This document shows positions 1-26,907 of a DNA stretch of 26,907 nt, piece by piece (positions within the stretch are counted from its first letter, which is position 1; the number at the start of each line of letters is the position of its first letter). The notes under the pieces were generated by a model. The model ran no database searches and had not been told where the DNA came from. It saw only the letters and a program-made list of their open reading frames with translations. The translations under genes were made by a program, and so were the position numbers. Origin of the DNA: Candidatus Latescibacterota bacterium (lineage in GTDB: Bacteria > Latescibacterota > UBA2968 > UBA8231); assembly GCA_016187725.1 (NCBI GenBank), contig JACPJE010000266.1:1-26907 (forward strand). Reading direction: 5' to 3'.

Positions 1-59
1 TTTCGATACATATCTCGCAAAACAGTGATTAGGTCATCAATTTGCAAGATATTTTGAAG

Positions 60-1766
60 TCATTGCCTGTCTGCGGGCTGCAGGACCACCTTGAGCCTGA
101 GCCGGTCCAGGCGCCGGCGCAGTTCGAGATAGGGCTCGGGGGAGAAGAAGCTGGGCCAGACTGCGCCGAGGTCGCGGCAGTATTCGCAGAGTTCCGGGCA
201 ATCCAGGTAGAGGGTGCGCTCCGCGGTCTGGTGCCCGGAGGCAGAGATGGACAGGGAGGCGGTGGCCGGCAGGATCAGGGCTATCTGGCCAGAGGCAGGG
301 ACACTTTCCTCGCCCACTGCGATCCATCCATCCAGGATGGACACCAGTGCTGCCAGGGGCCGGCCCACGGGATCGCAAACCGACAGCGAAAGTTGGGCCG
401 GGGTCGGGGCTGGACGCGCGAAGCCGGAGGGGAGAAAGTACACCGGGTTGGCCACGGCCCGCTCTTGCGCGTGAGGCCCCCAGGACTGCCCGCCAGGGTC
501 GCGGCAGGTGGAGAGAACCTGGGCGCAGTACCAGGCGAACTCGGTCTCGGCGATCTCGAACCCGATCTCCCAGTACCGCGTCTGCTCTGCGCGCAGATCC
601 CAGGCGCGCACCACCTCGCCGTTGCGCACCAGCTGAACAGCGGTCAGCGTTTCTCCGGGCAGCGGCGACGACCAGGCCTTGAGCGAGACCCGGCGCTGCC
701 TGCCGTCGGCGGGGAACTCCGCGCCGGGCAGGTGCCCCTCTACCTCGAATAATACAAAAGGCCCGGAGCTGGCCACTGCTCTTCCTGCCCGCAGCGCCGC
801 GACCAGCCCCTCCCAACTGAACGATCCCTCGATATGGACATAGGTCCGGTACCGGCCCAGGCCCGTGGCCGCGGCCAGGTGCCCGTCGGTGTTGGCGGTG
901 CCAGCCACCTTGTAGCCCAGGTTGAGCAGGGTGTACCAGAAGCGCAGGCTCTCCGCGAAAACCAGGGGCGAATCGTTGAGGACATCGACGGCGTCGTACG
1001 GAGCGCCGGCCACAAAGTCGAAGGGCAGTTCCGAGGGCCAGTTGGAGACGAAATTGCCTCGCACAAACCAGAAGCGGGTTGGGTGGGCGCAGCCCATGGC
1101 CCCGCCCTGCCGGCGCACCTCCTGGATGATGCGGAACATGGGGCCGGTGTGAAAAAACGCCTGCCCTGGGGCGTGGCCTTTCAGGCCCGCGGTCCAGCCG
1201 TGCCCAAAGCAGTGGAGGTTGCCCTCCCGCCCTCCGTGGTCCGGACCCATGTAGGTCTTGGCCTCGATATTCCAGCCCACGCGCACCCGCCCGGTGCTGG
1301 CAGTGCGGCACTGCTGCTCCAGTTCTTCGACCGGCAGCCAGGCAAAGGAGGGGTCCCAGCCGTGGGCCAACTGGATATAGTCCAGGCCTTCGGCCTCGGC
1401 CATGGGGCCGGCGTCGGCGATGGTCCGGGTTTCGTCCTGGGGGGCGTGGAGCACGTGCAGGTGGTTCTCGCCGCCGTGCCATCCCAGGGCGCGGGCGTCG
1501 AAGCGGCGCCGCAGGATCACCTCCCGCACCTCTTCCCACCGCCCCGACAGGTCCAGGTCCAGCGCCACCGCGTCGTAGTCGAAACCACGGCGCACCAGCA
1601 GGGAGAGCGCTGCCGCAGGTACCTCGAAGTCCACCTCGCCTGTCCCGCTCCAGACGCGGTACACGGGAAAGCCGGTTGCCTGCTCCCACCAGTCCACCCG
1701 GCAGGGCAGGGGCCGGCCCTCCTCATCGCGGATATCTAGCACTAGGCGCGCAGTGCGCGGTGCCAT
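60..1766 (-). CDS. PHP-like (CehA/McbA-type) metal-dependent hydrolase-like protein, 568 aa
   Basis: I placed the start at the internal ATG 1764-1766 (MAPRTARLVLDIRDEEG...), preceded by GGAGGAAGG about 18 nt upstream. The longer ORF-track start adds a low-complexity Arg-rich leader. His-rich motifs (GWHGGENHLHVLHAPQDE, HCFGHGWTAGLKGH, GCAHPTRFWF) suggest a PHP-type metal site. Stop is TGA at 60-62. Strong GC3 bias. Confidence 0.5.
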   Translation of the reverse strand: MAPRTARLVLDIRDEEGRPLPCRVDWWEQATGFPVYRVWSGTGEVDFEVPAAALSLLVRRGFDYDAVALDLDLSGRWEEVREVILRRRFDARALGWHGGENHLHVLHAPQDETRTIADAGPMAEAEGLDYIQLAHGWDPSFAWLPVEELEQQCRTASTGRVRVGWNIEAKTYMGPDHGGREGNLHCFGHGWTAGLKGHAPGQAFFHTGPMFRIIQEVRRQGGAMGCAHPTRFWFVRGNFVSNWPSELPFDFVAGAPYDAVDVLNDSPLVFAESLRFWYTLLNLGYKVAGTANTDGHLAAATGLGRYRTYVHIEGSFSWEGLVAALRAGRAVASSGPFVLFEVEGHLPGAEFPADGRQRRVSLKAWSSPLPGETLTAVQLVRNGEVVRAWDLRAEQTRYWEIGFEIAETEFAWYCAQVLSTCRDPGGQSWGPHAQERAVANPVYFLPSGFARPAPTPAQLSLSVCDPVGRPLAALVSILDGWIAVGEESVPASGQIALILPATASLSISASGHQTAERTLYLDCPELCEYCRDLGAVWPSFFSPEPYLELRRRLDRLRLKVVLQPADRQ

Positions 1767-1845
1767 CGCGGTCTCCCGGGGTTGCCTTCCTCCCCTGCAA
1801 CAGCCTAACCAATACCGCGGCGCGCGGCAATTACTGTGTTTCGGC

Positions 1846-2841
1846 ATGGCCGGCCCGCCACCTGTTTTCCCGGTGGACCGGGCGCCGCGCGACCTGTGGG
1901 CTCTGCCGGGCACGGTGATGGACCGGCAGGAGGAGATGCGGAGGCTGCAGGCGCGATTCCCCTCGGACTTCCAGGGACCCAATGCCCGGTACGGGGCGGG
2001 CCGGCGCTGCCGGGGCAGGGCCAACGACGTAGGTGCGTACACCGACGCCTGGAGCTGCACCTGGCACGTGGCCGAGCGCGGGGTGGTGGGCGAGGTGAAG
2101 GAGCCGCCCCTGGCCGACTGGGGGGGGTTGGCCTCTTACCGGCCGCCCTTTGAATTACTCGACGAGGCCGACTTCAGCCAGGTGGAGGCTTCCTGCGCGG
2201 CCACCGACAAGTTCGTGCGCGCCGGCACCGAGACCAGGCCATTCGAGCGGCTGCAGTTCCTGCGCGGCTCCGAGGCCCTCTTTGCCGACCTGGCGTACGG
2301 CACCCGCCAACTGCGCGAGTTGCTGGCCATGCTCCACGACTTCTACTGTCGGGAGCTGCGCCTGTGGGCTGCCACTGCGGTAGACGGGGTCTCCTTCATG
2401 GACGACTGGGGCACCCAGACCAGTCTGCTCATCGACCCAGAGACCTGGCGCGCCCTCTTCAAGCCCCTCTACCGGGAGTACTGCGAAATCCTGCACGCGG
2501 GGGGGAAGTACGTCTTCTTCCACTCCGACGGCCACATCGAGGCCATCTACCCGGACCTGGTGGAGATCGGGGTGGACGCGCTCAACTCGCAGCTCTTCTG
2601 CATGGACATCGAGAAACTGGGCGAAGAGTTCCGCGGCAAGGTGACCTTCTGGGGGGAGATCGACCGCCAGCAGCTGCTGCCCTTCGGCACCCCTGAGCAG
2701 GTGCGGGAGGGGGTGCGGCGGGTGCGGCGTGCCCTGGACCGGGGCCAGGGCGGGGTGATCGCCGAGTGCGAATGGGGCATCGGCGTGCCCTACGCCAACG
2801 TGGAGGCGGTCTTCGACGAGTGGGAGCAACCCCTCACATGA
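1846..2841 (+). CDS. uroporphyrinogen decarboxylase (URO-D)-like family protein (MtaA/CmuA-like methyltransferase fold), ~331 aa
   Basis: ATG at 1846 (MAGPPPVFPVDRAP...); the alternative ATG is 1918. Family-like motifs: YTDAWSCTWHV, GGKYVFFHSDGHIEAIYPDLVEIGVDALN, KVTFWGEIDRQ. Divergent from the 60..1766 gene. Stop TGA 2839-2841 lies inside the 35-bp repeat. Confidence 0.6.
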   Translation: MAGPPPVFPVDRAPRDLWALPGTVMDRQEEMRRLQARFPSDFQGPNARYGAGRRCRGRANDVGAYTDAWSCTWHVAERGVVGEVKEPPLADWGGLASYRPPFELLDEADFSQVEASCAATDKFVRAGTETRPFERLQFLRGSEALFADLAYGTRQLRELLAMLHDFYCRELRLWAATAVDGVSFMDDWGTQTSLLIDPETWRALFKPLYREYCEILHAGGKYVFFHSDGHIEAIYPDLVEIGVDALNSQLFCMDIEKLGEEFRGKVTFWGEIDRQQLLPFGTPEQVREGVRRVRRALDRGQGGVIAECEWGIGVPYANVEAVFDEWEQPLT

Positions 2842-2866
2842 ACCAGCGCTGTTCCTGGTGCACCGC
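2832..2866. repeat. 35-bp direct repeat, left copy (34/35 identical to 7384-7418)
   Basis: I aligned it base by base: CCTCACATGAACCAGCGCTG[T/C]TCCTGGTGCACCGC, with both copies in the same orientation. It contains the URO-D-like stop codon on the plus strand and encodes ...AVHQEQRWFM* on the minus strand. Confidence 0.85.
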
Positions 2867-2927
2867 GTCCCCGAAGCGGCGCAAGAATTCCATATCGGCC
2901 TTTCGCAGCTCGTGCTGCTTCCGCGAA

Positions 2928-4322
2928 TCATGCAGCTCCCGCAGGCGGTGCAGATTGCGCCGGCGGCTGTTCGACCGGTTTGCCGAGGACCTCCGGCAAC
3001 TTCATCCCCGCCAGGTCGAAGAGGTTTTGCAGCGGCGGCACCGAGCCGACGAGGCTGGAGAGGAAGTTGGCGGTCGAGGACTGGCCATTGCCGGTCTGGC
3101 TGTCCCAGACCATCACCTTGTCGATCTTGAGGTTTTTGATCGCCTCGACCTGGGTGGCGACCAGTTCGGGCAGCTTTTCGACGATCATCAGGGTGGCTGC
3201 CTTGGCCGCATCCCCGCCAGCGGCCTCGACAAGTCGCTGGAATCCCTGGGCCTGCTTGGTGAGGATCTCGTTGATGCCCCGGGCCTGTGCTTCCATGGTG
3301 GCAAAGGTCGCGTCGGCCTGGCCGATGGCCTCGCGGCGGGCCTTTTCGGCTTGTGCGTCGGCCTCGATCTCGATCCTGCGTTTCTGGATTTCGGTCATGA
3401 CCACGATATCGGCGGTCTGGGTAGCGCGCTCGCGTTCGGCGCGGGCCACTTCTGCTGCCTGCTCCGATGCGTAGGCCTCCTGCAGCGCCTTGGCGGACTG
3501 CACCTTCTCGGCCGCCGAGGCCGCGCGCTCGGCCTCGGCCTTCTTCTGGCGCATCTCCGAAGTGGAGTTGGCGATCGTCACCTGCGCCTTGTTCTCGCCC
3601 TCCACGGCCGTGGCGTTGGCCTGCGCGACCTGGATGCGCTGCTGCTGTTTGGCGTTGGCCTCGCCCACCGCACCGTCGCGCTCCTTTTCGGCGACCTGGA
3701 TCCTCGCCTTGTTCACGGCCTCAGCGGCAGCCCGCTTGCCTAGCGCATCGAGGTACCCTGACTCATCCTTGATATCCGTGATATTCACGTTCAGCAGGCG
3801 CAGGCCGATCTTCTCGAGTTCGATCTCCACGTTCTGGGAGATGTTGGCCAGGAATTTGTCGCGGTCGGCGTTGATCTCCTCGATGTCCATGGTCACCACG
3901 ACCTGGCGCAACTGGCCTAGGATGATCTCCTTGGCGATCTCCTCGATTTCCGTGGCGCTGAGACCAAGCAGCCGCTCGGCAGCGGCCATGACCTTCACCG
4001 GGTCGGTCGAAATGCCGATCGTGAAGATGGAGGGGACCGAGACGCGGATATTCTGCCGGCTCAGGGCGTTCTCCAGCGGGATGTTGATCTGGATGGGCCG
4101 CAGGGAAAGAAACCGGTAATCCTGGATGATCGGCCAGATGAACGCGGCGCCGCCGTGGATGCAGCGGCTGGATTTGCCCTGGCCGACGTTGCCGTAGATC
4201 ACCAGGACCTGGTCGGAGGCGCACCTGCGGTAGCGGGAGACAATGACGAGGAAGCTGATGAAGAGCACGAGCACCGCGACGATGACCGGCATCATCACGG
4301 GGAAATCCTTGGCGAATTCCAT
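2928..4322 (-). CDS. flotillin-family (SPFH/band-7) membrane protein, 464 aa
   Basis: I placed the start at ATG 4320-4322 (MEFAKDFPVMMPVIVAVLVLFISFLVIV = N-terminal TM), with AGGAG 7 nt upstream. The SPFH core (IYGNVGQG...IQDYRFLSL) is followed by a long Ala/Glu/Gln-rich coiled-coil typical of flotillins (FloT/YqiK type). The 126 upstream codons in the ORF track are low-complexity. Confidence 0.8.
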   Translation of the reverse strand: MEFAKDFPVMMPVIVAVLVLFISFLVIVSRYRRCASDQVLVIYGNVGQGKSSRCIHGGAAFIWPIIQDYRFLSLRPIQINIPLENALSRQNIRVSVPSIFTIGISTDPVKVMAAAERLLGLSATEIEEIAKEIILGQLRQVVVTMDIEEINADRDKFLANISQNVEIELEKIGLRLLNVNITDIKDESGYLDALGKRAAAEAVNKARIQVAEKERDGAVGEANAKQQQRIQVAQANATAVEGENKAQVTIANSTSEMRQKKAEAERAASAAEKVQSAKALQEAYASEQAAEVARAERERATQTADIVVMTEIQKRRIEIEADAQAEKARREAIGQADATFATMEAQARGINEILTKQAQGFQRLVEAAGGDAAKAATLMIVEKLPELVATQVEAIKNLKIDKVMVWDSQTGNGQSSTANFLSSLVGSVPPLQNLFDLAGMKLPEVLGKPVEQPPAQSAPPAGAA

Positions 4323-4348
4323 ATTGGCGCTCCTTTCAGATGGGATAA

Positions 4349-4951
4349 TTACCTGCTGACCACCACCGATCCATCCGCTGCCAGTTCCGTCACCTTGACC
4401 AGGGTGCCGGTGGGAAGCTCCGGGCCTTCGGTCGCTGCCGGCAGCTCCCGCTGGACGCCTTGAACCGTCAGGATCACCTTGCCCAAACCACTCCGGCGCG
4501 CCGGGATCTTGAGGTAGACCTTCGCCTCCATGCCGACCAGGCTCTGGTCGACTGCCGCGGCCCCGCCCGAGGCCAGTTTTGAAACGCCGTAGAGCATGAA
4601 GGCCACCAGGAACATCAGCGCCGTGCCGGCGACCAGGGAGACCAGCGCGGTGACCAGGATGCCCGTTTGAAACTGGTGGATCATGGCGATGCCGGTCCAC
4701 CCGAACATCATCAGGAAATTGATCAGGTTGCGGATGGTGAACACCGGGAAGTAGGCGTGCTCGCCGGCAACCCCGTCGTGGTGCTGGGCCTCATCGACGC
4801 CTGTGTGGTCGAAGGTCAGGCCCACCAGGGTCAGGATGGTTTGGGCGGCAAACACCAGGGTGGCGGGAACGGCTAGGTACCAGAGCAACTGCTCGAAACC
4901 TGACACGGGCGCCGTCCTTTCGCTTGTGAATCGCGCTGGGAAATGCTCCAT
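4349..4951 (-). CDS. NfeD-like membrane protein (YuaF/YqiJ type, flotillin-associated), ~200 aa
   Basis: Three hydrophobic helices (LLWYLAVPATLVFAAQTILTLVGL, NLINFLMMFGWTGIAMI, GILVTALVSLVAGTALMFLVAF) plus a C-terminal OB-like beta region (KVYLKIPARRSGLGKVILTV...TLVKVTEL). It sits immediately upstream of flotillin in the NfeD-flotillin order. ATG start at 4949-4951; an alternative GTG start at 4993. Confidence 0.6.
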   Translation of the reverse strand: MEHFPARFTSERTAPVSGFEQLLWYLAVPATLVFAAQTILTLVGLTFDHTGVDEAQHHDGVAGEHAYFPVFTIRNLINFLMMFGWTGIAMIHQFQTGILVTALVSLVAGTALMFLVAFMLYGVSKLASGGAAAVDQSLVGMEAKVYLKIPARRSGLGKVILTVQGVQRELPAATEGPELPTGTLVKVTELAADGSVVVSR

Positions 4952-5017
4952 TTGCCGCCAAATATCGTCACCCCCCTCCCCAACTTCAAGCACACCCTGG
5001 GCTCTGCCTCCCCTAGC

Positions 5018-7297
5018 TCAGGGCGCGCTGCGGACGCAGCGGAAACCCACGGTATAGTCAAAGCGCTGTTCGGGGTCGTAGGCCAGACGGTTCGAAACCG
5101 TGTGGATATGGGGATTCTGATCGGCCAGGGAACCGCCGCGCAGGATCTTCAGCCTTTCGCTGCCCGGATCGGCGTTGAAGGGATCCACCAGCGGGGCGCG
5201 GCTATAGTAGTCGCGGGCGTACCAGTCGGCGACCCACTCCCACACATTGCCGGCCAGGTCCATGACCCCGTACGGGCTGGCCCCCTCGGGTTTGGCGCCC
5301 ACCGGCCAGGTGCTGTCCTGGCCGCAGCCGTCCCCCCCATCGTCTATCACGGCCTGGGCGCAACTGGCTTCCTCGTCTCCCCAGGGGTAGCGGCGGCCGT
5401 CTCCACCGGCGGCTTTCTCCCACTCCGCCTCGGTGGGCAGACGCTTGCCTGCCCAGCGGCAGTACTGGTCGGCCTGGGCCCAGCTCAGGGCATTTACCGG
5501 ATGGTCCTCCCGGCCCGGCTGATTCCAGTTGGTGAAGCGGCCTTCAAACTCAAGGCGGTAGGTCTTGGACCCAGAGTGGGGCGGGGTGCATCCACCTCCT
5601 TCTACGCAGGCGCGGTACTGGGCCACGGTCACCTCGACCCGATCCAGGTAGTAAGCGCTCAACTCCGCGGTGTGCGCTGGCCCTTCGTCTCCTTGGCCCT
5701 GGTCGAAACCCATGGAAAAGGGGCCCGCTGGGATGAACACCATCTGGGTGTCCGCAGGTGCCGGGTGGGGCAGGGTATCCCCCTCTGCCTTCATGACCAG
5801 GGCATTGCGCTCCTGCCAGTCCGCCAGGCCAAGGGCCTGGAGTTCGGCTGGCGAGGGCGGCTCAAAGGGCGCCTCCGCGGAAGCGGGCAGGGCATCGCGG
5901 GCGCAGCGGATGCCGATATAGGGGGACCAGCGCAGGGGTCTGAAGCGGTAGCGGTTGGCGGCGCGCAGATCGGGGTTGGGGTCCACGTAATGCCAGGAGT
6001 TGCCCCGCAGGGATTTGTGGAGGGCCGCCTCGGTATTGACCGGGTTGCGCTGCGGACTGCGCGCGTAGTAATCGCGCCCGTACCAATCCGCGGTCCATTC
6101 CCAGACGTTGCCGGCCAGGTCGCGGATGCCGTAGGGGCTGGTGTCGGCTGCACGCGTGGCCACCGGGCCTGGACCGTCGTACCCGCATCCCAGTCCCAGA
6201 CCAGCCTGCATCATCACGGCCCGCTGGCAATTACCGGCCCCGCCCGGGACTTCATCCCCCCAGGGGTAGACCCGGCCCAAGGCCCCGCGGGCGGCCTTTT
6301 CCCATTCGGCCTCGCTGGGCAGGCGCATGCCCGCCCAGCGGCAATAACGCCGCGCGTCGTACCAACTCACGCAGTTGACCGGGTAATTGTCCCCCAGGGC
6401 GGCGCCCCAGGTGCAGGCTTCCCCCTGGGCTGGCTCCGGGCAGGCGCCCTCCTCCGCGCAGGCGCGGTACTGGGCCACGGTCACTTCGCGAGTCTCCAGG
6501 TAATAGGGATCTAGATAGACCTGGTGTTCGGGCTCTTCGTCCTGATATTGAGGGCTGCCCATCGAGAACCAGCCACTGGGAATACCCGCCATCGAGGTCC
6601 ACTGGCCGCTGGGCAGTCTCTGGGTGGTTTGGTCCGGATCGACCAGCAGGATGGGATCGGCATCAGGATCTTGGGGCGCGAAATGGGAGAGGTCGAGGGG
6701 GCGGATGGCAGGGCCGCGCACCTGTACCGTATAGAGGGAAACCTGCTCTGGCCCGGCGCTCTTGTCCGCCGGCAACCCCACGGCTCCGTCCGCCAGGGTC
6801 AACTTGCCGCGGGAGGTGTACTCCCCGGCAGTGAGCAGGAAGAGGTACACCCCGGCAGCCACACCCCGGCGCTGGTCATCGCGGGCATCCCAGCGCAGGA
6901 GGTGTTCCCCGGCGGGCATCTCCCGGTCCACCAGCCGGCGGAGGGGCTGGCCCAGCGCGGTGAAGATCTCCAGGCGGACCCAGGCCGGGGCCGCCATATC
7001 CAGGGGCAAAACGACCACCGGGTTGAAGGGATTGGGGTACGCAGGGCCCAAGTGGGTACGGGCTGGGAGTGGGGGAGGGGCCGTCACGGCAGTGGCTGGT
7101 TCCGGTAGTTCCAGAACATAGGTGCCATCCTCGGCAGTCCGGGTTTCGTAGACCGCGCCATTCTCCTCGCTCAGGTAGTGCACCTGGGCAAAGGGAACCG
7201 GCTGGCCGTCCAGGCGCAACCTCACCTGGCCGCGGACTTGGGCGCCCCAGGCACTGCGGATCAAAAAACACGAAACGAGGAGGAGGTAGCCCCACAT
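5018..7297 (-). CDS. exported multi-domain protein: signal peptide, CarboxypepD_reg-like domain, internal FlgD-Ig/T9SS-type-A-CTD-like domain, and two tandem FGE-sulfatase (SUMF1)-like domains, 759 aa
   Basis: ATG 7295-7297 gives the signal peptide MWGYLLLVSCFLIRSAWG/AQ. The AQVRGQVRLRLDGQPVPFAQVHY region is carboxypeptidase-regulatory-like. AYPNPFNPVVVLPL...VRLEIFTALGQPLRRL...GEHLLRWDARDDQRRGVAAGVYLFLLTAG matches the Por/T9SS C-terminal-domain / FlgD Ig-like pattern, but sits at residues about 100-185. Two SUMF1-like units follow (REVTVAQYRAC...WEWTADWY...RGNSWHY...IGIRCARD and RVEVTVAQYRAC...WEWVADWY...RGGSLAD...GFRCVRSA). Both lack the catalytic Cys pair of true FGE. Confidence 0.7.
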   Translation of the reverse strand: MWGYLLLVSCFLIRSAWGAQVRGQVRLRLDGQPVPFAQVHYLSEENGAVYETRTAEDGTYVLELPEPATAVTAPPPLPARTHLGPAYPNPFNPVVVLPLDMAAPAWVRLEIFTALGQPLRRLVDREMPAGEHLLRWDARDDQRRGVAAGVYLFLLTAGEYTSRGKLTLADGAVGLPADKSAGPEQVSLYTVQVRGPAIRPLDLSHFAPQDPDADPILLVDPDQTTQRLPSGQWTSMAGIPSGWFSMGSPQYQDEEPEHQVYLDPYYLETREVTVAQYRACAEEGACPEPAQGEACTWGAALGDNYPVNCVSWYDARRYCRWAGMRLPSEAEWEKAARGALGRVYPWGDEVPGGAGNCQRAVMMQAGLGLGCGYDGPGPVATRAADTSPYGIRDLAGNVWEWTADWYGRDYYARSPQRNPVNTEAALHKSLRGNSWHYVDPNPDLRAANRYRFRPLRWSPYIGIRCARDALPASAEAPFEPPSPAELQALGLADWQERNALVMKAEGDTLPHPAPADTQMVFIPAGPFSMGFDQGQGDEGPAHTAELSAYYLDRVEVTVAQYRACVEGGGCTPPHSGSKTYRLEFEGRFTNWNQPGREDHPVNALSWAQADQYCRWAGKRLPTEAEWEKAAGGDGRRYPWGDEEASCAQAVIDDGGDGCGQDSTWPVGAKPEGASPYGVMDLAGNVWEWVADWYARDYYSRAPLVDPFNADPGSERLKILRGGSLADQNPHIHTVSNRLAYDPEQRFDYTVGFRCVRSAP

Positions 7298-7383
7298 AAT
7301 CCTTCGGCTTGCGGCGCTGAGATCCGTTGGGGCCCCCAATATAGGCCAATTCAGGCCAGGCAGGTATGGCCGCGCGAAGGGCT

Positions 7384-7418
7384 CCTCACATGAACCAGCG
7401 CTGCTCCTGGTGCACCGC
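7384..7418. repeat. 35-bp direct repeat, right copy
   Basis: 34/35 identical to 2832-2866, same orientation, 4552 bp away. It encodes the last 10 codons plus the stop of the APH-like gene on the minus strand. Confidence 0.85.
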
Positions 7419-8114
7419 CCAGTCCAGGTCGAAGATACCCACCACCTCTCCCTGCCCGGAGAAGAGCAGGTTGGCCGGGGTGTAGTCCCCGTGGATCACC
7501 CACCCCCCCAGGGGAGCATAGCCGGCCCCCGCGTAGTGGCGCTCCTGTGCGTCCACCCGGGTGAGAAAGCGGTCCACCAGGGCCTCTCCCTCAAGATTGG
7601 TCGCCAGGCTCCTGACCGCTATCAGATTCTCGCGCTGCAACTGGGGATCGTCCAGGCGCCCGCTCACCGCGGAGGAGAAACCCAGGGTGGTGTATTGCGC
7701 GATGGGCTCGGTCGGCCCGGCGGGCCGGTACTGCGCTGCGGCCTGGTGGAAGTGGGCCAGGGCCTGGGCGGCGCTGACCAGTTCGCCGCGCTGCTGCGGG
7801 TCGAAGGGCCGGCCAATGACAAAGGGGTAGAGTTCGTACACCCCCTCGGGCCGGCGCAACCAGACCTGACCGGCGGTGGTTTTCAGGGCAGCCACCGTGG
7901 GGATGCCCCGGGCGACCAGGTGGGCGCGCAGTCCGTGGTCAAAGGCCAGGCGCGCCTCGCCCGAGGTGCGGGCGCCCCGGCGGCGCAGGAAGTACTCGCC
8001 CCGGCTGGTGGTGACCTTCCAGGTGCGGCCCGCGGTGCCACCGGCCGGCACCAACTGCAATATCTGGCCCACTTCGTAGGCGGCCAGCACCTGGCTGGTC
8101 TGGGGGTCTGTCAT
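7386..8114 (-). CDS. aminoglycoside/homoserine-kinase-II-type phosphotransferase (APH/ChoK family), 3'-truncated; possible pseudogene
   Basis: ATG 8112-8114. It has a kinase-like N-lobe, the Brenner motif VIHGDYTPANLLF and the DFG-equivalent IFDLDWA. The ORF stops 12 residues later (AVHQEQRWFM*) inside the 35-bp repeat, so about 90-100 residues of the C-lobe are missing. Confidence 0.6.
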   Translation of the reverse strand: MTDPQTSQVLAAYEVGQILQLVPAGGTAGRTWKVTTSRGEYFLRRRGARTSGEARLAFDHGLRAHLVARGIPTVAALKTTAGQVWLRRPEGVYELYPFVIGRPFDPQQRGELVSAAQALAHFHQAAAQYRPAGPTEPIAQYTTLGFSSAVSGRLDDPQLQRENLIAVRSLATNLEGEALVDRFLTRVDAQERHYAGAGYAPLGGWVIHGDYTPANLLFSGQGEVVGIFDLDWAVHQEQRWFM

Positions 8115-8308
8115 CCTCTCACCTCTATGGTGGTTCTGGGTTGTCGTCGTGGAGTGGCCCCTCCAACCTTTCCCCAGGCGCGTCCTTCACCCTCGCGCGC
8201 TCTGGCTCCGCTACTCCGCCCCCCGCCCCGCGGACTTCCCTGCCCGGCCTCTCCCCGGGAAAGGTGTTCCAGGGCCACTCCCCGCCGCCTGCAAGAAGCG
8301 ACGAGGTT

Positions 8309-9463
8309 TCAGCGCTCCACCTTCACCCCCCAGGGTCCCTCGACGTAGGGGAAGCGTTGCTCCACATCCTCTGCCAGTTCGACGCCCAGGCCAGGGGCGG
8401 CGGGCAGCTCCAGGTGTCCGTCCTTGATGAGAGGCGGGTTGCGCAGCATCTCCCACTGCAGCGGTCCCTGGAACATGTTCAGCTCCAGCACCCGCGGGAA
8501 AGGCAGGGCTGCCACCAGGTGGGCGTTGGCCATGGTCATCAGCCCGTTGTGCCAGTTGTGCGGGCACATGGGCACGCCGAACTCCCAGGCGCGGCGAGCG
8601 ATGCGCATGCCTTCGGTCAGCCCGCACCAGCCGCCGTCGGCCTGGACGATGGCGTAGGCCTTCTTGGCCAGGTACGGCTCGAACTGCCCGACCGTGGTGT
8701 ACTGCTCCCCGCCGGTGATCGGCAGCTTCACCGCGGCGTTGAGGCGGGCGTAGCCATCGACGTCGGTCTGGGGGATGGGCTCCTCGAACCAGGTCCAGCC
8801 CATCTCGTCGAGGGCCCGGGCGATCTCCAGGGCCTGGGCCTCGCCGAAGCGCTGGTTGCCGTCCAGCATCAGCTCCATCCGCCCGCCCACCGCCTCGGTC
8901 ACCTGGCGCAGCAGGGCGATAAAGCGGGGCACGGTGACCCCGGCCCACTCCCAGTGGGTGCCGATGCGCATCTTGAAGGCGGTGTACCCGGCGGCGGCGT
9001 ACCGGGTGGCTTCGTCGACCACGGACTCGGGCCGGCACTCCCAGTCGTAGTTGACCCCGCCCGAGGCGTAGAGCCGCACCCGCCGGAGGGGCTGCTGCCC
9101 GGGGGCGGCCAGCAGTTCGGCCACTGGGCGATTGGCGATGCGGCCACGCAGGTCCCACAGGGCAGCGTCGAGGCCGGCCACTGCCGTGTCCACCGGCGCG
9201 TTGAGACCCACCGGGCGCGGGGCTAGGTCCGGTTCGCGCGGATCGCGGCCCAGCAGGTTCTGCTTCAACCGCTCCACCTCGGTGCGGATGCGGGGTGGGT
9301 CGCCGTACGCGCAGGCTTCGCCGATGCCCCGCACTCCTCCATCGGTGTCGATGACCACCACCGCGGCGTCGGCCTTGGGCACCAGAAAGGTGGCAGTGCG
9401 CCACTGGCGTTCGGGCTCGTGGGGGCGGGACAGGCACAGGGTGCGGATGCCGGTGATCTTCAT
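8309..9463 (-). CDS. enolase-superfamily protein (mandelate racemase/muconate lactonizing enzyme family, sugar-acid dehydratase-like), 384 aa
   Basis: MKITGIRT... N-terminus typical of the galactonate/rhamnonate dehydratase subgroup. Metal-ligand pattern LMLDGNQRF / FEEPIP / VQADGGWCG. ATG 9461-9463 with GGAG 9 nt upstream. Stop TGA 8309-8311. Confidence 0.8.
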   Translation of the reverse strand: MKITGIRTLCLSRPHEPERQWRTATFLVPKADAAVVVIDTDGGVRGIGEACAYGDPPRIRTEVERLKQNLLGRDPREPDLAPRPVGLNAPVDTAVAGLDAALWDLRGRIANRPVAELLAAPGQQPLRRVRLYASGGVNYDWECRPESVVDEATRYAAAGYTAFKMRIGTHWEWAGVTVPRFIALLRQVTEAVGGRMELMLDGNQRFGEAQALEIARALDEMGWTWFEEPIPQTDVDGYARLNAAVKLPITGGEQYTTVGQFEPYLAKKAYAIVQADGGWCGLTEGMRIARRAWEFGVPMCPHNWHNGLMTMANAHLVAALPFPRVLELNMFQGPLQWEMLRNPPLIKDGHLELPAAPGLGVELAEDVEQRFPYVEGPWGVKVER

Positions 9464-9581
9464 GGTCTGACTCCGGTGAAATTGGCTCGGTGCAGGTTAC
9501 TGGCTGGGGGTTCCCTGTTTGGGCAATGTACAGGGTACACTAAACAAGCGCTGAGGGGGGCGCCATCCACAGGAGGGAGCG

Positions 9582-10322
9582 ATGAGACAGTGGGCAGCCT
9601 TGCACGAGGACGTGGTTTTCGGCAGGAGCGGGGGCCGGATCATCTGGCAGCCGCGCATCCTGTGCTGGTACACCGACAAGCAGTTCGTCGGCGAGCCGCT
9701 GCCGGCCCCGTACACCGGCCTGCCCATGCCCGAGATCTACCGCAAGCTGGGTTGCTCGGACCGGCTCTACAACTGGTACAACCCCTGTTTCCGCCGCGTC
9801 GAAGACCCAGGCGTGCAGGTGCAACAGGAGCCACTCAACGAGACCGACACCAGGATCACCATCCACACCCCGGCGGGGGCCCAGGTGGCGGTGCATCGCC
9901 GCACGCCCAATAGCTGGCACCACATCAGCCTCAAACGCGAGGTGGAGAGCGAGGCGGAGTTGAAGGTGGCCGCCTGGCGCGAGGAACGCGCCACCTGGGA
10001 ATGGGATCAACAGGCCTTTGACCGGGCCCAGCGCGAGGTGGGGGATCTGGGGGCGCCGGCCATCTTCATGCCGCGCATGAACGTGCAGAGCCTGTACATC
10101 GAGAAGATGGGGGTGGAGGGCGGGGTCTTCGCCATGCACGACTGGCCCGATACCACCGCGGTTTTCTTCGCTGCCCTGGAGGCCTGCCACGACCGGCTCA
10201 TCGAACTCTTCGCCCCCAAGCTGGTGCTGGGCATCTCGGACGAGATTTCTTCCACGGGGGATATTGAGCGGGTGCGGCTTGTGGGGGATATTGTGGAGGA
10301 GTACAATGCGCGGTGCAAATAG
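9582..10322 (+). CDS. hypothetical protein, 246 aa
   Basis: ATG 9582 with AGGAGG 5 nt upstream. GC3-biased with a diverse composition (W/Y/F/H-rich). I could not assign a family. Divergent from the enolase-family gene. Confidence 0.5.
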   Translation: MRQWAALHEDVVFGRSGGRIIWQPRILCWYTDKQFVGEPLPAPYTGLPMPEIYRKLGCSDRLYNWYNPCFRRVEDPGVQVQQEPLNETDTRITIHTPAGAQVAVHRRTPNSWHHISLKREVESEAELKVAAWREERATWEWDQQAFDRAQREVGDLGAPAIFMPRMNVQSLYIEKMGVEGGVFAMHDWPDTTAVFFAALEACHDRLIELFAPKLVLGISDEISSTGDIERVRLVGDIVEEYNARCK

Positions 10323-10333
10323 AGGAGCGTTGC

Positions 10334-10788
10334 ATGAGTGGTGAATGGACGCAGTGGCGGGGCGACAAGCAGCGCAGGGGCCGGGCTGGGGTGGTTGGGC
10401 GGATGGCGCGGCCCCGGATCGACTGGAAGCATTTTGTGGGCTGTCGCGAGGACTGGATCGCCATCAGGCCAGGGAGTGGGGGACGGTTCGAACTGCCCGT
10501 CGGGGAGGTGGAGGCGGATCTGGAGGCCGTGTCGCGCCAGTACGGGCTGGCCCGCTACCTCGATGTGGACGGCTCGGGCAACGCGGTCAAGGTGGCCGAG
10601 TCATCGGGGTGCCGGTTCCACCCCCTGCTGCCGGACACACCCGGGTGGTGGTGGCGGACGTGGACGGGGATGGCTTCGCCGAGATCCTGGCGCCCTGCAG
10701 CGATGGGTACCTGTACTGTGTGAAGCCGGGCGCAGAACAAGACCACCTAGCCGAGAATTCCAGAGAGGCTGCGGAAAATTTATACTAG
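10334..10788 (+). pseudogene. small FG-GAP/PQQ-like beta-propeller-repeat protein, apparently frameshifted near 10615-10640
   Basis: ATG 10334 with AGAGGAG 6 nt upstream. Frame A gives MSGEWTQWRGDKQRRG...YLDVDGSGNAVKVAES... and stops at 10723. Frame B continues ...HTRVVVADVDGDGFAEILAPCSDGYLYCVKPGAEQ... to 10788. Both frames carry the DxDGDG repeat signature. The switch lies around a C5 run (ttccaccccctgctgcc). Confidence 0.4.
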
Positions 10789-10842
10789 GGAGGCCGGGGG
10801 GATTTATATTATTGCAGGATGCTCTGCAGAGAGGAGCAGGCG

Positions 10843-12858
10843 ATGGTCGTGCCATCTGCGCATACTACCTGGCGAGCACGGGGTCTCATGGCCGCCCTGT
10901 GGCTGTCGCTGGCCACTGCCGCCCAGGCCCAGATCTCCTTCTGGCAACTGGGCGGCGGTGGCCTGTCTTGGGCAGAGAGCGACACGACGCGGGTGATGGT
11001 GGCCGTCGACGAGCAGGCCAACACCATCCAGCCGGTCTATTTCTCCGAGGGCGACAACATGATGTTGGCCGTGTCGGGTTGGTCAGAACTGAAGATCCCC
11101 CGCGAGCTTGGCTACATCGACGGCCACCAGCCGCGCCTGTGGCTCCAGGACGGCACCAGCGCCTACTTCACCTCCTACTATGATAGCCCCCTGTACGTGG
11201 ATGGCGACCGCAGCACCTACAACACCGCGCGCCTGGGCTGGTGGACCATAGACCTGGGCGTGCCGGTGCCGGCCAGGCGCTTCGGTTTTCTCACCCCTAC
11301 CGAGGGCTTCCGCTCGGACGGGGTGCCCTTGAACCAAGATCCGGTGCCGGCCTTCGAGGTGTCTGTTTCCGAGGAGAGCGATCCAGCCCTGGAGCTGAGG
11401 GACTACCACCGCCTCAACACCCTGATCGCCGATGTGCAGGAAAACTTCGCCGAGGAGGTGGAGATCGAATTTCCCCCCCAGTACGTGCGCTTCATCCGCT
11501 ATAACCGCAACGCCTCGGTGCTGGACGAGCAGACCATCAGCAATACGGTCCGCGGCACCATCGCCGAATTCGTGCTCCACGGCCAGGGCGTACCCAAGCG
11601 GGCCATCTACTTGACCCAGATCATCGACCTGGGAGCGGAGGTGAACTTCGGCCGCATCTTCTGGGCGGTCAGCACCTGGCGCATGGTAGCCGGGGCGCCC
11701 GTGGAGACGCCAGGGGCCCGGGCCTGGGTGGAGGTCGAGGCGCGCAGCGGCCGGGACAGCGATCCCAATGTGTACCACGAGTACACGGACTCGGGCAAGG
11801 AACTGTTTGTATCGCGCCAGCGCTATGAGCACGAATTGCGCCAGCCCGAGACCGAGGGGGTGCTTCAGCTCGACCGGCGCCCTGGAATACAGGCCTCGAT
11901 CGCCTATGATCTGGAGAACTGGAGTTTCTGGTCCATCCCCCTCACCCAGTCGGGTAGCCTCCTCGAGCTGCGCAATGGCGCGTACCTGCAATTGCAGATC
12001 ACCCTGCAGAGCCGGGCCTTCGGCGATTTCGTGCGCCTGGACTCTGTGTGGATTGAGCAGTCGCCGCCCCTGGCCGACCAGGTGCTAGGCGAGGTGGCCC
12101 TGCTGGACGAGCCTCGGCCAGCGCTCGGCTTCACCCAGGTCGAGCTGGGCCGGCGCGCGGCTTTTGCCTATGACCTCAGAGCCATCTTCGCCTCGGCGGC
12201 CCAGGGCGGCTTTGACGCGGTGCGCCTGCGCGCCGGCAGCCGGCCGCGCTTTTTGCGCCTGGAGATGGGTGAACCCCTGGTCCGGGTAGAGCCGGCCGGA
12301 GTCGCCGAAGAGGAGGAGGGGCTGGTCGTCCTGCTGCCGGAGAAAGTGACCGGCCAGCGCAATGTGCCCGCGCGCGTGGTCTTTGACACCGAGGTGTTTC
12401 TGCACGCCACGACCTTCGAAGGCGAGGTCTCCGATTCAAAAGTGGAAAGCCTGCCCCAGCCAATCGAACCCGGGGATGCGGGCGACTATATTTCTACCGG
12501 CAGCCTGCGCGTGCTGGGCGGCCGCGGCCGGACGCCCGGTTTCATCGAGGATTTAGAGCTCTCCGGCGCTGTGGTGACACCCAACGGCGATGGGATCAAC
12601 GACCGGCTGACCATCCGCTACAATCTGTTCCTGTTGCCCGAACCCATTCCGGTGGAGTTGAATGTGCACGACCTGCAGGGCCGGCGCCGTCTGCACCTCG
12701 AGGTGGGCGCGCAGGAGGCCGGGCCCCAAGAGGTGTTCTGGGACGGCCGGGACAACGAGGGGAGGCTGCTGGAACCGGGCATCTACCTGGTGGACATTCG
12801 CCTGCGCTCCGAGCTGAAAGACCTCCGCCAGGTGCGCCCGGTGGGTCTGGCCTACTAG
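10843..12858 (+). CDS. secreted discoidin (F5/8 type C)-domain protein with a C-terminal T9SS-type-B-like (CHU_C) sorting domain, 671 aa
   Basis: ATG 10843 with GAGGAG 6 nt upstream. Signal peptide MVVPSAHTTWRARGLMAALWLSLATAAQA/Q. Discoidin-like signatures (VDGDRSTYNTARLGWWTIDLG...; PQYVRFIRYNR). C-terminus SGAVVTPNGDGINDRLTIRYNL...LHLEVGAQEAGPQEVFWDGRDNEGRLLEPGIYLVDIRL matches the FTPNGDGxNDxF gliding-motility / T9SS type B C-terminal-domain motif. Confidence 0.75.
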   Translation: MVVPSAHTTWRARGLMAALWLSLATAAQAQISFWQLGGGGLSWAESDTTRVMVAVDEQANTIQPVYFSEGDNMMLAVSGWSELKIPRELGYIDGHQPRLWLQDGTSAYFTSYYDSPLYVDGDRSTYNTARLGWWTIDLGVPVPARRFGFLTPTEGFRSDGVPLNQDPVPAFEVSVSEESDPALELRDYHRLNTLIADVQENFAEEVEIEFPPQYVRFIRYNRNASVLDEQTISNTVRGTIAEFVLHGQGVPKRAIYLTQIIDLGAEVNFGRIFWAVSTWRMVAGAPVETPGARAWVEVEARSGRDSDPNVYHEYTDSGKELFVSRQRYEHELRQPETEGVLQLDRRPGIQASIAYDLENWSFWSIPLTQSGSLLELRNGAYLQLQITLQSRAFGDFVRLDSVWIEQSPPLADQVLGEVALLDEPRPALGFTQVELGRRAAFAYDLRAIFASAAQGGFDAVRLRAGSRPRFLRLEMGEPLVRVEPAGVAEEEEGLVVLLPEKVTGQRNVPARVVFDTEVFLHATTFEGEVSDSKVESLPQPIEPGDAGDYISTGSLRVLGGRGRTPGFIEDLELSGAVVTPNGDGINDRLTIRYNLFLLPEPIPVELNVHDLQGRRRLHLEVGAQEAGPQEVFWDGRDNEGRLLEPGIYLVDIRLRSELKDLRQVRPVGLAY

Positions 12859-12868
12859 AGGTGTGCTC

Positions 12869-15226
12869 ATGATCTCCTCGGTCAGATGGCTGCGCTGGGC
12901 CTTTGGGCTGGGCTCCCTGATTCTGGAGGCAGGGTCAGGCCGGGCCGAGGTGTTCACCATCGACAGCGCCCCGGAGTGGCAGACCTGGCAGTTTCCCCAG
13001 GGCCTGGTGCAGATCAGCCAGGCCGGGCACCTGGAGCTGACCCGGTTCCGCAGGGGGATAGATCCGGTCCGCGACGCGGAGCAGTTCACCCACCCCACGG
13101 TAACCCGCGGCCAGGTGTCCGGGGGGATCTGGCGGGCGGCCTCCAATCCGCAGGCGGCCGCCCGGATTATCGATGGAGACCGGCGGACCTCCTGGAAGCC
13201 CGAGGCGGCCGACCCCCTGGCTGCCTGGGAGGTCGAGATCGACCTGGGCCGCGCGGTGCTGGTCCGCCAGCTCCGCCTGATCTTTCCCGACGAAGAGGGG
13301 GCGCACCCCTTCAGGCAGTTCAGCGTGTACGTGGCCACCGGGGCCACGATCACCATCGCGGACGACCTCTTCTCTTTCGACACGGTCTATCAGACGACCC
13401 TGCCCAACACTGAGCGGGAGATCGCCATCGACCTGTCCGGGCGCAAGGACACTACCAGGGTGCTGGATCCGGGCCTGGACCCGGAAGACGAGTCCGGCTT
13501 TCGCGTCGTCCAGTACATCCGCTTTGGCGCCGATGCCAAAAGCGAGGATGCGGCGCTGGCCGAAATCGAGGTGGTGGCCGTGGGCGACAATATAGGCCTG
13601 GGCGCCCTGGAAAGGGGTGGCACCTTCAGCGCCGGGCTGGTGACGCGTGATCCGCAGTTCATGATCGACGGCAACATGAACACCCACGCCAACAAGTTCA
13701 CGGTATTCCGCGTCAGCGGCGACTGGAAGGCAGATGGCCTGTGGTGGGAACTGGACCTGGGCGCCCTGTTCTGGCTCGACGAAGTCTTCCTCTACTTCAA
13801 TGACCCCGGCGAAGGGGCCTCGGGATCGACGACGCGCAATGCCGGCACGGGCTTTGCCTTCCGCTTCTCCGAAGGGAGGCGCACTACCTCGGGCGAGGTG
13901 GACTACACCCCGCTGGTCGCCGAAGGAGACGAGCAAGCCCCCTTCTACATCGAAGACCGGCACTTTCGCTACCTCTTCGCCCCGCGCCAGGTCCGCTACC
14001 TGTTGTGGTACGGCTTTGTGACCCCGCAGGAATGGCACGCGCGCGTCCCGGAACTCATGCTCTTCTCTCCGGGATACCCGGCCCAGGTGGTGCTGCGCTC
14101 CGGCTTCATCGACCTGGGGCGGATCGCAGGGGACAACCGGCCCAAGGCTATCAGGAGCCTTTCCTGGGAAGTGGAACTGCCGCCCAGGACGCGCATGCAG
14201 TTGCGCTCGCGCTCGGGCAGCTCGTTCAAGGAGGAGTACACCTTTCACGACAAGAAGGGGGAGATCGTCACCGAGGCCAGGTGGAACAGCCTGCCCAAGG
14301 CCGTCAAGGGGCCGGTGGACACGGTGCTGGTGGCAGGTGGCGACTGGAGTCCCTGGAGCAATTTCTACCAGCTCTCAGGCGAAGCGTTCCAGTCGGAGAA
14401 CCCCAGGCGCTTCCTCCAGCTGGAGGCCATCCTGTCCACCGATGATCCTGAGGTGGCGCCGGTGCTGCGCTCGCTCGCCATCGAATACGAGGACGCGCTG
14501 GTGCGCCAGGCCCGTGGCCGCCTAGAGCCGCGCCAGGCCAGGCCCAATGAAGCGACGCGCTTTACCTATACCTTGTGGCCCAGCGTCGGGGAAGACGACA
14601 GCGGCTTCGACGCCCTGCGCCTGGTGGCGCCGGAAGGGCTGATAGACGCAGGGAGGATCGAGGTGCGGAGCGGCGAGGAGAGGATCGCCCCGGCAGAGGT
14701 GAGCGTGAGTCAGGACTCGCTGTGGGTGTTCCTGCCCCAGCAGCACAGAGCAGACTCGCTGGAGTTGAGTTTCACCGCCCGCCTGCTGCGCAATGCCACG
14801 GTCTTCGCCCTGGACCTGGGCAATGCGGCTCGCCCGGGGCTGTGGCAGTCGGTGGAAGCGGTCGAGCGGGGGGCCAATGTGGTTTTCCTGCCCGAACTGA
14901 CGGGCAGCCAGAGACTGATCCGCGACCTGGAGATCATCCCGCCGGCCTTCACTCCCAACGGCGATGGGATCAACGACCAGCTGGAGATCCGCTTCGCGGT
15001 GCTCAAGGTGGAGAAGGCCCGGCCCCGGGTGCGCATTTTCGATCTGGCCGGCCGGCCCGTGGCAGAACTGACAGAGGCAGGGGGTGGCCTCGCCAAGGTC
15101 TACAGATGGTCGGGGATTGCTGCGGATGGCCATAGGGTGGCGCCGGGGGTGTACCTGTGCCATATAGACCTGGGCGCTGAGGTGGGGAAGGAGGCAGTGG
15201 CGCGCTCCATCGCGGTGGTGTACTGA
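12869..15226 (+). CDS. secreted protein with two discoidin-like domains and a C-terminal T9SS-type-B-like (CHU_C) sorting domain, 785 aa
   Basis: ATG 12869 with AGGTG 5 nt upstream, 10 nt after the previous stop. Signal peptide MISSVRWLRWAFGLGSLILEAGSGRA/EV. Discoidin signatures IDGDRRTSWKP...WEVEIDLG...VVQYIRF and MIDGNMNTHANKF...WWELDLG...QVRYLLW. C-terminus FTPNGDGINDQLEIRFAV...VRIFDLAGRPV...YRWSGIAADGHRVAPGVYLCHIDLG. Paralogous C-terminal domain with the previous gene. Confidence 0.75.
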   Translation: MISSVRWLRWAFGLGSLILEAGSGRAEVFTIDSAPEWQTWQFPQGLVQISQAGHLELTRFRRGIDPVRDAEQFTHPTVTRGQVSGGIWRAASNPQAAARIIDGDRRTSWKPEAADPLAAWEVEIDLGRAVLVRQLRLIFPDEEGAHPFRQFSVYVATGATITIADDLFSFDTVYQTTLPNTEREIAIDLSGRKDTTRVLDPGLDPEDESGFRVVQYIRFGADAKSEDAALAEIEVVAVGDNIGLGALERGGTFSAGLVTRDPQFMIDGNMNTHANKFTVFRVSGDWKADGLWWELDLGALFWLDEVFLYFNDPGEGASGSTTRNAGTGFAFRFSEGRRTTSGEVDYTPLVAEGDEQAPFYIEDRHFRYLFAPRQVRYLLWYGFVTPQEWHARVPELMLFSPGYPAQVVLRSGFIDLGRIAGDNRPKAIRSLSWEVELPPRTRMQLRSRSGSSFKEEYTFHDKKGEIVTEARWNSLPKAVKGPVDTVLVAGGDWSPWSNFYQLSGEAFQSENPRRFLQLEAILSTDDPEVAPVLRSLAIEYEDALVRQARGRLEPRQARPNEATRFTYTLWPSVGEDDSGFDALRLVAPEGLIDAGRIEVRSGEERIAPAEVSVSQDSLWVFLPQQHRADSLELSFTARLLRNATVFALDLGNAARPGLWQSVEAVERGANVVFLPELTGSQRLIRDLEIIPPAFTPNGDGINDQLEIRFAVLKVEKARPRVRIFDLAGRPVAELTEAGGGLAKVYRWSGIAADGHRVAPGVYLCHIDLGAEVGKEAVARSIAVVY

Positions 15227-18200
15227 ATGCAACGCTCTCCTTGTGCGGTGCTCCTGGCGCTGATGCTAGCCGGCGCCACAGGGGCACAACAACTGGAGAT
15301 TCCCAATCCCTCTTTTGAGGAGGGGCAGGGGCAGCCGGCGGGCTGGACCCTGGCGGGGAACGGCGAGTGGGCGCAGGGCGGGGCCGAGGGCGAACGGGCC
15401 CTGCTGGTGAGCGGCGATGGGGAGAGCACCAGTTTCTGGCGCTCGGCGCTGCTGTCCCTGAAGCCGGGCGGCCTTTACCTGCTGCGCTTCAGGGCCCGCG
15501 GTCTGGAAGGGGGCGGCGGCACGCCCACCAGCGGGCCGGTCTTCTGCAACCGCGATCTGGGCGATCTGGGCAGTGAGTGGGGGGAGCAGACCTCGGTGTT
15601 CAAGGTGCCCGATTCCCTGGAGGCGGAGCGGGCCTGGCTGCGCTTCGGCCAGTGGCACCTCAAGGGGGCGGTGGCCTTCGACGCGGTGGAGCTGGCCGAG
15701 GCCCAGCCCGTCTACACCCGCAGGGGAGATCTGATGTTGGGCGAGGGCGAGGAAATCGACAGCCGGCGCTACACCTTCGCGGCTCCTTTTCACAGCTCCT
15801 CGCGCAACCACAGCCGGCCCCTGGCCGCCCAGCGCTGCGACTTCAACACCAACCGCTGGGTCTTCGGGGCCGGCAGCTACGCGATCTACCGCCACGAGCT
15901 GGCTGGCCGTCTTCAGCGCGACGCCCAGGTGGCGGTGACCATCGGGTATTACCAGGCCGGGGAACTGGTGGTGGAGGCCAGCGCCGAGGGCGGGCAATGG
16001 CGGGAGTTGGGCACCCTGGGCGAGGCGGGCAGCCGCAGCTTCGCCCTGCCCGGCGAGCTGCTGCCGGCACCAGTGATTTGGGTCCGGCTGCGCGCCCAGG
16101 CCAGGCAGGCGCTGGGCGCCAATTCGGACCCGGGCTCCTTCCAGATCCACAACTATACTTACCGTTCGGTCGTGGAGGGCGAGCCGCTGCGCGTGCAGGG
16201 GCACACCCAGTTTGTGGTGATCCAGGGCATTGATCCCCGGTTGCAGGTGCAGGTCGCAGGTCTGGGCGAGCAGGTGCCCGGCGGCGACAACCGCATCGCC
16301 GTGCAGATCGAAAACACCAGCGGGGGCACCCTTTCCCTGGTGCAGGGGGTGCAGGTGAAGGGGGAAGGAGTTGTGGCACAGATGGACACTGCGACCATCG
16401 CGCTGCCGCCTGGACCCAGCTCCCGGTCTCTTCCCTATGCTCTTCCCGGGTCTGGCAGCTTCTGGGTGGAGTACTCCCTGGGCGAGTTCCGCGCCGGGAC
16501 CTGGGTGTACCTGCCGCTGCTCTACGCCACAACCTACGGGGAGCAGTTGCCCGGGTCGAGGGCAGATGTGGGTCTGTGGTGGGCTTCCTCCGGGTGGAAG
16601 GTGAGCCGGCAGCGGCCCCTGCCCCAGGCCAAAGGCCAGACCCTGCGCATCCGCGCTGCCCGCGACGAACGCGAGGCTGCCCAGCTGGTGGTGCGGCCCG
16701 ACCGCAAGCTGCGCGGCCTGTGGGCAAGGCCTCAGGACCTGAGCGGGCCGGAGGAGGCCCGCATCGGGGCCGGGCAGATCGAGATCCTGCGCGTGGGGTA
16801 TGTGCCGGTGGCCCAGCCCTCGGATTACAGCGGCGCAGCGGCGCTCTGGCCTGATCCCCTGCCCCCGCTGAGCGAGCCCATCGACATTCCCGCCGGCACT
16901 GACCAGCCCCTGTGGGTGCGGGTCCACGTACCGCCCGGGACGCCGGCCGGGCTGTACACCGGCGCCATCGCCCTGGAGGCTGAAGGGTTCAGCGCCCTGG
17001 TGCCCCTGCAGGTGGAGGTCTACGATTTTGCGCTGCCACGGCGCATGAGCTGCACCACGGCCTTTGGCTTCTCGCCCGAGGAGGTCTTCCGCTATCAAGC
17101 GCTCTCCGACCCGCAGCAGCAGCGGGCGGTGCTGGACCAGTATCTGGAGAATTTCAGCGCCCACCGGGTCTCGCCCTACGACCCGGCCCCCCTCGATCAC
17201 TTCGAGGTGAAATGGTCGCCGAACCTGGAGCCCAGCTTCTCGTGGCAGGCCTGGGATCAGGCCATGAGCCGGGCCATCGACACCCTGGGTTTCAACTCCT
17301 TCCGCCTGCCGGTGCAGGGCCTGGGCAGCGGCACGTACCACGACCGTACCGAACCGAGCCTGCAGGGCTTTGGGGAAAACACCCCCCAGTACCAGCAGGG
17401 CCTGCGCGCGTACCTGGGCGAACTGGAGCGCCACCTGGAGGAAAAGGGCTGGCTGGACGAGGCGTACGTGTACTGGTTCGACGAGCCCGACCCCAAGGAC
17501 TATGCCTTCGTGATGAAGGGTTTCGGCAAGCTCAAGGAATACGCCCCCCGCATCCGGCGCATGCTCACCGAACAGGTGGAGCCCGAATTAGTGGGCGGGC
17601 CCGACATCTGGTGCCTGCTCACCCCGGAGTGCGATTCCACCGCCATGACCGGGCGCCAGCAGGCCGGCGACGCCTTCTGGTGGTACGTATGCACGGTGCC
17701 CAAGGCGCCCTATGCCGGGCTCTTCATCGACCACCCGGCGACGGAAATGCGGGTCTGGCTGTGGCAGACCTGGCAGCGCAACCTGCAGGGGGTGCTGGTC
17801 TGGCAGACCAATTACTGGACCAGCGAGGCGGCGTACCCGGAGCACCCGCAGAATCCCTACGCCGATCCGATGAGCTGGGTGAGCGGGTACAGCACCGAGC
17901 GGGGTAACAAGCTGCCCTGGGGCAACGGGGACGGCCGCTTTCTGTATCCCCCCGAGGCGGCGGCCAGCGGCCAGGCGCATGAACCGGTGCTGACTGGGCC
18001 GGTGGACAGTATGCGTTGGGAAATGCTGCGCGACGGGATCGAGGACTACGAGTATTTCGCCATCCTCAAGAAGCTGTTGGCCGAGCAGGGGGCGGCCCTG
18101 GAGGCGGAGGAGCGCCGCACTTACGAGGCCCTCCTGCAGGTGCCCGAGGTGGTGAGCGCGGAGCTGACCCGCTTCACCGGCGACCCGGCACCCCTCGAAG

Positions 18201-18247
18201 CGCACCGCCACGAATTGGCCAGGGCCATCGAGGCGCTGGGCCGGTAA
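15227..18247 (+). CDS. secreted glycoside-hydrolase-like protein with an N-terminal CBM4/9-like module and DUF4091-like (GH123-like?) C-terminal region, 1006 aa
   Basis: ATG 15227 directly abuts the upstream TGA (TGAATG). Signal peptide MQRSPCAVLLALMLAGATGAQQ. NPSFEEGQGQPAGWTLAGNG is a CBM4/9-type opening. GLYTGAIALEAEGFSALVPLQVEVYDFALP, then WGNGDGRFLYPP and MRWEMLRDGIEDYEYFAIL, are hallmarks I associate with DUF4091-containing glycosidases. Confidence 0.6.
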   Translation: MQRSPCAVLLALMLAGATGAQQLEIPNPSFEEGQGQPAGWTLAGNGEWAQGGAEGERALLVSGDGESTSFWRSALLSLKPGGLYLLRFRARGLEGGGGTPTSGPVFCNRDLGDLGSEWGEQTSVFKVPDSLEAERAWLRFGQWHLKGAVAFDAVELAEAQPVYTRRGDLMLGEGEEIDSRRYTFAAPFHSSSRNHSRPLAAQRCDFNTNRWVFGAGSYAIYRHELAGRLQRDAQVAVTIGYYQAGELVVEASAEGGQWRELGTLGEAGSRSFALPGELLPAPVIWVRLRAQARQALGANSDPGSFQIHNYTYRSVVEGEPLRVQGHTQFVVIQGIDPRLQVQVAGLGEQVPGGDNRIAVQIENTSGGTLSLVQGVQVKGEGVVAQMDTATIALPPGPSSRSLPYALPGSGSFWVEYSLGEFRAGTWVYLPLLYATTYGEQLPGSRADVGLWWASSGWKVSRQRPLPQAKGQTLRIRAARDEREAAQLVVRPDRKLRGLWARPQDLSGPEEARIGAGQIEILRVGYVPVAQPSDYSGAAALWPDPLPPLSEPIDIPAGTDQPLWVRVHVPPGTPAGLYTGAIALEAEGFSALVPLQVEVYDFALPRRMSCTTAFGFSPEEVFRYQALSDPQQQRAVLDQYLENFSAHRVSPYDPAPLDHFEVKWSPNLEPSFSWQAWDQAMSRAIDTLGFNSFRLPVQGLGSGTYHDRTEPSLQGFGENTPQYQQGLRAYLGELERHLEEKGWLDEAYVYWFDEPDPKDYAFVMKGFGKLKEYAPRIRRMLTEQVEPELVGGPDIWCLLTPECDSTAMTGRQQAGDAFWWYVCTVPKAPYAGLFIDHPATEMRVWLWQTWQRNLQGVLVWQTNYWTSEAAYPEHPQNPYADPMSWVSGYSTERGNKLPWGNGDGRFLYPPEAAASGQAHEPVLTGPVDSMRWEMLRDGIEDYEYFAILKKLLAEQGAALEAEERRTYEALLQVPEVVSAELTRFTGDPAPLEAHRHELARAIEALGR

Positions 18248-18260
18248 TGAGGAGGAAAAC

Positions 18261-18305
18261 ATGGGCATCCGCGTCAGGGATTGCTCACAACATGAGGTGA
18301 GATGA
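18261..18305 (+). CDS. 14-codon upstream ORF (MGIRVRDCSQHEVR) translationally coupled to the GH36-like gene
   Basis: Strong SD GGAGG at 18251-18255, 5 nt before ATG 18261. Its TGA (18303-18305) overlaps the downstream ATG (18302-18304) as ATGA. The downstream gene has no properly spaced SD of its own. Confidence 0.3.
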   Translation: MGIRVRDCSQHEVR

Positions 18306-20296
18306 TGGACACTGCCATCGTACCTAGCACCAAACCCGAGGACATGGCGCAGAGCCGGGCCTGGACAGGGGGCTTCTTCGCCAGCGCCACCGACCTCCCC
18401 ATCTCGTTTGTACTCGACGGGAAAGCCCTAAAGGGCATTCCCGTCGCATGGCATCCGGCGGTGGAGCGCCGCCGCATCGACGCCAATATCTGCGAGACGG
18501 TTTTCGCGGGCGCTGATCCCAGGACGGGCCTGAAGGTCCGGGTCGAATGCACGGAATACCAGGACTACCCGGTCGTCGAATGGGTGGCCTGGTTTGCCAA
18601 CCAGGGAGCGGAGGACACGCCGGTGATCCGCGACATCCTCGCCATGGACGGCGTGTTCGCGGGGCCTTCGCCGGTGCTGCACCATTGCAACGGTGACTTC
18701 TACAGCGAGGAAGGATACACGCCCAGCCAGACGCCTCTGCGCGCCGGAGACCAGGCCGACTTTGCGCCAAACGGGGGCCGCCCCTGCGATGGGGCGTTCC
18801 CCTATTACCGTATCGAGTTTGAAGGCTGCGGCCTGAGCATGGCCGTCGGCTGGCCCGCGCAGTGGGCGGCCAGGTTCGGCGGGCTGGCAGAGGGGGTGCA
18901 GGTCCGGGTGGGTCAGGAAAGGACCGCACTGCGGCTCAGGCCGGGCGAGCGCATCCGCACCCCGCGCGTGACGGTCCTGTCCTGGACCGGGGAGGTCGGC
19001 AGGGCAGTGAACCTGTGGCGGCGGTGGTACCTCGCCCATATCCTTCCCAGGCCCAAGGGGCAGCCGCTGCGCCCGCTGCTGGCCTGCTGCTGCCCTGACG
19101 AAGGCGAGGAATTCACCGCTGCGACCGAGGAGAACCAGCTCCGCTATATCGAGCGTTTCAAGCAGCAGGGCATCCCCTTTGACCTCTGGTGGATCGACGC
19201 CGGATGGTATCCCTGCTACAACAAAGACCGCGAGCGGAAGTGGTGGATCACCGGCACCTGGGAACCTGACCCCGAGCGCTTTCCCCGCGGTCTGAAACCG
19301 GTAGCCGACCGTGCCGCCAGGGAGGGGGCCGACCTGCTGGTCTGGTTCGAGCCCGAAAGGATACAGCCGGGCACCAGGCTCGACGTGGAACGTCCGGAGT
19401 GGCTGCTGAGGGCGAAGGGGAGCGACAACGGCCTGCTGAACCTGGGCGACCCTGAGTGCCGGCGCTGGCTCACGGATCACCTGTGCCGGCTGATCGAGGA
19501 CAACGGCATCAGGATCTACCGGCAGGACCACAACTTCCCGCCCCTGGAACACTGGCGCCAGAACGAGGCCGGAGACCGCCAGGGGATGAACGAGAACCTC
19601 CACGTCCAGGGCTACCTGCAGTTCTGGGACGATTTGCTGGCGCGCAACCCCGGCTTGTGGATCGATTCGTGCTCCAGCGGCGGGCGCCGCAACGACCTGG
19701 AGACCATGCGCCGCTCGGTGCCGCTGCACTACACCGACTACGGGTACGGGGACCATCCGGTAAAGCTGGCCTTCCACCGCACGCTGTACGAGTGGATACC
19801 CTATTTCAAGGAGGCCACCCTCTCCTGGGACCTGGGCGGGAGGGATAAGTTCGACCATCAGGTGGACAGTTACTCCTATCACTGCGCCCTGGCGCCCATG
19901 CTCTTTGCGACGCTGGACATCCGCCGGGACGATTACGACTTTGCCCTGGTCAGGAAGATGATCGGGGTCTGGCGCCGGGCCTCAGACCTGATCTTGCACG
20001 GCGACTACTACCCTCACACGCCCTTCCACCACCGCGCGCAGGCGTGGGTCGCCTGGCAGTTCGACTGCCCGGAACGAGGATGCGGGTTGCTCCAGGGGAT
20101 CCGCCTGCCCGAAGCTCCGGAAGAGGAGATCACCATCCAGCCACAAGGGATGCACCCGGACGCCAGCTATCGCTTCGAGCACGCGGAAACGGGGGAGACC
20201 AGAACGGTCTCGGGCGCAGGGCTGATCCAGGGCGGCTTCACCTTCGCGCTGCCCATACGCAGCGCCGCCCTCTGGTTCTATAAGGAGGTCCGCTGA
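18302..20296 (+). CDS. glycoside hydrolase family 36-like (melibiase/alpha-galactosidase or alpha-GalNAc-ase family) protein, 664 aa
   Basis: GIRIYRQDHN resembles the GH36 KWDMN nucleophile region. DSCSSGGRRNDLETM resembles the GH36 CxGGGR(F/L)D acid/base region. An N-terminal beta-sandwich plus central TIM-barrel layout is implied by the length. Stop TGA 20294-20296. Confidence 0.65.
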   Translation: MMDTAIVPSTKPEDMAQSRAWTGGFFASATDLPISFVLDGKALKGIPVAWHPAVERRRIDANICETVFAGADPRTGLKVRVECTEYQDYPVVEWVAWFANQGAEDTPVIRDILAMDGVFAGPSPVLHHCNGDFYSEEGYTPSQTPLRAGDQADFAPNGGRPCDGAFPYYRIEFEGCGLSMAVGWPAQWAARFGGLAEGVQVRVGQERTALRLRPGERIRTPRVTVLSWTGEVGRAVNLWRRWYLAHILPRPKGQPLRPLLACCCPDEGEEFTAATEENQLRYIERFKQQGIPFDLWWIDAGWYPCYNKDRERKWWITGTWEPDPERFPRGLKPVADRAAREGADLLVWFEPERIQPGTRLDVERPEWLLRAKGSDNGLLNLGDPECRRWLTDHLCRLIEDNGIRIYRQDHNFPPLEHWRQNEAGDRQGMNENLHVQGYLQFWDDLLARNPGLWIDSCSSGGRRNDLETMRRSVPLHYTDYGYGDHPVKLAFHRTLYEWIPYFKEATLSWDLGGRDKFDHQVDSYSYHCALAPMLFATLDIRRDDYDFALVRKMIGVWRRASDLILHGDYYPHTPFHHRAQAWVAWQFDCPERGCGLLQGIRLPEAPEEEITIQPQGMHPDASYRFEHAETGETRTVSGAGLIQGGFTFALPIRSAALWFYKEVR

Positions 20297-20315
20297 CTCC
20301 AGGCCAAGGAGTGTT

Positions 20316-21146
20316 ATGAAATTTCAGGTCTACCAGTCCCTGTGGGGCATGGTGGGGCTCCCTTTCGGCGGAGCAAAGGAATGGACCCTGGAGGAGAAGG
20401 TGGCCAAGATCGCCGAGGCCGGCTTCGACGGGGTGGAGTTCCTCATGGAGGACCCGGCGCACCTCAAGGCCATGCTGCCCCTGGTCGAGAAACACCAGCT
20501 CCGGCGCAGCAATATCGTCTTCCCCTGGACCCCTGAGGAGTTCAAGGCCGACATCCAGGCGGCCCGCGACGGGGGAGCTACCCACATCAACCTGCAGCCC
20601 ATGCCCATGCCGCGCAGTGTGGCAGCCGGGGTGCCCTATCTGGTGCGCTGCATGGACCTGGCCGCAGCGGCGGGTTTTCCGCTCTATATCGAGACCCACC
20701 GCGACCGCATGACCACTGACATGTACTTCACCCTGGACCTGATCGAGGCGGTGCCCGATCTGGTGCTCTGCGGCGATCTGTCGCACTTTCTGGTGGGGCG
20801 GGAGTTCGCCGGCCCGCCGCTCTCCGCTGACAATGACCGCTACATGAAGCAGATCCTGGAACGCTGCGGCGCCTTCCACGGCCGGGTGGCTTCGCGCGAG
20901 CAGGTGCAGGTGCCCATCTCCTTCCCCCATAACAAGGTCTGGCTGGACCTGTACACCAGCTGGTGGGAGTACGGGTTCAGGAAGTTCAAGGAGCGGGCTA
21001 AACCGGAGGATACCCTCACCTTTGTGGTGGAGCTGGGGCCGCCCACCTATGCCCTGCAGGGGGCCGACGGCAAGGAATTGTCCGACCGCTGGCAGGAAGC
21101 GCAGCAGCTCAAGGACCTGGTGTGGGCGATCTGGAAGCGGGTTTGA
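20316..21146 (+). CDS. sugar phosphate isomerase/epimerase (xylose-isomerase-like TIM barrel) family protein, 276 aa
   Basis: ATG 20316 with AAGGAG 4 nt upstream. Family-like segments include GFDGVEFLMED, PLYIETHRDRMTTD and LCGDLSHFLVG. Last gene of the plus-strand operon. Confidence 0.75.
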   Translation: MKFQVYQSLWGMVGLPFGGAKEWTLEEKVAKIAEAGFDGVEFLMEDPAHLKAMLPLVEKHQLRRSNIVFPWTPEEFKADIQAARDGGATHINLQPMPMPRSVAAGVPYLVRCMDLAAAAGFPLYIETHRDRMTTDMYFTLDLIEAVPDLVLCGDLSHFLVGREFAGPPLSADNDRYMKQILERCGAFHGRVASREQVQVPISFPHNKVWLDLYTSWWEYGFRKFKERAKPEDTLTFVVELGPPTYALQGADGKELSDRWQEAQQLKDLVWAIWKRV

Positions 21147-21169
21147 ATTAGAGCGGGCGCTAAAAGAAC

Positions 21170-21211
21170 AGAGCCGCTTCCCCAGCAGGGAGGCAGCTCT
21201 GGTTGTTTGTA
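21170..21211 (+). terminator. putative rho-independent terminator after the isomerase gene
   Basis: CAGAGC-C-GCUUCCC-CAGCA-GGGAGGC-A-GCUCUG forms a stem of about 13 bp (one mismatch, one G-U) followed by GUUGUUUGU. Read by eye; the energy was not computed. Confidence 0.45.
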
Positions 21212-21274
21212 CGGCCGCACGTGGGCGCCGGCGATGCCGCCGCAGCCGATCAGGGCCATCTTTACGCGTTCCAT
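21203..21274 (-). pseudogene. remnant of the 5' end of a Gfo/Idh/MocA-family oxidoreductase gene (about 24 codons)
   Basis: MERVKMALIGCGGIAGAHVRPYKQ matches the Rossmann N-terminus of Gfo/Idh/MocA proteins (IGCGGIA..H). It starts 19 nt after the cNMP-gene stop with a weak AAGAG SD. The frame then degenerates and runs into the convergent isomerase gene about 60 nt later. Confidence 0.4.
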
Positions 21275-21293
21275 CCGCTCTTTTCCGTCCAAC

Positions 21294-21689
21294 TCAGCCG
21301 CTGACGATGTAGCGGATCATCTCTTCCTCCAGCTCACGGATACGGCGCGACAAGGTCTGCAGCAGGCGGTAGCCCAGTTCAGGATTGTCGTGGATCCGGT
21401 GGAGAATGGTCTCCCGGGAGACGGACATGATCTGCACCTCGCCGCGGGCGCGCACGGTGGTGCGGGCGATACTGGGCGAGACGATGCGTTCGAGAAAGGG
21501 GACCTCGCCGAAGAAGCCCCCCTTGCTCAGCACGGCTTTCTGGATCTGCTGGCCCTGGTCCTCGTGCAGAATTTCGACCTGGCCTTCCCTGACGATGTAC
21601 ATGAACTCGCAGACCGAACCCTGCTGGACGATGATCTGGCCGTCCTCATAGGTGTGGATAGTGGGTGCCATGGTGCCATCGCTGGTCAT
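21294..21689 (-). CDS. standalone cyclic-nucleotide-binding (cNMP/Crp-type effector) domain protein, ~125-131 aa
   Basis: GQIIVQQGSVCEFMYIVREGQVEI...GGFFGEVPFLE...ARTTVRARGEVQIMSV is a canonical cNMP-binding beta-roll with no HTH. Start is ATG 21689 or 21671; neither has a good SD. Confidence 0.7.
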   Translation of the reverse strand: MTSDGTMAPTIHTYEDGQIIVQQGSVCEFMYIVREGQVEILHEDQGQQIQKAVLSKGGFFGEVPFLERIVSPSIARTTVRARGEVQIMSVSRETILHRIHDNPELGYRLLQTLSRRIRELEEEMIRYIVSG

Positions 21690-21741
21690 CGAGAGCGGCC
21701 GAATATGGGTGGCAATGCAGGGGCAAGAGGTGCTGCATAAT

Positions 21742-22083
21742 CTAAGGTTGGTTGAGCAAGTTGTCCAACTCCGCTGCCAGCTGCAGCTGGCGGCTTTCTT
21801 TTTCTTCCCGGGTCTGAAGCTCGTCCCTGAGGCGGAAGATCTGCTGCTCGATTTTGTGTTTTTTTAGCTGCAGCTCGGATTTCTGGCGTTCGGCAGCTTC
21901 GCGCTGGAGACGCAGGGCCTTGAACACGGCGATCTGGGCCTGCCACTCTTGCAGCAGGCCCTTCAGTTCCCGCCGTTGCCGGTTGAGCAGACGCTGAATG
22001 AGGATCTTTTCGACGACCACCAGAGCCACGGCCAGGCTGGTGATGTAAAATGCTTCGGCGGTGGAGGGGAGTTCCATAGCCAT
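21742..22083 (-). CDS. membrane-anchored coiled-coil protein (possible C-terminal part of a split RodZ-like protein), 113 aa
   Basis: I placed the start at ATG 22081-22083 (MAMELPSTAEAFYITSLAVALVVVEKIL = one TM), followed by a heptad-like coiled coil. No SD. The same frame stays open and Pro-rich upstream to 22233, overlapping the 3' end of the HTH gene. Confidence 0.5.
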   Translation of the reverse strand: MAMELPSTAEAFYITSLAVALVVVEKILIQRLLNRQRRELKGLLQEWQAQIAVFKALRLQREAAERQKSELQLKKHKIEQQIFRLRDELQTREEKESRQLQLAAELDNLLNQP

Positions 22084-22105
22084 GCTTCCGGGGAGAGGGA
22101 GGGAT

Positions 22106-22429
22106 TCAACGCGAAAGTCCCAGCGCGGCCCAGCGCCGCACCCAGGAGCGGGCCGGGGGAGCCGGTCTGACCTGGGGCGGGGGAGGGGGCGGGCTGCACA
22201 GGGTTTCGAGTTGCTGCACGATGGTGGCGGCATTCAGGTTCAGGTGTTCGGCATAGGAGCGCAGCGCCAGACGGATGTACACCAGTTCCACCACCTCAAA
22301 GGCGCCGGCTTCGAGGTTTTGCAGGATATAGTGACTCAGGCCGGTATGGCGGTGGACCTGCTCCAGGGTCTTGCCCTGTTCTTCGCGCGCCTGTCGCAGG
22401 CGCCATCCTAATTTTGCCTTATCATCCAT
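22106..22429 (-). CDS. helix-turn-helix protein (RodZ-like HTH_25/XRE-type N-terminal domain) with Pro-rich tail, 108 aa
   Basis: ATG 22427-22429 with AGGAGG 6 nt upstream. LGWRLRQAREEQGKTLEQVHRHTGLSHYILQNLEAGAFE...VYIRLALRSYAEHLNL matches the RodZ-type HTH and following helix. C-terminus is SPPPPPPQVRPAPP. Confidence 0.65.
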   Translation of the reverse strand: MDDKAKLGWRLRQAREEQGKTLEQVHRHTGLSHYILQNLEAGAFEVVELVYIRLALRSYAEHLNLNAATIVQQLETLCSPPPPPPQVRPAPPARSWVRRWAALGLSR

Positions 22430-22495
22430 AAATGGCCTCCTCGTCGGTCGGCATGAGGTGAAAACCATCAGTTCTTGCTCGGCCCCTGCCGGGCT

Positions 22496-23092
22496 TCAGG
22501 CGTGGGCGCTGCGGCGCCCGGCGTTGGCCCCAGCCCACAATTCCTCGAGTTTTTGCTCCAGATCTCCCAGGGAGACGGGTTTTTCCAGGCAGCAGTCCGC
22601 CCCGCACTCCAGGGCTTTGCGGACGTTCTCCGGGGTGGCATATCCGGTCAGCACCACGACGATGGCCTGGCGGGTCTGCGGGTTGGACTTGATCCCTCTG
22701 CACACCTTGAAGCCGTCGATATTAGGCATCATGAGGTCGAGGATGACCAGTTCCGGGCAGCCCCCGGCGATCTGGATGCCGGCCTCAAAGCCGTCCGTCG
22801 CGGTGGCGACCTCGTAAGCGTTGGTCTTGCTGAAGAAGGTGCTGAGGAATTTGACGACGGCCGGGTCATCGTCCACGATCAGCACTTTCCTCTGAAGGGC
22901 AGGCCCGGTGAGGGGGGGCAGGTTGTACTCCTTGAGAAATTCCTCAAAGTCGGCGCGGCGGACCCGGTGGTGCCGGCCGGGGGTGGTATAGGCCTTGAGC
23001 TTGCCGCTTTTGATCCACTTGCTGACAGCCTCATAGGAAACGCGGCAATGGGCGGCTATTTCTCCGGTGGTCAGCAGGGCCTTATTTCTCAT
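22496..23092 (-). CDS. response regulator with inverted architecture: N-terminal excisionase/MerR-type HTH (HTH_17-like) plus C-terminal REC receiver domain, 198 aa
   Basis: ATG 23090-23092. LLTTGEIAAHCRVSYEAVSKWIKSGKLKAYTTPGRHHRVRRADFEEFL is an excisionase-family HTH. KVLIVDDDPAVV...LVILDLMMPNIDG...IVVVLTGYA...CLEKP is a REC domain with all conserved residues present: DD, phospho-acceptor D, T, K. No histidine kinase is in the window. Confidence 0.75.
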   Translation of the reverse strand: MRNKALLTTGEIAAHCRVSYEAVSKWIKSGKLKAYTTPGRHHRVRRADFEEFLKEYNLPPLTGPALQRKVLIVDDDPAVVKFLSTFFSKTNAYEVATATDGFEAGIQIAGGCPELVILDLMMPNIDGFKVCRGIKSNPQTRQAIVVVLTGYATPENVRKALECGADCCLEKPVSLGDLEQKLEELWAGANAGRRSAHA

Positions 23093-23111
23093 AGGTCTCC
23101 GGTCTCCGCAA

Positions 23112-23165
23112 TAGGTTGGATAAGTTGGAGAAGATTGAAAGGTTGGAATTTTCTCTAAAGAAAAT
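23112..23165. promoter_or_regulatory. divergent-promoter element: four tandem 9-bp repeats (TAGGTTGGA/TAAGTTGGA/GAAGATTGA/AAGGTTGGA) immediately followed by an 18-bp palindrome ATTTTCTCTAAAGAAAAT
   Basis: Read directly. The AT-rich 179-bp gap lies between the response-regulator start (23092, minus) and the plus-strand ORFs (23272 onward). The palindrome matches in 8 of 9 mirrored positions. Confidence 0.45.
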
Positions 23166-23271
23166 CAAGACCGCGCCCATTGTCAAGGGGCCAGGGAGGG
23201 AGATGCCCTTGCCTTTACCGGCAGCCTTGTCTAAAATGCTGAGGCGATTTCCGGCCAGGAGAGGAGCGGGG

Positions 23272-23355
23272 ATGACGGAAACGGAGCAATACCTGTTCGA
23301 TGTACACGGCTATCTGGTGATCAAAGGCGCCCTGTCTGCACAGAAGGCCGCATGA
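23272..23355 (+). CDS. 27-codon ORF (MTETEQYLFDVHGYLVIKGALSAQKAA) with strong SD, overlapping the start of the next gene; leader peptide or remnant of a PhyH-like N-terminus
   Basis: AGGAGAGGAG at 23257-23266, 5 nt before ATG 23272. TGA 23353-23355 overlaps ATG 23352 (ATGA). The peptide resembles the TxEQxxxFxxxGYLVIxGxLS opening of phytanoyl-CoA-dioxygenase-family proteins. Confidence 0.35.
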   Translation: MTETEQYLFDVHGYLVIKGALSAQKAA

Positions 23356-24650
23356 GAGTCCACGCAGACCTCGGCATCCTCGTCCCCCAGGTGTACCTGC
23401 CCGGGCCGGACATCGACCCGCATCGCTGGGCCGCCATCGCCGTCGACCAGTTCACCTCCCAGCCCGAATACTGGGCACGGGCGGAGCGCATCGTCGCCGA
23501 TGCCCCCTCCACCCTGCGCCTGACCCTGCCCGAGATCTACCTCGAAAAACCCGATGAAACGGAGCGGATCCAAGGTATCCAGGCCGCCATGCGCCAGTAC
23601 CTGGAGGCAGGCGTGCTCCAGCCGCGCGAAGGACTCATCTACGTGGAGCGCACCCTGGGCCACGGAGTCCGCAAGGGCCTCATCCTCGCCCTCGACCTGG
23701 AGCGCTACGACTATACCCGGGGCGCCACCAGCCTCATCCGCGCCACCGAGGGGACCATCGTCGAGCGCCTGCCCCCGCGCCGGAAGATCCGCGCCGGCGC
23801 CGCGCTCGAACTGCCTCATATCCTGGTGCTCATCGACGACCCCGGGCGCACGGTCATCGAGCCGGTGGGTGCGGCCAGGAGCTGGCTGGTAAAACTCTAC
23901 GACTTTGAGCTGATGCTCGGCGGCGGGCGGCTCGCCGGCTATGCCGTGGACGACCTGGCGCAGGAGCAGGCGGTCATCGGAGCCCTGCGCGGTCTGGTCG
24001 GGGGGGCGGGAGGGGAAGCGCTGCTCTTTGCGGTGGGCGATGGCAACCACTCGCTGGCGGCGGCCAAGGTGCTGTGGGAGGAGTTGAAGCCGGCGGTGGG
24101 CATGGACCACCCTGCCCGCTATGCCCTGGTCGAGGTAGTGAACATCCACGACGAGGGATTGAGCTTCGAGCCCATCCACCGGGTGCTCTTCGGGTTGCGG
24201 CAGGATTTCTTCGCCTTCTTGCGGCAATCTTGTGGAGAGCGCCTCACCTGTACGCCCGTGGCCAGCGCCGCAGCGCTGGTGGAACGCGTCGCCGCGGCCA
24301 GGGACGGGGCGGGACATACCGTCGGCCTCGGCGGCGGCGGGAGCGACAGCCCCTTCTGCGCGGTCGAGATCGCCGACCCTGTAGCCAGTCTGCCGGCCGG
24401 CACCATCCAGGATCTGCTCGACGCCTTTATGGAGGCCGGAGGGGCAGAAAAAATCGACTATGTACACGGAGAGGAAGTGACCTTGCGCCTGGGCAGCCAG
24501 CCCGGCAATCTGGGCCTCTGCCTGCCCCACCTGGACAAGGCTGCGCTCTTCAGGACCGTCCGGCGCGACGGGGTCATGCCGCGCAAGACCTTCTCCCTGG
24601 GCGAGGCGCACGAGAAGCGTTTCTACATGGAGGCGCGCAAGATCGCCTGA
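23352..24650 (+). CDS. conserved hypothetical protein, possibly DUF1015 family, 432 aa
   Basis: GC3-biased 1.3-kb ORF. The N-terminal pattern and the LIYVERTLGHGVRKGLILALDLERYDY...ATEGTIVERLPP...LPHILVLIDDP stretch are reminiscent, from my memory of that family, of DUF1015 (COG4198). There is also a GDGNHSLAAAK motif. Confidence 0.5.
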   Translation: MRVHADLGILVPQVYLPGPDIDPHRWAAIAVDQFTSQPEYWARAERIVADAPSTLRLTLPEIYLEKPDETERIQGIQAAMRQYLEAGVLQPREGLIYVERTLGHGVRKGLILALDLERYDYTRGATSLIRATEGTIVERLPPRRKIRAGAALELPHILVLIDDPGRTVIEPVGAARSWLVKLYDFELMLGGGRLAGYAVDDLAQEQAVIGALRGLVGGAGGEALLFAVGDGNHSLAAAKVLWEELKPAVGMDHPARYALVEVVNIHDEGLSFEPIHRVLFGLRQDFFAFLRQSCGERLTCTPVASAAALVERVAAARDGAGHTVGLGGGGSDSPFCAVEIADPVASLPAGTIQDLLDAFMEAGGAEKIDYVHGEEVTLRLGSQPGNLGLCLPHLDKAALFRTVRRDGVMPRKTFSLGEAHEKRFYMEARKIA

Positions 24651-24653
24651 TCC

Positions 24654-25985
24654 TCACTCCCGCCAGATCCCGGCGAGCCATCCCATCAGCCCGGCGAAGA
24701 AAGCGCGGTAGTACTGGCCCCAGCCGTCCCACACCACGTTGCCGCGGTGGGCGCCCCAGGCCGGCCGGCTGGCCAGCACAGCGACGCGGCCCTGGCCGTA
24801 TTCGGCCAGGCCCAGCGCCGGATGTCTGCCGGCATCGGTGAAGCGCAGAGGGACGAGGGCATCGGGCCAGGCCCTGGCTGGCGCCCACCAGGTGAGGCGC
24901 ACCTGGGCGTCGGGTTCGAGCATCAGGCGCGAGACGGTGAAATGGGGGGTGCCCAACTGCAGGCCCAGCGCCGGCTCAGTGCGCTGGAGTTTGCCGGCCG
25001 GCTGCAGGGGCAGCATATCTCCCAGGGTGGAGGCCAGTTCGCCAAAAGGGGCGCAGAGCAGCAGCCCGCCACCAGCCGCGATCCAGTCCCACAGTTCACC
25101 GACCTTTTCCAGGGGCCAGGCATCGCCCACCAGGCAGAGGGCAGCGCAGCCCTCAAGATCCTGCGGGCCGCGCTGGCCCGGGCCCTGCCAGTCCACGGCA
25201 AACCCGGTCTGGAGGCCGCTGGCATGCAGGTACTCGCCGTCGGATTCGGGGTTTTCGCCCTCGTGGTGGCTGGCCACCAGGACACGCGCCCCCCCGCCGG
25301 CAAAGGGCAAATGGGCGGTGGGGCGCTGTCCCTGCAGGGCCACCAGTTCCCGGGTGTGGAGCAGGGCGCGGCCCGCTTCCTGGTAGGTGATTTCTGCGGT
25401 GGCGAAATCGCCGGTGGCCGGCAGGGGCAGTTCGAGGGCCAGGGGTTTCCCGGGGGTCGGGGTGCCGGTTTTTTCACCGTGGCCCTGCACGGCGCCAGCC
25501 TGGTCGAGGACATGTACCGTCAAGGTTCCGGAACCGCGCTCTGCCAGGTGTACGCCCACCGCGATGGTGCGCTGATCCCGACGGGTGAGGGTGAGGCCGC
25601 CTTCCTGGCCGGCGCGGACGAAATCCTTCCCTCCCGTACCCAGGGTGACGTCGAAGCCCCAGACCGCGCGGTCTCCGGGCGGCACCTCGATATGGCTGAT
25701 GCCCTGGGGGGTATAGGCCCCGTACCCGGCAAAGTGCAGGCCCCAGTACGGCTCGAAGCGGGCCTTGAGCAGGAAGAACTCCTCCCCGTCGCCCGGGCCG
25801 GTGGCGTACCACCAGGGCGCGCCCTCCAGGTCCCAGCGCAGGCGGTCGAAGACCCGCTCTTCCAGGCGGGGGGCGGGGAAGAGCGGCGCAGCCTCCTTGA
25901 GGACCGTGCGCAGGTAAGGGTTCTCGACCACGACCTCGCGGTCGCCGTCGGCGTCCACGTCGGCAAAACGCACTTCGATGGCCAT
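24654..25985 (-). CDS. hypothetical protein, 443 aa (C-terminal half possibly class-I glutamine-amidotransferase-like/ThuA-like fold)
   Basis: ATG 25983-25985 with no clear SD. Strong GC3 bias and diverse composition. RVLVASHHEGENPESDGEYLHASG...LCLVGDAWP...LWDWIAAGGGLLL suggests a GATase1-like domain. Its stop is 3 bp from the convergent stop of the previous gene. Confidence 0.5.
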   Translation of the reverse strand: MAIEVRFADVDADGDREVVVENPYLRTVLKEAAPLFPAPRLEERVFDRLRWDLEGAPWWYATGPGDGEEFFLLKARFEPYWGLHFAGYGAYTPQGISHIEVPPGDRAVWGFDVTLGTGGKDFVRAGQEGGLTLTRRDQRTIAVGVHLAERGSGTLTVHVLDQAGAVQGHGEKTGTPTPGKPLALELPLPATGDFATAEITYQEAGRALLHTRELVALQGQRPTAHLPFAGGGARVLVASHHEGENPESDGEYLHASGLQTGFAVDWQGPGQRGPQDLEGCAALCLVGDAWPLEKVGELWDWIAAGGGLLLCAPFGELASTLGDMLPLQPAGKLQRTEPALGLQLGTPHFTVSRLMLEPDAQVRLTWWAPARAWPDALVPLRFTDAGRHPALGLAEYGQGRVAVLASRPAWGAHRGNVVWDGWGQYYRAFFAGLMGWLAGIWRE

Positions 25986-26035
25986 CGGCAGAACTCAGGG
26001 CGAGTTGGAGGGAGGAGCGGAGATTCGTTATTATC

Positions 26036-26050
26036 CCCCTGCTGCAGGGG
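26036..26050. promoter_or_regulatory. 15-bp perfect palindrome CCCCTGC-T-GCAGGGG in a divergent intergenic region, flanked by TTATTAT / ATAA
   Basis: Read directly. It lies between the divergently oriented starts at 25985 (minus) and 26105 (plus), so it is a candidate operator rather than a terminator. Confidence 0.3.
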
Positions 26051-26104
26051 TTCACGATAAGCAAAGGAGCCCGGGGTGTCAAAACAGATGAAAGGATTTC
26101 TGCC

Positions 26105-26907
26105 ATGCTGATCATCGATTGCCACGCCCACATCACCTCCGCCGACGAAGTGCGTTATCCGCCCAAGGAAAACCCCCTGCGGGTGCCCGATGGCAAGGGG
26201 GCCCTGGAGGATCTGCGTCAGACCAGCCAGGCCAACGGGGTGCGGGCGGTGCGGGCAGTGCAGACGGTCTCCTTCTACAACTACGACAACCGCTACCTGT
26301 GCGACGCGGCCAAAGCCAATCCCGGCTGGGTGGCCGGGGTCTGTTGCCTCGAACCGGACGACCCGGCCAGCCCGGGCCTGCTGCGGCAGTTCGTGCGCGA
26401 CTACGGGGTCAAGACCCTGCGCAGCACCCCGGGCAACCAGCGGCGGACCTTCGACCACGAGGGGGTACGCCAGTTGTGGCGGGTCTGCGCCGAGGTGGGG
26501 GCCACGGTCGATATCTTCCTCATGAACCCGGATTGGGTGGAGGGGGCGGAGAAGCTCCTGTGGGAATTTCCCGGCCTGGTGGTGGGCTTCGACCACTGCA
26601 TGGATCTCAAACCCGGCCCGCAGTACCAGCGGGTCCTCGGCGAGGTGCTGCGCCTGGCGCGGTACCCCAACCTCTGCGCCAAGGTGGATTTCATCAGCAC
26701 CGGCACTGAAATCGGCTATCCCGGCGCCGATCTGCACCAGGCGGTGCTGCAGATCATCGACACCTATGGGCCGGAGCGCTGCGTGTGGGGCAGCAACTTC
26801 CCCAATGCGCTGTGGACCCCCAAACTCACCTACGCCGAGCACCTGCGCATCTTCACCCACGAATTGCCGTTGAGCGCCGCTGCCCGCGCCCAGGTGCTGG
26901 GCGAAAC
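26105..26907 (+). CDS. amidohydrolase-family (amidohydrolase_2-type metal-dependent TIM-barrel hydrolase) protein, 5' part; it continues beyond the window
   Basis: ATG 26105 (MLIIDCHAHITSADEV... = the HxH metal motif at the N-terminus), with AAGGA 8 nt upstream. The frame stays open to the window end. Not in the ORF track because no stop is reached. Confidence 0.7.
   Translation, partial: MLIIDCHAHITSADEVRYPPKENPLRVPDGKGALEDLRQTSQANGVRAVRAVQTVSFYNYDNRYLCDAAKANPGWVAGVCCLEPDDPASPGLLRQFVRDYGVKTLRSTPGNQRRTFDHEGVRQLWRVCAEVGATVDIFLMNPDWVEGAEKLLWEFPGLVVGFDHCMDLKPGPQYQRVLGEVLRLARYPNLCAKVDFISTGTEIGYPGADLHQAVLQIIDTYGPERCVWGSNFPNALWTPKLTYAEHLRIFTHELPLSAAARAQVLGE

Follow-up and report, generated by a model that had tools for sequence, protein, structure and literature searches.

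Orphaned 3′ ends of genes are known from the orphan toxin ends of Rhs/CDI systems and from the T6SS effector-immunity arrays of Vibrio cholerae, and such displaced ends have been proposed to be remnants of homology-facilitated illegitimate recombination (PMC5361080). Single-crossover integration of the Campbell type is documented to duplicate a gene end when the integrating fragment carries that end, with duplications of the E. coli lacZ end spanning 109–950 bp (PMC3240628). The present study analyzes a stretch of 26,907 nt (hereafter the window; Candidatus Latescibacterota bacterium, assembly GCA_016187725.1, contig JACPJE010000266.1, positions 1–26,907) in which two 35-bp direct repeats bracket a block of genes. 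As in the Rhs/CDI and T6SS arrays, incoming DNA would have been anchored in a conserved gene with no dedicated recombinase, and the resident 3′ end would have been pushed downstream and kept as a relic in direct orientation. Unlike those arrays, the window has one relic and no array, its genes are metabolic and membrane genes instead of toxin and immunity genes, its anchoring gene was later almost wholly deleted, and the mechanism is one that we infer here. Campbell-type integration likewise leaves an insert with the terminal segment of a gene directly repeated on either side, and its reversal by recombination between the repeats would regenerate the single-copy junction seen in the related locus L009; however, the repeat that survives in the window measures no more than 35 bp, some 60 nt of aldo-keto reductase (AKR) sequence remain at the left, and the circular donor is hypothetical. 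Illegitimate, RecA-independent deletions mediated by microhomology yield in-frame fusions or pseudogenes, and the right junction is a textbook case in which about 1.13 kb was cleanly lost between direct 7-nt microhomologies in the two parent genes. Genomic islands and integrative elements whose attL/attR sites derive from a target gene's 3′ end are also multi-gene segments bracketed by gene-end repeats, but the window has no integrase, its “cargo” is mostly native, its target gene was destroyed and not restored, and its two repeat copies are no more alike than the corresponding sequences of orthologs are.

The repeat sequence is CCTCACATGAACCAGCGCTG[T/C]TCCTGGTGCACCGC, and both copies are direct. 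As the original prediction had it, they are identical at 34 of 35 positions and their starts, re-measured, are 4552 nt apart; allowing up to three mismatches, the window contains no further copy, and 100 shuffles produced none, in line with the earlier judgment that chance is not the explanation. The features of the locus are as follows.

1900–2841, plus strand: intact URO-D-family (MtaA/CmuA-like) gene (Pfam URO-D; NCBIfam MtaA/CmuA-like), its longest ORF beginning at 1753
2832–2866: left 35-bp repeat, the last 10 codons, stop and 2 further nt of an AKR relic read on the minus strand
2834–2893, minus strand: AKR 3′ relic, 19 codons and a stop, MEFLRRFGDAVHQEQRWFM
2894–2938, minus strand: filler (about 45 nt) separating the AKR relic from the region of flotillin homology, supplying the present flotillin stop at 2930–2928
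2928–4322, minus strand: flotillin (Band 7/SPFH, FloT-like), 464 aa (Pfam Band_7; NCBIfam FloT)
4349–4906, minus strand: 185-aa membrane protein upstream of flotillin, “NfeD-like” by position only
4907–5010, minus strand: upstream region of this module with a promoter-like element, TTGAAG-17-GATATT, aligning with that of L016 (TTGACA-17-TAATAT)
5018–7297, minus strand: SUMF1/FGE-sulfatase protein, 759 aa, with two FGE domains (Pfam)
7298–7383, minus strand: intergenic spacer of AKR and SUMF1, native to the locus, in which a TATATTGGGG element is conserved
7384–7418: right 35-bp repeat, AKR codons 261–270, stop and 2 further nt
7386–8114, minus strand: in-frame fusion ORF APH(1–235)::AKR(263–270), 242 aa (homology; Pfam APH)
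8309–9463, minus strand: enolase-superfamily (MR/MLE) gene (Pfam), the conserved upstream neighbor of APH and the synteny anchor

The three ORFs previously described between the copies (SUMF1, the 185-aa membrane protein and flotillin) were found again at these positions. Each repeat also supplies the stop of a flanking gene, as had been noted: the URO-D-like TGA at 2839–2841 on the plus strand and the APH-like TGA at 7388–7386 on the minus strand. The left copy additionally terminates the minus-strand relic ORF (stop 2836–2834), which the earlier description did not include.

Comparison with related Latescibacteria/Handelsmanbacteria revealed a conserved order of MR/MLE, APH, AKR and SUMF1, with URO-D convergent to SUMF1 (L003, L032–L034); the closest relative, L037, keeps MR, APH and AKR in this order. 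The MR/MLE gene of the window is 90% identical to that of L003 and 88% to that of L033, at the same position, and the gene is also present in L037. The AKR C-terminus of the relatives reads MEFMR(K/N/R)FGDAVH(R/Q)EQ(R/H)WFM followed by the stop, and the last 35 nt of their AKR are identical to the window copies at 33–34 of 35 positions, in one copy per relative and in every relative. By this homology both 35-mers are identified as surviving 3′ ends of a single AKR gene otherwise lost here, and not as functional sites. Both copies show in-frame C-terminal similarity that ends at the stop codon and both lie in the expected flanking synteny, the right copy being followed by native spacer and SUMF1 and the left copy by the URO-D end, as in L009.

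At the right, the gene had been described as an APH-like gene with its stop supplied by the repeat; it is instead an APH cut at codon 235 of 347 and joined in frame to the last 10 AKR codons. Of the 120 APH homologues listed among 169 hits, 119 are 300–403 aa long, typically about 347–350 aa, while similarity of the window protein to them ends at GIFDLDWAV and the Pfam APH match in the fusion ORF covers only profile positions 6–197 of 239. The right copy agrees with the AKR C-terminus over 10 of 10 codons with one substitution, and the window APH is closest to that of L009 (87.6% nucleotide identity). Alignment to the two parent genes, both present in L033 and L019, shows that the right copy arose when about 1.13 kb was deleted between two occurrences of the 7-nt microhomology GCGGTGC. 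This motif occupies APH codons 234–236 and AKR codons 261–263 (in L019/L033 the contexts are TGGGCGGTGCCGGG in APH and GACGCGGTGCACC in AKR) and occurs once at the window junction, at 7418–7412, so that it is found at both parental breakpoints and singly at the product; these are the outer 7 nt of the right copy (GCGGTGC on the minus strand). The deletion took the last third of APH and nearly all of AKR, and the in-frame stub left behind still leads into the native spacer and on into SUMF1. The 242-aa fusion ORF is probably a pseudogene; AKR is lost and APH probably so.

At the left, a tblastn search with the L003 AKR C-terminus matched 27 aa at E=6e-8, with clear homology over 19 codons; the relic has 83–90% nucleotide identity (counted by eye) with AKR 3′ ends from L003, L009 and L033. 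AKR homology here runs another 25 nt (9 codons) past the repeat. On its other side the relic meets the URO-D end in the same way as full-length AKR does in L009, L010 and L021 (33/34 identical over the next 34 nt), where AKR, a single repeat copy and the 3′ end of a truncated URO-D follow each other. The last three codons and stop of the window URO-D (PLT and stop) lie antisense to the relic; the gene is 93% identical to the L003 URO-D, which is convergent to SUMF1, and 90% to that of L011. The L009-type junction could be a pop-out product between two AKR ends instead of the pre-insertion state, or it could have arisen twice at a microhomology (TCATGTGAGG vs the URO-D end). A different junction between AKR and a URO-D remnant occurs in L022 and L007, so that SUMF1 loss is recurrent at this locus.

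SUMF1 is, by synteny and sequence identity, native to the locus: its counterparts in L003 (85% identity) and L033 (81%) occupy the same position downstream of AKR, the spacer at 7298–7383 is homologous to L003 11866–11956 and L033 11866–11917, and SUMF1 and URO-D are ancestral neighbors in the relatives. Divergence of SUMF1, MR and URO-D from L003/L033 is about as expected for vertical descent, and thus nothing marks the SUMF1-bearing segment as imported. Homology with the 3′ flank of L003 SUMF1 ends at about 5010, which is the junction with the module of the 185-aa protein and flotillin. No relative has this module (about 2.1 kb) at the present locus; in L016 and L017 it stands alone beside the rpsU and csp (cold-shock) genes, with a homologous upstream element and terminator. 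The flotillin is 92% identical to that of L016, which ends in GSGTTK and a terminator, but its homology stops near 2938, and the native last codons (about 8) and terminator are gone. The call of the 185-aa gene agrees with Logan contigs and its product is 79% identical to the L016 partner, but the NfeD label given to it originally has no family support, as the protein had no Pfam or NCBIfam match. A strict sigma-70 scan of 2600–7600 found no promoter. Module GC3 is 0.85–0.86 vs 0.88–0.91, with no strong compositional anomaly. Judged against the relatives, all that is foreign to this locus is this module and some 45 nt of filler, which lie between SUMF1 and the relic; the filler had no match within the window or any locus compared.

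The trivial alternative originally raised is a mis-join across a shared k-mer, with the two junctions never coexisting on one molecule; the window is a short-read MAG contig, which would fit this. Logan contigs from six independently assembled runs (SRR12113390, -401, -418, -422, -428 and -432) tile the window from 8196 to 2731 at 99.9–100% identity and cross every junction: the right junction (L001, L002), the SUMF1-to-module junction at about 5010 (four contigs, L038–L041) and the flotillin-relic-URO-D junction (L018), each at 99.9–100%. The longest exact stretches common to both repeat copies, 20 and 14 nt, are moreover too short to collapse k=31 graphs. One contig, L018, does begin exactly at the SUMF1/module junction, a hint of a graph branch, i.e. 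strain heterogeneity. We regard an assembly chimera as excluded for practical purposes.

The original prediction also suggested attL/attR sites of a mobile cassette. Its broader reading, that the repeats mark rearrangement boundaries, possibly the scar of an older event or a duplication junction, fits the present data; the att reading does not. In that reading the repeats would be core sites of a non-autonomous SUMF1-NfeD-flotillin cassette moved by a site-specific recombinase encoded elsewhere, and the bracketing direct repeats, the short palindromes CAGCGCTG and GGTGCACC within the 35-mer and the single-copy configuration of L009 and L021 are what it would lead one to expect. However, the repeat belongs to the coding region of a conserved gene and is equally conserved in genomes that have one copy, and a recombinase core was rejected since the left copy continues as AKR coding sequence and the outer 7 nt at the right are APH/AKR microhomology. 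A single mobile unit was likewise rejected: L003 and L032–L034 have SUMF1 and its spacer in synteny with AKR and URO-D, the NfeD-like/flotillin pair occurs alone elsewhere, and no other locus examined carries the complete 4.5-kb unit. The geometry expected of an empty site is seen in part: L009, L010 and L021 carry a single repeat directly followed by the 3′ end of URO-D, in what may be either a pre-insertion or a post-deletion state, but none of the relatives showed URO-D adjacent to APH. The absence of an integrase or transposase was borne out by Pfam scans, with no recombinase or transposase domain in any of 19 sizeable window ORFs; the scan left out a 446-aa ORF at 25520–26860 (minus strand) and some overlapping frame pairs at about 23310–26060, where 23352–24650 (plus) and 24654–25985 (minus) were scanned, and no left-out ORF lies between the repeats. 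A dispersed intergenic repeat (REP/MITE) was also rejected, as the window has two copies and a 23-mer of the AKR end had only two exact matches in JGI metagenomes, both at ordinary AKR 3′ ends. The att reading is accordingly very improbable.

How two AKR ends came to flank the block is less certain, and our preferred account, which we hold to be somewhat probable, is homology-assisted insertion that duplicated the AKR end, with a later microhomology deletion. A segment consisting of AKR 3′ end, spacer, SUMF1, the NfeD-like gene and flotillin would have recombined into the AKR 3′ end of an L009-type chromosome (AKR and URO-D convergent), either by single-crossover integration of a circularized fragment or by homology-facilitated illegitimate recombination; in either mode the AKR end would be duplicated on both sides of the insert. 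The APH-AKR deletion would then have cut the right-hand repeat down to 35 bp. The order and number of these events are as we infer them; the predicted intermediate (full AKR, SUMF1, NfeD-like/flotillin and relic) was found in no genome, the duplicated AKR segment lost its right-hand flank in the deletion, and one mismatch in 35 nt is insufficient to tell donor from recipient alleles. Alternatively, a one-step intragenomic rearrangement by template switching or microhomology-mediated break-induced replication could have acted at the SUMF1/URO-D boundary of an L003-type ancestor (AKR and SUMF1 convergent with URO-D), serially copying the NfeD-like/flotillin locus, the filler and some 60 nt from the nearby 3′ end of AKR and then reconnecting with the end of URO-D, with the APH-AKR deletion separate or linked and L009 derived by recombination between the two AKR ends. 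The seemingly vertical inheritance of SUMF1, MR and URO-D and the retention of MR, APH and AKR in the closest relative are consistent with this, as are the similarity of the module (92%/79%) to a copy that a close relative carries at a different locus, its unremarkable GC3, which fits an intragenomic source, the filler and short homologies at the junctions, and the sister relationship of the window and L009 APH, which a pop-out origin of L009 would predict. It requires several template jumps, however, its intermediate was not observed among relatives either, and a source for the filler is absent from the 27-kb window and all loci examined; to our knowledge rearrangements of this kind are poorly documented in bacteria, and we consider this explanation possible but rather unlikely.

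The repeats are ordinary scars left by deletion and gene shuffling and imply no new mechanism or system. They are at most a substrate for rare future deletion of the 4.5 kb. The locus carries a caution, in that a non-random direct repeat around a gene block and over two stop codons mimicked att sites until comparison resolved it into relics of one decayed gene. Annotation is corrected accordingly: the “phosphotransferase” is a truncated fusion, the AKR gene is lost and the last URO-D codons are antisense to a relic. The neighborhood is also documented as a rearrangement hot spot in an uncultured lineage. More speculatively, and we think improbably, the convergent AKR/URO-D ends might be a recombinase-free “landing pad” in this Latescibacteria/Handelsmanbacteria lineage, at which SUMF1, NfeD-like/flotillin and SSF transporter modules would be repeatedly gained and lost, homology-assisted gain duplicating a gene 3′ end and the duplicated ends permitting clean pop-out. 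Such a pattern fits the window with its two AKR ends, L011 with two URO-D ends around an SSF gene, and the single-copy junction of L009.

The two near-identical 35-mers of the original prediction are real: CCTCACATGAACCAGCGCTG[T/C]TCCTGGTGCACCGC occurs at 2832-2866 and 7384-7418, 34/35 identical and 4552 bp apart, with no further copy in the window at up to three mismatches, none in shuffled sequence, and no extra copy of the 20-mer core in the window. The gene layout described earlier was the same in our ORF map:

Up to 2841 (end), plus strand: URO-D-family gene
4322-2928, minus strand: flotillin
4906-4349, minus strand: 185-aa membrane protein (NfeD-like)
7297-5018, minus strand: SUMF1/FGE-sulfatase protein, two domains
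8114-7386, minus strand: APH-family ORF, 242 aa
9463-8309, minus strand: MR/MLE enolase-superfamily gene

Three direct-repeat families (66-117 nt, 70-76% identity, spaced by about 850-880 nt) at 5164-5653 and 6025-6505 reflect the FGE-sulfatase domain duplicated inside SUMF1; the 759-aa SUMF1 protein sequence had no exact database record. Both 35-bp copies translate on the minus strand as AVHQEQRWFM*, and at the left copy this frame is open further upstream (...MEFLRRFGDAVHQEQRWFM*). Neither copy has a terminator-like site, and a strict sigma-70 scan gave no match. A contig mis-join had been raised as the trivial explanation, but the junctions are not an artefact, since they were reproduced in six runs and the copies share exact stretches of only 20 and 14 nt. 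Independently assembled Logan contigs from these runs, SRR12113390, -401, -418, -422, -428 and -432, matched the window at 99.9-100% identity and crossed every junction:

L001: window 8196-5442
L002: window 8196-5505
L038-L041: window 5437/5386/5344/5284-3775
L042: window 4988-3602
L018: window 5010-2731

L018 begins exactly at the breakpoint between SUMF1 and the NfeD-like/flotillin module (5010), a start point that suggests the assembly graph of that sample branches here, with co-occurring strains carrying other sequence on one side of the junction.

The identity of the repeat is given by related genomes, in which an aldo-keto reductase gene (AKR; 270-272 aa, Pfam Aldo_ket_red) directly follows APH (L003-L006, L007/L008, L009/L010, L019/L033, L021, L022, L032-L036). 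The AKR of these relatives ends in ...EEMEFMR(K/N/R)FGDAVH(R/Q)EQ(R/H)WFM*; the final 35 nt of the gene match the window repeat at 33-34 of 35 positions. A tblastn search with the L003 AKR gave two matches in the window and no more, at 2917-2837 (27 aa, E=6e-8) and at 7418-7389 (10 aa), so both copies are relics of the AKR 3′ terminus; neither the AKR body nor the missing APH C-terminus was found elsewhere in the window by tblastn. The copies are no more alike (34/35) than orthologs are, so their identity is no sign of a recombinase core or of a very recent duplication.

The right copy had been thought merely to supply the stop codon of the APH-like gene. Rather, APH is cut at codon 235 and fused to AKR codons. 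Among the 120 APH homologs listed out of 169 hits, from Latescibacteria and allies at 51-89% identity over about 97% of the query, 119 are 300-403 aa long, typically about 347-350 aa, vs 242 aa in the window. Aligned by eye, similarity stops at ...GIFDLDWAV, after which homologs go on with PGARCRDVADGLYFF... for about 110 more residues and the window has HQEQRWFM*; the Pfam APH match covers only profile positions 6-197 of 239. The greater length of homologs, the loss of similarity at DLDWAV and the partial profile all point to a breakpoint inside APH on which the right repeat sits, as opposed to a natural gene end. There relatives' APH reads ...GAC TGG GCG GTG CCG GGG and their AKR ...GGC GAC GCG GTG CAC CGG GAG, while the window has GAC TGG GCG GTG CAC CAG GAG, a deletion of about 1.13 kb, as sized from L003 coordinates, between the two occurrences of the 7-nt microhomology GCGGTGC, in frame for both genes and joining APH codon 235 to AKR codon 263. 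Sliding-window identity of the window APH to four relatives gave no clear breakpoint, with L009 closest over the first ~600 nt. Beyond the junction, 7383-7298 corresponds by homology to the spacer that separates AKR from SUMF1 in L003 and L033 and shares a conserved TATATTGGGG element with it; the window SUMF1 is in the same position as theirs and 85% and 81% identical to them, respectively. By this homology and position the right relic, spacer and SUMF1 are native and contiguous.

On the left side, the relic runs into the URO-D end (...VEAVFDEWEQPLT*) read in antisense. In L009, L010 and L021 the sequence immediately after a full AKR is GGGGTTGCTCCCACTCGTCGAAGACCGC(T)TCCAC, 33/34 identical to what comes after the relic in the window, with the rest of URO-D deleted and then a C-terminal SSF-transporter remnant; thus the same abutment of AKR and URO-D is present in other genomes. 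In L003 an intact URO-D, 93% identical to the one in the window, is convergent to SUMF1, and L032-L034 and L011 have a URO-D remnant at that position, so SUMF1 and URO-D were ancestral neighbours. The AKR/URO-D-remnant junction of L022 and L007 is of another kind, which shows that SUMF1 was lost more than once.

The NfeD-like/flotillin module is absent at this locus from every relative and is the real newcomer. Its nearest counterparts, a flotillin at 92% and a partner protein at 79% identity, are in L016/L017, where they have rpsU/cold-shock genes on one side and an ECF-sigma-like gene on the other. The window aligns with L016 from about 5000, where both have a promoter-like element (TTGACA-17-TAATAT in L016, TTGAAG-17-GATATT in the window), down to about 2938, the window flotillin having lost its last codons (~8) and terminator, and homology to the L003 SUMF1 3′ flank ends ~8 nt past the SUMF1 stop, at about 5010. 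The ~45 nt between flotillin and the AKR relic matched nothing in the window or the compared loci. The partner protein had no Pfam or NCBIfam match, and the NfeD label therefore rests on position only. Foreign composition was weak (GC 0.64 vs 0.68-0.70 in the flanks, GC3 similar) and was not taken as evidence.

The original prediction favored attL/attR of an inserted cassette, with a duplication junction or old scar as the alternative. An att-flanked integrative element has a recombinase, a segment that is a unit and a repeat confined to the core, and the window lacks all three. As had been noted from the sequence, no integrase or transposase was present, nor any Xer-type recombinase, in Pfam scans of 19 window ORFs, which included glycoside hydrolases, T9SS-type secreted proteins, DUF1015 and similar. 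A dif-like reading of the 35-mer was rejected, with 6/11 and 4/11 matches to the E. coli dif arms (by eye), and its short palindromes were accounted for by codons. The scar reading was upheld: the window has one AKR end next to the SUMF1 spacer, the arrangement of L003 and L033, and another next to URO-D, the arrangement of L009, which implies a duplication of the AKR 3′ end on either side of the 4.5 kb between them. We infer as the most likely history what would be the simplest route: AKR end, spacer, SUMF1, NfeD-like gene and flotillin entered a chromosome of the L009 type by homology-assisted insertion at its AKR 3′ terminus, and the APH-AKR microhomology deletion followed. Insertion could have been by single-crossover integration of a circularised fragment, which duplicates a gene end (PMC3240628), or by homology-facilitated illegitimate recombination, proposed to leave displaced 3′ ends (PMC5361080); the window structure resembles both the gene-end duplications of the former and the orphaned 3′ ends of displacement events. 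The window APH is nearest to that of L009 (87.6% nt), consistent with a common backbone. A rival route that weighs about as much starts from an L003-type ancestor: one complex rearrangement would have produced the window arrangement in a single step, and L009 would have come about through pop-out between the two AKR ends. Divergence of SUMF1, MR and URO-D looks vertical and no intermediate genome was found among the relatives, so the data do not fix the order of events. Neither L003 nor L007 had another AKR end further downstream, past the inserted genes (up to three mismatches), and the 6-9 nt of ambiguous similarity behind URO-D in L003 and L011 was judged too little to count as the trace of a decayed AKR. 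The two repeats are genuine, yet they are an ordinary scar left by gene decay and by recombination, illegitimate or homology-assisted, and their main value is in correcting annotation and as an example of gene relics mimicking att sites.

There were several further observations. L011 has the same architecture as the window, an inserted gene between duplicated gene 3′ ends: SUMF1 is followed there directly by a decayed URO-D 3′ relic, and an SSF transporter gene (815 aa) separates this relic from an intact URO-D in the same orientation (5851-5943 and 2140-3153). At L003 11957-15401 (also L004, L006, L020) a small indel removed the SUMF1 stop, and the gene is called as an 882-aa ORF that crosses URO-D in antisense; the called genes do not include the intact URO-D (14346-15401, minus strand). 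The 268-aa "Epimerase (weak)" calls (L021 6036-6839, L022 7345-8148; also L007, L009) are antisense to a ~240-aa C-terminal SSF1078 remnant, 64-65% identical to L003 SSF1078, and are probably spurious ORFs. One conserved gene cluster has three public labels (records behind P0001, P0361 and L021), Candidatus Latescibacteria, Candidatus Handelsmanbacteria and a "Gemmatimonas phototrophica" MAG, of which at least the last looks like a binning or taxonomy error. Elsewhere on the contig, a 246-aa ORF (9582-10322) is a truncated homolog of an L003 370-aa protein and of the N-terminus of the L033 1253-aa GH123, whose body is at 15227-18247 in the window; between them are two T9SS-type genes, 10819-12858 (FlgD_ig) and 12863-15226 (CHU_C), missing at that place in L003 and L033. 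The region 9582-10322/10819-18247 is a second place on this contig with an insertion or rearrangement. A 43-nt repeat there (12577-12619 and 14951-14993, 88% identity) codes for ...TPNGDGINDxL..., a C-terminal sorting motif common to both adjacent T9SS-type proteins.

Follow-up and report, generated by a model that had tools for sequence, protein, structure and literature searches.

The five genes G1 to G5, at positions 10,843 to 21,146 of the 26,907-nucleotide contig JACPJE010000266.1 of a Candidatus Latescibacterota bacterium (the window; assembly GCA_016187725.1), are read with moderate confidence as a mosaic of recent evolutionary origin that occupies a variable slot of the chromosome. In this mosaic a pair of predicted surface proteins (G1 and G2) stands upstream of a GH123 enzyme (G3), which would be periplasmic, and of GH36-like (G4) and isomerase-like (G5) enzymes, which would be cytoplasmic. 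The genes, their main domains and the hairpin that follows them are:

10843-12858, plus strand: G1, predicted surface protein of 671-679 aa; alternative starts at 10819 and 10888
12556-12855, plus strand: C-terminal domain of G1, a beta-sandwich of roughly 100 aa; TPNGDGIND starts at residue 587
12863-15226, plus strand: G2, 785-787 aa; a 785-aa NCBI protein implies a start at 12869
14918-15223, plus strand: C-terminal domain of G2; TPNGDGIND starts at residue 697
15227-18247, plus strand: G3, GH123-family protein of 1006 aa
15227-16576, plus strand: signal peptide and N-terminal extension (roughly 430 aa) of G3; no Pfam match at E ≤ 0.1
16577-18247, plus strand: catalytic region of G3, with N-terminal beta-sandwich, (beta/alpha)8 barrel and DUF4091; DE motif D752-E753
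18302-20296, plus strand: G4, GH36-like clan-D glycosidase without signal peptide
20316-21146, plus strand: G5, xylose-isomerase-like TIM-barrel protein (sugar isomerase/epimerase class) without signal peptide
21169-21201, plus strand: hairpin with a 13-bp stem followed by GUUGUUUGU, between G5 and a convergent cNMP-binding gene

All five same-strand ORFs carry a strong coding signal (GC3 0.84-0.87) and are separated, in order, by 4, 0, 54 and 19 bp, in agreement with the gene order and tight packing given in a preliminary description of this DNA. The stop of G2 abuts the start of G3 in a clean reading-frame junction, and a 656-aa NCBI protein implies the start of G1 at 10888. This tight spacing makes co-transcription of the cluster likely in the source organism. 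The hairpin already noted after the fifth gene (MFE of the 69-nt segment -27.5 kcal/mol, z -2.05) is plausibly a terminator. Signal-like hydrophobic N-terminal segments, earlier recognized on the first two proteins, are found in G1, G2 and G3 only. The label of a secreted operon is overstated, since signal peptides are missing from G4 and G5 and the C-terminal sorting domain occurs on G1 and G2 but not on G3; G4 and G5 are predicted to be cytoplasmic and G3 periplasmic.

G1 consists of a signal peptide, one CBM32/discoidin-like jelly-roll, two further beta-sandwich/Ig-like domains and a C-terminal sorting-type domain. G2 follows the same plan with an extra second discoidin-like domain (two jelly-rolls), and the two are full-length paralogues (HHalign of the families: probability 100%, E 5e-51, 598 columns). 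The discoidin/CBM32-like character proposed for both is supported by the folds of their AF2 models (pLDDT 86.5 for G1 and 74.4 for G2), and Foldseek with the G2 model retrieved neuropilin b1b2, factor V and ZmpB CBM32-1/2. In Pfam, however, the evidence is marginal for G2 (PF22633, F5_F8_type_C_2, 28.7 against 27.8; PF00754, 26.0 against 28.2), and no discoidin match was obtained for G1. The pair is placed in the F5/8 type C (discoidin)/CBM32 group by a Pfam match in G2 and by the jelly-roll fold in both. A G2-family profile found nothing among PDB sequences beyond weak FlgD Ig-like matches at the C-terminal domain. G1 and G2 would be exported by Sec and then carried across or onto the outer membrane by way of the C-terminal domain, in a T9SS-like pathway, where they may act jointly as ligand-capture proteins on the cell surface, probably for glycans.

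The C-terminal TPNGDGIND domain described in both proteins is present and T9SS-CTD-like in fold, being a compact Ig-like beta-sandwich; fold-level matches of the G1 model include PorU, PorZ and the mirolase T9SS CTD. As in T9SS cargo of Bacteroidota, an N-terminal Sec signal is combined with a C-terminal Ig-like beta-sandwich of roughly 80-100 aa. Assignment to the type-B sorting domains is not established. G2 passes Pfam CHU_C (PF13585, threshold 27 bits) with 32.8 bits, but G1 falls below it (19.1), both fail TIGR04131 (type B, curated cut-off 35 bits; G2 19.7 bits, G1 no match at E ≤ 0.01) and no PorP/SprF-like gene (PorP_SprF, PF11751) was found among the window ORFs scanned. In Bacteroidota, PorP/SprF-like proteins are required for type-B cargo and serve as its anchor (PMC9143113). 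G1 passes FlgD_ig (29.8 bits), a model that shares the NGDG motif, and in precomputed annotation most G2-family members carry PF13585 and most G1-family members PF13860. The type-A models TIGR04183/PF18962 gave no match in G1 or G2 at E ≤ 0.01. G1 and G2 therefore differ from Bacteroidota cargo (type B, for example SprB and PG1035) in failing TIGR04131/TIGR04183, in having no adjacent PorP/SprF-like gene that could be found, and in their host, a member of the Latescibacterota. TIGR04183 was passed by all five tested C-terminal domains of neighbour proteins from related Latescibacterota genomes (27.9-35.6 bits, cut-off 23). A gene with an FGE domain at 5018-7339 was considered as a GldK/PorK homologue and rejected, as its score of 166 is short of the 350 required by that model and EgtB/SenA-type models scored higher.

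Latescibacterota belongs to the FCB superphylum. Because the contig is Latescibacterota, and other FCB phyla are named as possible T9SS carriers in a review (PMC11285876), a sorting-type domain in this high-GC genome is not the anomaly that it was first taken to be. A literature search found no paper linking Latescibacteria to T9SS.

G3 matches Pfam GH123_cat (PF13320) with 85.9 bits and the GH123 N-domain (GH123_N_2, PF22680) with 44.5 bits. Its best PDB match is NgaDssm (8k2j; E 1.3e-32, G3 residues 451-1006), with FDEP aligned to ADEP. G3 thus has the N-domain, DUF4091/GH123_cat and, following one another directly, the catalytic Asp and Glu of the DE motif as defined in PMC11087588; NgaDssm belongs to GH123 subgroup 3 (PMC11087588). 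The DUF4091-like/GH123-like assignment is thereby confirmed, and G3 is a predicted GH123-family beta-N-acetylgalactosaminidase/hexosaminidase with the catalytic Asp-Glu kept. It differs from NgaDssm in its additional N-terminal extension of about 430 aa, which is kept in full-length homologues and missing from a short form. The CBM4/9 module proposed for G3 is not supported, as no Pfam family, CBM_4_9 included, matches residues 1-450 even at E ≤ 0.1.

The GH36-like assignment of G4 is upheld by a match to Melibiase (PF02065; 66.2 bits, profile positions 64-251) and by conservation of both catalytic Asp motifs. G4 aligns with GH36 alpha-galactosidases in the PDB at E 2e-18 (AgaA/AgaB and LaMel36A; 4fnq, 2xn0, 6jhp), with YRQD409 and GGRRND465 opposite KWD and GGGRFD of 6jhp; D409 (YRQD) is the putative nucleophile and D465 (GGRRND) the putative acid/base. 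G4 shares with these enzymes the Melibiase domain and both aligned motifs but differs in that the Pfam match covers only about 190 residues and the substrate motif DDGW is altered to DAGW. For the C-terminal domain, PF16874 gives 17.3 bits and misses its threshold of 27, and the best NCBIfam match, a beta-L-arabinopyranosidase model, is far under its cut-off (57 against 1100). Among Latescibacteria and Chloroflexi records, relatives of G4 occur at 67-82% identity. The cytoplasmic location predicted for G4 is also that of most GH36 enzymes in bacteria. G5 was earlier called a sugar-phosphate isomerase, of which a marginal xylose-isomerase-like TIM barrel can be kept, but G5 lies just under the gathering threshold of AP_endonuc_2 (PF01261; 30.5 against 31.1 bits) and had no NCBIfam match and no PDB sequence match.

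A joint role of the cluster in the use of GalNAc/Gal-type glycans is plausible. Cytoplasmic GH36 and periplasmic GH123 enzymes need not share one substrate. As had been remarked, SusC/SusD are missing: Pfam models TonB_dep_Rec, Plug and SusD found nothing among the window ORFs scanned, and the locus is not a PUL of the Bacteroidota type. SusE/SusF of Bacteroidota PULs are lipoproteins that work with SusC/SusD, whereas G1 and G2, which form a paralogous pair, are equipped with a CTD and lack a lipobox.

Comparison of the window with relatives by blastn and tblastn revealed that the five genes are not kept together. In a close relative (L085/L084; 78-90% nucleotide identity) G3 and G5 (95% identical in L085) are present but stand apart, with three genes of the opposite strand between them, and G1, G2 and G4 are absent. 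In a second relative (L164) G3 and G4 are adjacent and G5 is absent. The segments concerned are:

9582-10322, plus strand: upstream URO-D-like gene that has lost 124 internal aa, in frame, by comparison with its 370-aa L085 orthologue; borders the putatively inserted segment
10317-15301, no strand: segment without counterpart in L085/L084 by blastn, holding G1 and G2 together with a 136-aa ORF remnant and the 5' end (roughly 75 nt) of G3
18239-20305, no strand: segment holding G4; three minus-strand genes stand here instead in L085, and it is present in L164

The segment 10317-15301 may have entered by insertion. Beyond them, none of about 80 loci with G1/G2 relatives had G3, G4 or G5 within up to 10 kb on each side, and none of 77 loci with more distant G3 genes had G1, G2, G4 or G5 beside it, so that no related genome was found with the same gene set and order. 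As close relatives are without the arrangement, the region appears to be a recent patchwork and not a conserved sugar-foraging operon.

These results bear directly on the proposal that the five genes form a dedicated, co-evolved PUL-like operon with secreted products, in which type-B-sorted glycan-binding proteins serve both hydrolases. The tight gaps and the hairpin after the last gene speak for it, as do the confirmed hydrolase families, the CBM32-like folds of G1 and G2 and the CHU_C match of G2. Nevertheless it is improbable, since synteny is lost even at 78-90% nucleotide identity, no other G1/G2 locus has G3-G5 and no more distant G3 locus has the remaining genes; moreover, G4 and G5 are without signal peptides, G3 is without a CTD, both surface proteins fail TIGR04131 and no PorP/SprF was found. 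Of the preliminary description, the gene order, the hydrolase families and the CBM32-like and CTD-like character are retained, but not the conserved unit, type B or full secretion.

An arrangement unique to the source contig among the data searched could also be an artefact, the MAG contig being a chimera from assembly or binning. However, an independently assembled Logan contig of 7 kb (L001), which may come from the same sample, has the G2-G3-G4 junctions at 100% identity, G3-G4 adjacency occurs independently in L164, and the passage from the G2 stop to the G3 start is clean. Because L001 and L164 show the junctions and the adjacency, a chimera is judged very unlikely, and a recent mosaic is the preferred reading of the region.

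The G1-G2 pair itself is widespread. Its family comprises 562 clusters (50% identity) at E ≤ 1e-30 with G2 and, by record titles, is largely from Latescibacterota and from MAGs labelled Gemmatimonadota. A G1-like gene adjoins a G2-like gene in nearly all of 77 related loci (GTDB species genomes), a solitary G2 being found in few. Tandem arrays of relatives are common, with at least 5-15 members per complete chromosome. Next to orthologous pairs (64-66% identical) a sulfatase gene follows in most loci (for example L083), and in one (L002) no same-strand gene follows. Other paralogue pairs adjoin genes for an Opp-like ABC importer, enolase-superfamily, amidohydrolase, DHDPS-family, arylsulfotransferase-like or GH4 proteins, or a TonB receptor.

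In addition, two types of cluster recur, each once per complete chromosome sampled, in which G1/G2 paralogues stand with envelope-type genes. Besides a lipoprotein and TPR proteins, the partners are a polytopic membrane protein matching DUF6785/DUF6784, a signal-peptide protein 883 residues long and a SurA-like PPIase. Three conserved unannotated neighbours (c1, c2 and c3) have no Pfam or NCBIfam match, and a fourth (c4) matches only DUF6785/DUF6784 in Pfam and nothing in NCBIfam. Neither c1 nor c4 had a significant match among PDB sequences, tblastn of c1-c4 found no homologue in the window, and a literature search on DUF6785/DUF6784 found nothing.

Genes for a PPIase, for TPR proteins and for envelope proteins without annotation lie in the same clusters as some G1/G2 paralogues. 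For substrate-binding proteins, G1 and G2 vary unusually little in sequence and length (mean column identity of the G2 alignment 66%), and this conservation, together with the envelope-protein neighbours, is also compatible with a structural role. G1 and G2 might then be structural or adhesive components of the envelope, for instance of a surface coat or of some uncharacterised machine, next to which the glycosidases lie incidentally. The many invariant Trp/Gly residues of the highly conserved, length-constant family would fit such a role, as would the multiple copies in tandem arrays, the two recurrent clusters with envelope-type partners and the recent origin of the junction with G3. CBM32-type folds, however, are usually carbohydrate-binding modules, and most neighbours of the pairs are uptake or catabolic genes (ABC importer, TonB receptor, sulfatase, GH4, enolase-superfamily and amidohydrolase). 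A structural role is a possibility of limited likelihood.

More tentatively still, G1/G2-type pairs may form a surface substrate-capture module in a nutrient-acquisition system that is specific to Latescibacterota and operates without SusC/SusD, and satellite pairs moved beside catabolic genes would retarget it to new substrates. At the core of such a system a pair would be joined by the DUF6785/DUF6784 protein in the inner membrane, by the protein of about 880 aa, which may reside in the outer membrane, and by a small secreted protein and a lipoprotein. The satellites would have sulfatase, GH123/GH36, ABC importer or enolase-superfamily genes as partners, and the pair in the window would be one example.

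The G1-G2 pair is the more useful result of this analysis, as it represents a large uncharacterised family, whereas the enzymes beside it are ordinary members of the GH123, GH36 and TIM-barrel groups. The window provides a concrete example of such a pair recombined beside new enzymes. Should the pairs prove to be substrate-capture modules, they would serve as markers of nutrient-acquisition loci in a phylum about which little is known, in much the way that SusC/SusD do for the PULs of Bacteroidota, and would extend T9SS-style surface display beyond the phyla studied so far.

Spurious ORFs are numerous in DNA as rich in G+C as the window (~67%), and real ones were told apart by codon-position G+C. 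GC3 was 0.84–0.87 and GC2 0.40–0.49 for five same-strand genes, G1 to G5:

10819/10843–12858, +: G1, 679/671 aa (alternative starts)
12863–15226, +: G2, 787 aa
15227–18247, +: G3, 1006 aa
18302–20296, +: G4, 664 aa
20316–21146, +: G5, 276 aa

Intergenic gaps from G1 to G5 are 4, 0, 54 and 19 bp, and a hairpin with a 13-bp stem lies 3' of G5 (21169–21201; 69-nt segment, −27.5 kcal/mol, z −2.05). As ORFs, coding signal, gaps and hairpin were all confirmed, the five-gene cluster reported in the preliminary description is real and correctly placed. G1 has the locus tag HYW07_23355 in a Candidatus Latescibacteria MAG. Two other ORFs have good coding signal and no significant Pfam match: 60-2060 (-), 666 aa, and 24654-25985 (-), 443 aa, the latter 85% identical to a gene in the related locus L164.

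To call this cluster a dedicated PUL-like operon is an overstatement, since its relatives (L085/L084, L164, the G1/G2 loci and 77 G3 loci) are all arranged otherwise. Metagenome contig L085 (L084 is from a second sample) has 78–90% nucleotide identity to the window across the flanks and the same gene order: URO-D-like, FGE, APH, enolase, up1 (the URO-D-like gene directly upstream of the G1 region), G3, G5, cNMP-binding and response-regulator genes. It has no counterpart of window 10317–15301, which holds a 136-aa ORF, G1, G2 and the signal-peptide codons of G3, and its up1–G3 gap is 138 bp. Window 18239–20305 (G4) is swapped in L085 for three opposite-strand genes (PhyH-like, a 403-aa protein and a PrcB_C protein); therefore G3 and G5 can have no common transcript there. 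In L164, whose contig starts inside G3, G3 (77% identical) and G4 (82%) are adjacent and G5 is absent. Another 77 G3 loci retrieved in scanning metagenomes have no G1, G2, G4 or G5. The separately assembled Logan contig L001, which has the G2–G3–G4 junctions exactly as in the window, argues against an assembly chimera. Judged from these alignments, the five-gene arrangement is apparently a recent mosaic.

In the window, up1 (9582-10322, +) has an in-frame 124-aa internal deletion compared with its 370-aa L085 orthologue. Lying beside the junction, this deletion hints that the window state is derived relative to L085. Two similar '...LIE(V/L)...' motifs flank the deletion, which adjoins the boundary of the L085-absent segment. 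The 136-aa ORF (10313-10723, +; GC3 0.80) had no Pfam match and no homologue in any locus fetched; its N-terminus (EWTQWRGDKQRRGR) resembles that of PQQ/BamB-like beta-propeller proteins, and the ORF may be the remnant of a gene brought in with G1-G2.

G1 and G2 form a conserved, multi-copy gene pair. A G2 profile search gave 562 clusters at E≤1e-30; homologues number hundreds, have a near-constant length of ~780 aa and, when full-length, are 51–66% identical among the matches listed. The pair was surveyed at 77 loci in GTDB species genomes, nearly every one of them a MAG titled Latescibacterota or Gemmatimonadota. The G2-like gene is solitary at a few of these loci and has a G1-like neighbour at nearly all, frequently in tandem arrays of two to four pairs. 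Complete chromosomes have several loci each, with at least 5–15 G1/G2 members per chromosome, and further paralogues occur in the window's own MAG (HYW07_15355, HYW07_21080 and HYW07_01145). No homologue of G3, G4 or G5 was found at the surveyed loci in the flanking DNA covered, which extended up to 10 kb on each side. Most of the closest pairs (64–66% identical) have a sulfatase downstream (for example, L083), and L002 has no same-strand gene there. Neighbours of other pairs include an Opp-like ABC importer, enolase-superfamily genes, amidohydrolase and DHDPS-family genes, and a TonB-dependent receptor.

Arrays of two to four pairs lie directly 3' of an enolase-superfamily (MR_MLE) gene in L015, L018, L022, L023, L026, L029, L032, L034 and L041; the window MR_MLE gene (8309-9463) is on the opposite strand to G1/G2. 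In L030 (~1100-10000), six tandem ~480-aa arylsulfotransferase-like (PF14269) paralogues lie between the G1-like and G2-like genes. Two cluster types of greater divergence were also seen repeatedly, with one copy of each per complete chromosome sampled:

Type E (L045-L057, L063): the only type with a DUF6785/DUF6784 polytopic membrane protein
Type F (L058-L066, L069, L073, L077, L081): the most divergent G2/G1 clusters

Further partners across these clusters are an 883-aa (~880) Asp/Asn-repeat-rich signal-peptide protein, a ~250-aa lipoprotein (LAGC lipobox), a small ~308-aa secreted protein, a PPIase and TPR proteins. Apart from the DUF names, searches of Pfam, NCBIfam and PDB sequences gave no match for the DUF6785/DUF6784, ~880-aa, lipoprotein and ~308-aa proteins. 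In type F clusters, FGE-domain genes lie divergently upstream, beside a MauG-like di-haem peroxidase with a type-A C-terminal domain (CTD).

Substrate capture is the predicted role favoured for G1/G2, as the genes beside the pairs in the various genomes are mostly for uptake or catabolism; such a role would to some degree resemble that of SusE/F-type surface glycan-binding proteins. The main rival, that they are structural or adhesive proteins, draws on how strongly the family is conserved and on paralogues that cluster with chaperone-like and envelope proteins, but the predominance of uptake or catabolic neighbours tells against it.

BLASTP of G1 against G2 showed similarity across the C-terminal 325 residues, and profile–profile comparison of their families revealed full-length paralogy (probability 100%, E 5e-51, 598 columns), with an extra inserted domain of ~160 residues in G2. 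In AlphaFold2 models both proteins consist of several domains, all of them β (pLDDT 86.5 for G1, 74.4 for G2). G2 exceeded Pfam thresholds for CHU_C (32.8 vs 27) and one discoidin model (28.7 vs 27.8); G1 exceeded only that for FlgD_ig (29.8 vs 27). A CBM32-like character of the pair, as first proposed, is supported. As read from the sequence, likely signal-peptidase sites are AQA-Q in G1 (10819-10930) and GA-QQ in G3 (15227-15300), and Gln at +1 fits the 'Q-rule' reportedly followed by Bacteroidetes signal peptides.

The tails of G1 and G2 had been described as T9SS-type-B-like. By fold and motif they are T9SS-CTD-like, which stands; they are not established members of the type-B family, because both fail NCBIfam model TIGR04131 (cut-off 35; G2 19.7 bits, G1 no match) and no PorP/SprF-like gene is present among the window ORFs scanned. 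PorP/SprF-like proteins anchor the type-B cargo of Bacteroidota, where sprB adjoins sprF (PMC9143113). Neither Pfam nor NCBIfam gave a type-A sorting-domain match in G1 or G2.

Latescibacterota are members of the FCB superphylum. A review names other FCB phyla as possible T9SS carriers, Latescibacterota not among them (PMC11285876), and a literature search found no paper connecting Latescibacteria with T9SS. Type-A model TIGR04183 was passed by 5/5 tested CTDs of neighbour proteins from related Latescibacterota genomes; sorting signals of T9SS style are thus present, in several of these genomes, on proteins whose genes lie close to such loci. A 773-aa window protein (5018-7339, -) combines N-terminal CarboxypepD_reg and FlgD_ig-like domains with two FGE-sulfatase domains, and partially matches the GldK/PorK model (166 bits, cut-off 350).

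Both proposed hydrolase families were borne out. G3 scores 85.9 bits against Pfam GH123_cat and 44.5 bits against the GH123 N-terminal domain, and keeps the consecutive Asp-Glu catalytic motif at D752–E753. Its closest solved structure, 8k2j (E 1.3e-32), is, judging from its molecule name and published grouping, NgaDssm, a β-N-acetylgalactosaminidase that releases oligosaccharides/monosaccharides and belongs to group 3 of the enlarged GH123 family (PMC11087588). The suggested CBM4/9 domain is unsupported, as a Pfam search relaxed to E 0.1 gave nothing for residues 1–450. A short form without residues 1-432 is common in metagenomes (L137, L146-L153, L157-L163) and ~55-60% identical to G3 residues 433-1006, which makes it closer to G3 over that region than most full-length homologues (40-57% identical). 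G3 has a signal peptide and a helical C-terminus without a sorting domain, and we infer a periplasmic location.

G4 matches Melibiase/GH36 (66.2 bits) and solved GH36 α-galactosidases (E 2e-18). Its nucleophile-type YRQD409 and acid/base-type GGRRND465 align with GH36 structures, its DDGW motif is altered to DAGW, and in the NCBIfam model search it came near no equivalog. The G4 family is 67–82% identical among records titled Latescibacteria and Chloroflexi. P0247, P0254, P0260 and P0309, titled Chloroflexi (Caldilineaceae, Anaerolineae), are 69-72% identical to G4, suggesting horizontal transfer or unusually strong conservation. G5 scores 30.5 bits (threshold 31.1) against the xylose-isomerase-like TIM-barrel family. 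As G4 and G5 have no signal peptide, 'secreted' fits at most G1–G3, which do.

The reading with most support is a variable slot in the chromosome, where G1–G2, a phylum-specific pair of predicted surface proteins, would recently have been put in front of a GH123-family enzyme, with a GH36-like and a putative TIM-barrel enzyme 3' of the latter. Spacing and family functions make co-transcription and joint action on GalNAc/Gal-containing glycans plausible in this organism. The new element is the G1/G2 family, not the hydrolase cluster.

Follow-up and report, generated by a model that had tools for sequence, protein, structure and literature searches.

Organization of the Locus

The analyzed window, by which we mean the whole 26.9-kb stretch of Latescibacterota DNA, contains a compact cluster of genes on the minus strand, headed by a response regulator (Table 1). 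The regulator is followed by three small genes and by a remnant of an oxidoreductase gene. A promoter-like block upstream of the regulator and an intrinsic terminator behind the remnant delimit what is predicted to be a single transcription unit, extending from ~23186 to 21162. The terminator hairpin was called in part by the consensus scan, and it is homologous to the hairpin that follows the GFO gene in the related locus L001.

Table 1. Features of the regulator cluster, listed in the direction of its predicted transcription.
Feature	Position	Strand	Description
-35 hexamer TTGACA of the predicted operon promoter	23181..23186	-	Read from the sequence
-10-like hexamer TTTCTT, weak	23158..23163	-	17 nt after the -35 hexamer; inferred by position
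Four tandem 9-bp direct repeats	23112..23147	-	TCCAACCTT / TCAATCTTC / TCCAACTTA / TCCAACCTA (TCCAAC type); candidate autoregulatory operator
Shine-Dalgarno-like GGAG	23097..23100	-	4 nt before ATG; read from the sequence
Response regulator, 198 aa	22496..23092	-	BldC/MerR-like winged HTH (HTH_17, 6-55), linker, receiver (68-197; D119 phospho-acceptor)
Soluble HTH_25 (XRE/RodZ-N-type) protein, 107 aa	22106..22429	-	Pfam HTH_25, E 6.8e-15; proline-rich tail
Membrane-anchored coiled-coil protein, 113 or 111 aa (counted from MAMELPS or from 22077)	21742..22083	-	N-terminal TM, coiled coil
Stand-alone CRP-like cNMP-binding-domain protein, 131 aa	21294..21689	-	Pfam cNMP_binding, E 2.9e-16
GFO_IDH_MocA oxidoreductase gene remnant, ~20-26 codons	21215..21274	-	In relatives, full-length and fifth in the unit
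Intrinsic terminator	21162..21201	-	Hairpin CAGAGCUGCC...GGCGGCUCUG, then UUCUUUU; dG -24 kcal/mol, z -3.2

Domain Architecture of the Response Regulator

The initial annotation drew attention to a regulator whose HTH domain comes first and whose receiver comes last, with all key receiver residues conserved, with no histidine kinase nearby, and co-oriented with the small genes in one compact unit. All these observations hold. In Pfam searches, HTH_17 matched residues 6–55 of the 198-aa protein (E 1e-12, 48.5 bits against a cutoff of 27) and Response_reg matched residues 70–182 (E 1.9e-24). The AlphaFold2 model (pLDDT 89) has the same order, with a winged HTH (6–55), a linker (56–67), and a (beta/alpha)5 receiver. 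The helix at residues 46–55 is followed by the linker and then by the receiver, and the model contains neither the coiled-coil dimerization helix nor the effector domain of MerR proteins. Across 31 aligned homologs, D74, D75, the phospho-acceptor position D119, T149, and K171 never vary. Judging by the sequence and the model, the receiver has a CheY-like fold with the full set of catalytic residues, phosphotransfer itself being only predicted. A scan of ~30 large ORFs throughout the window revealed no HisKA or HATPase_c domain and no cyclase domain. The NCBIfam search of the cluster yielded generic receiver matches only, all far under the family cutoffs.

A profile of the N-terminal domain matched the structures of BldC bound to DNA (6AMA, E 4.2e-10; 6AMK, E 9.8e-10). 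From sequence and model, we take the DNA-binding domain to be a BldC-type winged HTH without the MerR coiled coil. BldC of Streptomyces binds 9-bp direct repeats of the form AATTxxxx(C) in a head-to-tail manner, as cooperative multimers (PMC5859096). It is a domain-only protein of 68 aa without sensory input, whereas the regulator from the window has a receiver fused to this domain. The residues forming the head-tail core of BldC, F21, W31, and L43, correspond to C16 and W26, both invariant, and to the near-invariant P38 of the regulator; of these three, the tryptophan alone is retained, and all three positions are uncharged, unlike in classical MerR proteins. The base-contacting R30 of BldC is replaced by K25 in the regulator and by Asn in most of its homologs.

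Distribution of the Family and Its Neighbors

We found 1,410 homologs of the regulator, and nearly all of the best 120 of them have both HTH_17 and REC; 827 further homologs were retrieved with a gammaproteobacterial member as the query. Among the best 150 representatives after clustering at 50% identity, ~55 are full-length matches of 186–250 aa. The library-wide count of 425 at E<=1e-30 is only a rough measure of the family size, as it is inflated by multi-receiver hybrid kinases. The homologs span more than ten phyla, with full-length ones in Chloroflexota, Spirochaetales, Syntrophales, Bacteroidetes, Elusimicrobia, Myxococcota, and Gamma- and Betaproteobacteria, and are annotated as "excisionase family" or "response regulator"; their JGI name is "excisionase family DNA binding protein". 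The Pfam MerR profile gave a faint match in a few of them only.

The best match to the receiver half, by sequence as well as by structure, is PDB 3cnb, from a "merR family" DNA-binding response regulator of the gammaproteobacterium Colwellia psychrerythraea (E 3.2e-19; TM 0.93, rmsd 1.1, 34% identity), although in this entry the receiver alone was solved and its function is unreported. The entry was released in 2008, and its title shows that the HTH-receiver architecture had been recognized by then. A Foldseek search with the model of the whole regulator returned receiver matches only (TM ~0.9) and no solved structure spanning both domains. In the literature, a search for the excisionase family or HTH_17 in combination with a receiver or response regulator produced incidental mentions at most.

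In several relatives, the regulator has two-component genes as neighbors. Hybrid kinases directly follow the regulator homolog in loci L007, L008, and L009, and in the Latescibacterota locus L125 (59% identity) the regulator is followed by a protein with the PAS-HisKA-HATPase-REC architecture. In locus L012, the gene order is regulator homolog, H-NOX, kinase, and REC-HD_5; this homolog is full-length, 42% identical to the protein from the window, and has the same HTH_17-receiver architecture. In Salinimonas, the regulator homolog adjoins genes for a REC-HD_5 protein and a kinase.

A characterized regulator with such a context is HnoC from the NO-signaling network of Shewanella oneidensis. According to three reports, HnoC is a MerR-type DNA-binding response regulator that binds an inverted repeat as a tetramer. 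Its sites overlap the promoters that it represses, among them promoters of its own network; phosphorylation of the receiver governs both the oligomeric state of HnoC and its binding to DNA, and releases the repression (PMC9938897, PMC12471899, PMC9814549). The regulator from the window resembles HnoC in being a MerR-like HTH regulator, and its relative in L012 sits directly upstream of H-NOX, kinase, and REC-HD_5 genes; the comparison was made through such descriptions and the L012 locus. The window differs in that none of the domains of the HnoC partners, H-NOX, HnoK, and HD-GYP-EAL, are found in it. The domain order of HnoC we take to be the same, an N-terminal HTH and a C-terminal receiver. 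The protein was reportedly characterized by Plate and Marletta in 2013 and is, to our knowledge, the only characterized member of the HTH_17-receiver family.

The window regulator is thus very probably an orphan member of this widespread family, which may be called "MerR/excisionase-type" or HnoC-like. The suggestion of the initial annotation that the locus represents an undescribed system is not supported: the family is common and annotated, one receiver structure has been deposited, and relatives have kinases as neighbors. With a studied member at hand, the inverted architecture as such matters little.

Promoter Region and Direct Repeats

The CTTGACA block at the -35 position is invariant in four close relatives, and TTGAC is present in 21 of the 28 dereplicated upstream regions of homologs. 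The -10 element reads TATAAT, TAATAT, or TATTCT in other homologs. The one of the window clade (TTTCTT) is poor, and that of the window was not called by the consensus promoter scan; therefore, the position of the downstream repeats (see below) relative to the transcription start is a guess.

Between this -10 box and the ribosome-binding site we found four tandem 9-bp direct repeats (Table 1). The array is preceded by AAATT, and only its first repeat has AATT before it. The promoter site is the only match to TCCAAY-N3-TCCAAY in the whole window. The stricter pattern YCAAY-N4-YCAAY-N4-YCAAY had no match, as the units may be phased at 8, 9, or 10 nt. The repeats are conserved beyond the window: the 28 dereplicated upstream regions contain 29 sense-strand copies of TCCAA and a single antisense one, with 2.0 expected, and 30 of the 50 spacings between successive YCAA are 8–11 nt long with the mode at 9, compared to the mean of 1.4 and the maximum of 6 in shuffled sequences. 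In 22 of 33 distinct loci, the regulator gene is preceded within 110 nt by the two-unit pattern, and elsewhere there are only 14 matches in 515 kb.

In the other 11 of the 33 loci the TCCAA-type two-unit pattern is absent, and the upstream region of the Salinimonas homolog has no repeats. Some distant homologs have other units with the same 9-nt period, namely GTTTCATTAG in three copies in L009, GACATTTG in two copies in L012, GAATTTGC in two copies in L038, and AATTCCAAA in three copies in L097. The sole gene that is constant beside the repeats across the loci is the regulator.

These conserved tandem repeats at the regulator's own promoter are what looks new here. From their position and conservation, they are probably the site of self-regulation. 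Their form matches that of BldC targets, in which 9-bp direct repeats occur in varying numbers, and the candidate sites of many regulator homologs have an AATT-containing unit, as does the BldC site. By contrast, the HnoC operator is reportedly an inverted repeat, while the window clade has 2–5 direct repeats in 9-bp phasing; the inverted repeats seen upstream of the window regulator amount to two weak, distant pairs.

The repeats could instead act as a 5'-UTR RNA element, such as a translational enhancer or the site of an RNA-binding protein, or be bound by another DNA-binding protein, for example, the HTH_25 protein, whose gene belongs to the unit. Transcription from the TTGACA-N17 promoter would place them in the leader, and they are A/U- and CA-rich and strand-specific, as an RNA element would be. 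However, strand specificity is expected from head-to-tail binding as well, there is no match to an Rfam family (the scan of 21000–23500 gave one meaningless sub-threshold match), and the HTH_25 gene is missing from most repeat-bearing loci. Moreover, distant homologs differ in the sequence of the unit and yet retain the exact period of 9 nt, which is expected of a co-evolving DNA-protein pair and fits the 9-bp register of BldC. We consider an RNA element or a site for another protein unlikely, and treat the repeats below as a candidate operator of the regulator.

Genes Downstream of the Regulator

The second and third genes had been annotated as one RodZ-like HTH/TM protein, and they are two separate genes instead. 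The HTH_25 protein, with its start placed at M14 to agree with homologs, has no TM segment. It shares with RodZ the N-terminal HTH_25 domain; however, RodZ has HTH_25, TM, and DUF4115 in one polypeptide, while here DUF4115 is missing and the TM is encoded by a separate gene, and the NCBIfam rodZ profile scores 42 bits, far under its cutoff of 375. We also considered a single frameshifted RodZ-like gene. The HTH_25 and TM/coiled-coil ORFs are in different frames in the window and in L088, and in the same frame with a stop codon between them in L001 and L085. This variant was rejected, as the ORFs are split differently in the four genomes and the HTH_25 homologs cluster at ~105–112 aa. Among 5.8 billion proteins, there are 22 such homologs, 21 of them 105–112 aa long and the weakest (E 4.4e-4) of 78 aa. 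For several of them, the longest contig has the same length as one recorded for a regulator homolog. In locus L115, where the regulator is 54% identical, the HTH_25 gene adjoins it. By these comparisons, the HTH_25 protein appears to be a clade-specific partner of the regulator.

The membrane protein consists of the N-terminal TM, a positively charged juxtamembrane stretch, and a coiled coil of ~70 aa, and has no match in Pfam or NCBIfam. It is 62–69% identical in L001 and L085. Proteins of the same TM and coiled-coil build recur beside regulator homologs, making this type the most widely recurring partner among the three downstream small proteins.

The last of the three is, as initially annotated, a stand-alone protein with a cNMP-binding domain. 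It has a beta-roll and a C-helix and can be aligned with residues 21–132 of E. coli CRP at 27% identity, and it differs from the CRP/FNR family in having no DNA-binding or other output domain. Its phosphate-binding cassette retains G61 and E62, and a 3-residue insertion leaves the register of the Arg-Thr pair ambiguous relative to the GE...R[ST]A motif. Many CRP/FNR-type domains bind other ligands.

The initial annotation proposed a small undescribed module responding to phosphorylation and to a cyclic nucleotide. In this reading, the four genes would form a dedicated module with the regulator and the cNMP protein as the two inputs and the HTH/TM product as output or anchor. The genes are co-oriented, separated by short gaps or overlapping, and lie between a single promoter and a single terminator; the fold of the cNMP domain is genuinely CRP-like, and L085/L086 and L088 have the genes in the same order. 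Still, linkage of the cNMP gene to the regulator is limited to a shallow clade of at least 78% regulator identity, and the gene is found in none of ~25 more divergent regulator neighborhoods. In that clade, the synteny of DUF1015, PhyH, GFO, and AP_endonuc_2 genes is conserved too; therefore, the linkage says little about function. In addition, the cNMP gene is intact in L085 and L088 but frameshifted in L001–L003, its cassette is atypical, no cyclase is found in the window, and in relatives the unit runs on into the oxidoreductase gene. The idea of a two-input module is weak, and we regard it as quite unlikely; rather, we see in the three downstream small proteins accessories specific to the lineage and not a defined signaling system.

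It is highly improbable that the HTH_17 protein serves a mobile element as a receiver-regulated excisionase or recombination-directionality factor. The HTH is of the excisionase type, as the JGI name of homologs reflects, BldC is structurally close to Xis, and Xis proteins too bind direct repeats. However, the window was found to contain neither an integrase or transposase nor att-like repeats, relatives keep a stable chromosomal synteny with metabolic genes, and homologs are embedded in two-component loci; for want of an integrase in the window we rejected this explanation.

Predicted Mode of Action

We lean, by a modest degree, toward an orphan, autoregulated response regulator in which phosphorylation controls head-to-tail binding to the repeats at its own promoter. 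D119 would be phosphorylated by a histidine kinase whose gene lies elsewhere, and this would alter the oligomeric state of the receiver. The latter, in turn, would control how the winged HTH domains bind, cooperatively and head to tail, to the four 9-bp direct repeats. As the operon of the regulator has these repeats between its -10 box and its ribosome-binding site, the unit is likely autoregulated and, if so, most likely autorepressed. HnoC provides a precedent for a repressor that acts at promoter-overlapping sites and is released by phosphorylation. The domains, the catalytic residues, the size and spread of the family, the kinase neighbors in relatives, the homology to BldC, and the phased repeats are observations, whereas we infer the operator role of the repeats, the head-to-tail mode, and the direction in which phosphorylation would act. 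Several points speak against the model: the replacement of two head-tail core residues and of the base-contacting arginine of BldC, the inverted repeat and tetramer reported for HnoC, the poor -10 element, the loci in which the TCCAA-type pattern or any repeats are absent, and AATT before the first repeat only.

A broader version of this model is more tentative, and we would not be surprised to see it fail. The HTH_17-receiver regulators of the window clade may be phospho-switchable BldC proteins, in which the receiver controls head-to-tail polymerization on arrays of 9-bp direct repeats, those at the regulator's own promoter being the first, with the membrane coiled-coil proteins as dedicated partners. 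Such partners might sequester the regulator at the membrane or connect it to its kinase. We know of no response regulator described with a BldC-type binding mode, and of no dedicated membrane coiled-coil partner described for regulators of this kind.

The model offers a testable picture for a large, mostly unstudied family, a BldC-type domain under receiver control, with an operator predicted to the single base at the promoter of each regulator itself and with a recurring small membrane coiled-coil neighbor. If it is correct, the unusual DNA recognition of BldC, head-to-tail and variable in length, would extend to two-component signaling, and the repeats would provide a motif for regulon prediction in uncultured phyla of the Fibrobacterota-Chlorobiota-Bacteroidota (FCB) group.

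Domain Architecture and Spread of the Regulator

The segment 21294–23092 of the minus strand extends exactly from the stop codon of an ORF with a cNMP-binding domain to the start codon of the regulator ORF. Pfam backs every domain call behind the HTH-first, receiver-last order and the intact receiver described in the initial annotation (see the table). In an alignment of 31 homologs, residues D74, D75, D119, T149, and K171 are invariant, and hence the receiver, judged by sequence, is probably a working phospho-acceptor. The AlphaFold2 model (pLDDT 89) comprises a winged HTH (strand 6–8, helices 9–16 and 20–28, wing, helix 46–55), a 12-residue linker, and a (beta/alpha)5 receiver. The surroundings are indeed kinase-free, as no HisKA, HATPase_c, or cyclase domains were found in ∼30 large ORFs scanned across the window.

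Searches yielded 1,410 homologs of the regulator at E ≤ 1e-3; nearly all of the best 120 of these carry HTH_17 plus Response_reg in ∼200 aa, and the databases name the homologs "excisionase family DNA binding protein" (JGI) or "response regulator" (NCBI). When one genome per species was scanned, full-length homologs with 27–45% identity were found across many taxa, namely Chloroflexota, Spirochaetales, Methylobacter, Syntrophales, Chromatiales, Bacteroidetes, Spongiibacteraceae, Nannocystis, Pseudomonadales, Elusimicrobia, and Betaproteobacteria. When a gammaproteobacterial member served as the query, 827 more proteins were retrieved at E ≤ 1e-10, and these include sequences from cultured Alteromonas, Marinobacterium, Neptuniibacter, and Salinimonas. 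After clustering of a library at 50% identity, single-stretch full-length matches of 186–250 aa accounted for ∼55 of the top 150 representatives. Five long representatives (P0263, P0264, P0283, P0317, and P0381; 316–1,016 aa) matched the whole HTH-receiver unit at the N-terminus, and therefore the unit also occurs fused to further C-terminal domains. The best solved relative, both by sequence and by fold, is PDB 3cnb, the receiver of a MerR-type DNA-binding response regulator from Colwellia, released in 2008.

More distant homologs are located in ordinary two-component loci, mostly followed by a histidine kinase (see the table). The gene arrangement in one of them, L012, is that of the Hno network of Shewanella oneidensis, whose DNA-binding response regulator HnoC has the HTH at its N-terminus. 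The regulator is of a known, widespread, and annotated kind, one member of which has been characterised and whose partners are ordinary kinases. The view of it as an undescribed system is thus refuted: the architecture is common and annotated, and its partners are known elsewhere.

HnoC is described in the literature as a MerR-type repressor with sites overlapping the −10 box and the transcription start site (PMC9938897). It is reported to bind DNA in the form of an unphosphorylated tetramer, from which phosphorylation frees the DNA (PMC12471899), and to recognize an inverted repeat (PMC9814549). The regulator departs from HnoC in its BldC-type domain, with candidate operators made up of direct repeats, and in its small membrane coiled-coil neighbours.

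Positions of features in the window and in loci of relatives (L-numbers) bearing regulator homologs
Locus	Feature	Position	Strand	Remark
Window	TTGACA (−35)	23181–23186	−	upstream of regulator ATG
Window	weak −10-like TTTCTT	23158–23163	−	upstream of regulator ATG
Window	four 9-bp direct repeats	23112–23147	−	upstream of regulator ATG; TCCAACCTT/TCAATCTTC/TCCAACTTA/TCCAACCTA
Window	Shine-Dalgarno-like GGAG		−	upstream of ATG (23092); read from sequence
Window	regulator, 198 aa	22496–23092	−	Pfam HTH_17, residues 6–55 (E 1e-12); Response_reg, residues 70–182 (E 1.9e-24)
Window	HTH_25 ORF	22106–22468	−	Pfam HTH_25, E 6.8e-15
Window	TM/coiled-coil ORF	21742–22233	−	no Pfam family match
Window	membrane coiled-coil protein	21742–22083	−	
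Window	cNMP_binding ORF	21294–21689	−	Pfam E 2.9e-16
Window	GFO_IDH_MocA remnant	21215–21274	−	∼20–26 codons, downstream of cNMP gene
Window	hairpin and U-tract	21201–21162		dG −24 kcal/mol, z −3.2
Window	PhyH-family remnant	23272–23355	+	27 codons, MTETEQYLFDVHGYLVIKGALSAQKAA
Window	co-oriented gene run	10819–20296	+	secreted polysaccharide degradation
Window	xylose-isomerase-like TIM barrel	20316–21146		after the run
L007	regulator, REC-PAS-HisKA-HATPase			
L008	regulator, MASE3-PAS-kinase-REC			
L009	regulator, GAF-PAS-kinase-REC			
L012	regulator, H-NOX, histidine kinase, REC-HD_5			HNOB, 6e-41
L125	regulator, PAS-HisKA-HATPase-REC hybrid kinase			Latescibacterota, regulator 59% identity
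Salinimonas	regulator adjoining REC-HD_5 and kinase			
L097	repeat units			AATTCCAAA x3
L100	repeat units			TTTTCCCAA x3
L004	repeat units			GTTCCAAAAGTCCCAAAAATCCCAAT
L009	repeats upstream of regulator gene	4607–4638		GTTTCATTAG, spacings 9, 9
L012	repeats upstream of regulator gene	5930–5946		GACATTTG, spacing 9
L038	repeats upstream of regulator gene	5960–5976		GAATTTGC, spacing 9
L089	membrane coiled-coil protein	1103–1693		two copies
L125	membrane coiled-coil protein	7971–8663		two copies
L098	membrane coiled-coil protein	4274–4615		
L115	membrane coiled-coil protein	52–372	−	
L004	∼110-aa Cys-rich protein, single receiver	6622–7386		beside regulator
L098	∼110-aa Cys-rich protein, single receiver	3460–3774		beside regulator
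L099	∼110-aa Cys-rich protein, single receiver	684–1429		beside regulator
L106	∼110-aa Cys-rich protein, single receiver	1172–1904		beside regulator
L096	∼590-aa protein	6621–8405		directly 3′ of regulator
L100	∼590-aa protein	6625–8388		directly 3′ of regulator
L101	∼590-aa protein	6774–8390		directly 3′ of regulator
L127	Y_Y_Y-sigma54 activator			beside regulator
L126	sugar kinases			beside regulator

BldC-Like Domain and Phased Repeats

The best solved matches to the profile of the N-terminal 65 residues are 6AMA (E 4.2e-10) and 6AMK (E 9.8e-10), both complexes of Streptomyces BldC with DNA, and the DNA-binding domain of the regulator is accordingly BldC-like. BldC is a MerR-like winged-HTH protein without a coiled coil, which binds 9-bp direct repeats AATTxxxx(C), variable in number, by forming cooperative head-to-tail multimers (PMC5859096). 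The agreement at the level of residues is partial. The head-tail core F21/W31/L43 of BldC corresponds to C16, W26, and P38 in the regulator family, and the base-contacting R30 to K25 in the regulator and Asn in most homologs; among the core positions in the family, Trp is invariant and none is charged. The third-best solved match to this domain is PDB 8jbs, a 327-aa "putative cobalamin binding protein," and therefore the same type of winged HTH is also fused to a B12-binding sensor; in the photoglobin paper, too, HTH_17 is listed among domains coupled to photoglobin/B12-binding proteins.

We surveyed the 130-nt stretch preceding the regulator gene at ∼30 distinct loci (43–80% identity); nearly all of them contain TTGACA-N17-TAnnnT, with 2–5 tandem units beginning no more than a few bases after it. 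Among the 5-mers of 28 dereplicated upstream regions, TCCAA shows the strongest enrichment (29 observed, 2.0 expected, present in 16 of the 28 sequences), with 29 occurrences in the sense and one in the antisense orientation. Successive YCAA spacings equal 8–11 nt in 30 cases out of 50, with the mode of 9, the respective mean and maximum over 500 shuffles being 1.4 and 6. In 22 of the 33 loci, the two-unit pattern is present in the 110 nt preceding the regulator, and elsewhere there are only 14 matches in 515 kb (both strands). Distant homologs (27–42% identity) show the same period with units of different sequence. In L012, a palindrome TTAGGTATAC/GTATACTTAA adjoins the tandem repeats.

The regulator is the only gene always found beside the repeats. 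The promoter site is the sole such site in the window, and hence no further targets of the regulator are visible there. The candidate repeats would form an autoregulatory operator, bound by the regulator in the manner of BldC. Their location immediately downstream of the −10 box points to repression, by analogy with HnoC; here, we infer both the placement of the transcription start site and the direction in which phosphorylation acts.

The Operon and Its Boundaries

The initial interpretation holds in part. The co-oriented cluster around the orphan HTH-first regulator is a real unit, as proposed initially, with one correction: the presumed RodZ-like HTH/TM protein does have an HTH_25 domain, but its HTH and TM parts are two genes. 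In the window and L088, the two differ in frame; in L001 and L085, the frame is the same and a stop codon intervenes. From the start common to its homologs, the HTH_25 protein is 107 aa long, has a proline-rich C-terminal tail and no TM segment, and scores 42 bits with the NCBIfam RodZ model against the cutoff of 375. Only 22 homologs were found among 5.8 billion proteins searched, all of 105–112 aa except the weakest one (78 aa, E 4.4e-4). In the TM/coiled-coil ORF, a hydrophobic helix at the N-terminus precedes a basic stretch and a ∼70-residue coiled coil.

Only at regulator identity of at least 78% (L001–L003, L085, L086, L088) are the four genes found in the order regulator, HTH_25, TM/coiled-coil, cNMP. 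In the same relatives, the flanking DUF1015, PhyH, GFO_IDH_MocA, and AP_endonuc_2 genes are also syntenic, and thus the conservation of the four-gene order is uninformative. The linkage of the HTH_25 gene reaches deeper, as it adjoins the regulator in L115 (regulator identity 54%); in addition, for several HTH_25 homologs the longest contig on record equals in length that of regulator homologs of 54–58% identity, suggestive of shared contigs.

The proposed module responding to phosphorylation plus a cyclic nucleotide fares worse, the link from the regulator to cyclic nucleotides being weak: the cNMP gene accompanies the regulator only at the at least 78% level, and the scanned ORFs of the window include no cyclase. 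In three assemblies of a Handelsmanbacteria-like relative (L001, L002, and L003, 7374–7768), its ortholog is split by a frameshift into two frames near 7540–7570, and L085 and L088 have it intact. The cNMP domain aligns to residues 21–132 of CRP with 27% identity, and three additional residues in its phosphate-binding cassette make the Arg register ambiguous.

A block of ∼95 nt upstream of the regulator is conserved among four close relatives, and the sequence further upstream is not alignable. At the other end, the hairpin matches the one following the intact GFO_IDH_MocA oxidoreductase gene (384 aa) of L001. Given this promoter block and terminator hairpin, the transcription unit spans ∼23186 to 21162 on the minus strand. 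In relatives, the unit also holds the oxidoreductase gene, and L085 adds a further 698-aa gene.

The stop codon of the PhyH remnant overlaps the DUF1015 start (ATGA). A full PhyH gene lies between the regulator and DUF1015 in L001 (281 aa), L085, and L088, and therefore ∼0.8 kb has been deleted in the window. Another deletion joins the GFO_IDH_MocA remnant to the terminator hairpin shared with L001. Hence, relative to these relatives, two gene-sized deletions bracket the regulator operon; they could reflect real loss or assembly collapse.

Neighbouring genes in the window encode glycoside hydrolases (GH123, melibiase-like), FGE-sulfatase, SPFH, APH, MR_MLE, DUF1015, and a xylose-isomerase-like TIM barrel. 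Among the products of the polysaccharide-degradation run are FlgD_ig and CHU_C (type IX secretion signal) proteins, together with a GH123-like protein (1,006 aa) and a melibiase/GH36-like one (664 aa).

Neighbours of Regulator Homologs

Small proteins of 93–113 aa that begin with a TM helix and continue as a coiled coil, and that have no family assignment, are encoded beside regulator homologs in five separate lineages (the window clade, L089, L125, L098, and L115). A simple composition filter identified six such ORFs in 90 kb of same-strand downstream sequence. The other 425 kb yielded one, which lies divergently beside the L115 regulator; by this crude filter, the enrichment over the rest of the loci is ∼28-fold. 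One subtype (L115, L125, L089) can be aligned at 26–31% identity, and the other is barely alignable. As coiled-coil composition inflates such similarity, the membrane coiled-coil protein as a putative recurring neighbour is a lead, not a result.

In marine metagenome loci (L096, L100, L101), the ∼590-aa protein has no Pfam match and an N-terminus with ...LQYQLWLRI.... In the subclade of L004, L098, L099, and L106, the ∼110-aa protein following the regulator, also without a Pfam match, starts with MALGLLYTCxCGxRFK, has a second CxxC near residue 75, and looks like a zinc ribbon; it is usually followed by the single-domain receiver of ∼126 aa.

Follow-up and report, generated by a model that had tools for sequence, protein, structure and literature searches.

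A conserved array of 9-bp direct repeats as the probable operator of an adjacent BldC-like response regulator

The region between positions 23093 and 23271 of a 26.9-kb stretch of DNA from a Latescibacterota/Handelsmanbacteria MAG (the window, which is the whole stretch analyzed) contains an array of 9-bp direct repeats that is probably the operator of the response regulator encoded beside it. This intergenic region separates the minus-strand regulator gene (22496-23092) from plus-strand genes that begin at 23272. Sequence comparisons indicate that the array is real and biologically meaningful, and that a known DNA-binding mode in a new protein context would explain it. A preliminary description of the region had read the tandem repeats as the autoregulatory site of an oligomerizing HTH regulator. 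That reading is very probably right, as the array is conserved, recurs in the protein family, and tracks the recognition helix of a regulator with a BldC-like domain.

The array consists of four 9-bp units on the plus strand at 23112-23147, TAGGTTGGA TAAGTTGGA GAAGATTGA AAGGTTGGA, and its edge lies 19 nt away from the regulator ATG at 23092. The coordinates and the four-unit architecture given in the preliminary description are correct, and the third unit is divergent. We describe the proposed operator in a BldC-like frame, W4-N4-C (AT-rich tetrad, four bases, C), which moves the array by 3 nt to 23115-23150. Read head-to-tail on the regulator sense strand (minus), the units are R1 AATTCCAAC (23150-23142), R2 CTTTCAATC (23141-23133), R3 TTCTCCAAC (23132-23124), and R4 TTATCCAAC (23123-23115). 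All four window units fit this frame. The frame in sense orientation also suits most arrays of the family, with some units (ATATGTTGC) fitting both orientations, and the fit is suggestive since nine frames on two strands are possible in AT-rich units.

Judged as a plain tandem repeat the array is weak: TRF detects only 2.6 copies at period 9 with a score of 32. A repeat search found three good copies, at 23110, 23119, and 23137, with 82-100% identity. By itself, the heptamer RGTTGGA shows no significant enrichment in the window (9 found versus 5.7 expected). The phased cluster GTTGGA-N3-GTTGGA-N12-GTTGGA occurs once in the window compared to 0.00 expected in shuffled sequences, even when two mismatches are allowed. 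The search for other occurrences that had been proposed thus finds the phased cluster to be unique in the window and the bare heptamer to be at background. The self-identity of the array has its sole peak at a shift of 9 (0.65 versus 0.21-0.38 at other shifts; shuffle p = 0.0002), and no other 36-nt stretch of the window is as specific for period 9. The region is AT-rich, as first noted: the GC content of 23112-23165 is 31.5% compared to 66.4% for the window and is tied for the lowest 54-nt value.

Conservation was assessed with a 25-homologue alignment, which retrieved 131 loci in scans of JGI metagenomes and GTDB genomes. The orthologue set covers seven lineages and comprises eight upstream regions (protein identity 63-100%), that is, seven loci in six lineages besides the window's own. 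The orthologous regions align from TTGACA to the start codon and are unrelated upstream of TTGACA. Their common layout on the sense strand is TTGACA, 16-17 bp, a T-rich hexamer, about 8-9 bp, the array, GAGG, and ATG. The units follow one another at exact 9-bp phase as TTCCAAC, TTCAATC, xxCAAC (TCCAAC), and a variable fourth. R1-R3 are conserved in the seven orthologous loci, and R4 is poorly conserved in several. R2 (TCAATC), which looks degenerate in the window, is among the best conserved units. Self-identity peaks only at period 9 in six of the six lineages tested, with a mean of 0.55 versus 0.22-0.33. Phylogenetic footprinting, the check suggested in the preliminary description, therefore finds the phase and position of the array kept in seven orthologous loci, and the phased array does not recur elsewhere in the window.

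The family as a whole was surveyed in 90 non-redundant HTH_17-REC loci (513 kb). Of the 90 period-9 TRF arrays in these loci, 20 lie within 120 nt upstream of the regulator gene, where 1.9 were expected (about 10-fold; p = 4e-15, a value that is too small because related loci were treated as independent in this test, in the TRF-independent measure, and in the helix tests below). Among the 42 arrays in regulator upstream regions, 20 have period 9, compared to 70 of 712 elsewhere. A measure independent of TRF places the best period-9 stretch of the whole locus upstream of the regulator in 11 of 82 loci (1.7 expected). About 15 independent, distinct repeat types are represented, with two to four units per array (one TRF array has 4.6 copies), mostly at period 9 and in a few cases at period 10. 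Paralogues and distant homologues carry three units of AATTCCAAA, ATTTTCCCA, ATATGTTGC, or ATGTAACAA, two units of AAATCAATC or AAAGCTGTA, or arrays of TTCAAAAATTCAAATTA. Phased YCAA chains number five in regulator upstream regions versus one elsewhere (332 kb, both strands). No sign of a regulon was seen within the window, where a PWM scan found no second phased cluster, and in the 332 kb of related loci YCAA chains are all but missing outside the regulator upstream regions. Some family members have no array, and the Anaerolineae members sit behind another gene with no obvious promoter of their own.

In these sequence comparisons, a change of repeat unit goes with a change of recognition helix. 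Phased YCAA arrays accompany a Glu at the position of BldC Lys26 (10/25 versus 0/65), and GTT[GA]C arrays accompany the helix xRxT[MI][WY]RW (6/8 versus 0/82). Paralogues within one genome have differing helices and differing arrays. Arrays are present at paralogous and distant loci that lack the three genes found downstream of the regulator in the window (HTH_25, 111-aa, and cNMP-binding proteins), so the regulator is the only constant partner of the array.

The regulator is a 198-residue protein whose features were derived from Pfam, the 25-homologue alignment, and AF2 models. Pfam assigns HTH_17 to residues 6-55 (E = 1e-12) and Response_reg to residues 70-182 (E = 1.9e-24), which bears out the HTH-REC assignment made from the sequence at the outset. 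The layout is a BldC-like winged HTH (about 6-55), a Pro-rich linker (56-67) that has lower confidence in the AF2 model, and a C-terminal receiver domain (68-194). The receiver has the acidic pocket Asp74/Asp75, the phospho-acceptor Asp119, Thr149, and Lys171; Asp74, Asp75, Asp119, Thr149, and Lys171-Pro172 are invariant among the 25 homologues. The Response_reg match and the phosphorylation residues are those of a two-component response regulator. The window does not contain a HisKA/HATPase gene, so the regulator is an orphan relative to its neighborhood. The protein is identical to one annotated in a Candidatus Latescibacteria MAG, and the same sequence is present in four independent Logan assemblies.

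The amino-terminal domain is most similar to BldC by sequence and predicted fold. A phmmer search of residues 1-67 against the PDB returned BldC (6AMA, E = 2.9e-6; 6AMK, E = 3.3e-6; 47-49 aligned residues) as the only significant match, followed by a cobalamin-binding MerR-type protein (E = 0.018) and mycobacteriophage Pukovnik Xis (E = 0.8). The AF2 models have the element order β-α-α-β-α, with helices at 9-16, 20-29, and 46-55 and a strand at 42/43-45, followed by the linker and receiver. The top seven Foldseek matches of the domain model (pLDDT 80) in the PDB are BldC chains with target-normalized TM scores of 0.75-0.87 and 34-38% identity, ahead of SoxR, Pukovnik Xis, RacA, and CarH. The coiled-coil dimerization helix of MerR proteins is absent from the AF2 models of the regulator.

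[quoted passage not shown] 2018, PMC5859096). The BldC wing and His46 enter the narrowed AT-rich minor groove, the recognition helix enters the major groove, and the subunits touch head-to-tail on sites whose repeat number differs in nature (PMC5859096). A 9-bp period is unusual for a feature driven by the helical repeat, and it is the exact footprint of one BldC subunit. BldC Leu11, Glu16, Arg22, Val23, Trp31, Lys33, Thr42, Gly44, His46, and Arg48 are kept in the regulator as Leu6, Glu11, Arg17, Val18, Trp26, Lys28, Thr37, Gly39, His41, and Arg43, and most of these are invariant in the 25-sequence alignment. At the wing and backbone DNA-contact positions, His41, Arg43, and Trp26 are invariant in the 25 homologues and Lys28 is present. 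The base-reading residues Lys26 and Arg30 are replaced by Glu21 and Lys25, which suggests that the motif differs from that of BldC.

The BldC subunit interface packs Phe21, Val23, and Trp31 against Leu11, Ile40, Thr42, Leu43, and Gly44, with an Arg22-Glu16 salt bridge and an uncharged Leu43 (PMC5859096). The regulator retains Leu6, Glu11, Arg17, Val18, Trp26, Thr37, and Gly39 at these positions, and the substitutions Phe21 to Cys16, Ile40 to Tyr35, and Leu43 to Pro38 are all uncharged. The interface residues are compatible with a head-to-tail contact, which is plausible rather than assured given the changed base-reading and interface positions. The regulator domain shares the BldC type of sequence, fold, and DNA-contact residues, and the candidate sites share the site architecture. 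The BldC family as first defined consists of single-domain proteins of about 70 residues, and the 198-residue regulator with its Response_reg domain falls outside it. The fusion to a receiver (HTH then REC) means that the regulator is not a BldC orthologue.

The position of the array relative to the predicted regulator promoter suggests how it may act. The predicted -35 element TTGACA (23181-23186, minus strand) is kept in all eight orthologous upstream regions (one as TCGACA) and in most paralogues. The predicted -10 element TTTCTT (23158-23163, minus strand) is 17 bp past the -35 and matches TATAAT at three of six positions. All orthologues have the 16-17-bp spacing and a T-rich hexamer, and the -10 hexamers of the group are poor (3-5/6). 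Better hexamers occupy the same position in other lineages, including TATAAT (L072), TATTAT (L017), and TAAAAT. Transcription would start near 23151, and the array would then span about +2 to +37. In many independent lineages the array begins 0-10 nt past the -10; it lies inside the spacer in L113 and overlaps the -10 in L036. These positions are consistent with occlusion of RNA polymerase. In L049 the array is located upstream of and overlapping the -35.

An inverted repeat, ATTTTCT-CTAA-AGAAAAT (ATTTTCTCTAAAGAAAAT, 23148-23165, not assigned to a strand), directly abuts the 23112-23147 array and overlaps the -10, the predicted start, and 3 nt at the beginning of R1. It had been presented as an 18-bp palindrome and a dyad site. 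The inverted repeat exists at this location, but as a 7 + 4 + 7 arrangement and not as a perfect 18-mer. It is unique in the window, and none was expected in shuffled sequences. The arms match at 7/7 positions in the window only; the seven orthologous loci have 3-6/7 matches, which is the same as random AT-rich 22-mers. A dyad operator was rejected on this lack of conservation and on the coincidence with the predicted -10 and start region. The inverted repeat appears to be a lineage-specific form of the -10/start region.

An array over the predicted transcription start makes autorepression likely. By analogy with BldC, one BldC/Xis-type winged-helix domain would occupy each 9-bp unit, with the wing in the four AT-rich base pairs at its start and the xCAAC part read by the recognition helix. 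Head-to-tail contacts between neighbors would allow four subunits to span about 36 bp, and the assembled filament would exclude or trap RNA polymerase and block open-complex formation or promoter escape. The outcome would be negative autoregulation of the operon that probably comprises the regulator and the same-strand genes downstream (21294-22429, minus strand): an HTH_25/RodZ-like protein of 107 aa (22106-22429), a 111-aa protein with a hydrophobic N terminus and a coiled-coil-like remainder (21742-22077), and a stand-alone cNMP-binding protein (21294-21689). Most orthologous loci keep this gene order; the 111-aa gene is missing from L005, and the L007 contig ends ahead of the downstream genes. 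The C-terminal receiver domain probably controls assembly, and phosphorylation of Asp119 by a kinase encoded elsewhere is proposed to switch it on or off. From the sequence we infer binding, its stoichiometry, the sign of regulation, and the phosphorylation state that binds. Repression is the favored sign, and the sign is uncertain because the -10 of the orthologue group is weak and BldC both activates and represses.

Positive autoregulation by the same protein at the same site is the first alternative to consider, and we regard it as unlikely. The filament would bend or untwist the DNA in the manner of MerR or BldC and aid RNA polymerase at a weak -10. The predicted TTTCTT hexamer would fit a promoter that needs activation, as would the poor hexamers of the whole orthologue group, and the L049 array has an activator-like position. 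BldC activates as well as represses, and 91 of its direct targets are activated (PMC6428758). In most lineages, however, the array covers the start or the -10, and sites downstream of +1 are typical of repressors. The spacer is also a normal 17 bp, whereas MerR-type activation uses a 19-20-bp spacer (PMC12266134). A role of the repeats in the mRNA leader is quite improbable. In that case an unstructured, C/A/U-rich 5' UTR would aid translation or bind an RNA-binding protein such as S1 or Hfq, and the sense strand is indeed G-free over 43 nt (23110-23152), would be transcribed if the promoter assignment is right, and has no significant fold (z = -0.76). Exact 9-nt phasing and a conserved unit order would be superfluous in an unstructured leader, and the arrays of other clades contain G (ATATGTTGC, AAAGCTGTA). 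The co-variation of the unit with the DNA-recognition helix and the untranscribed positions of the arrays in L113 (promoter spacer) and L049 (upstream of the -35) argue for action at the DNA level. A structured RNA element was ruled out: the sole Rfam match at E ≤ 1 was a nematode snoRNA model (E = 0.075; 20.5 bits versus a 75-bit cut-off), the leader fold is not significant, and RNAalifold found no consensus pairs across the eight orthologues.

Binding of the array by another protein is very improbable. The candidates are the HTH_25 protein encoded after the regulator in the operon, a nucleoid-associated protein, and DnaA, since R4 matches seven of nine positions of the DnaA box consensus (TTATCCACA). 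Arrays at loci without the HTH_25, 111-aa, and cNMP genes track the regulator's own helix and speak against the HTH_25 protein. The conserved orthologous units TTTCCAACT, ATTCAATCT, and AGTTCAACT do not keep the CACA of the DnaA box, R4 is the least conserved unit, and there is no replication context. Most improbable is a functionless product of slippage or duplication in an AT-rich intergenic region, or a plasmid-type iteron set. The low TRF score is compatible with a slippage product, and slippage has occurred nearby: repeat searches show that the Shine-Dalgarno region (23094-23107, minus strand) is a 7-bp tandem duplication, GGAGACC GGAGACC, where the aligned orthologues have a single GAGG and a 6-7-nt gap. 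Against this explanation, the array is conserved across orthologues of 63-100% identity with diverged flanks, and arrays recur across phyla. Iterons are typically about 17-22 bp, lie beside a rep gene and origin, and control replication. The array resembles them in its tandem direct repeats in an AT-rich intergenic region beside a gene for a DNA-binding protein, but the units are 9 bp, the chromosomal neighborhood is metabolic and regulatory, and no Rep gene or origin features are present. The term iteron-like in the preliminary description is therefore apt as a description of form and does not extend to function. DnaA boxes and iterons were both ruled out by unit length, motif conservation, and context, and an operator of the adjacent regulator is the preferred reading.

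The closest known system to this proposed operator is BldC (PDB 6AMA and 6AMK; PMC5859096), a MerR-like winged helix without a coiled-coil that forms head-to-tail oligomers on promoter sites with a variable number of 9-bp direct repeats. Both motifs combine an AT-rich tetrad with a short specific part (AATTNNNN(C) for BldC and W4-xCAA-C here). BldC is a 68-residue stand-alone actinomycete protein that has a large regulon and is not known to receive a signal, whereas the domain in this Latescibacterota/Handelsmanbacteria MAG is fused to a C-terminal receiver and its site was found at its own promoter. The authors of the BldC structures described the protein as unique among MerR-like transcription factors in needing no more than its winged helix to bind direct repeats, and as the founding member of a family of small stand-alone proteins (PMC5859096). 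The fold is also shared with excisionases and recombination directionality factors (lambda Xis, Pukovnik Xis 4J2N, D29 Gp36, and RdfS), which bind cooperatively to tandem direct repeats as short filaments. HTH_17 is the 'excisionase family' domain of Pfam, and Pukovnik Xis is the next small-protein fold match after BldC (target-normalized TM 0.74-0.75). D29 Gp36 represses transcription via direct repeats, with a repeat spacing of 15-19 nt (PMC12266134). Unlike the regulator, excisionases are phage or mobile-element proteins without a receiver domain that are mostly architectural in recombination, and the window shows neither an integrase nor any other mobile-element context.

OmpR/PhoB-family proteins are winged-helix regulators under phosphorylation control; they commonly autoregulate, and they occupy direct repeats (such as pho boxes) in a head-to-tail arrangement. 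The regulator differs from them by its reversed domain order (HTH N-terminal, receiver C-terminal), its MerR/Xis-like fold, and a period of 9 bp compared to about 10-11 bp. Direct-repeat binding of the OmpR/PhoB type is mentioned in connection with BldC (PMC5859096). Autoregulation of a response regulator via direct repeats is ordinary in itself.

Our literature search for HTH_17/excisionase-type or BldC-like response regulators found nothing relevant, including no report of DNA binding, transcription starts, or expression for a family member, and no NCBIfam model scored above its cut-off for the HTH_17-REC regulator. An exhaustive phmmer search gave 425 representatives at E ≤ 1e-30, a number that gives the family size to an order of magnitude because the list mixes two-domain and multi-receiver proteins; roughly a third of the top 150 matches are two-domain homologues (about 190-250 aa). 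We see an even chance that the HTH_17-REC regulators of Latescibacterota, Gemmatimonadota, Chloroflexota, Desulfobacterota, Betaproteobacteria, and other groups make up a widespread, unstudied class in which receiver phosphorylation gates BldC-style filaments on 9-bp operators and each lineage or paralogue has a private, helix-matched 9-mer. If so, many little-studied phyla would have coupled the 9-bp head-to-tail mode to two-component signaling, with the domain order inverted, and a DNA-coating regulator would have come under signal control. Several dozen natural helix/operator pairs would be available for deriving specificity rules and would amount to a readable recognition code for BldC/Xis-type winged helices. 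The orphan regulator of an uncultivated lineage would also acquire a testable prediction of its site, stoichiometry, and sign.

The array travels with the regulator gene and not with the divergent promoter or the HTH_25 gene, as judged from synteny. A σ70-type promoter, TTGCCT-17-TAAAAT (23209-23237, plus strand), is back-to-back with the regulator promoter, and the two -35 hexamers are 22 bp apart. The array had been suggested to control the plus-strand genes from 23272 as well. The divergent promoter is conserved independently of the array: TTGCC-N17-TAAAAT is kept in seven of the seven loci compared, at a fixed distance to the ATG of a PhyH-like gene. Four of the seven loci (three lineages) have an extra gene and about 555 bp between this promoter and the regulator promoter and array. 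The array is therefore not a shared divergent operator in general, and synteny rules out shared control of the divergent promoter as its conserved role. A local effect of the array on the divergent genes is conceivable in the window. The first plus-strand gene in the window (23272-23355) is a 27-codon remnant of the PhyH-like gene, and its stop codon overlaps the ATG of the DUF1015 gene (23352-24650, plus strand). The full-length PhyH-like protein has 281 aa in L063 and about 277 aa from the ATG in L005, and the other orthologous loci match the PhyH-like N terminus and have room for a full-length gene.

Conserved sequence was also seen in paralogues of the regulator, the BldC-like HTH_17-REC response regulator encoded at window 22496-23092 (-). 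Six paralogous loci (L010, L012, L015, L068, L070, and L074) have about 50-54% identity. The element TATCTTCAAAAATTCAAATTATTATGG is identical in five of them and has three mismatches in L010. The 17-bp promoter spacer directly upstream of TATCTTCAAAAATTCAAATTATTATGG is fully diverged, except between near-identical paralogue loci. From this pattern of conservation, the paralogue element is a second, independent footprint of a -10 plus repeats. One metagenome-assembled genome (VGJS01) carries three paralogous regulators with differing helices (L008, L015, and L016). Arrays of 9 bp built from unrelated units were found in the distant family members L100, L104, L106, L107, L035, L036, L116, L113, and L049. 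Their units include ATATGTTGC (three copies), ATTTGTTAC (two copies), and ATGTAACAA (three copies), along with AAAGCTGTA in two copies within the promoter spacer and AATTTCG in three copies upstream of the -35. A recognition code could be derived from these arrays with unrelated units.

The regulator gene has a tandemly duplicated Shine-Dalgarno region at window 23094-23107, where the sense strand reads GGAGACC GGAGACC. At this position in the alignment, the orthologues have one GAGG and a 6-7-nt gap.

The divergent side of the intergenic region contains a promoter-like element, ACTTGCC-N17-TAAAAT, at window 23209-23237 (+) that is kept in all seven loci compared. Its distance to the PhyH-like ATG downstream of it is constant across the window and L005, L006, L007, L066, L063, and L064. 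The conserved element indicates that this uncultivated lineage has canonical sigma-70-type promoters. In L005, L006, L007, and L066, the PhyH and regulator promoters flank an additional small gene (MAKKKQGRH... to ...IRELFPG), which is absent in the window, L063, and L064. The full-length PhyH-like dioxygenase gene encodes 281 amino acids in L063 and is similar in L005. The window copy lacks about 255 codons, and the 27-codon ORF at 23272-23355 (+), MTETEQYLFDVHGYLVIKGALSAQKAA, is the leftover of this gene. The stop codon of the ORF and the start codon of DUF1015 overlap as ATGA at 23352, and DUF1015 is thus predicted to be transcribed directly from the conserved PhyH promoter now. The truncated PhyH-like/DUF1015 structure is also seen in four independent assemblies.

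Three genes follow the regulator at window 21294-22429 (-). Their products are a short HTH_25 protein that is RodZ-like, a 111-aa protein whose N terminus is hydrophobic and whose remainder appears coiled-coil-like by eye, and a 131-aa stand-alone cyclic-nucleotide-binding domain protein. This gene order is kept in most orthologous loci; L005 is without the 111-aa gene and has about 1 kb of extra DNA between the regulator and HTH_25 genes (L005 4600-5600). The L005 metagenome-assembled genome (CAMAVQ01) is labelled Gemmatimonas phototrophica and the other orthologues Latescibacterota, and these labels conflict. No histidine kinase was found in the whole 26,907-nt window. The top single-receiver match to the REC domain of the regulator is PDB 3CNB (E = 9.5e-30), and only PleD entries score better. 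This structural-genomics receiver domain is annotated "DNA-binding response regulator, merR family," and the protein it was taken from may share the architecture of the regulator.

At the contig end, the 666-aa protein of gene 60-2060 (-) has no Pfam match, and the DNA downstream of this gene (window 1-59) is 31% GC, equal in AT-richness to the array region.
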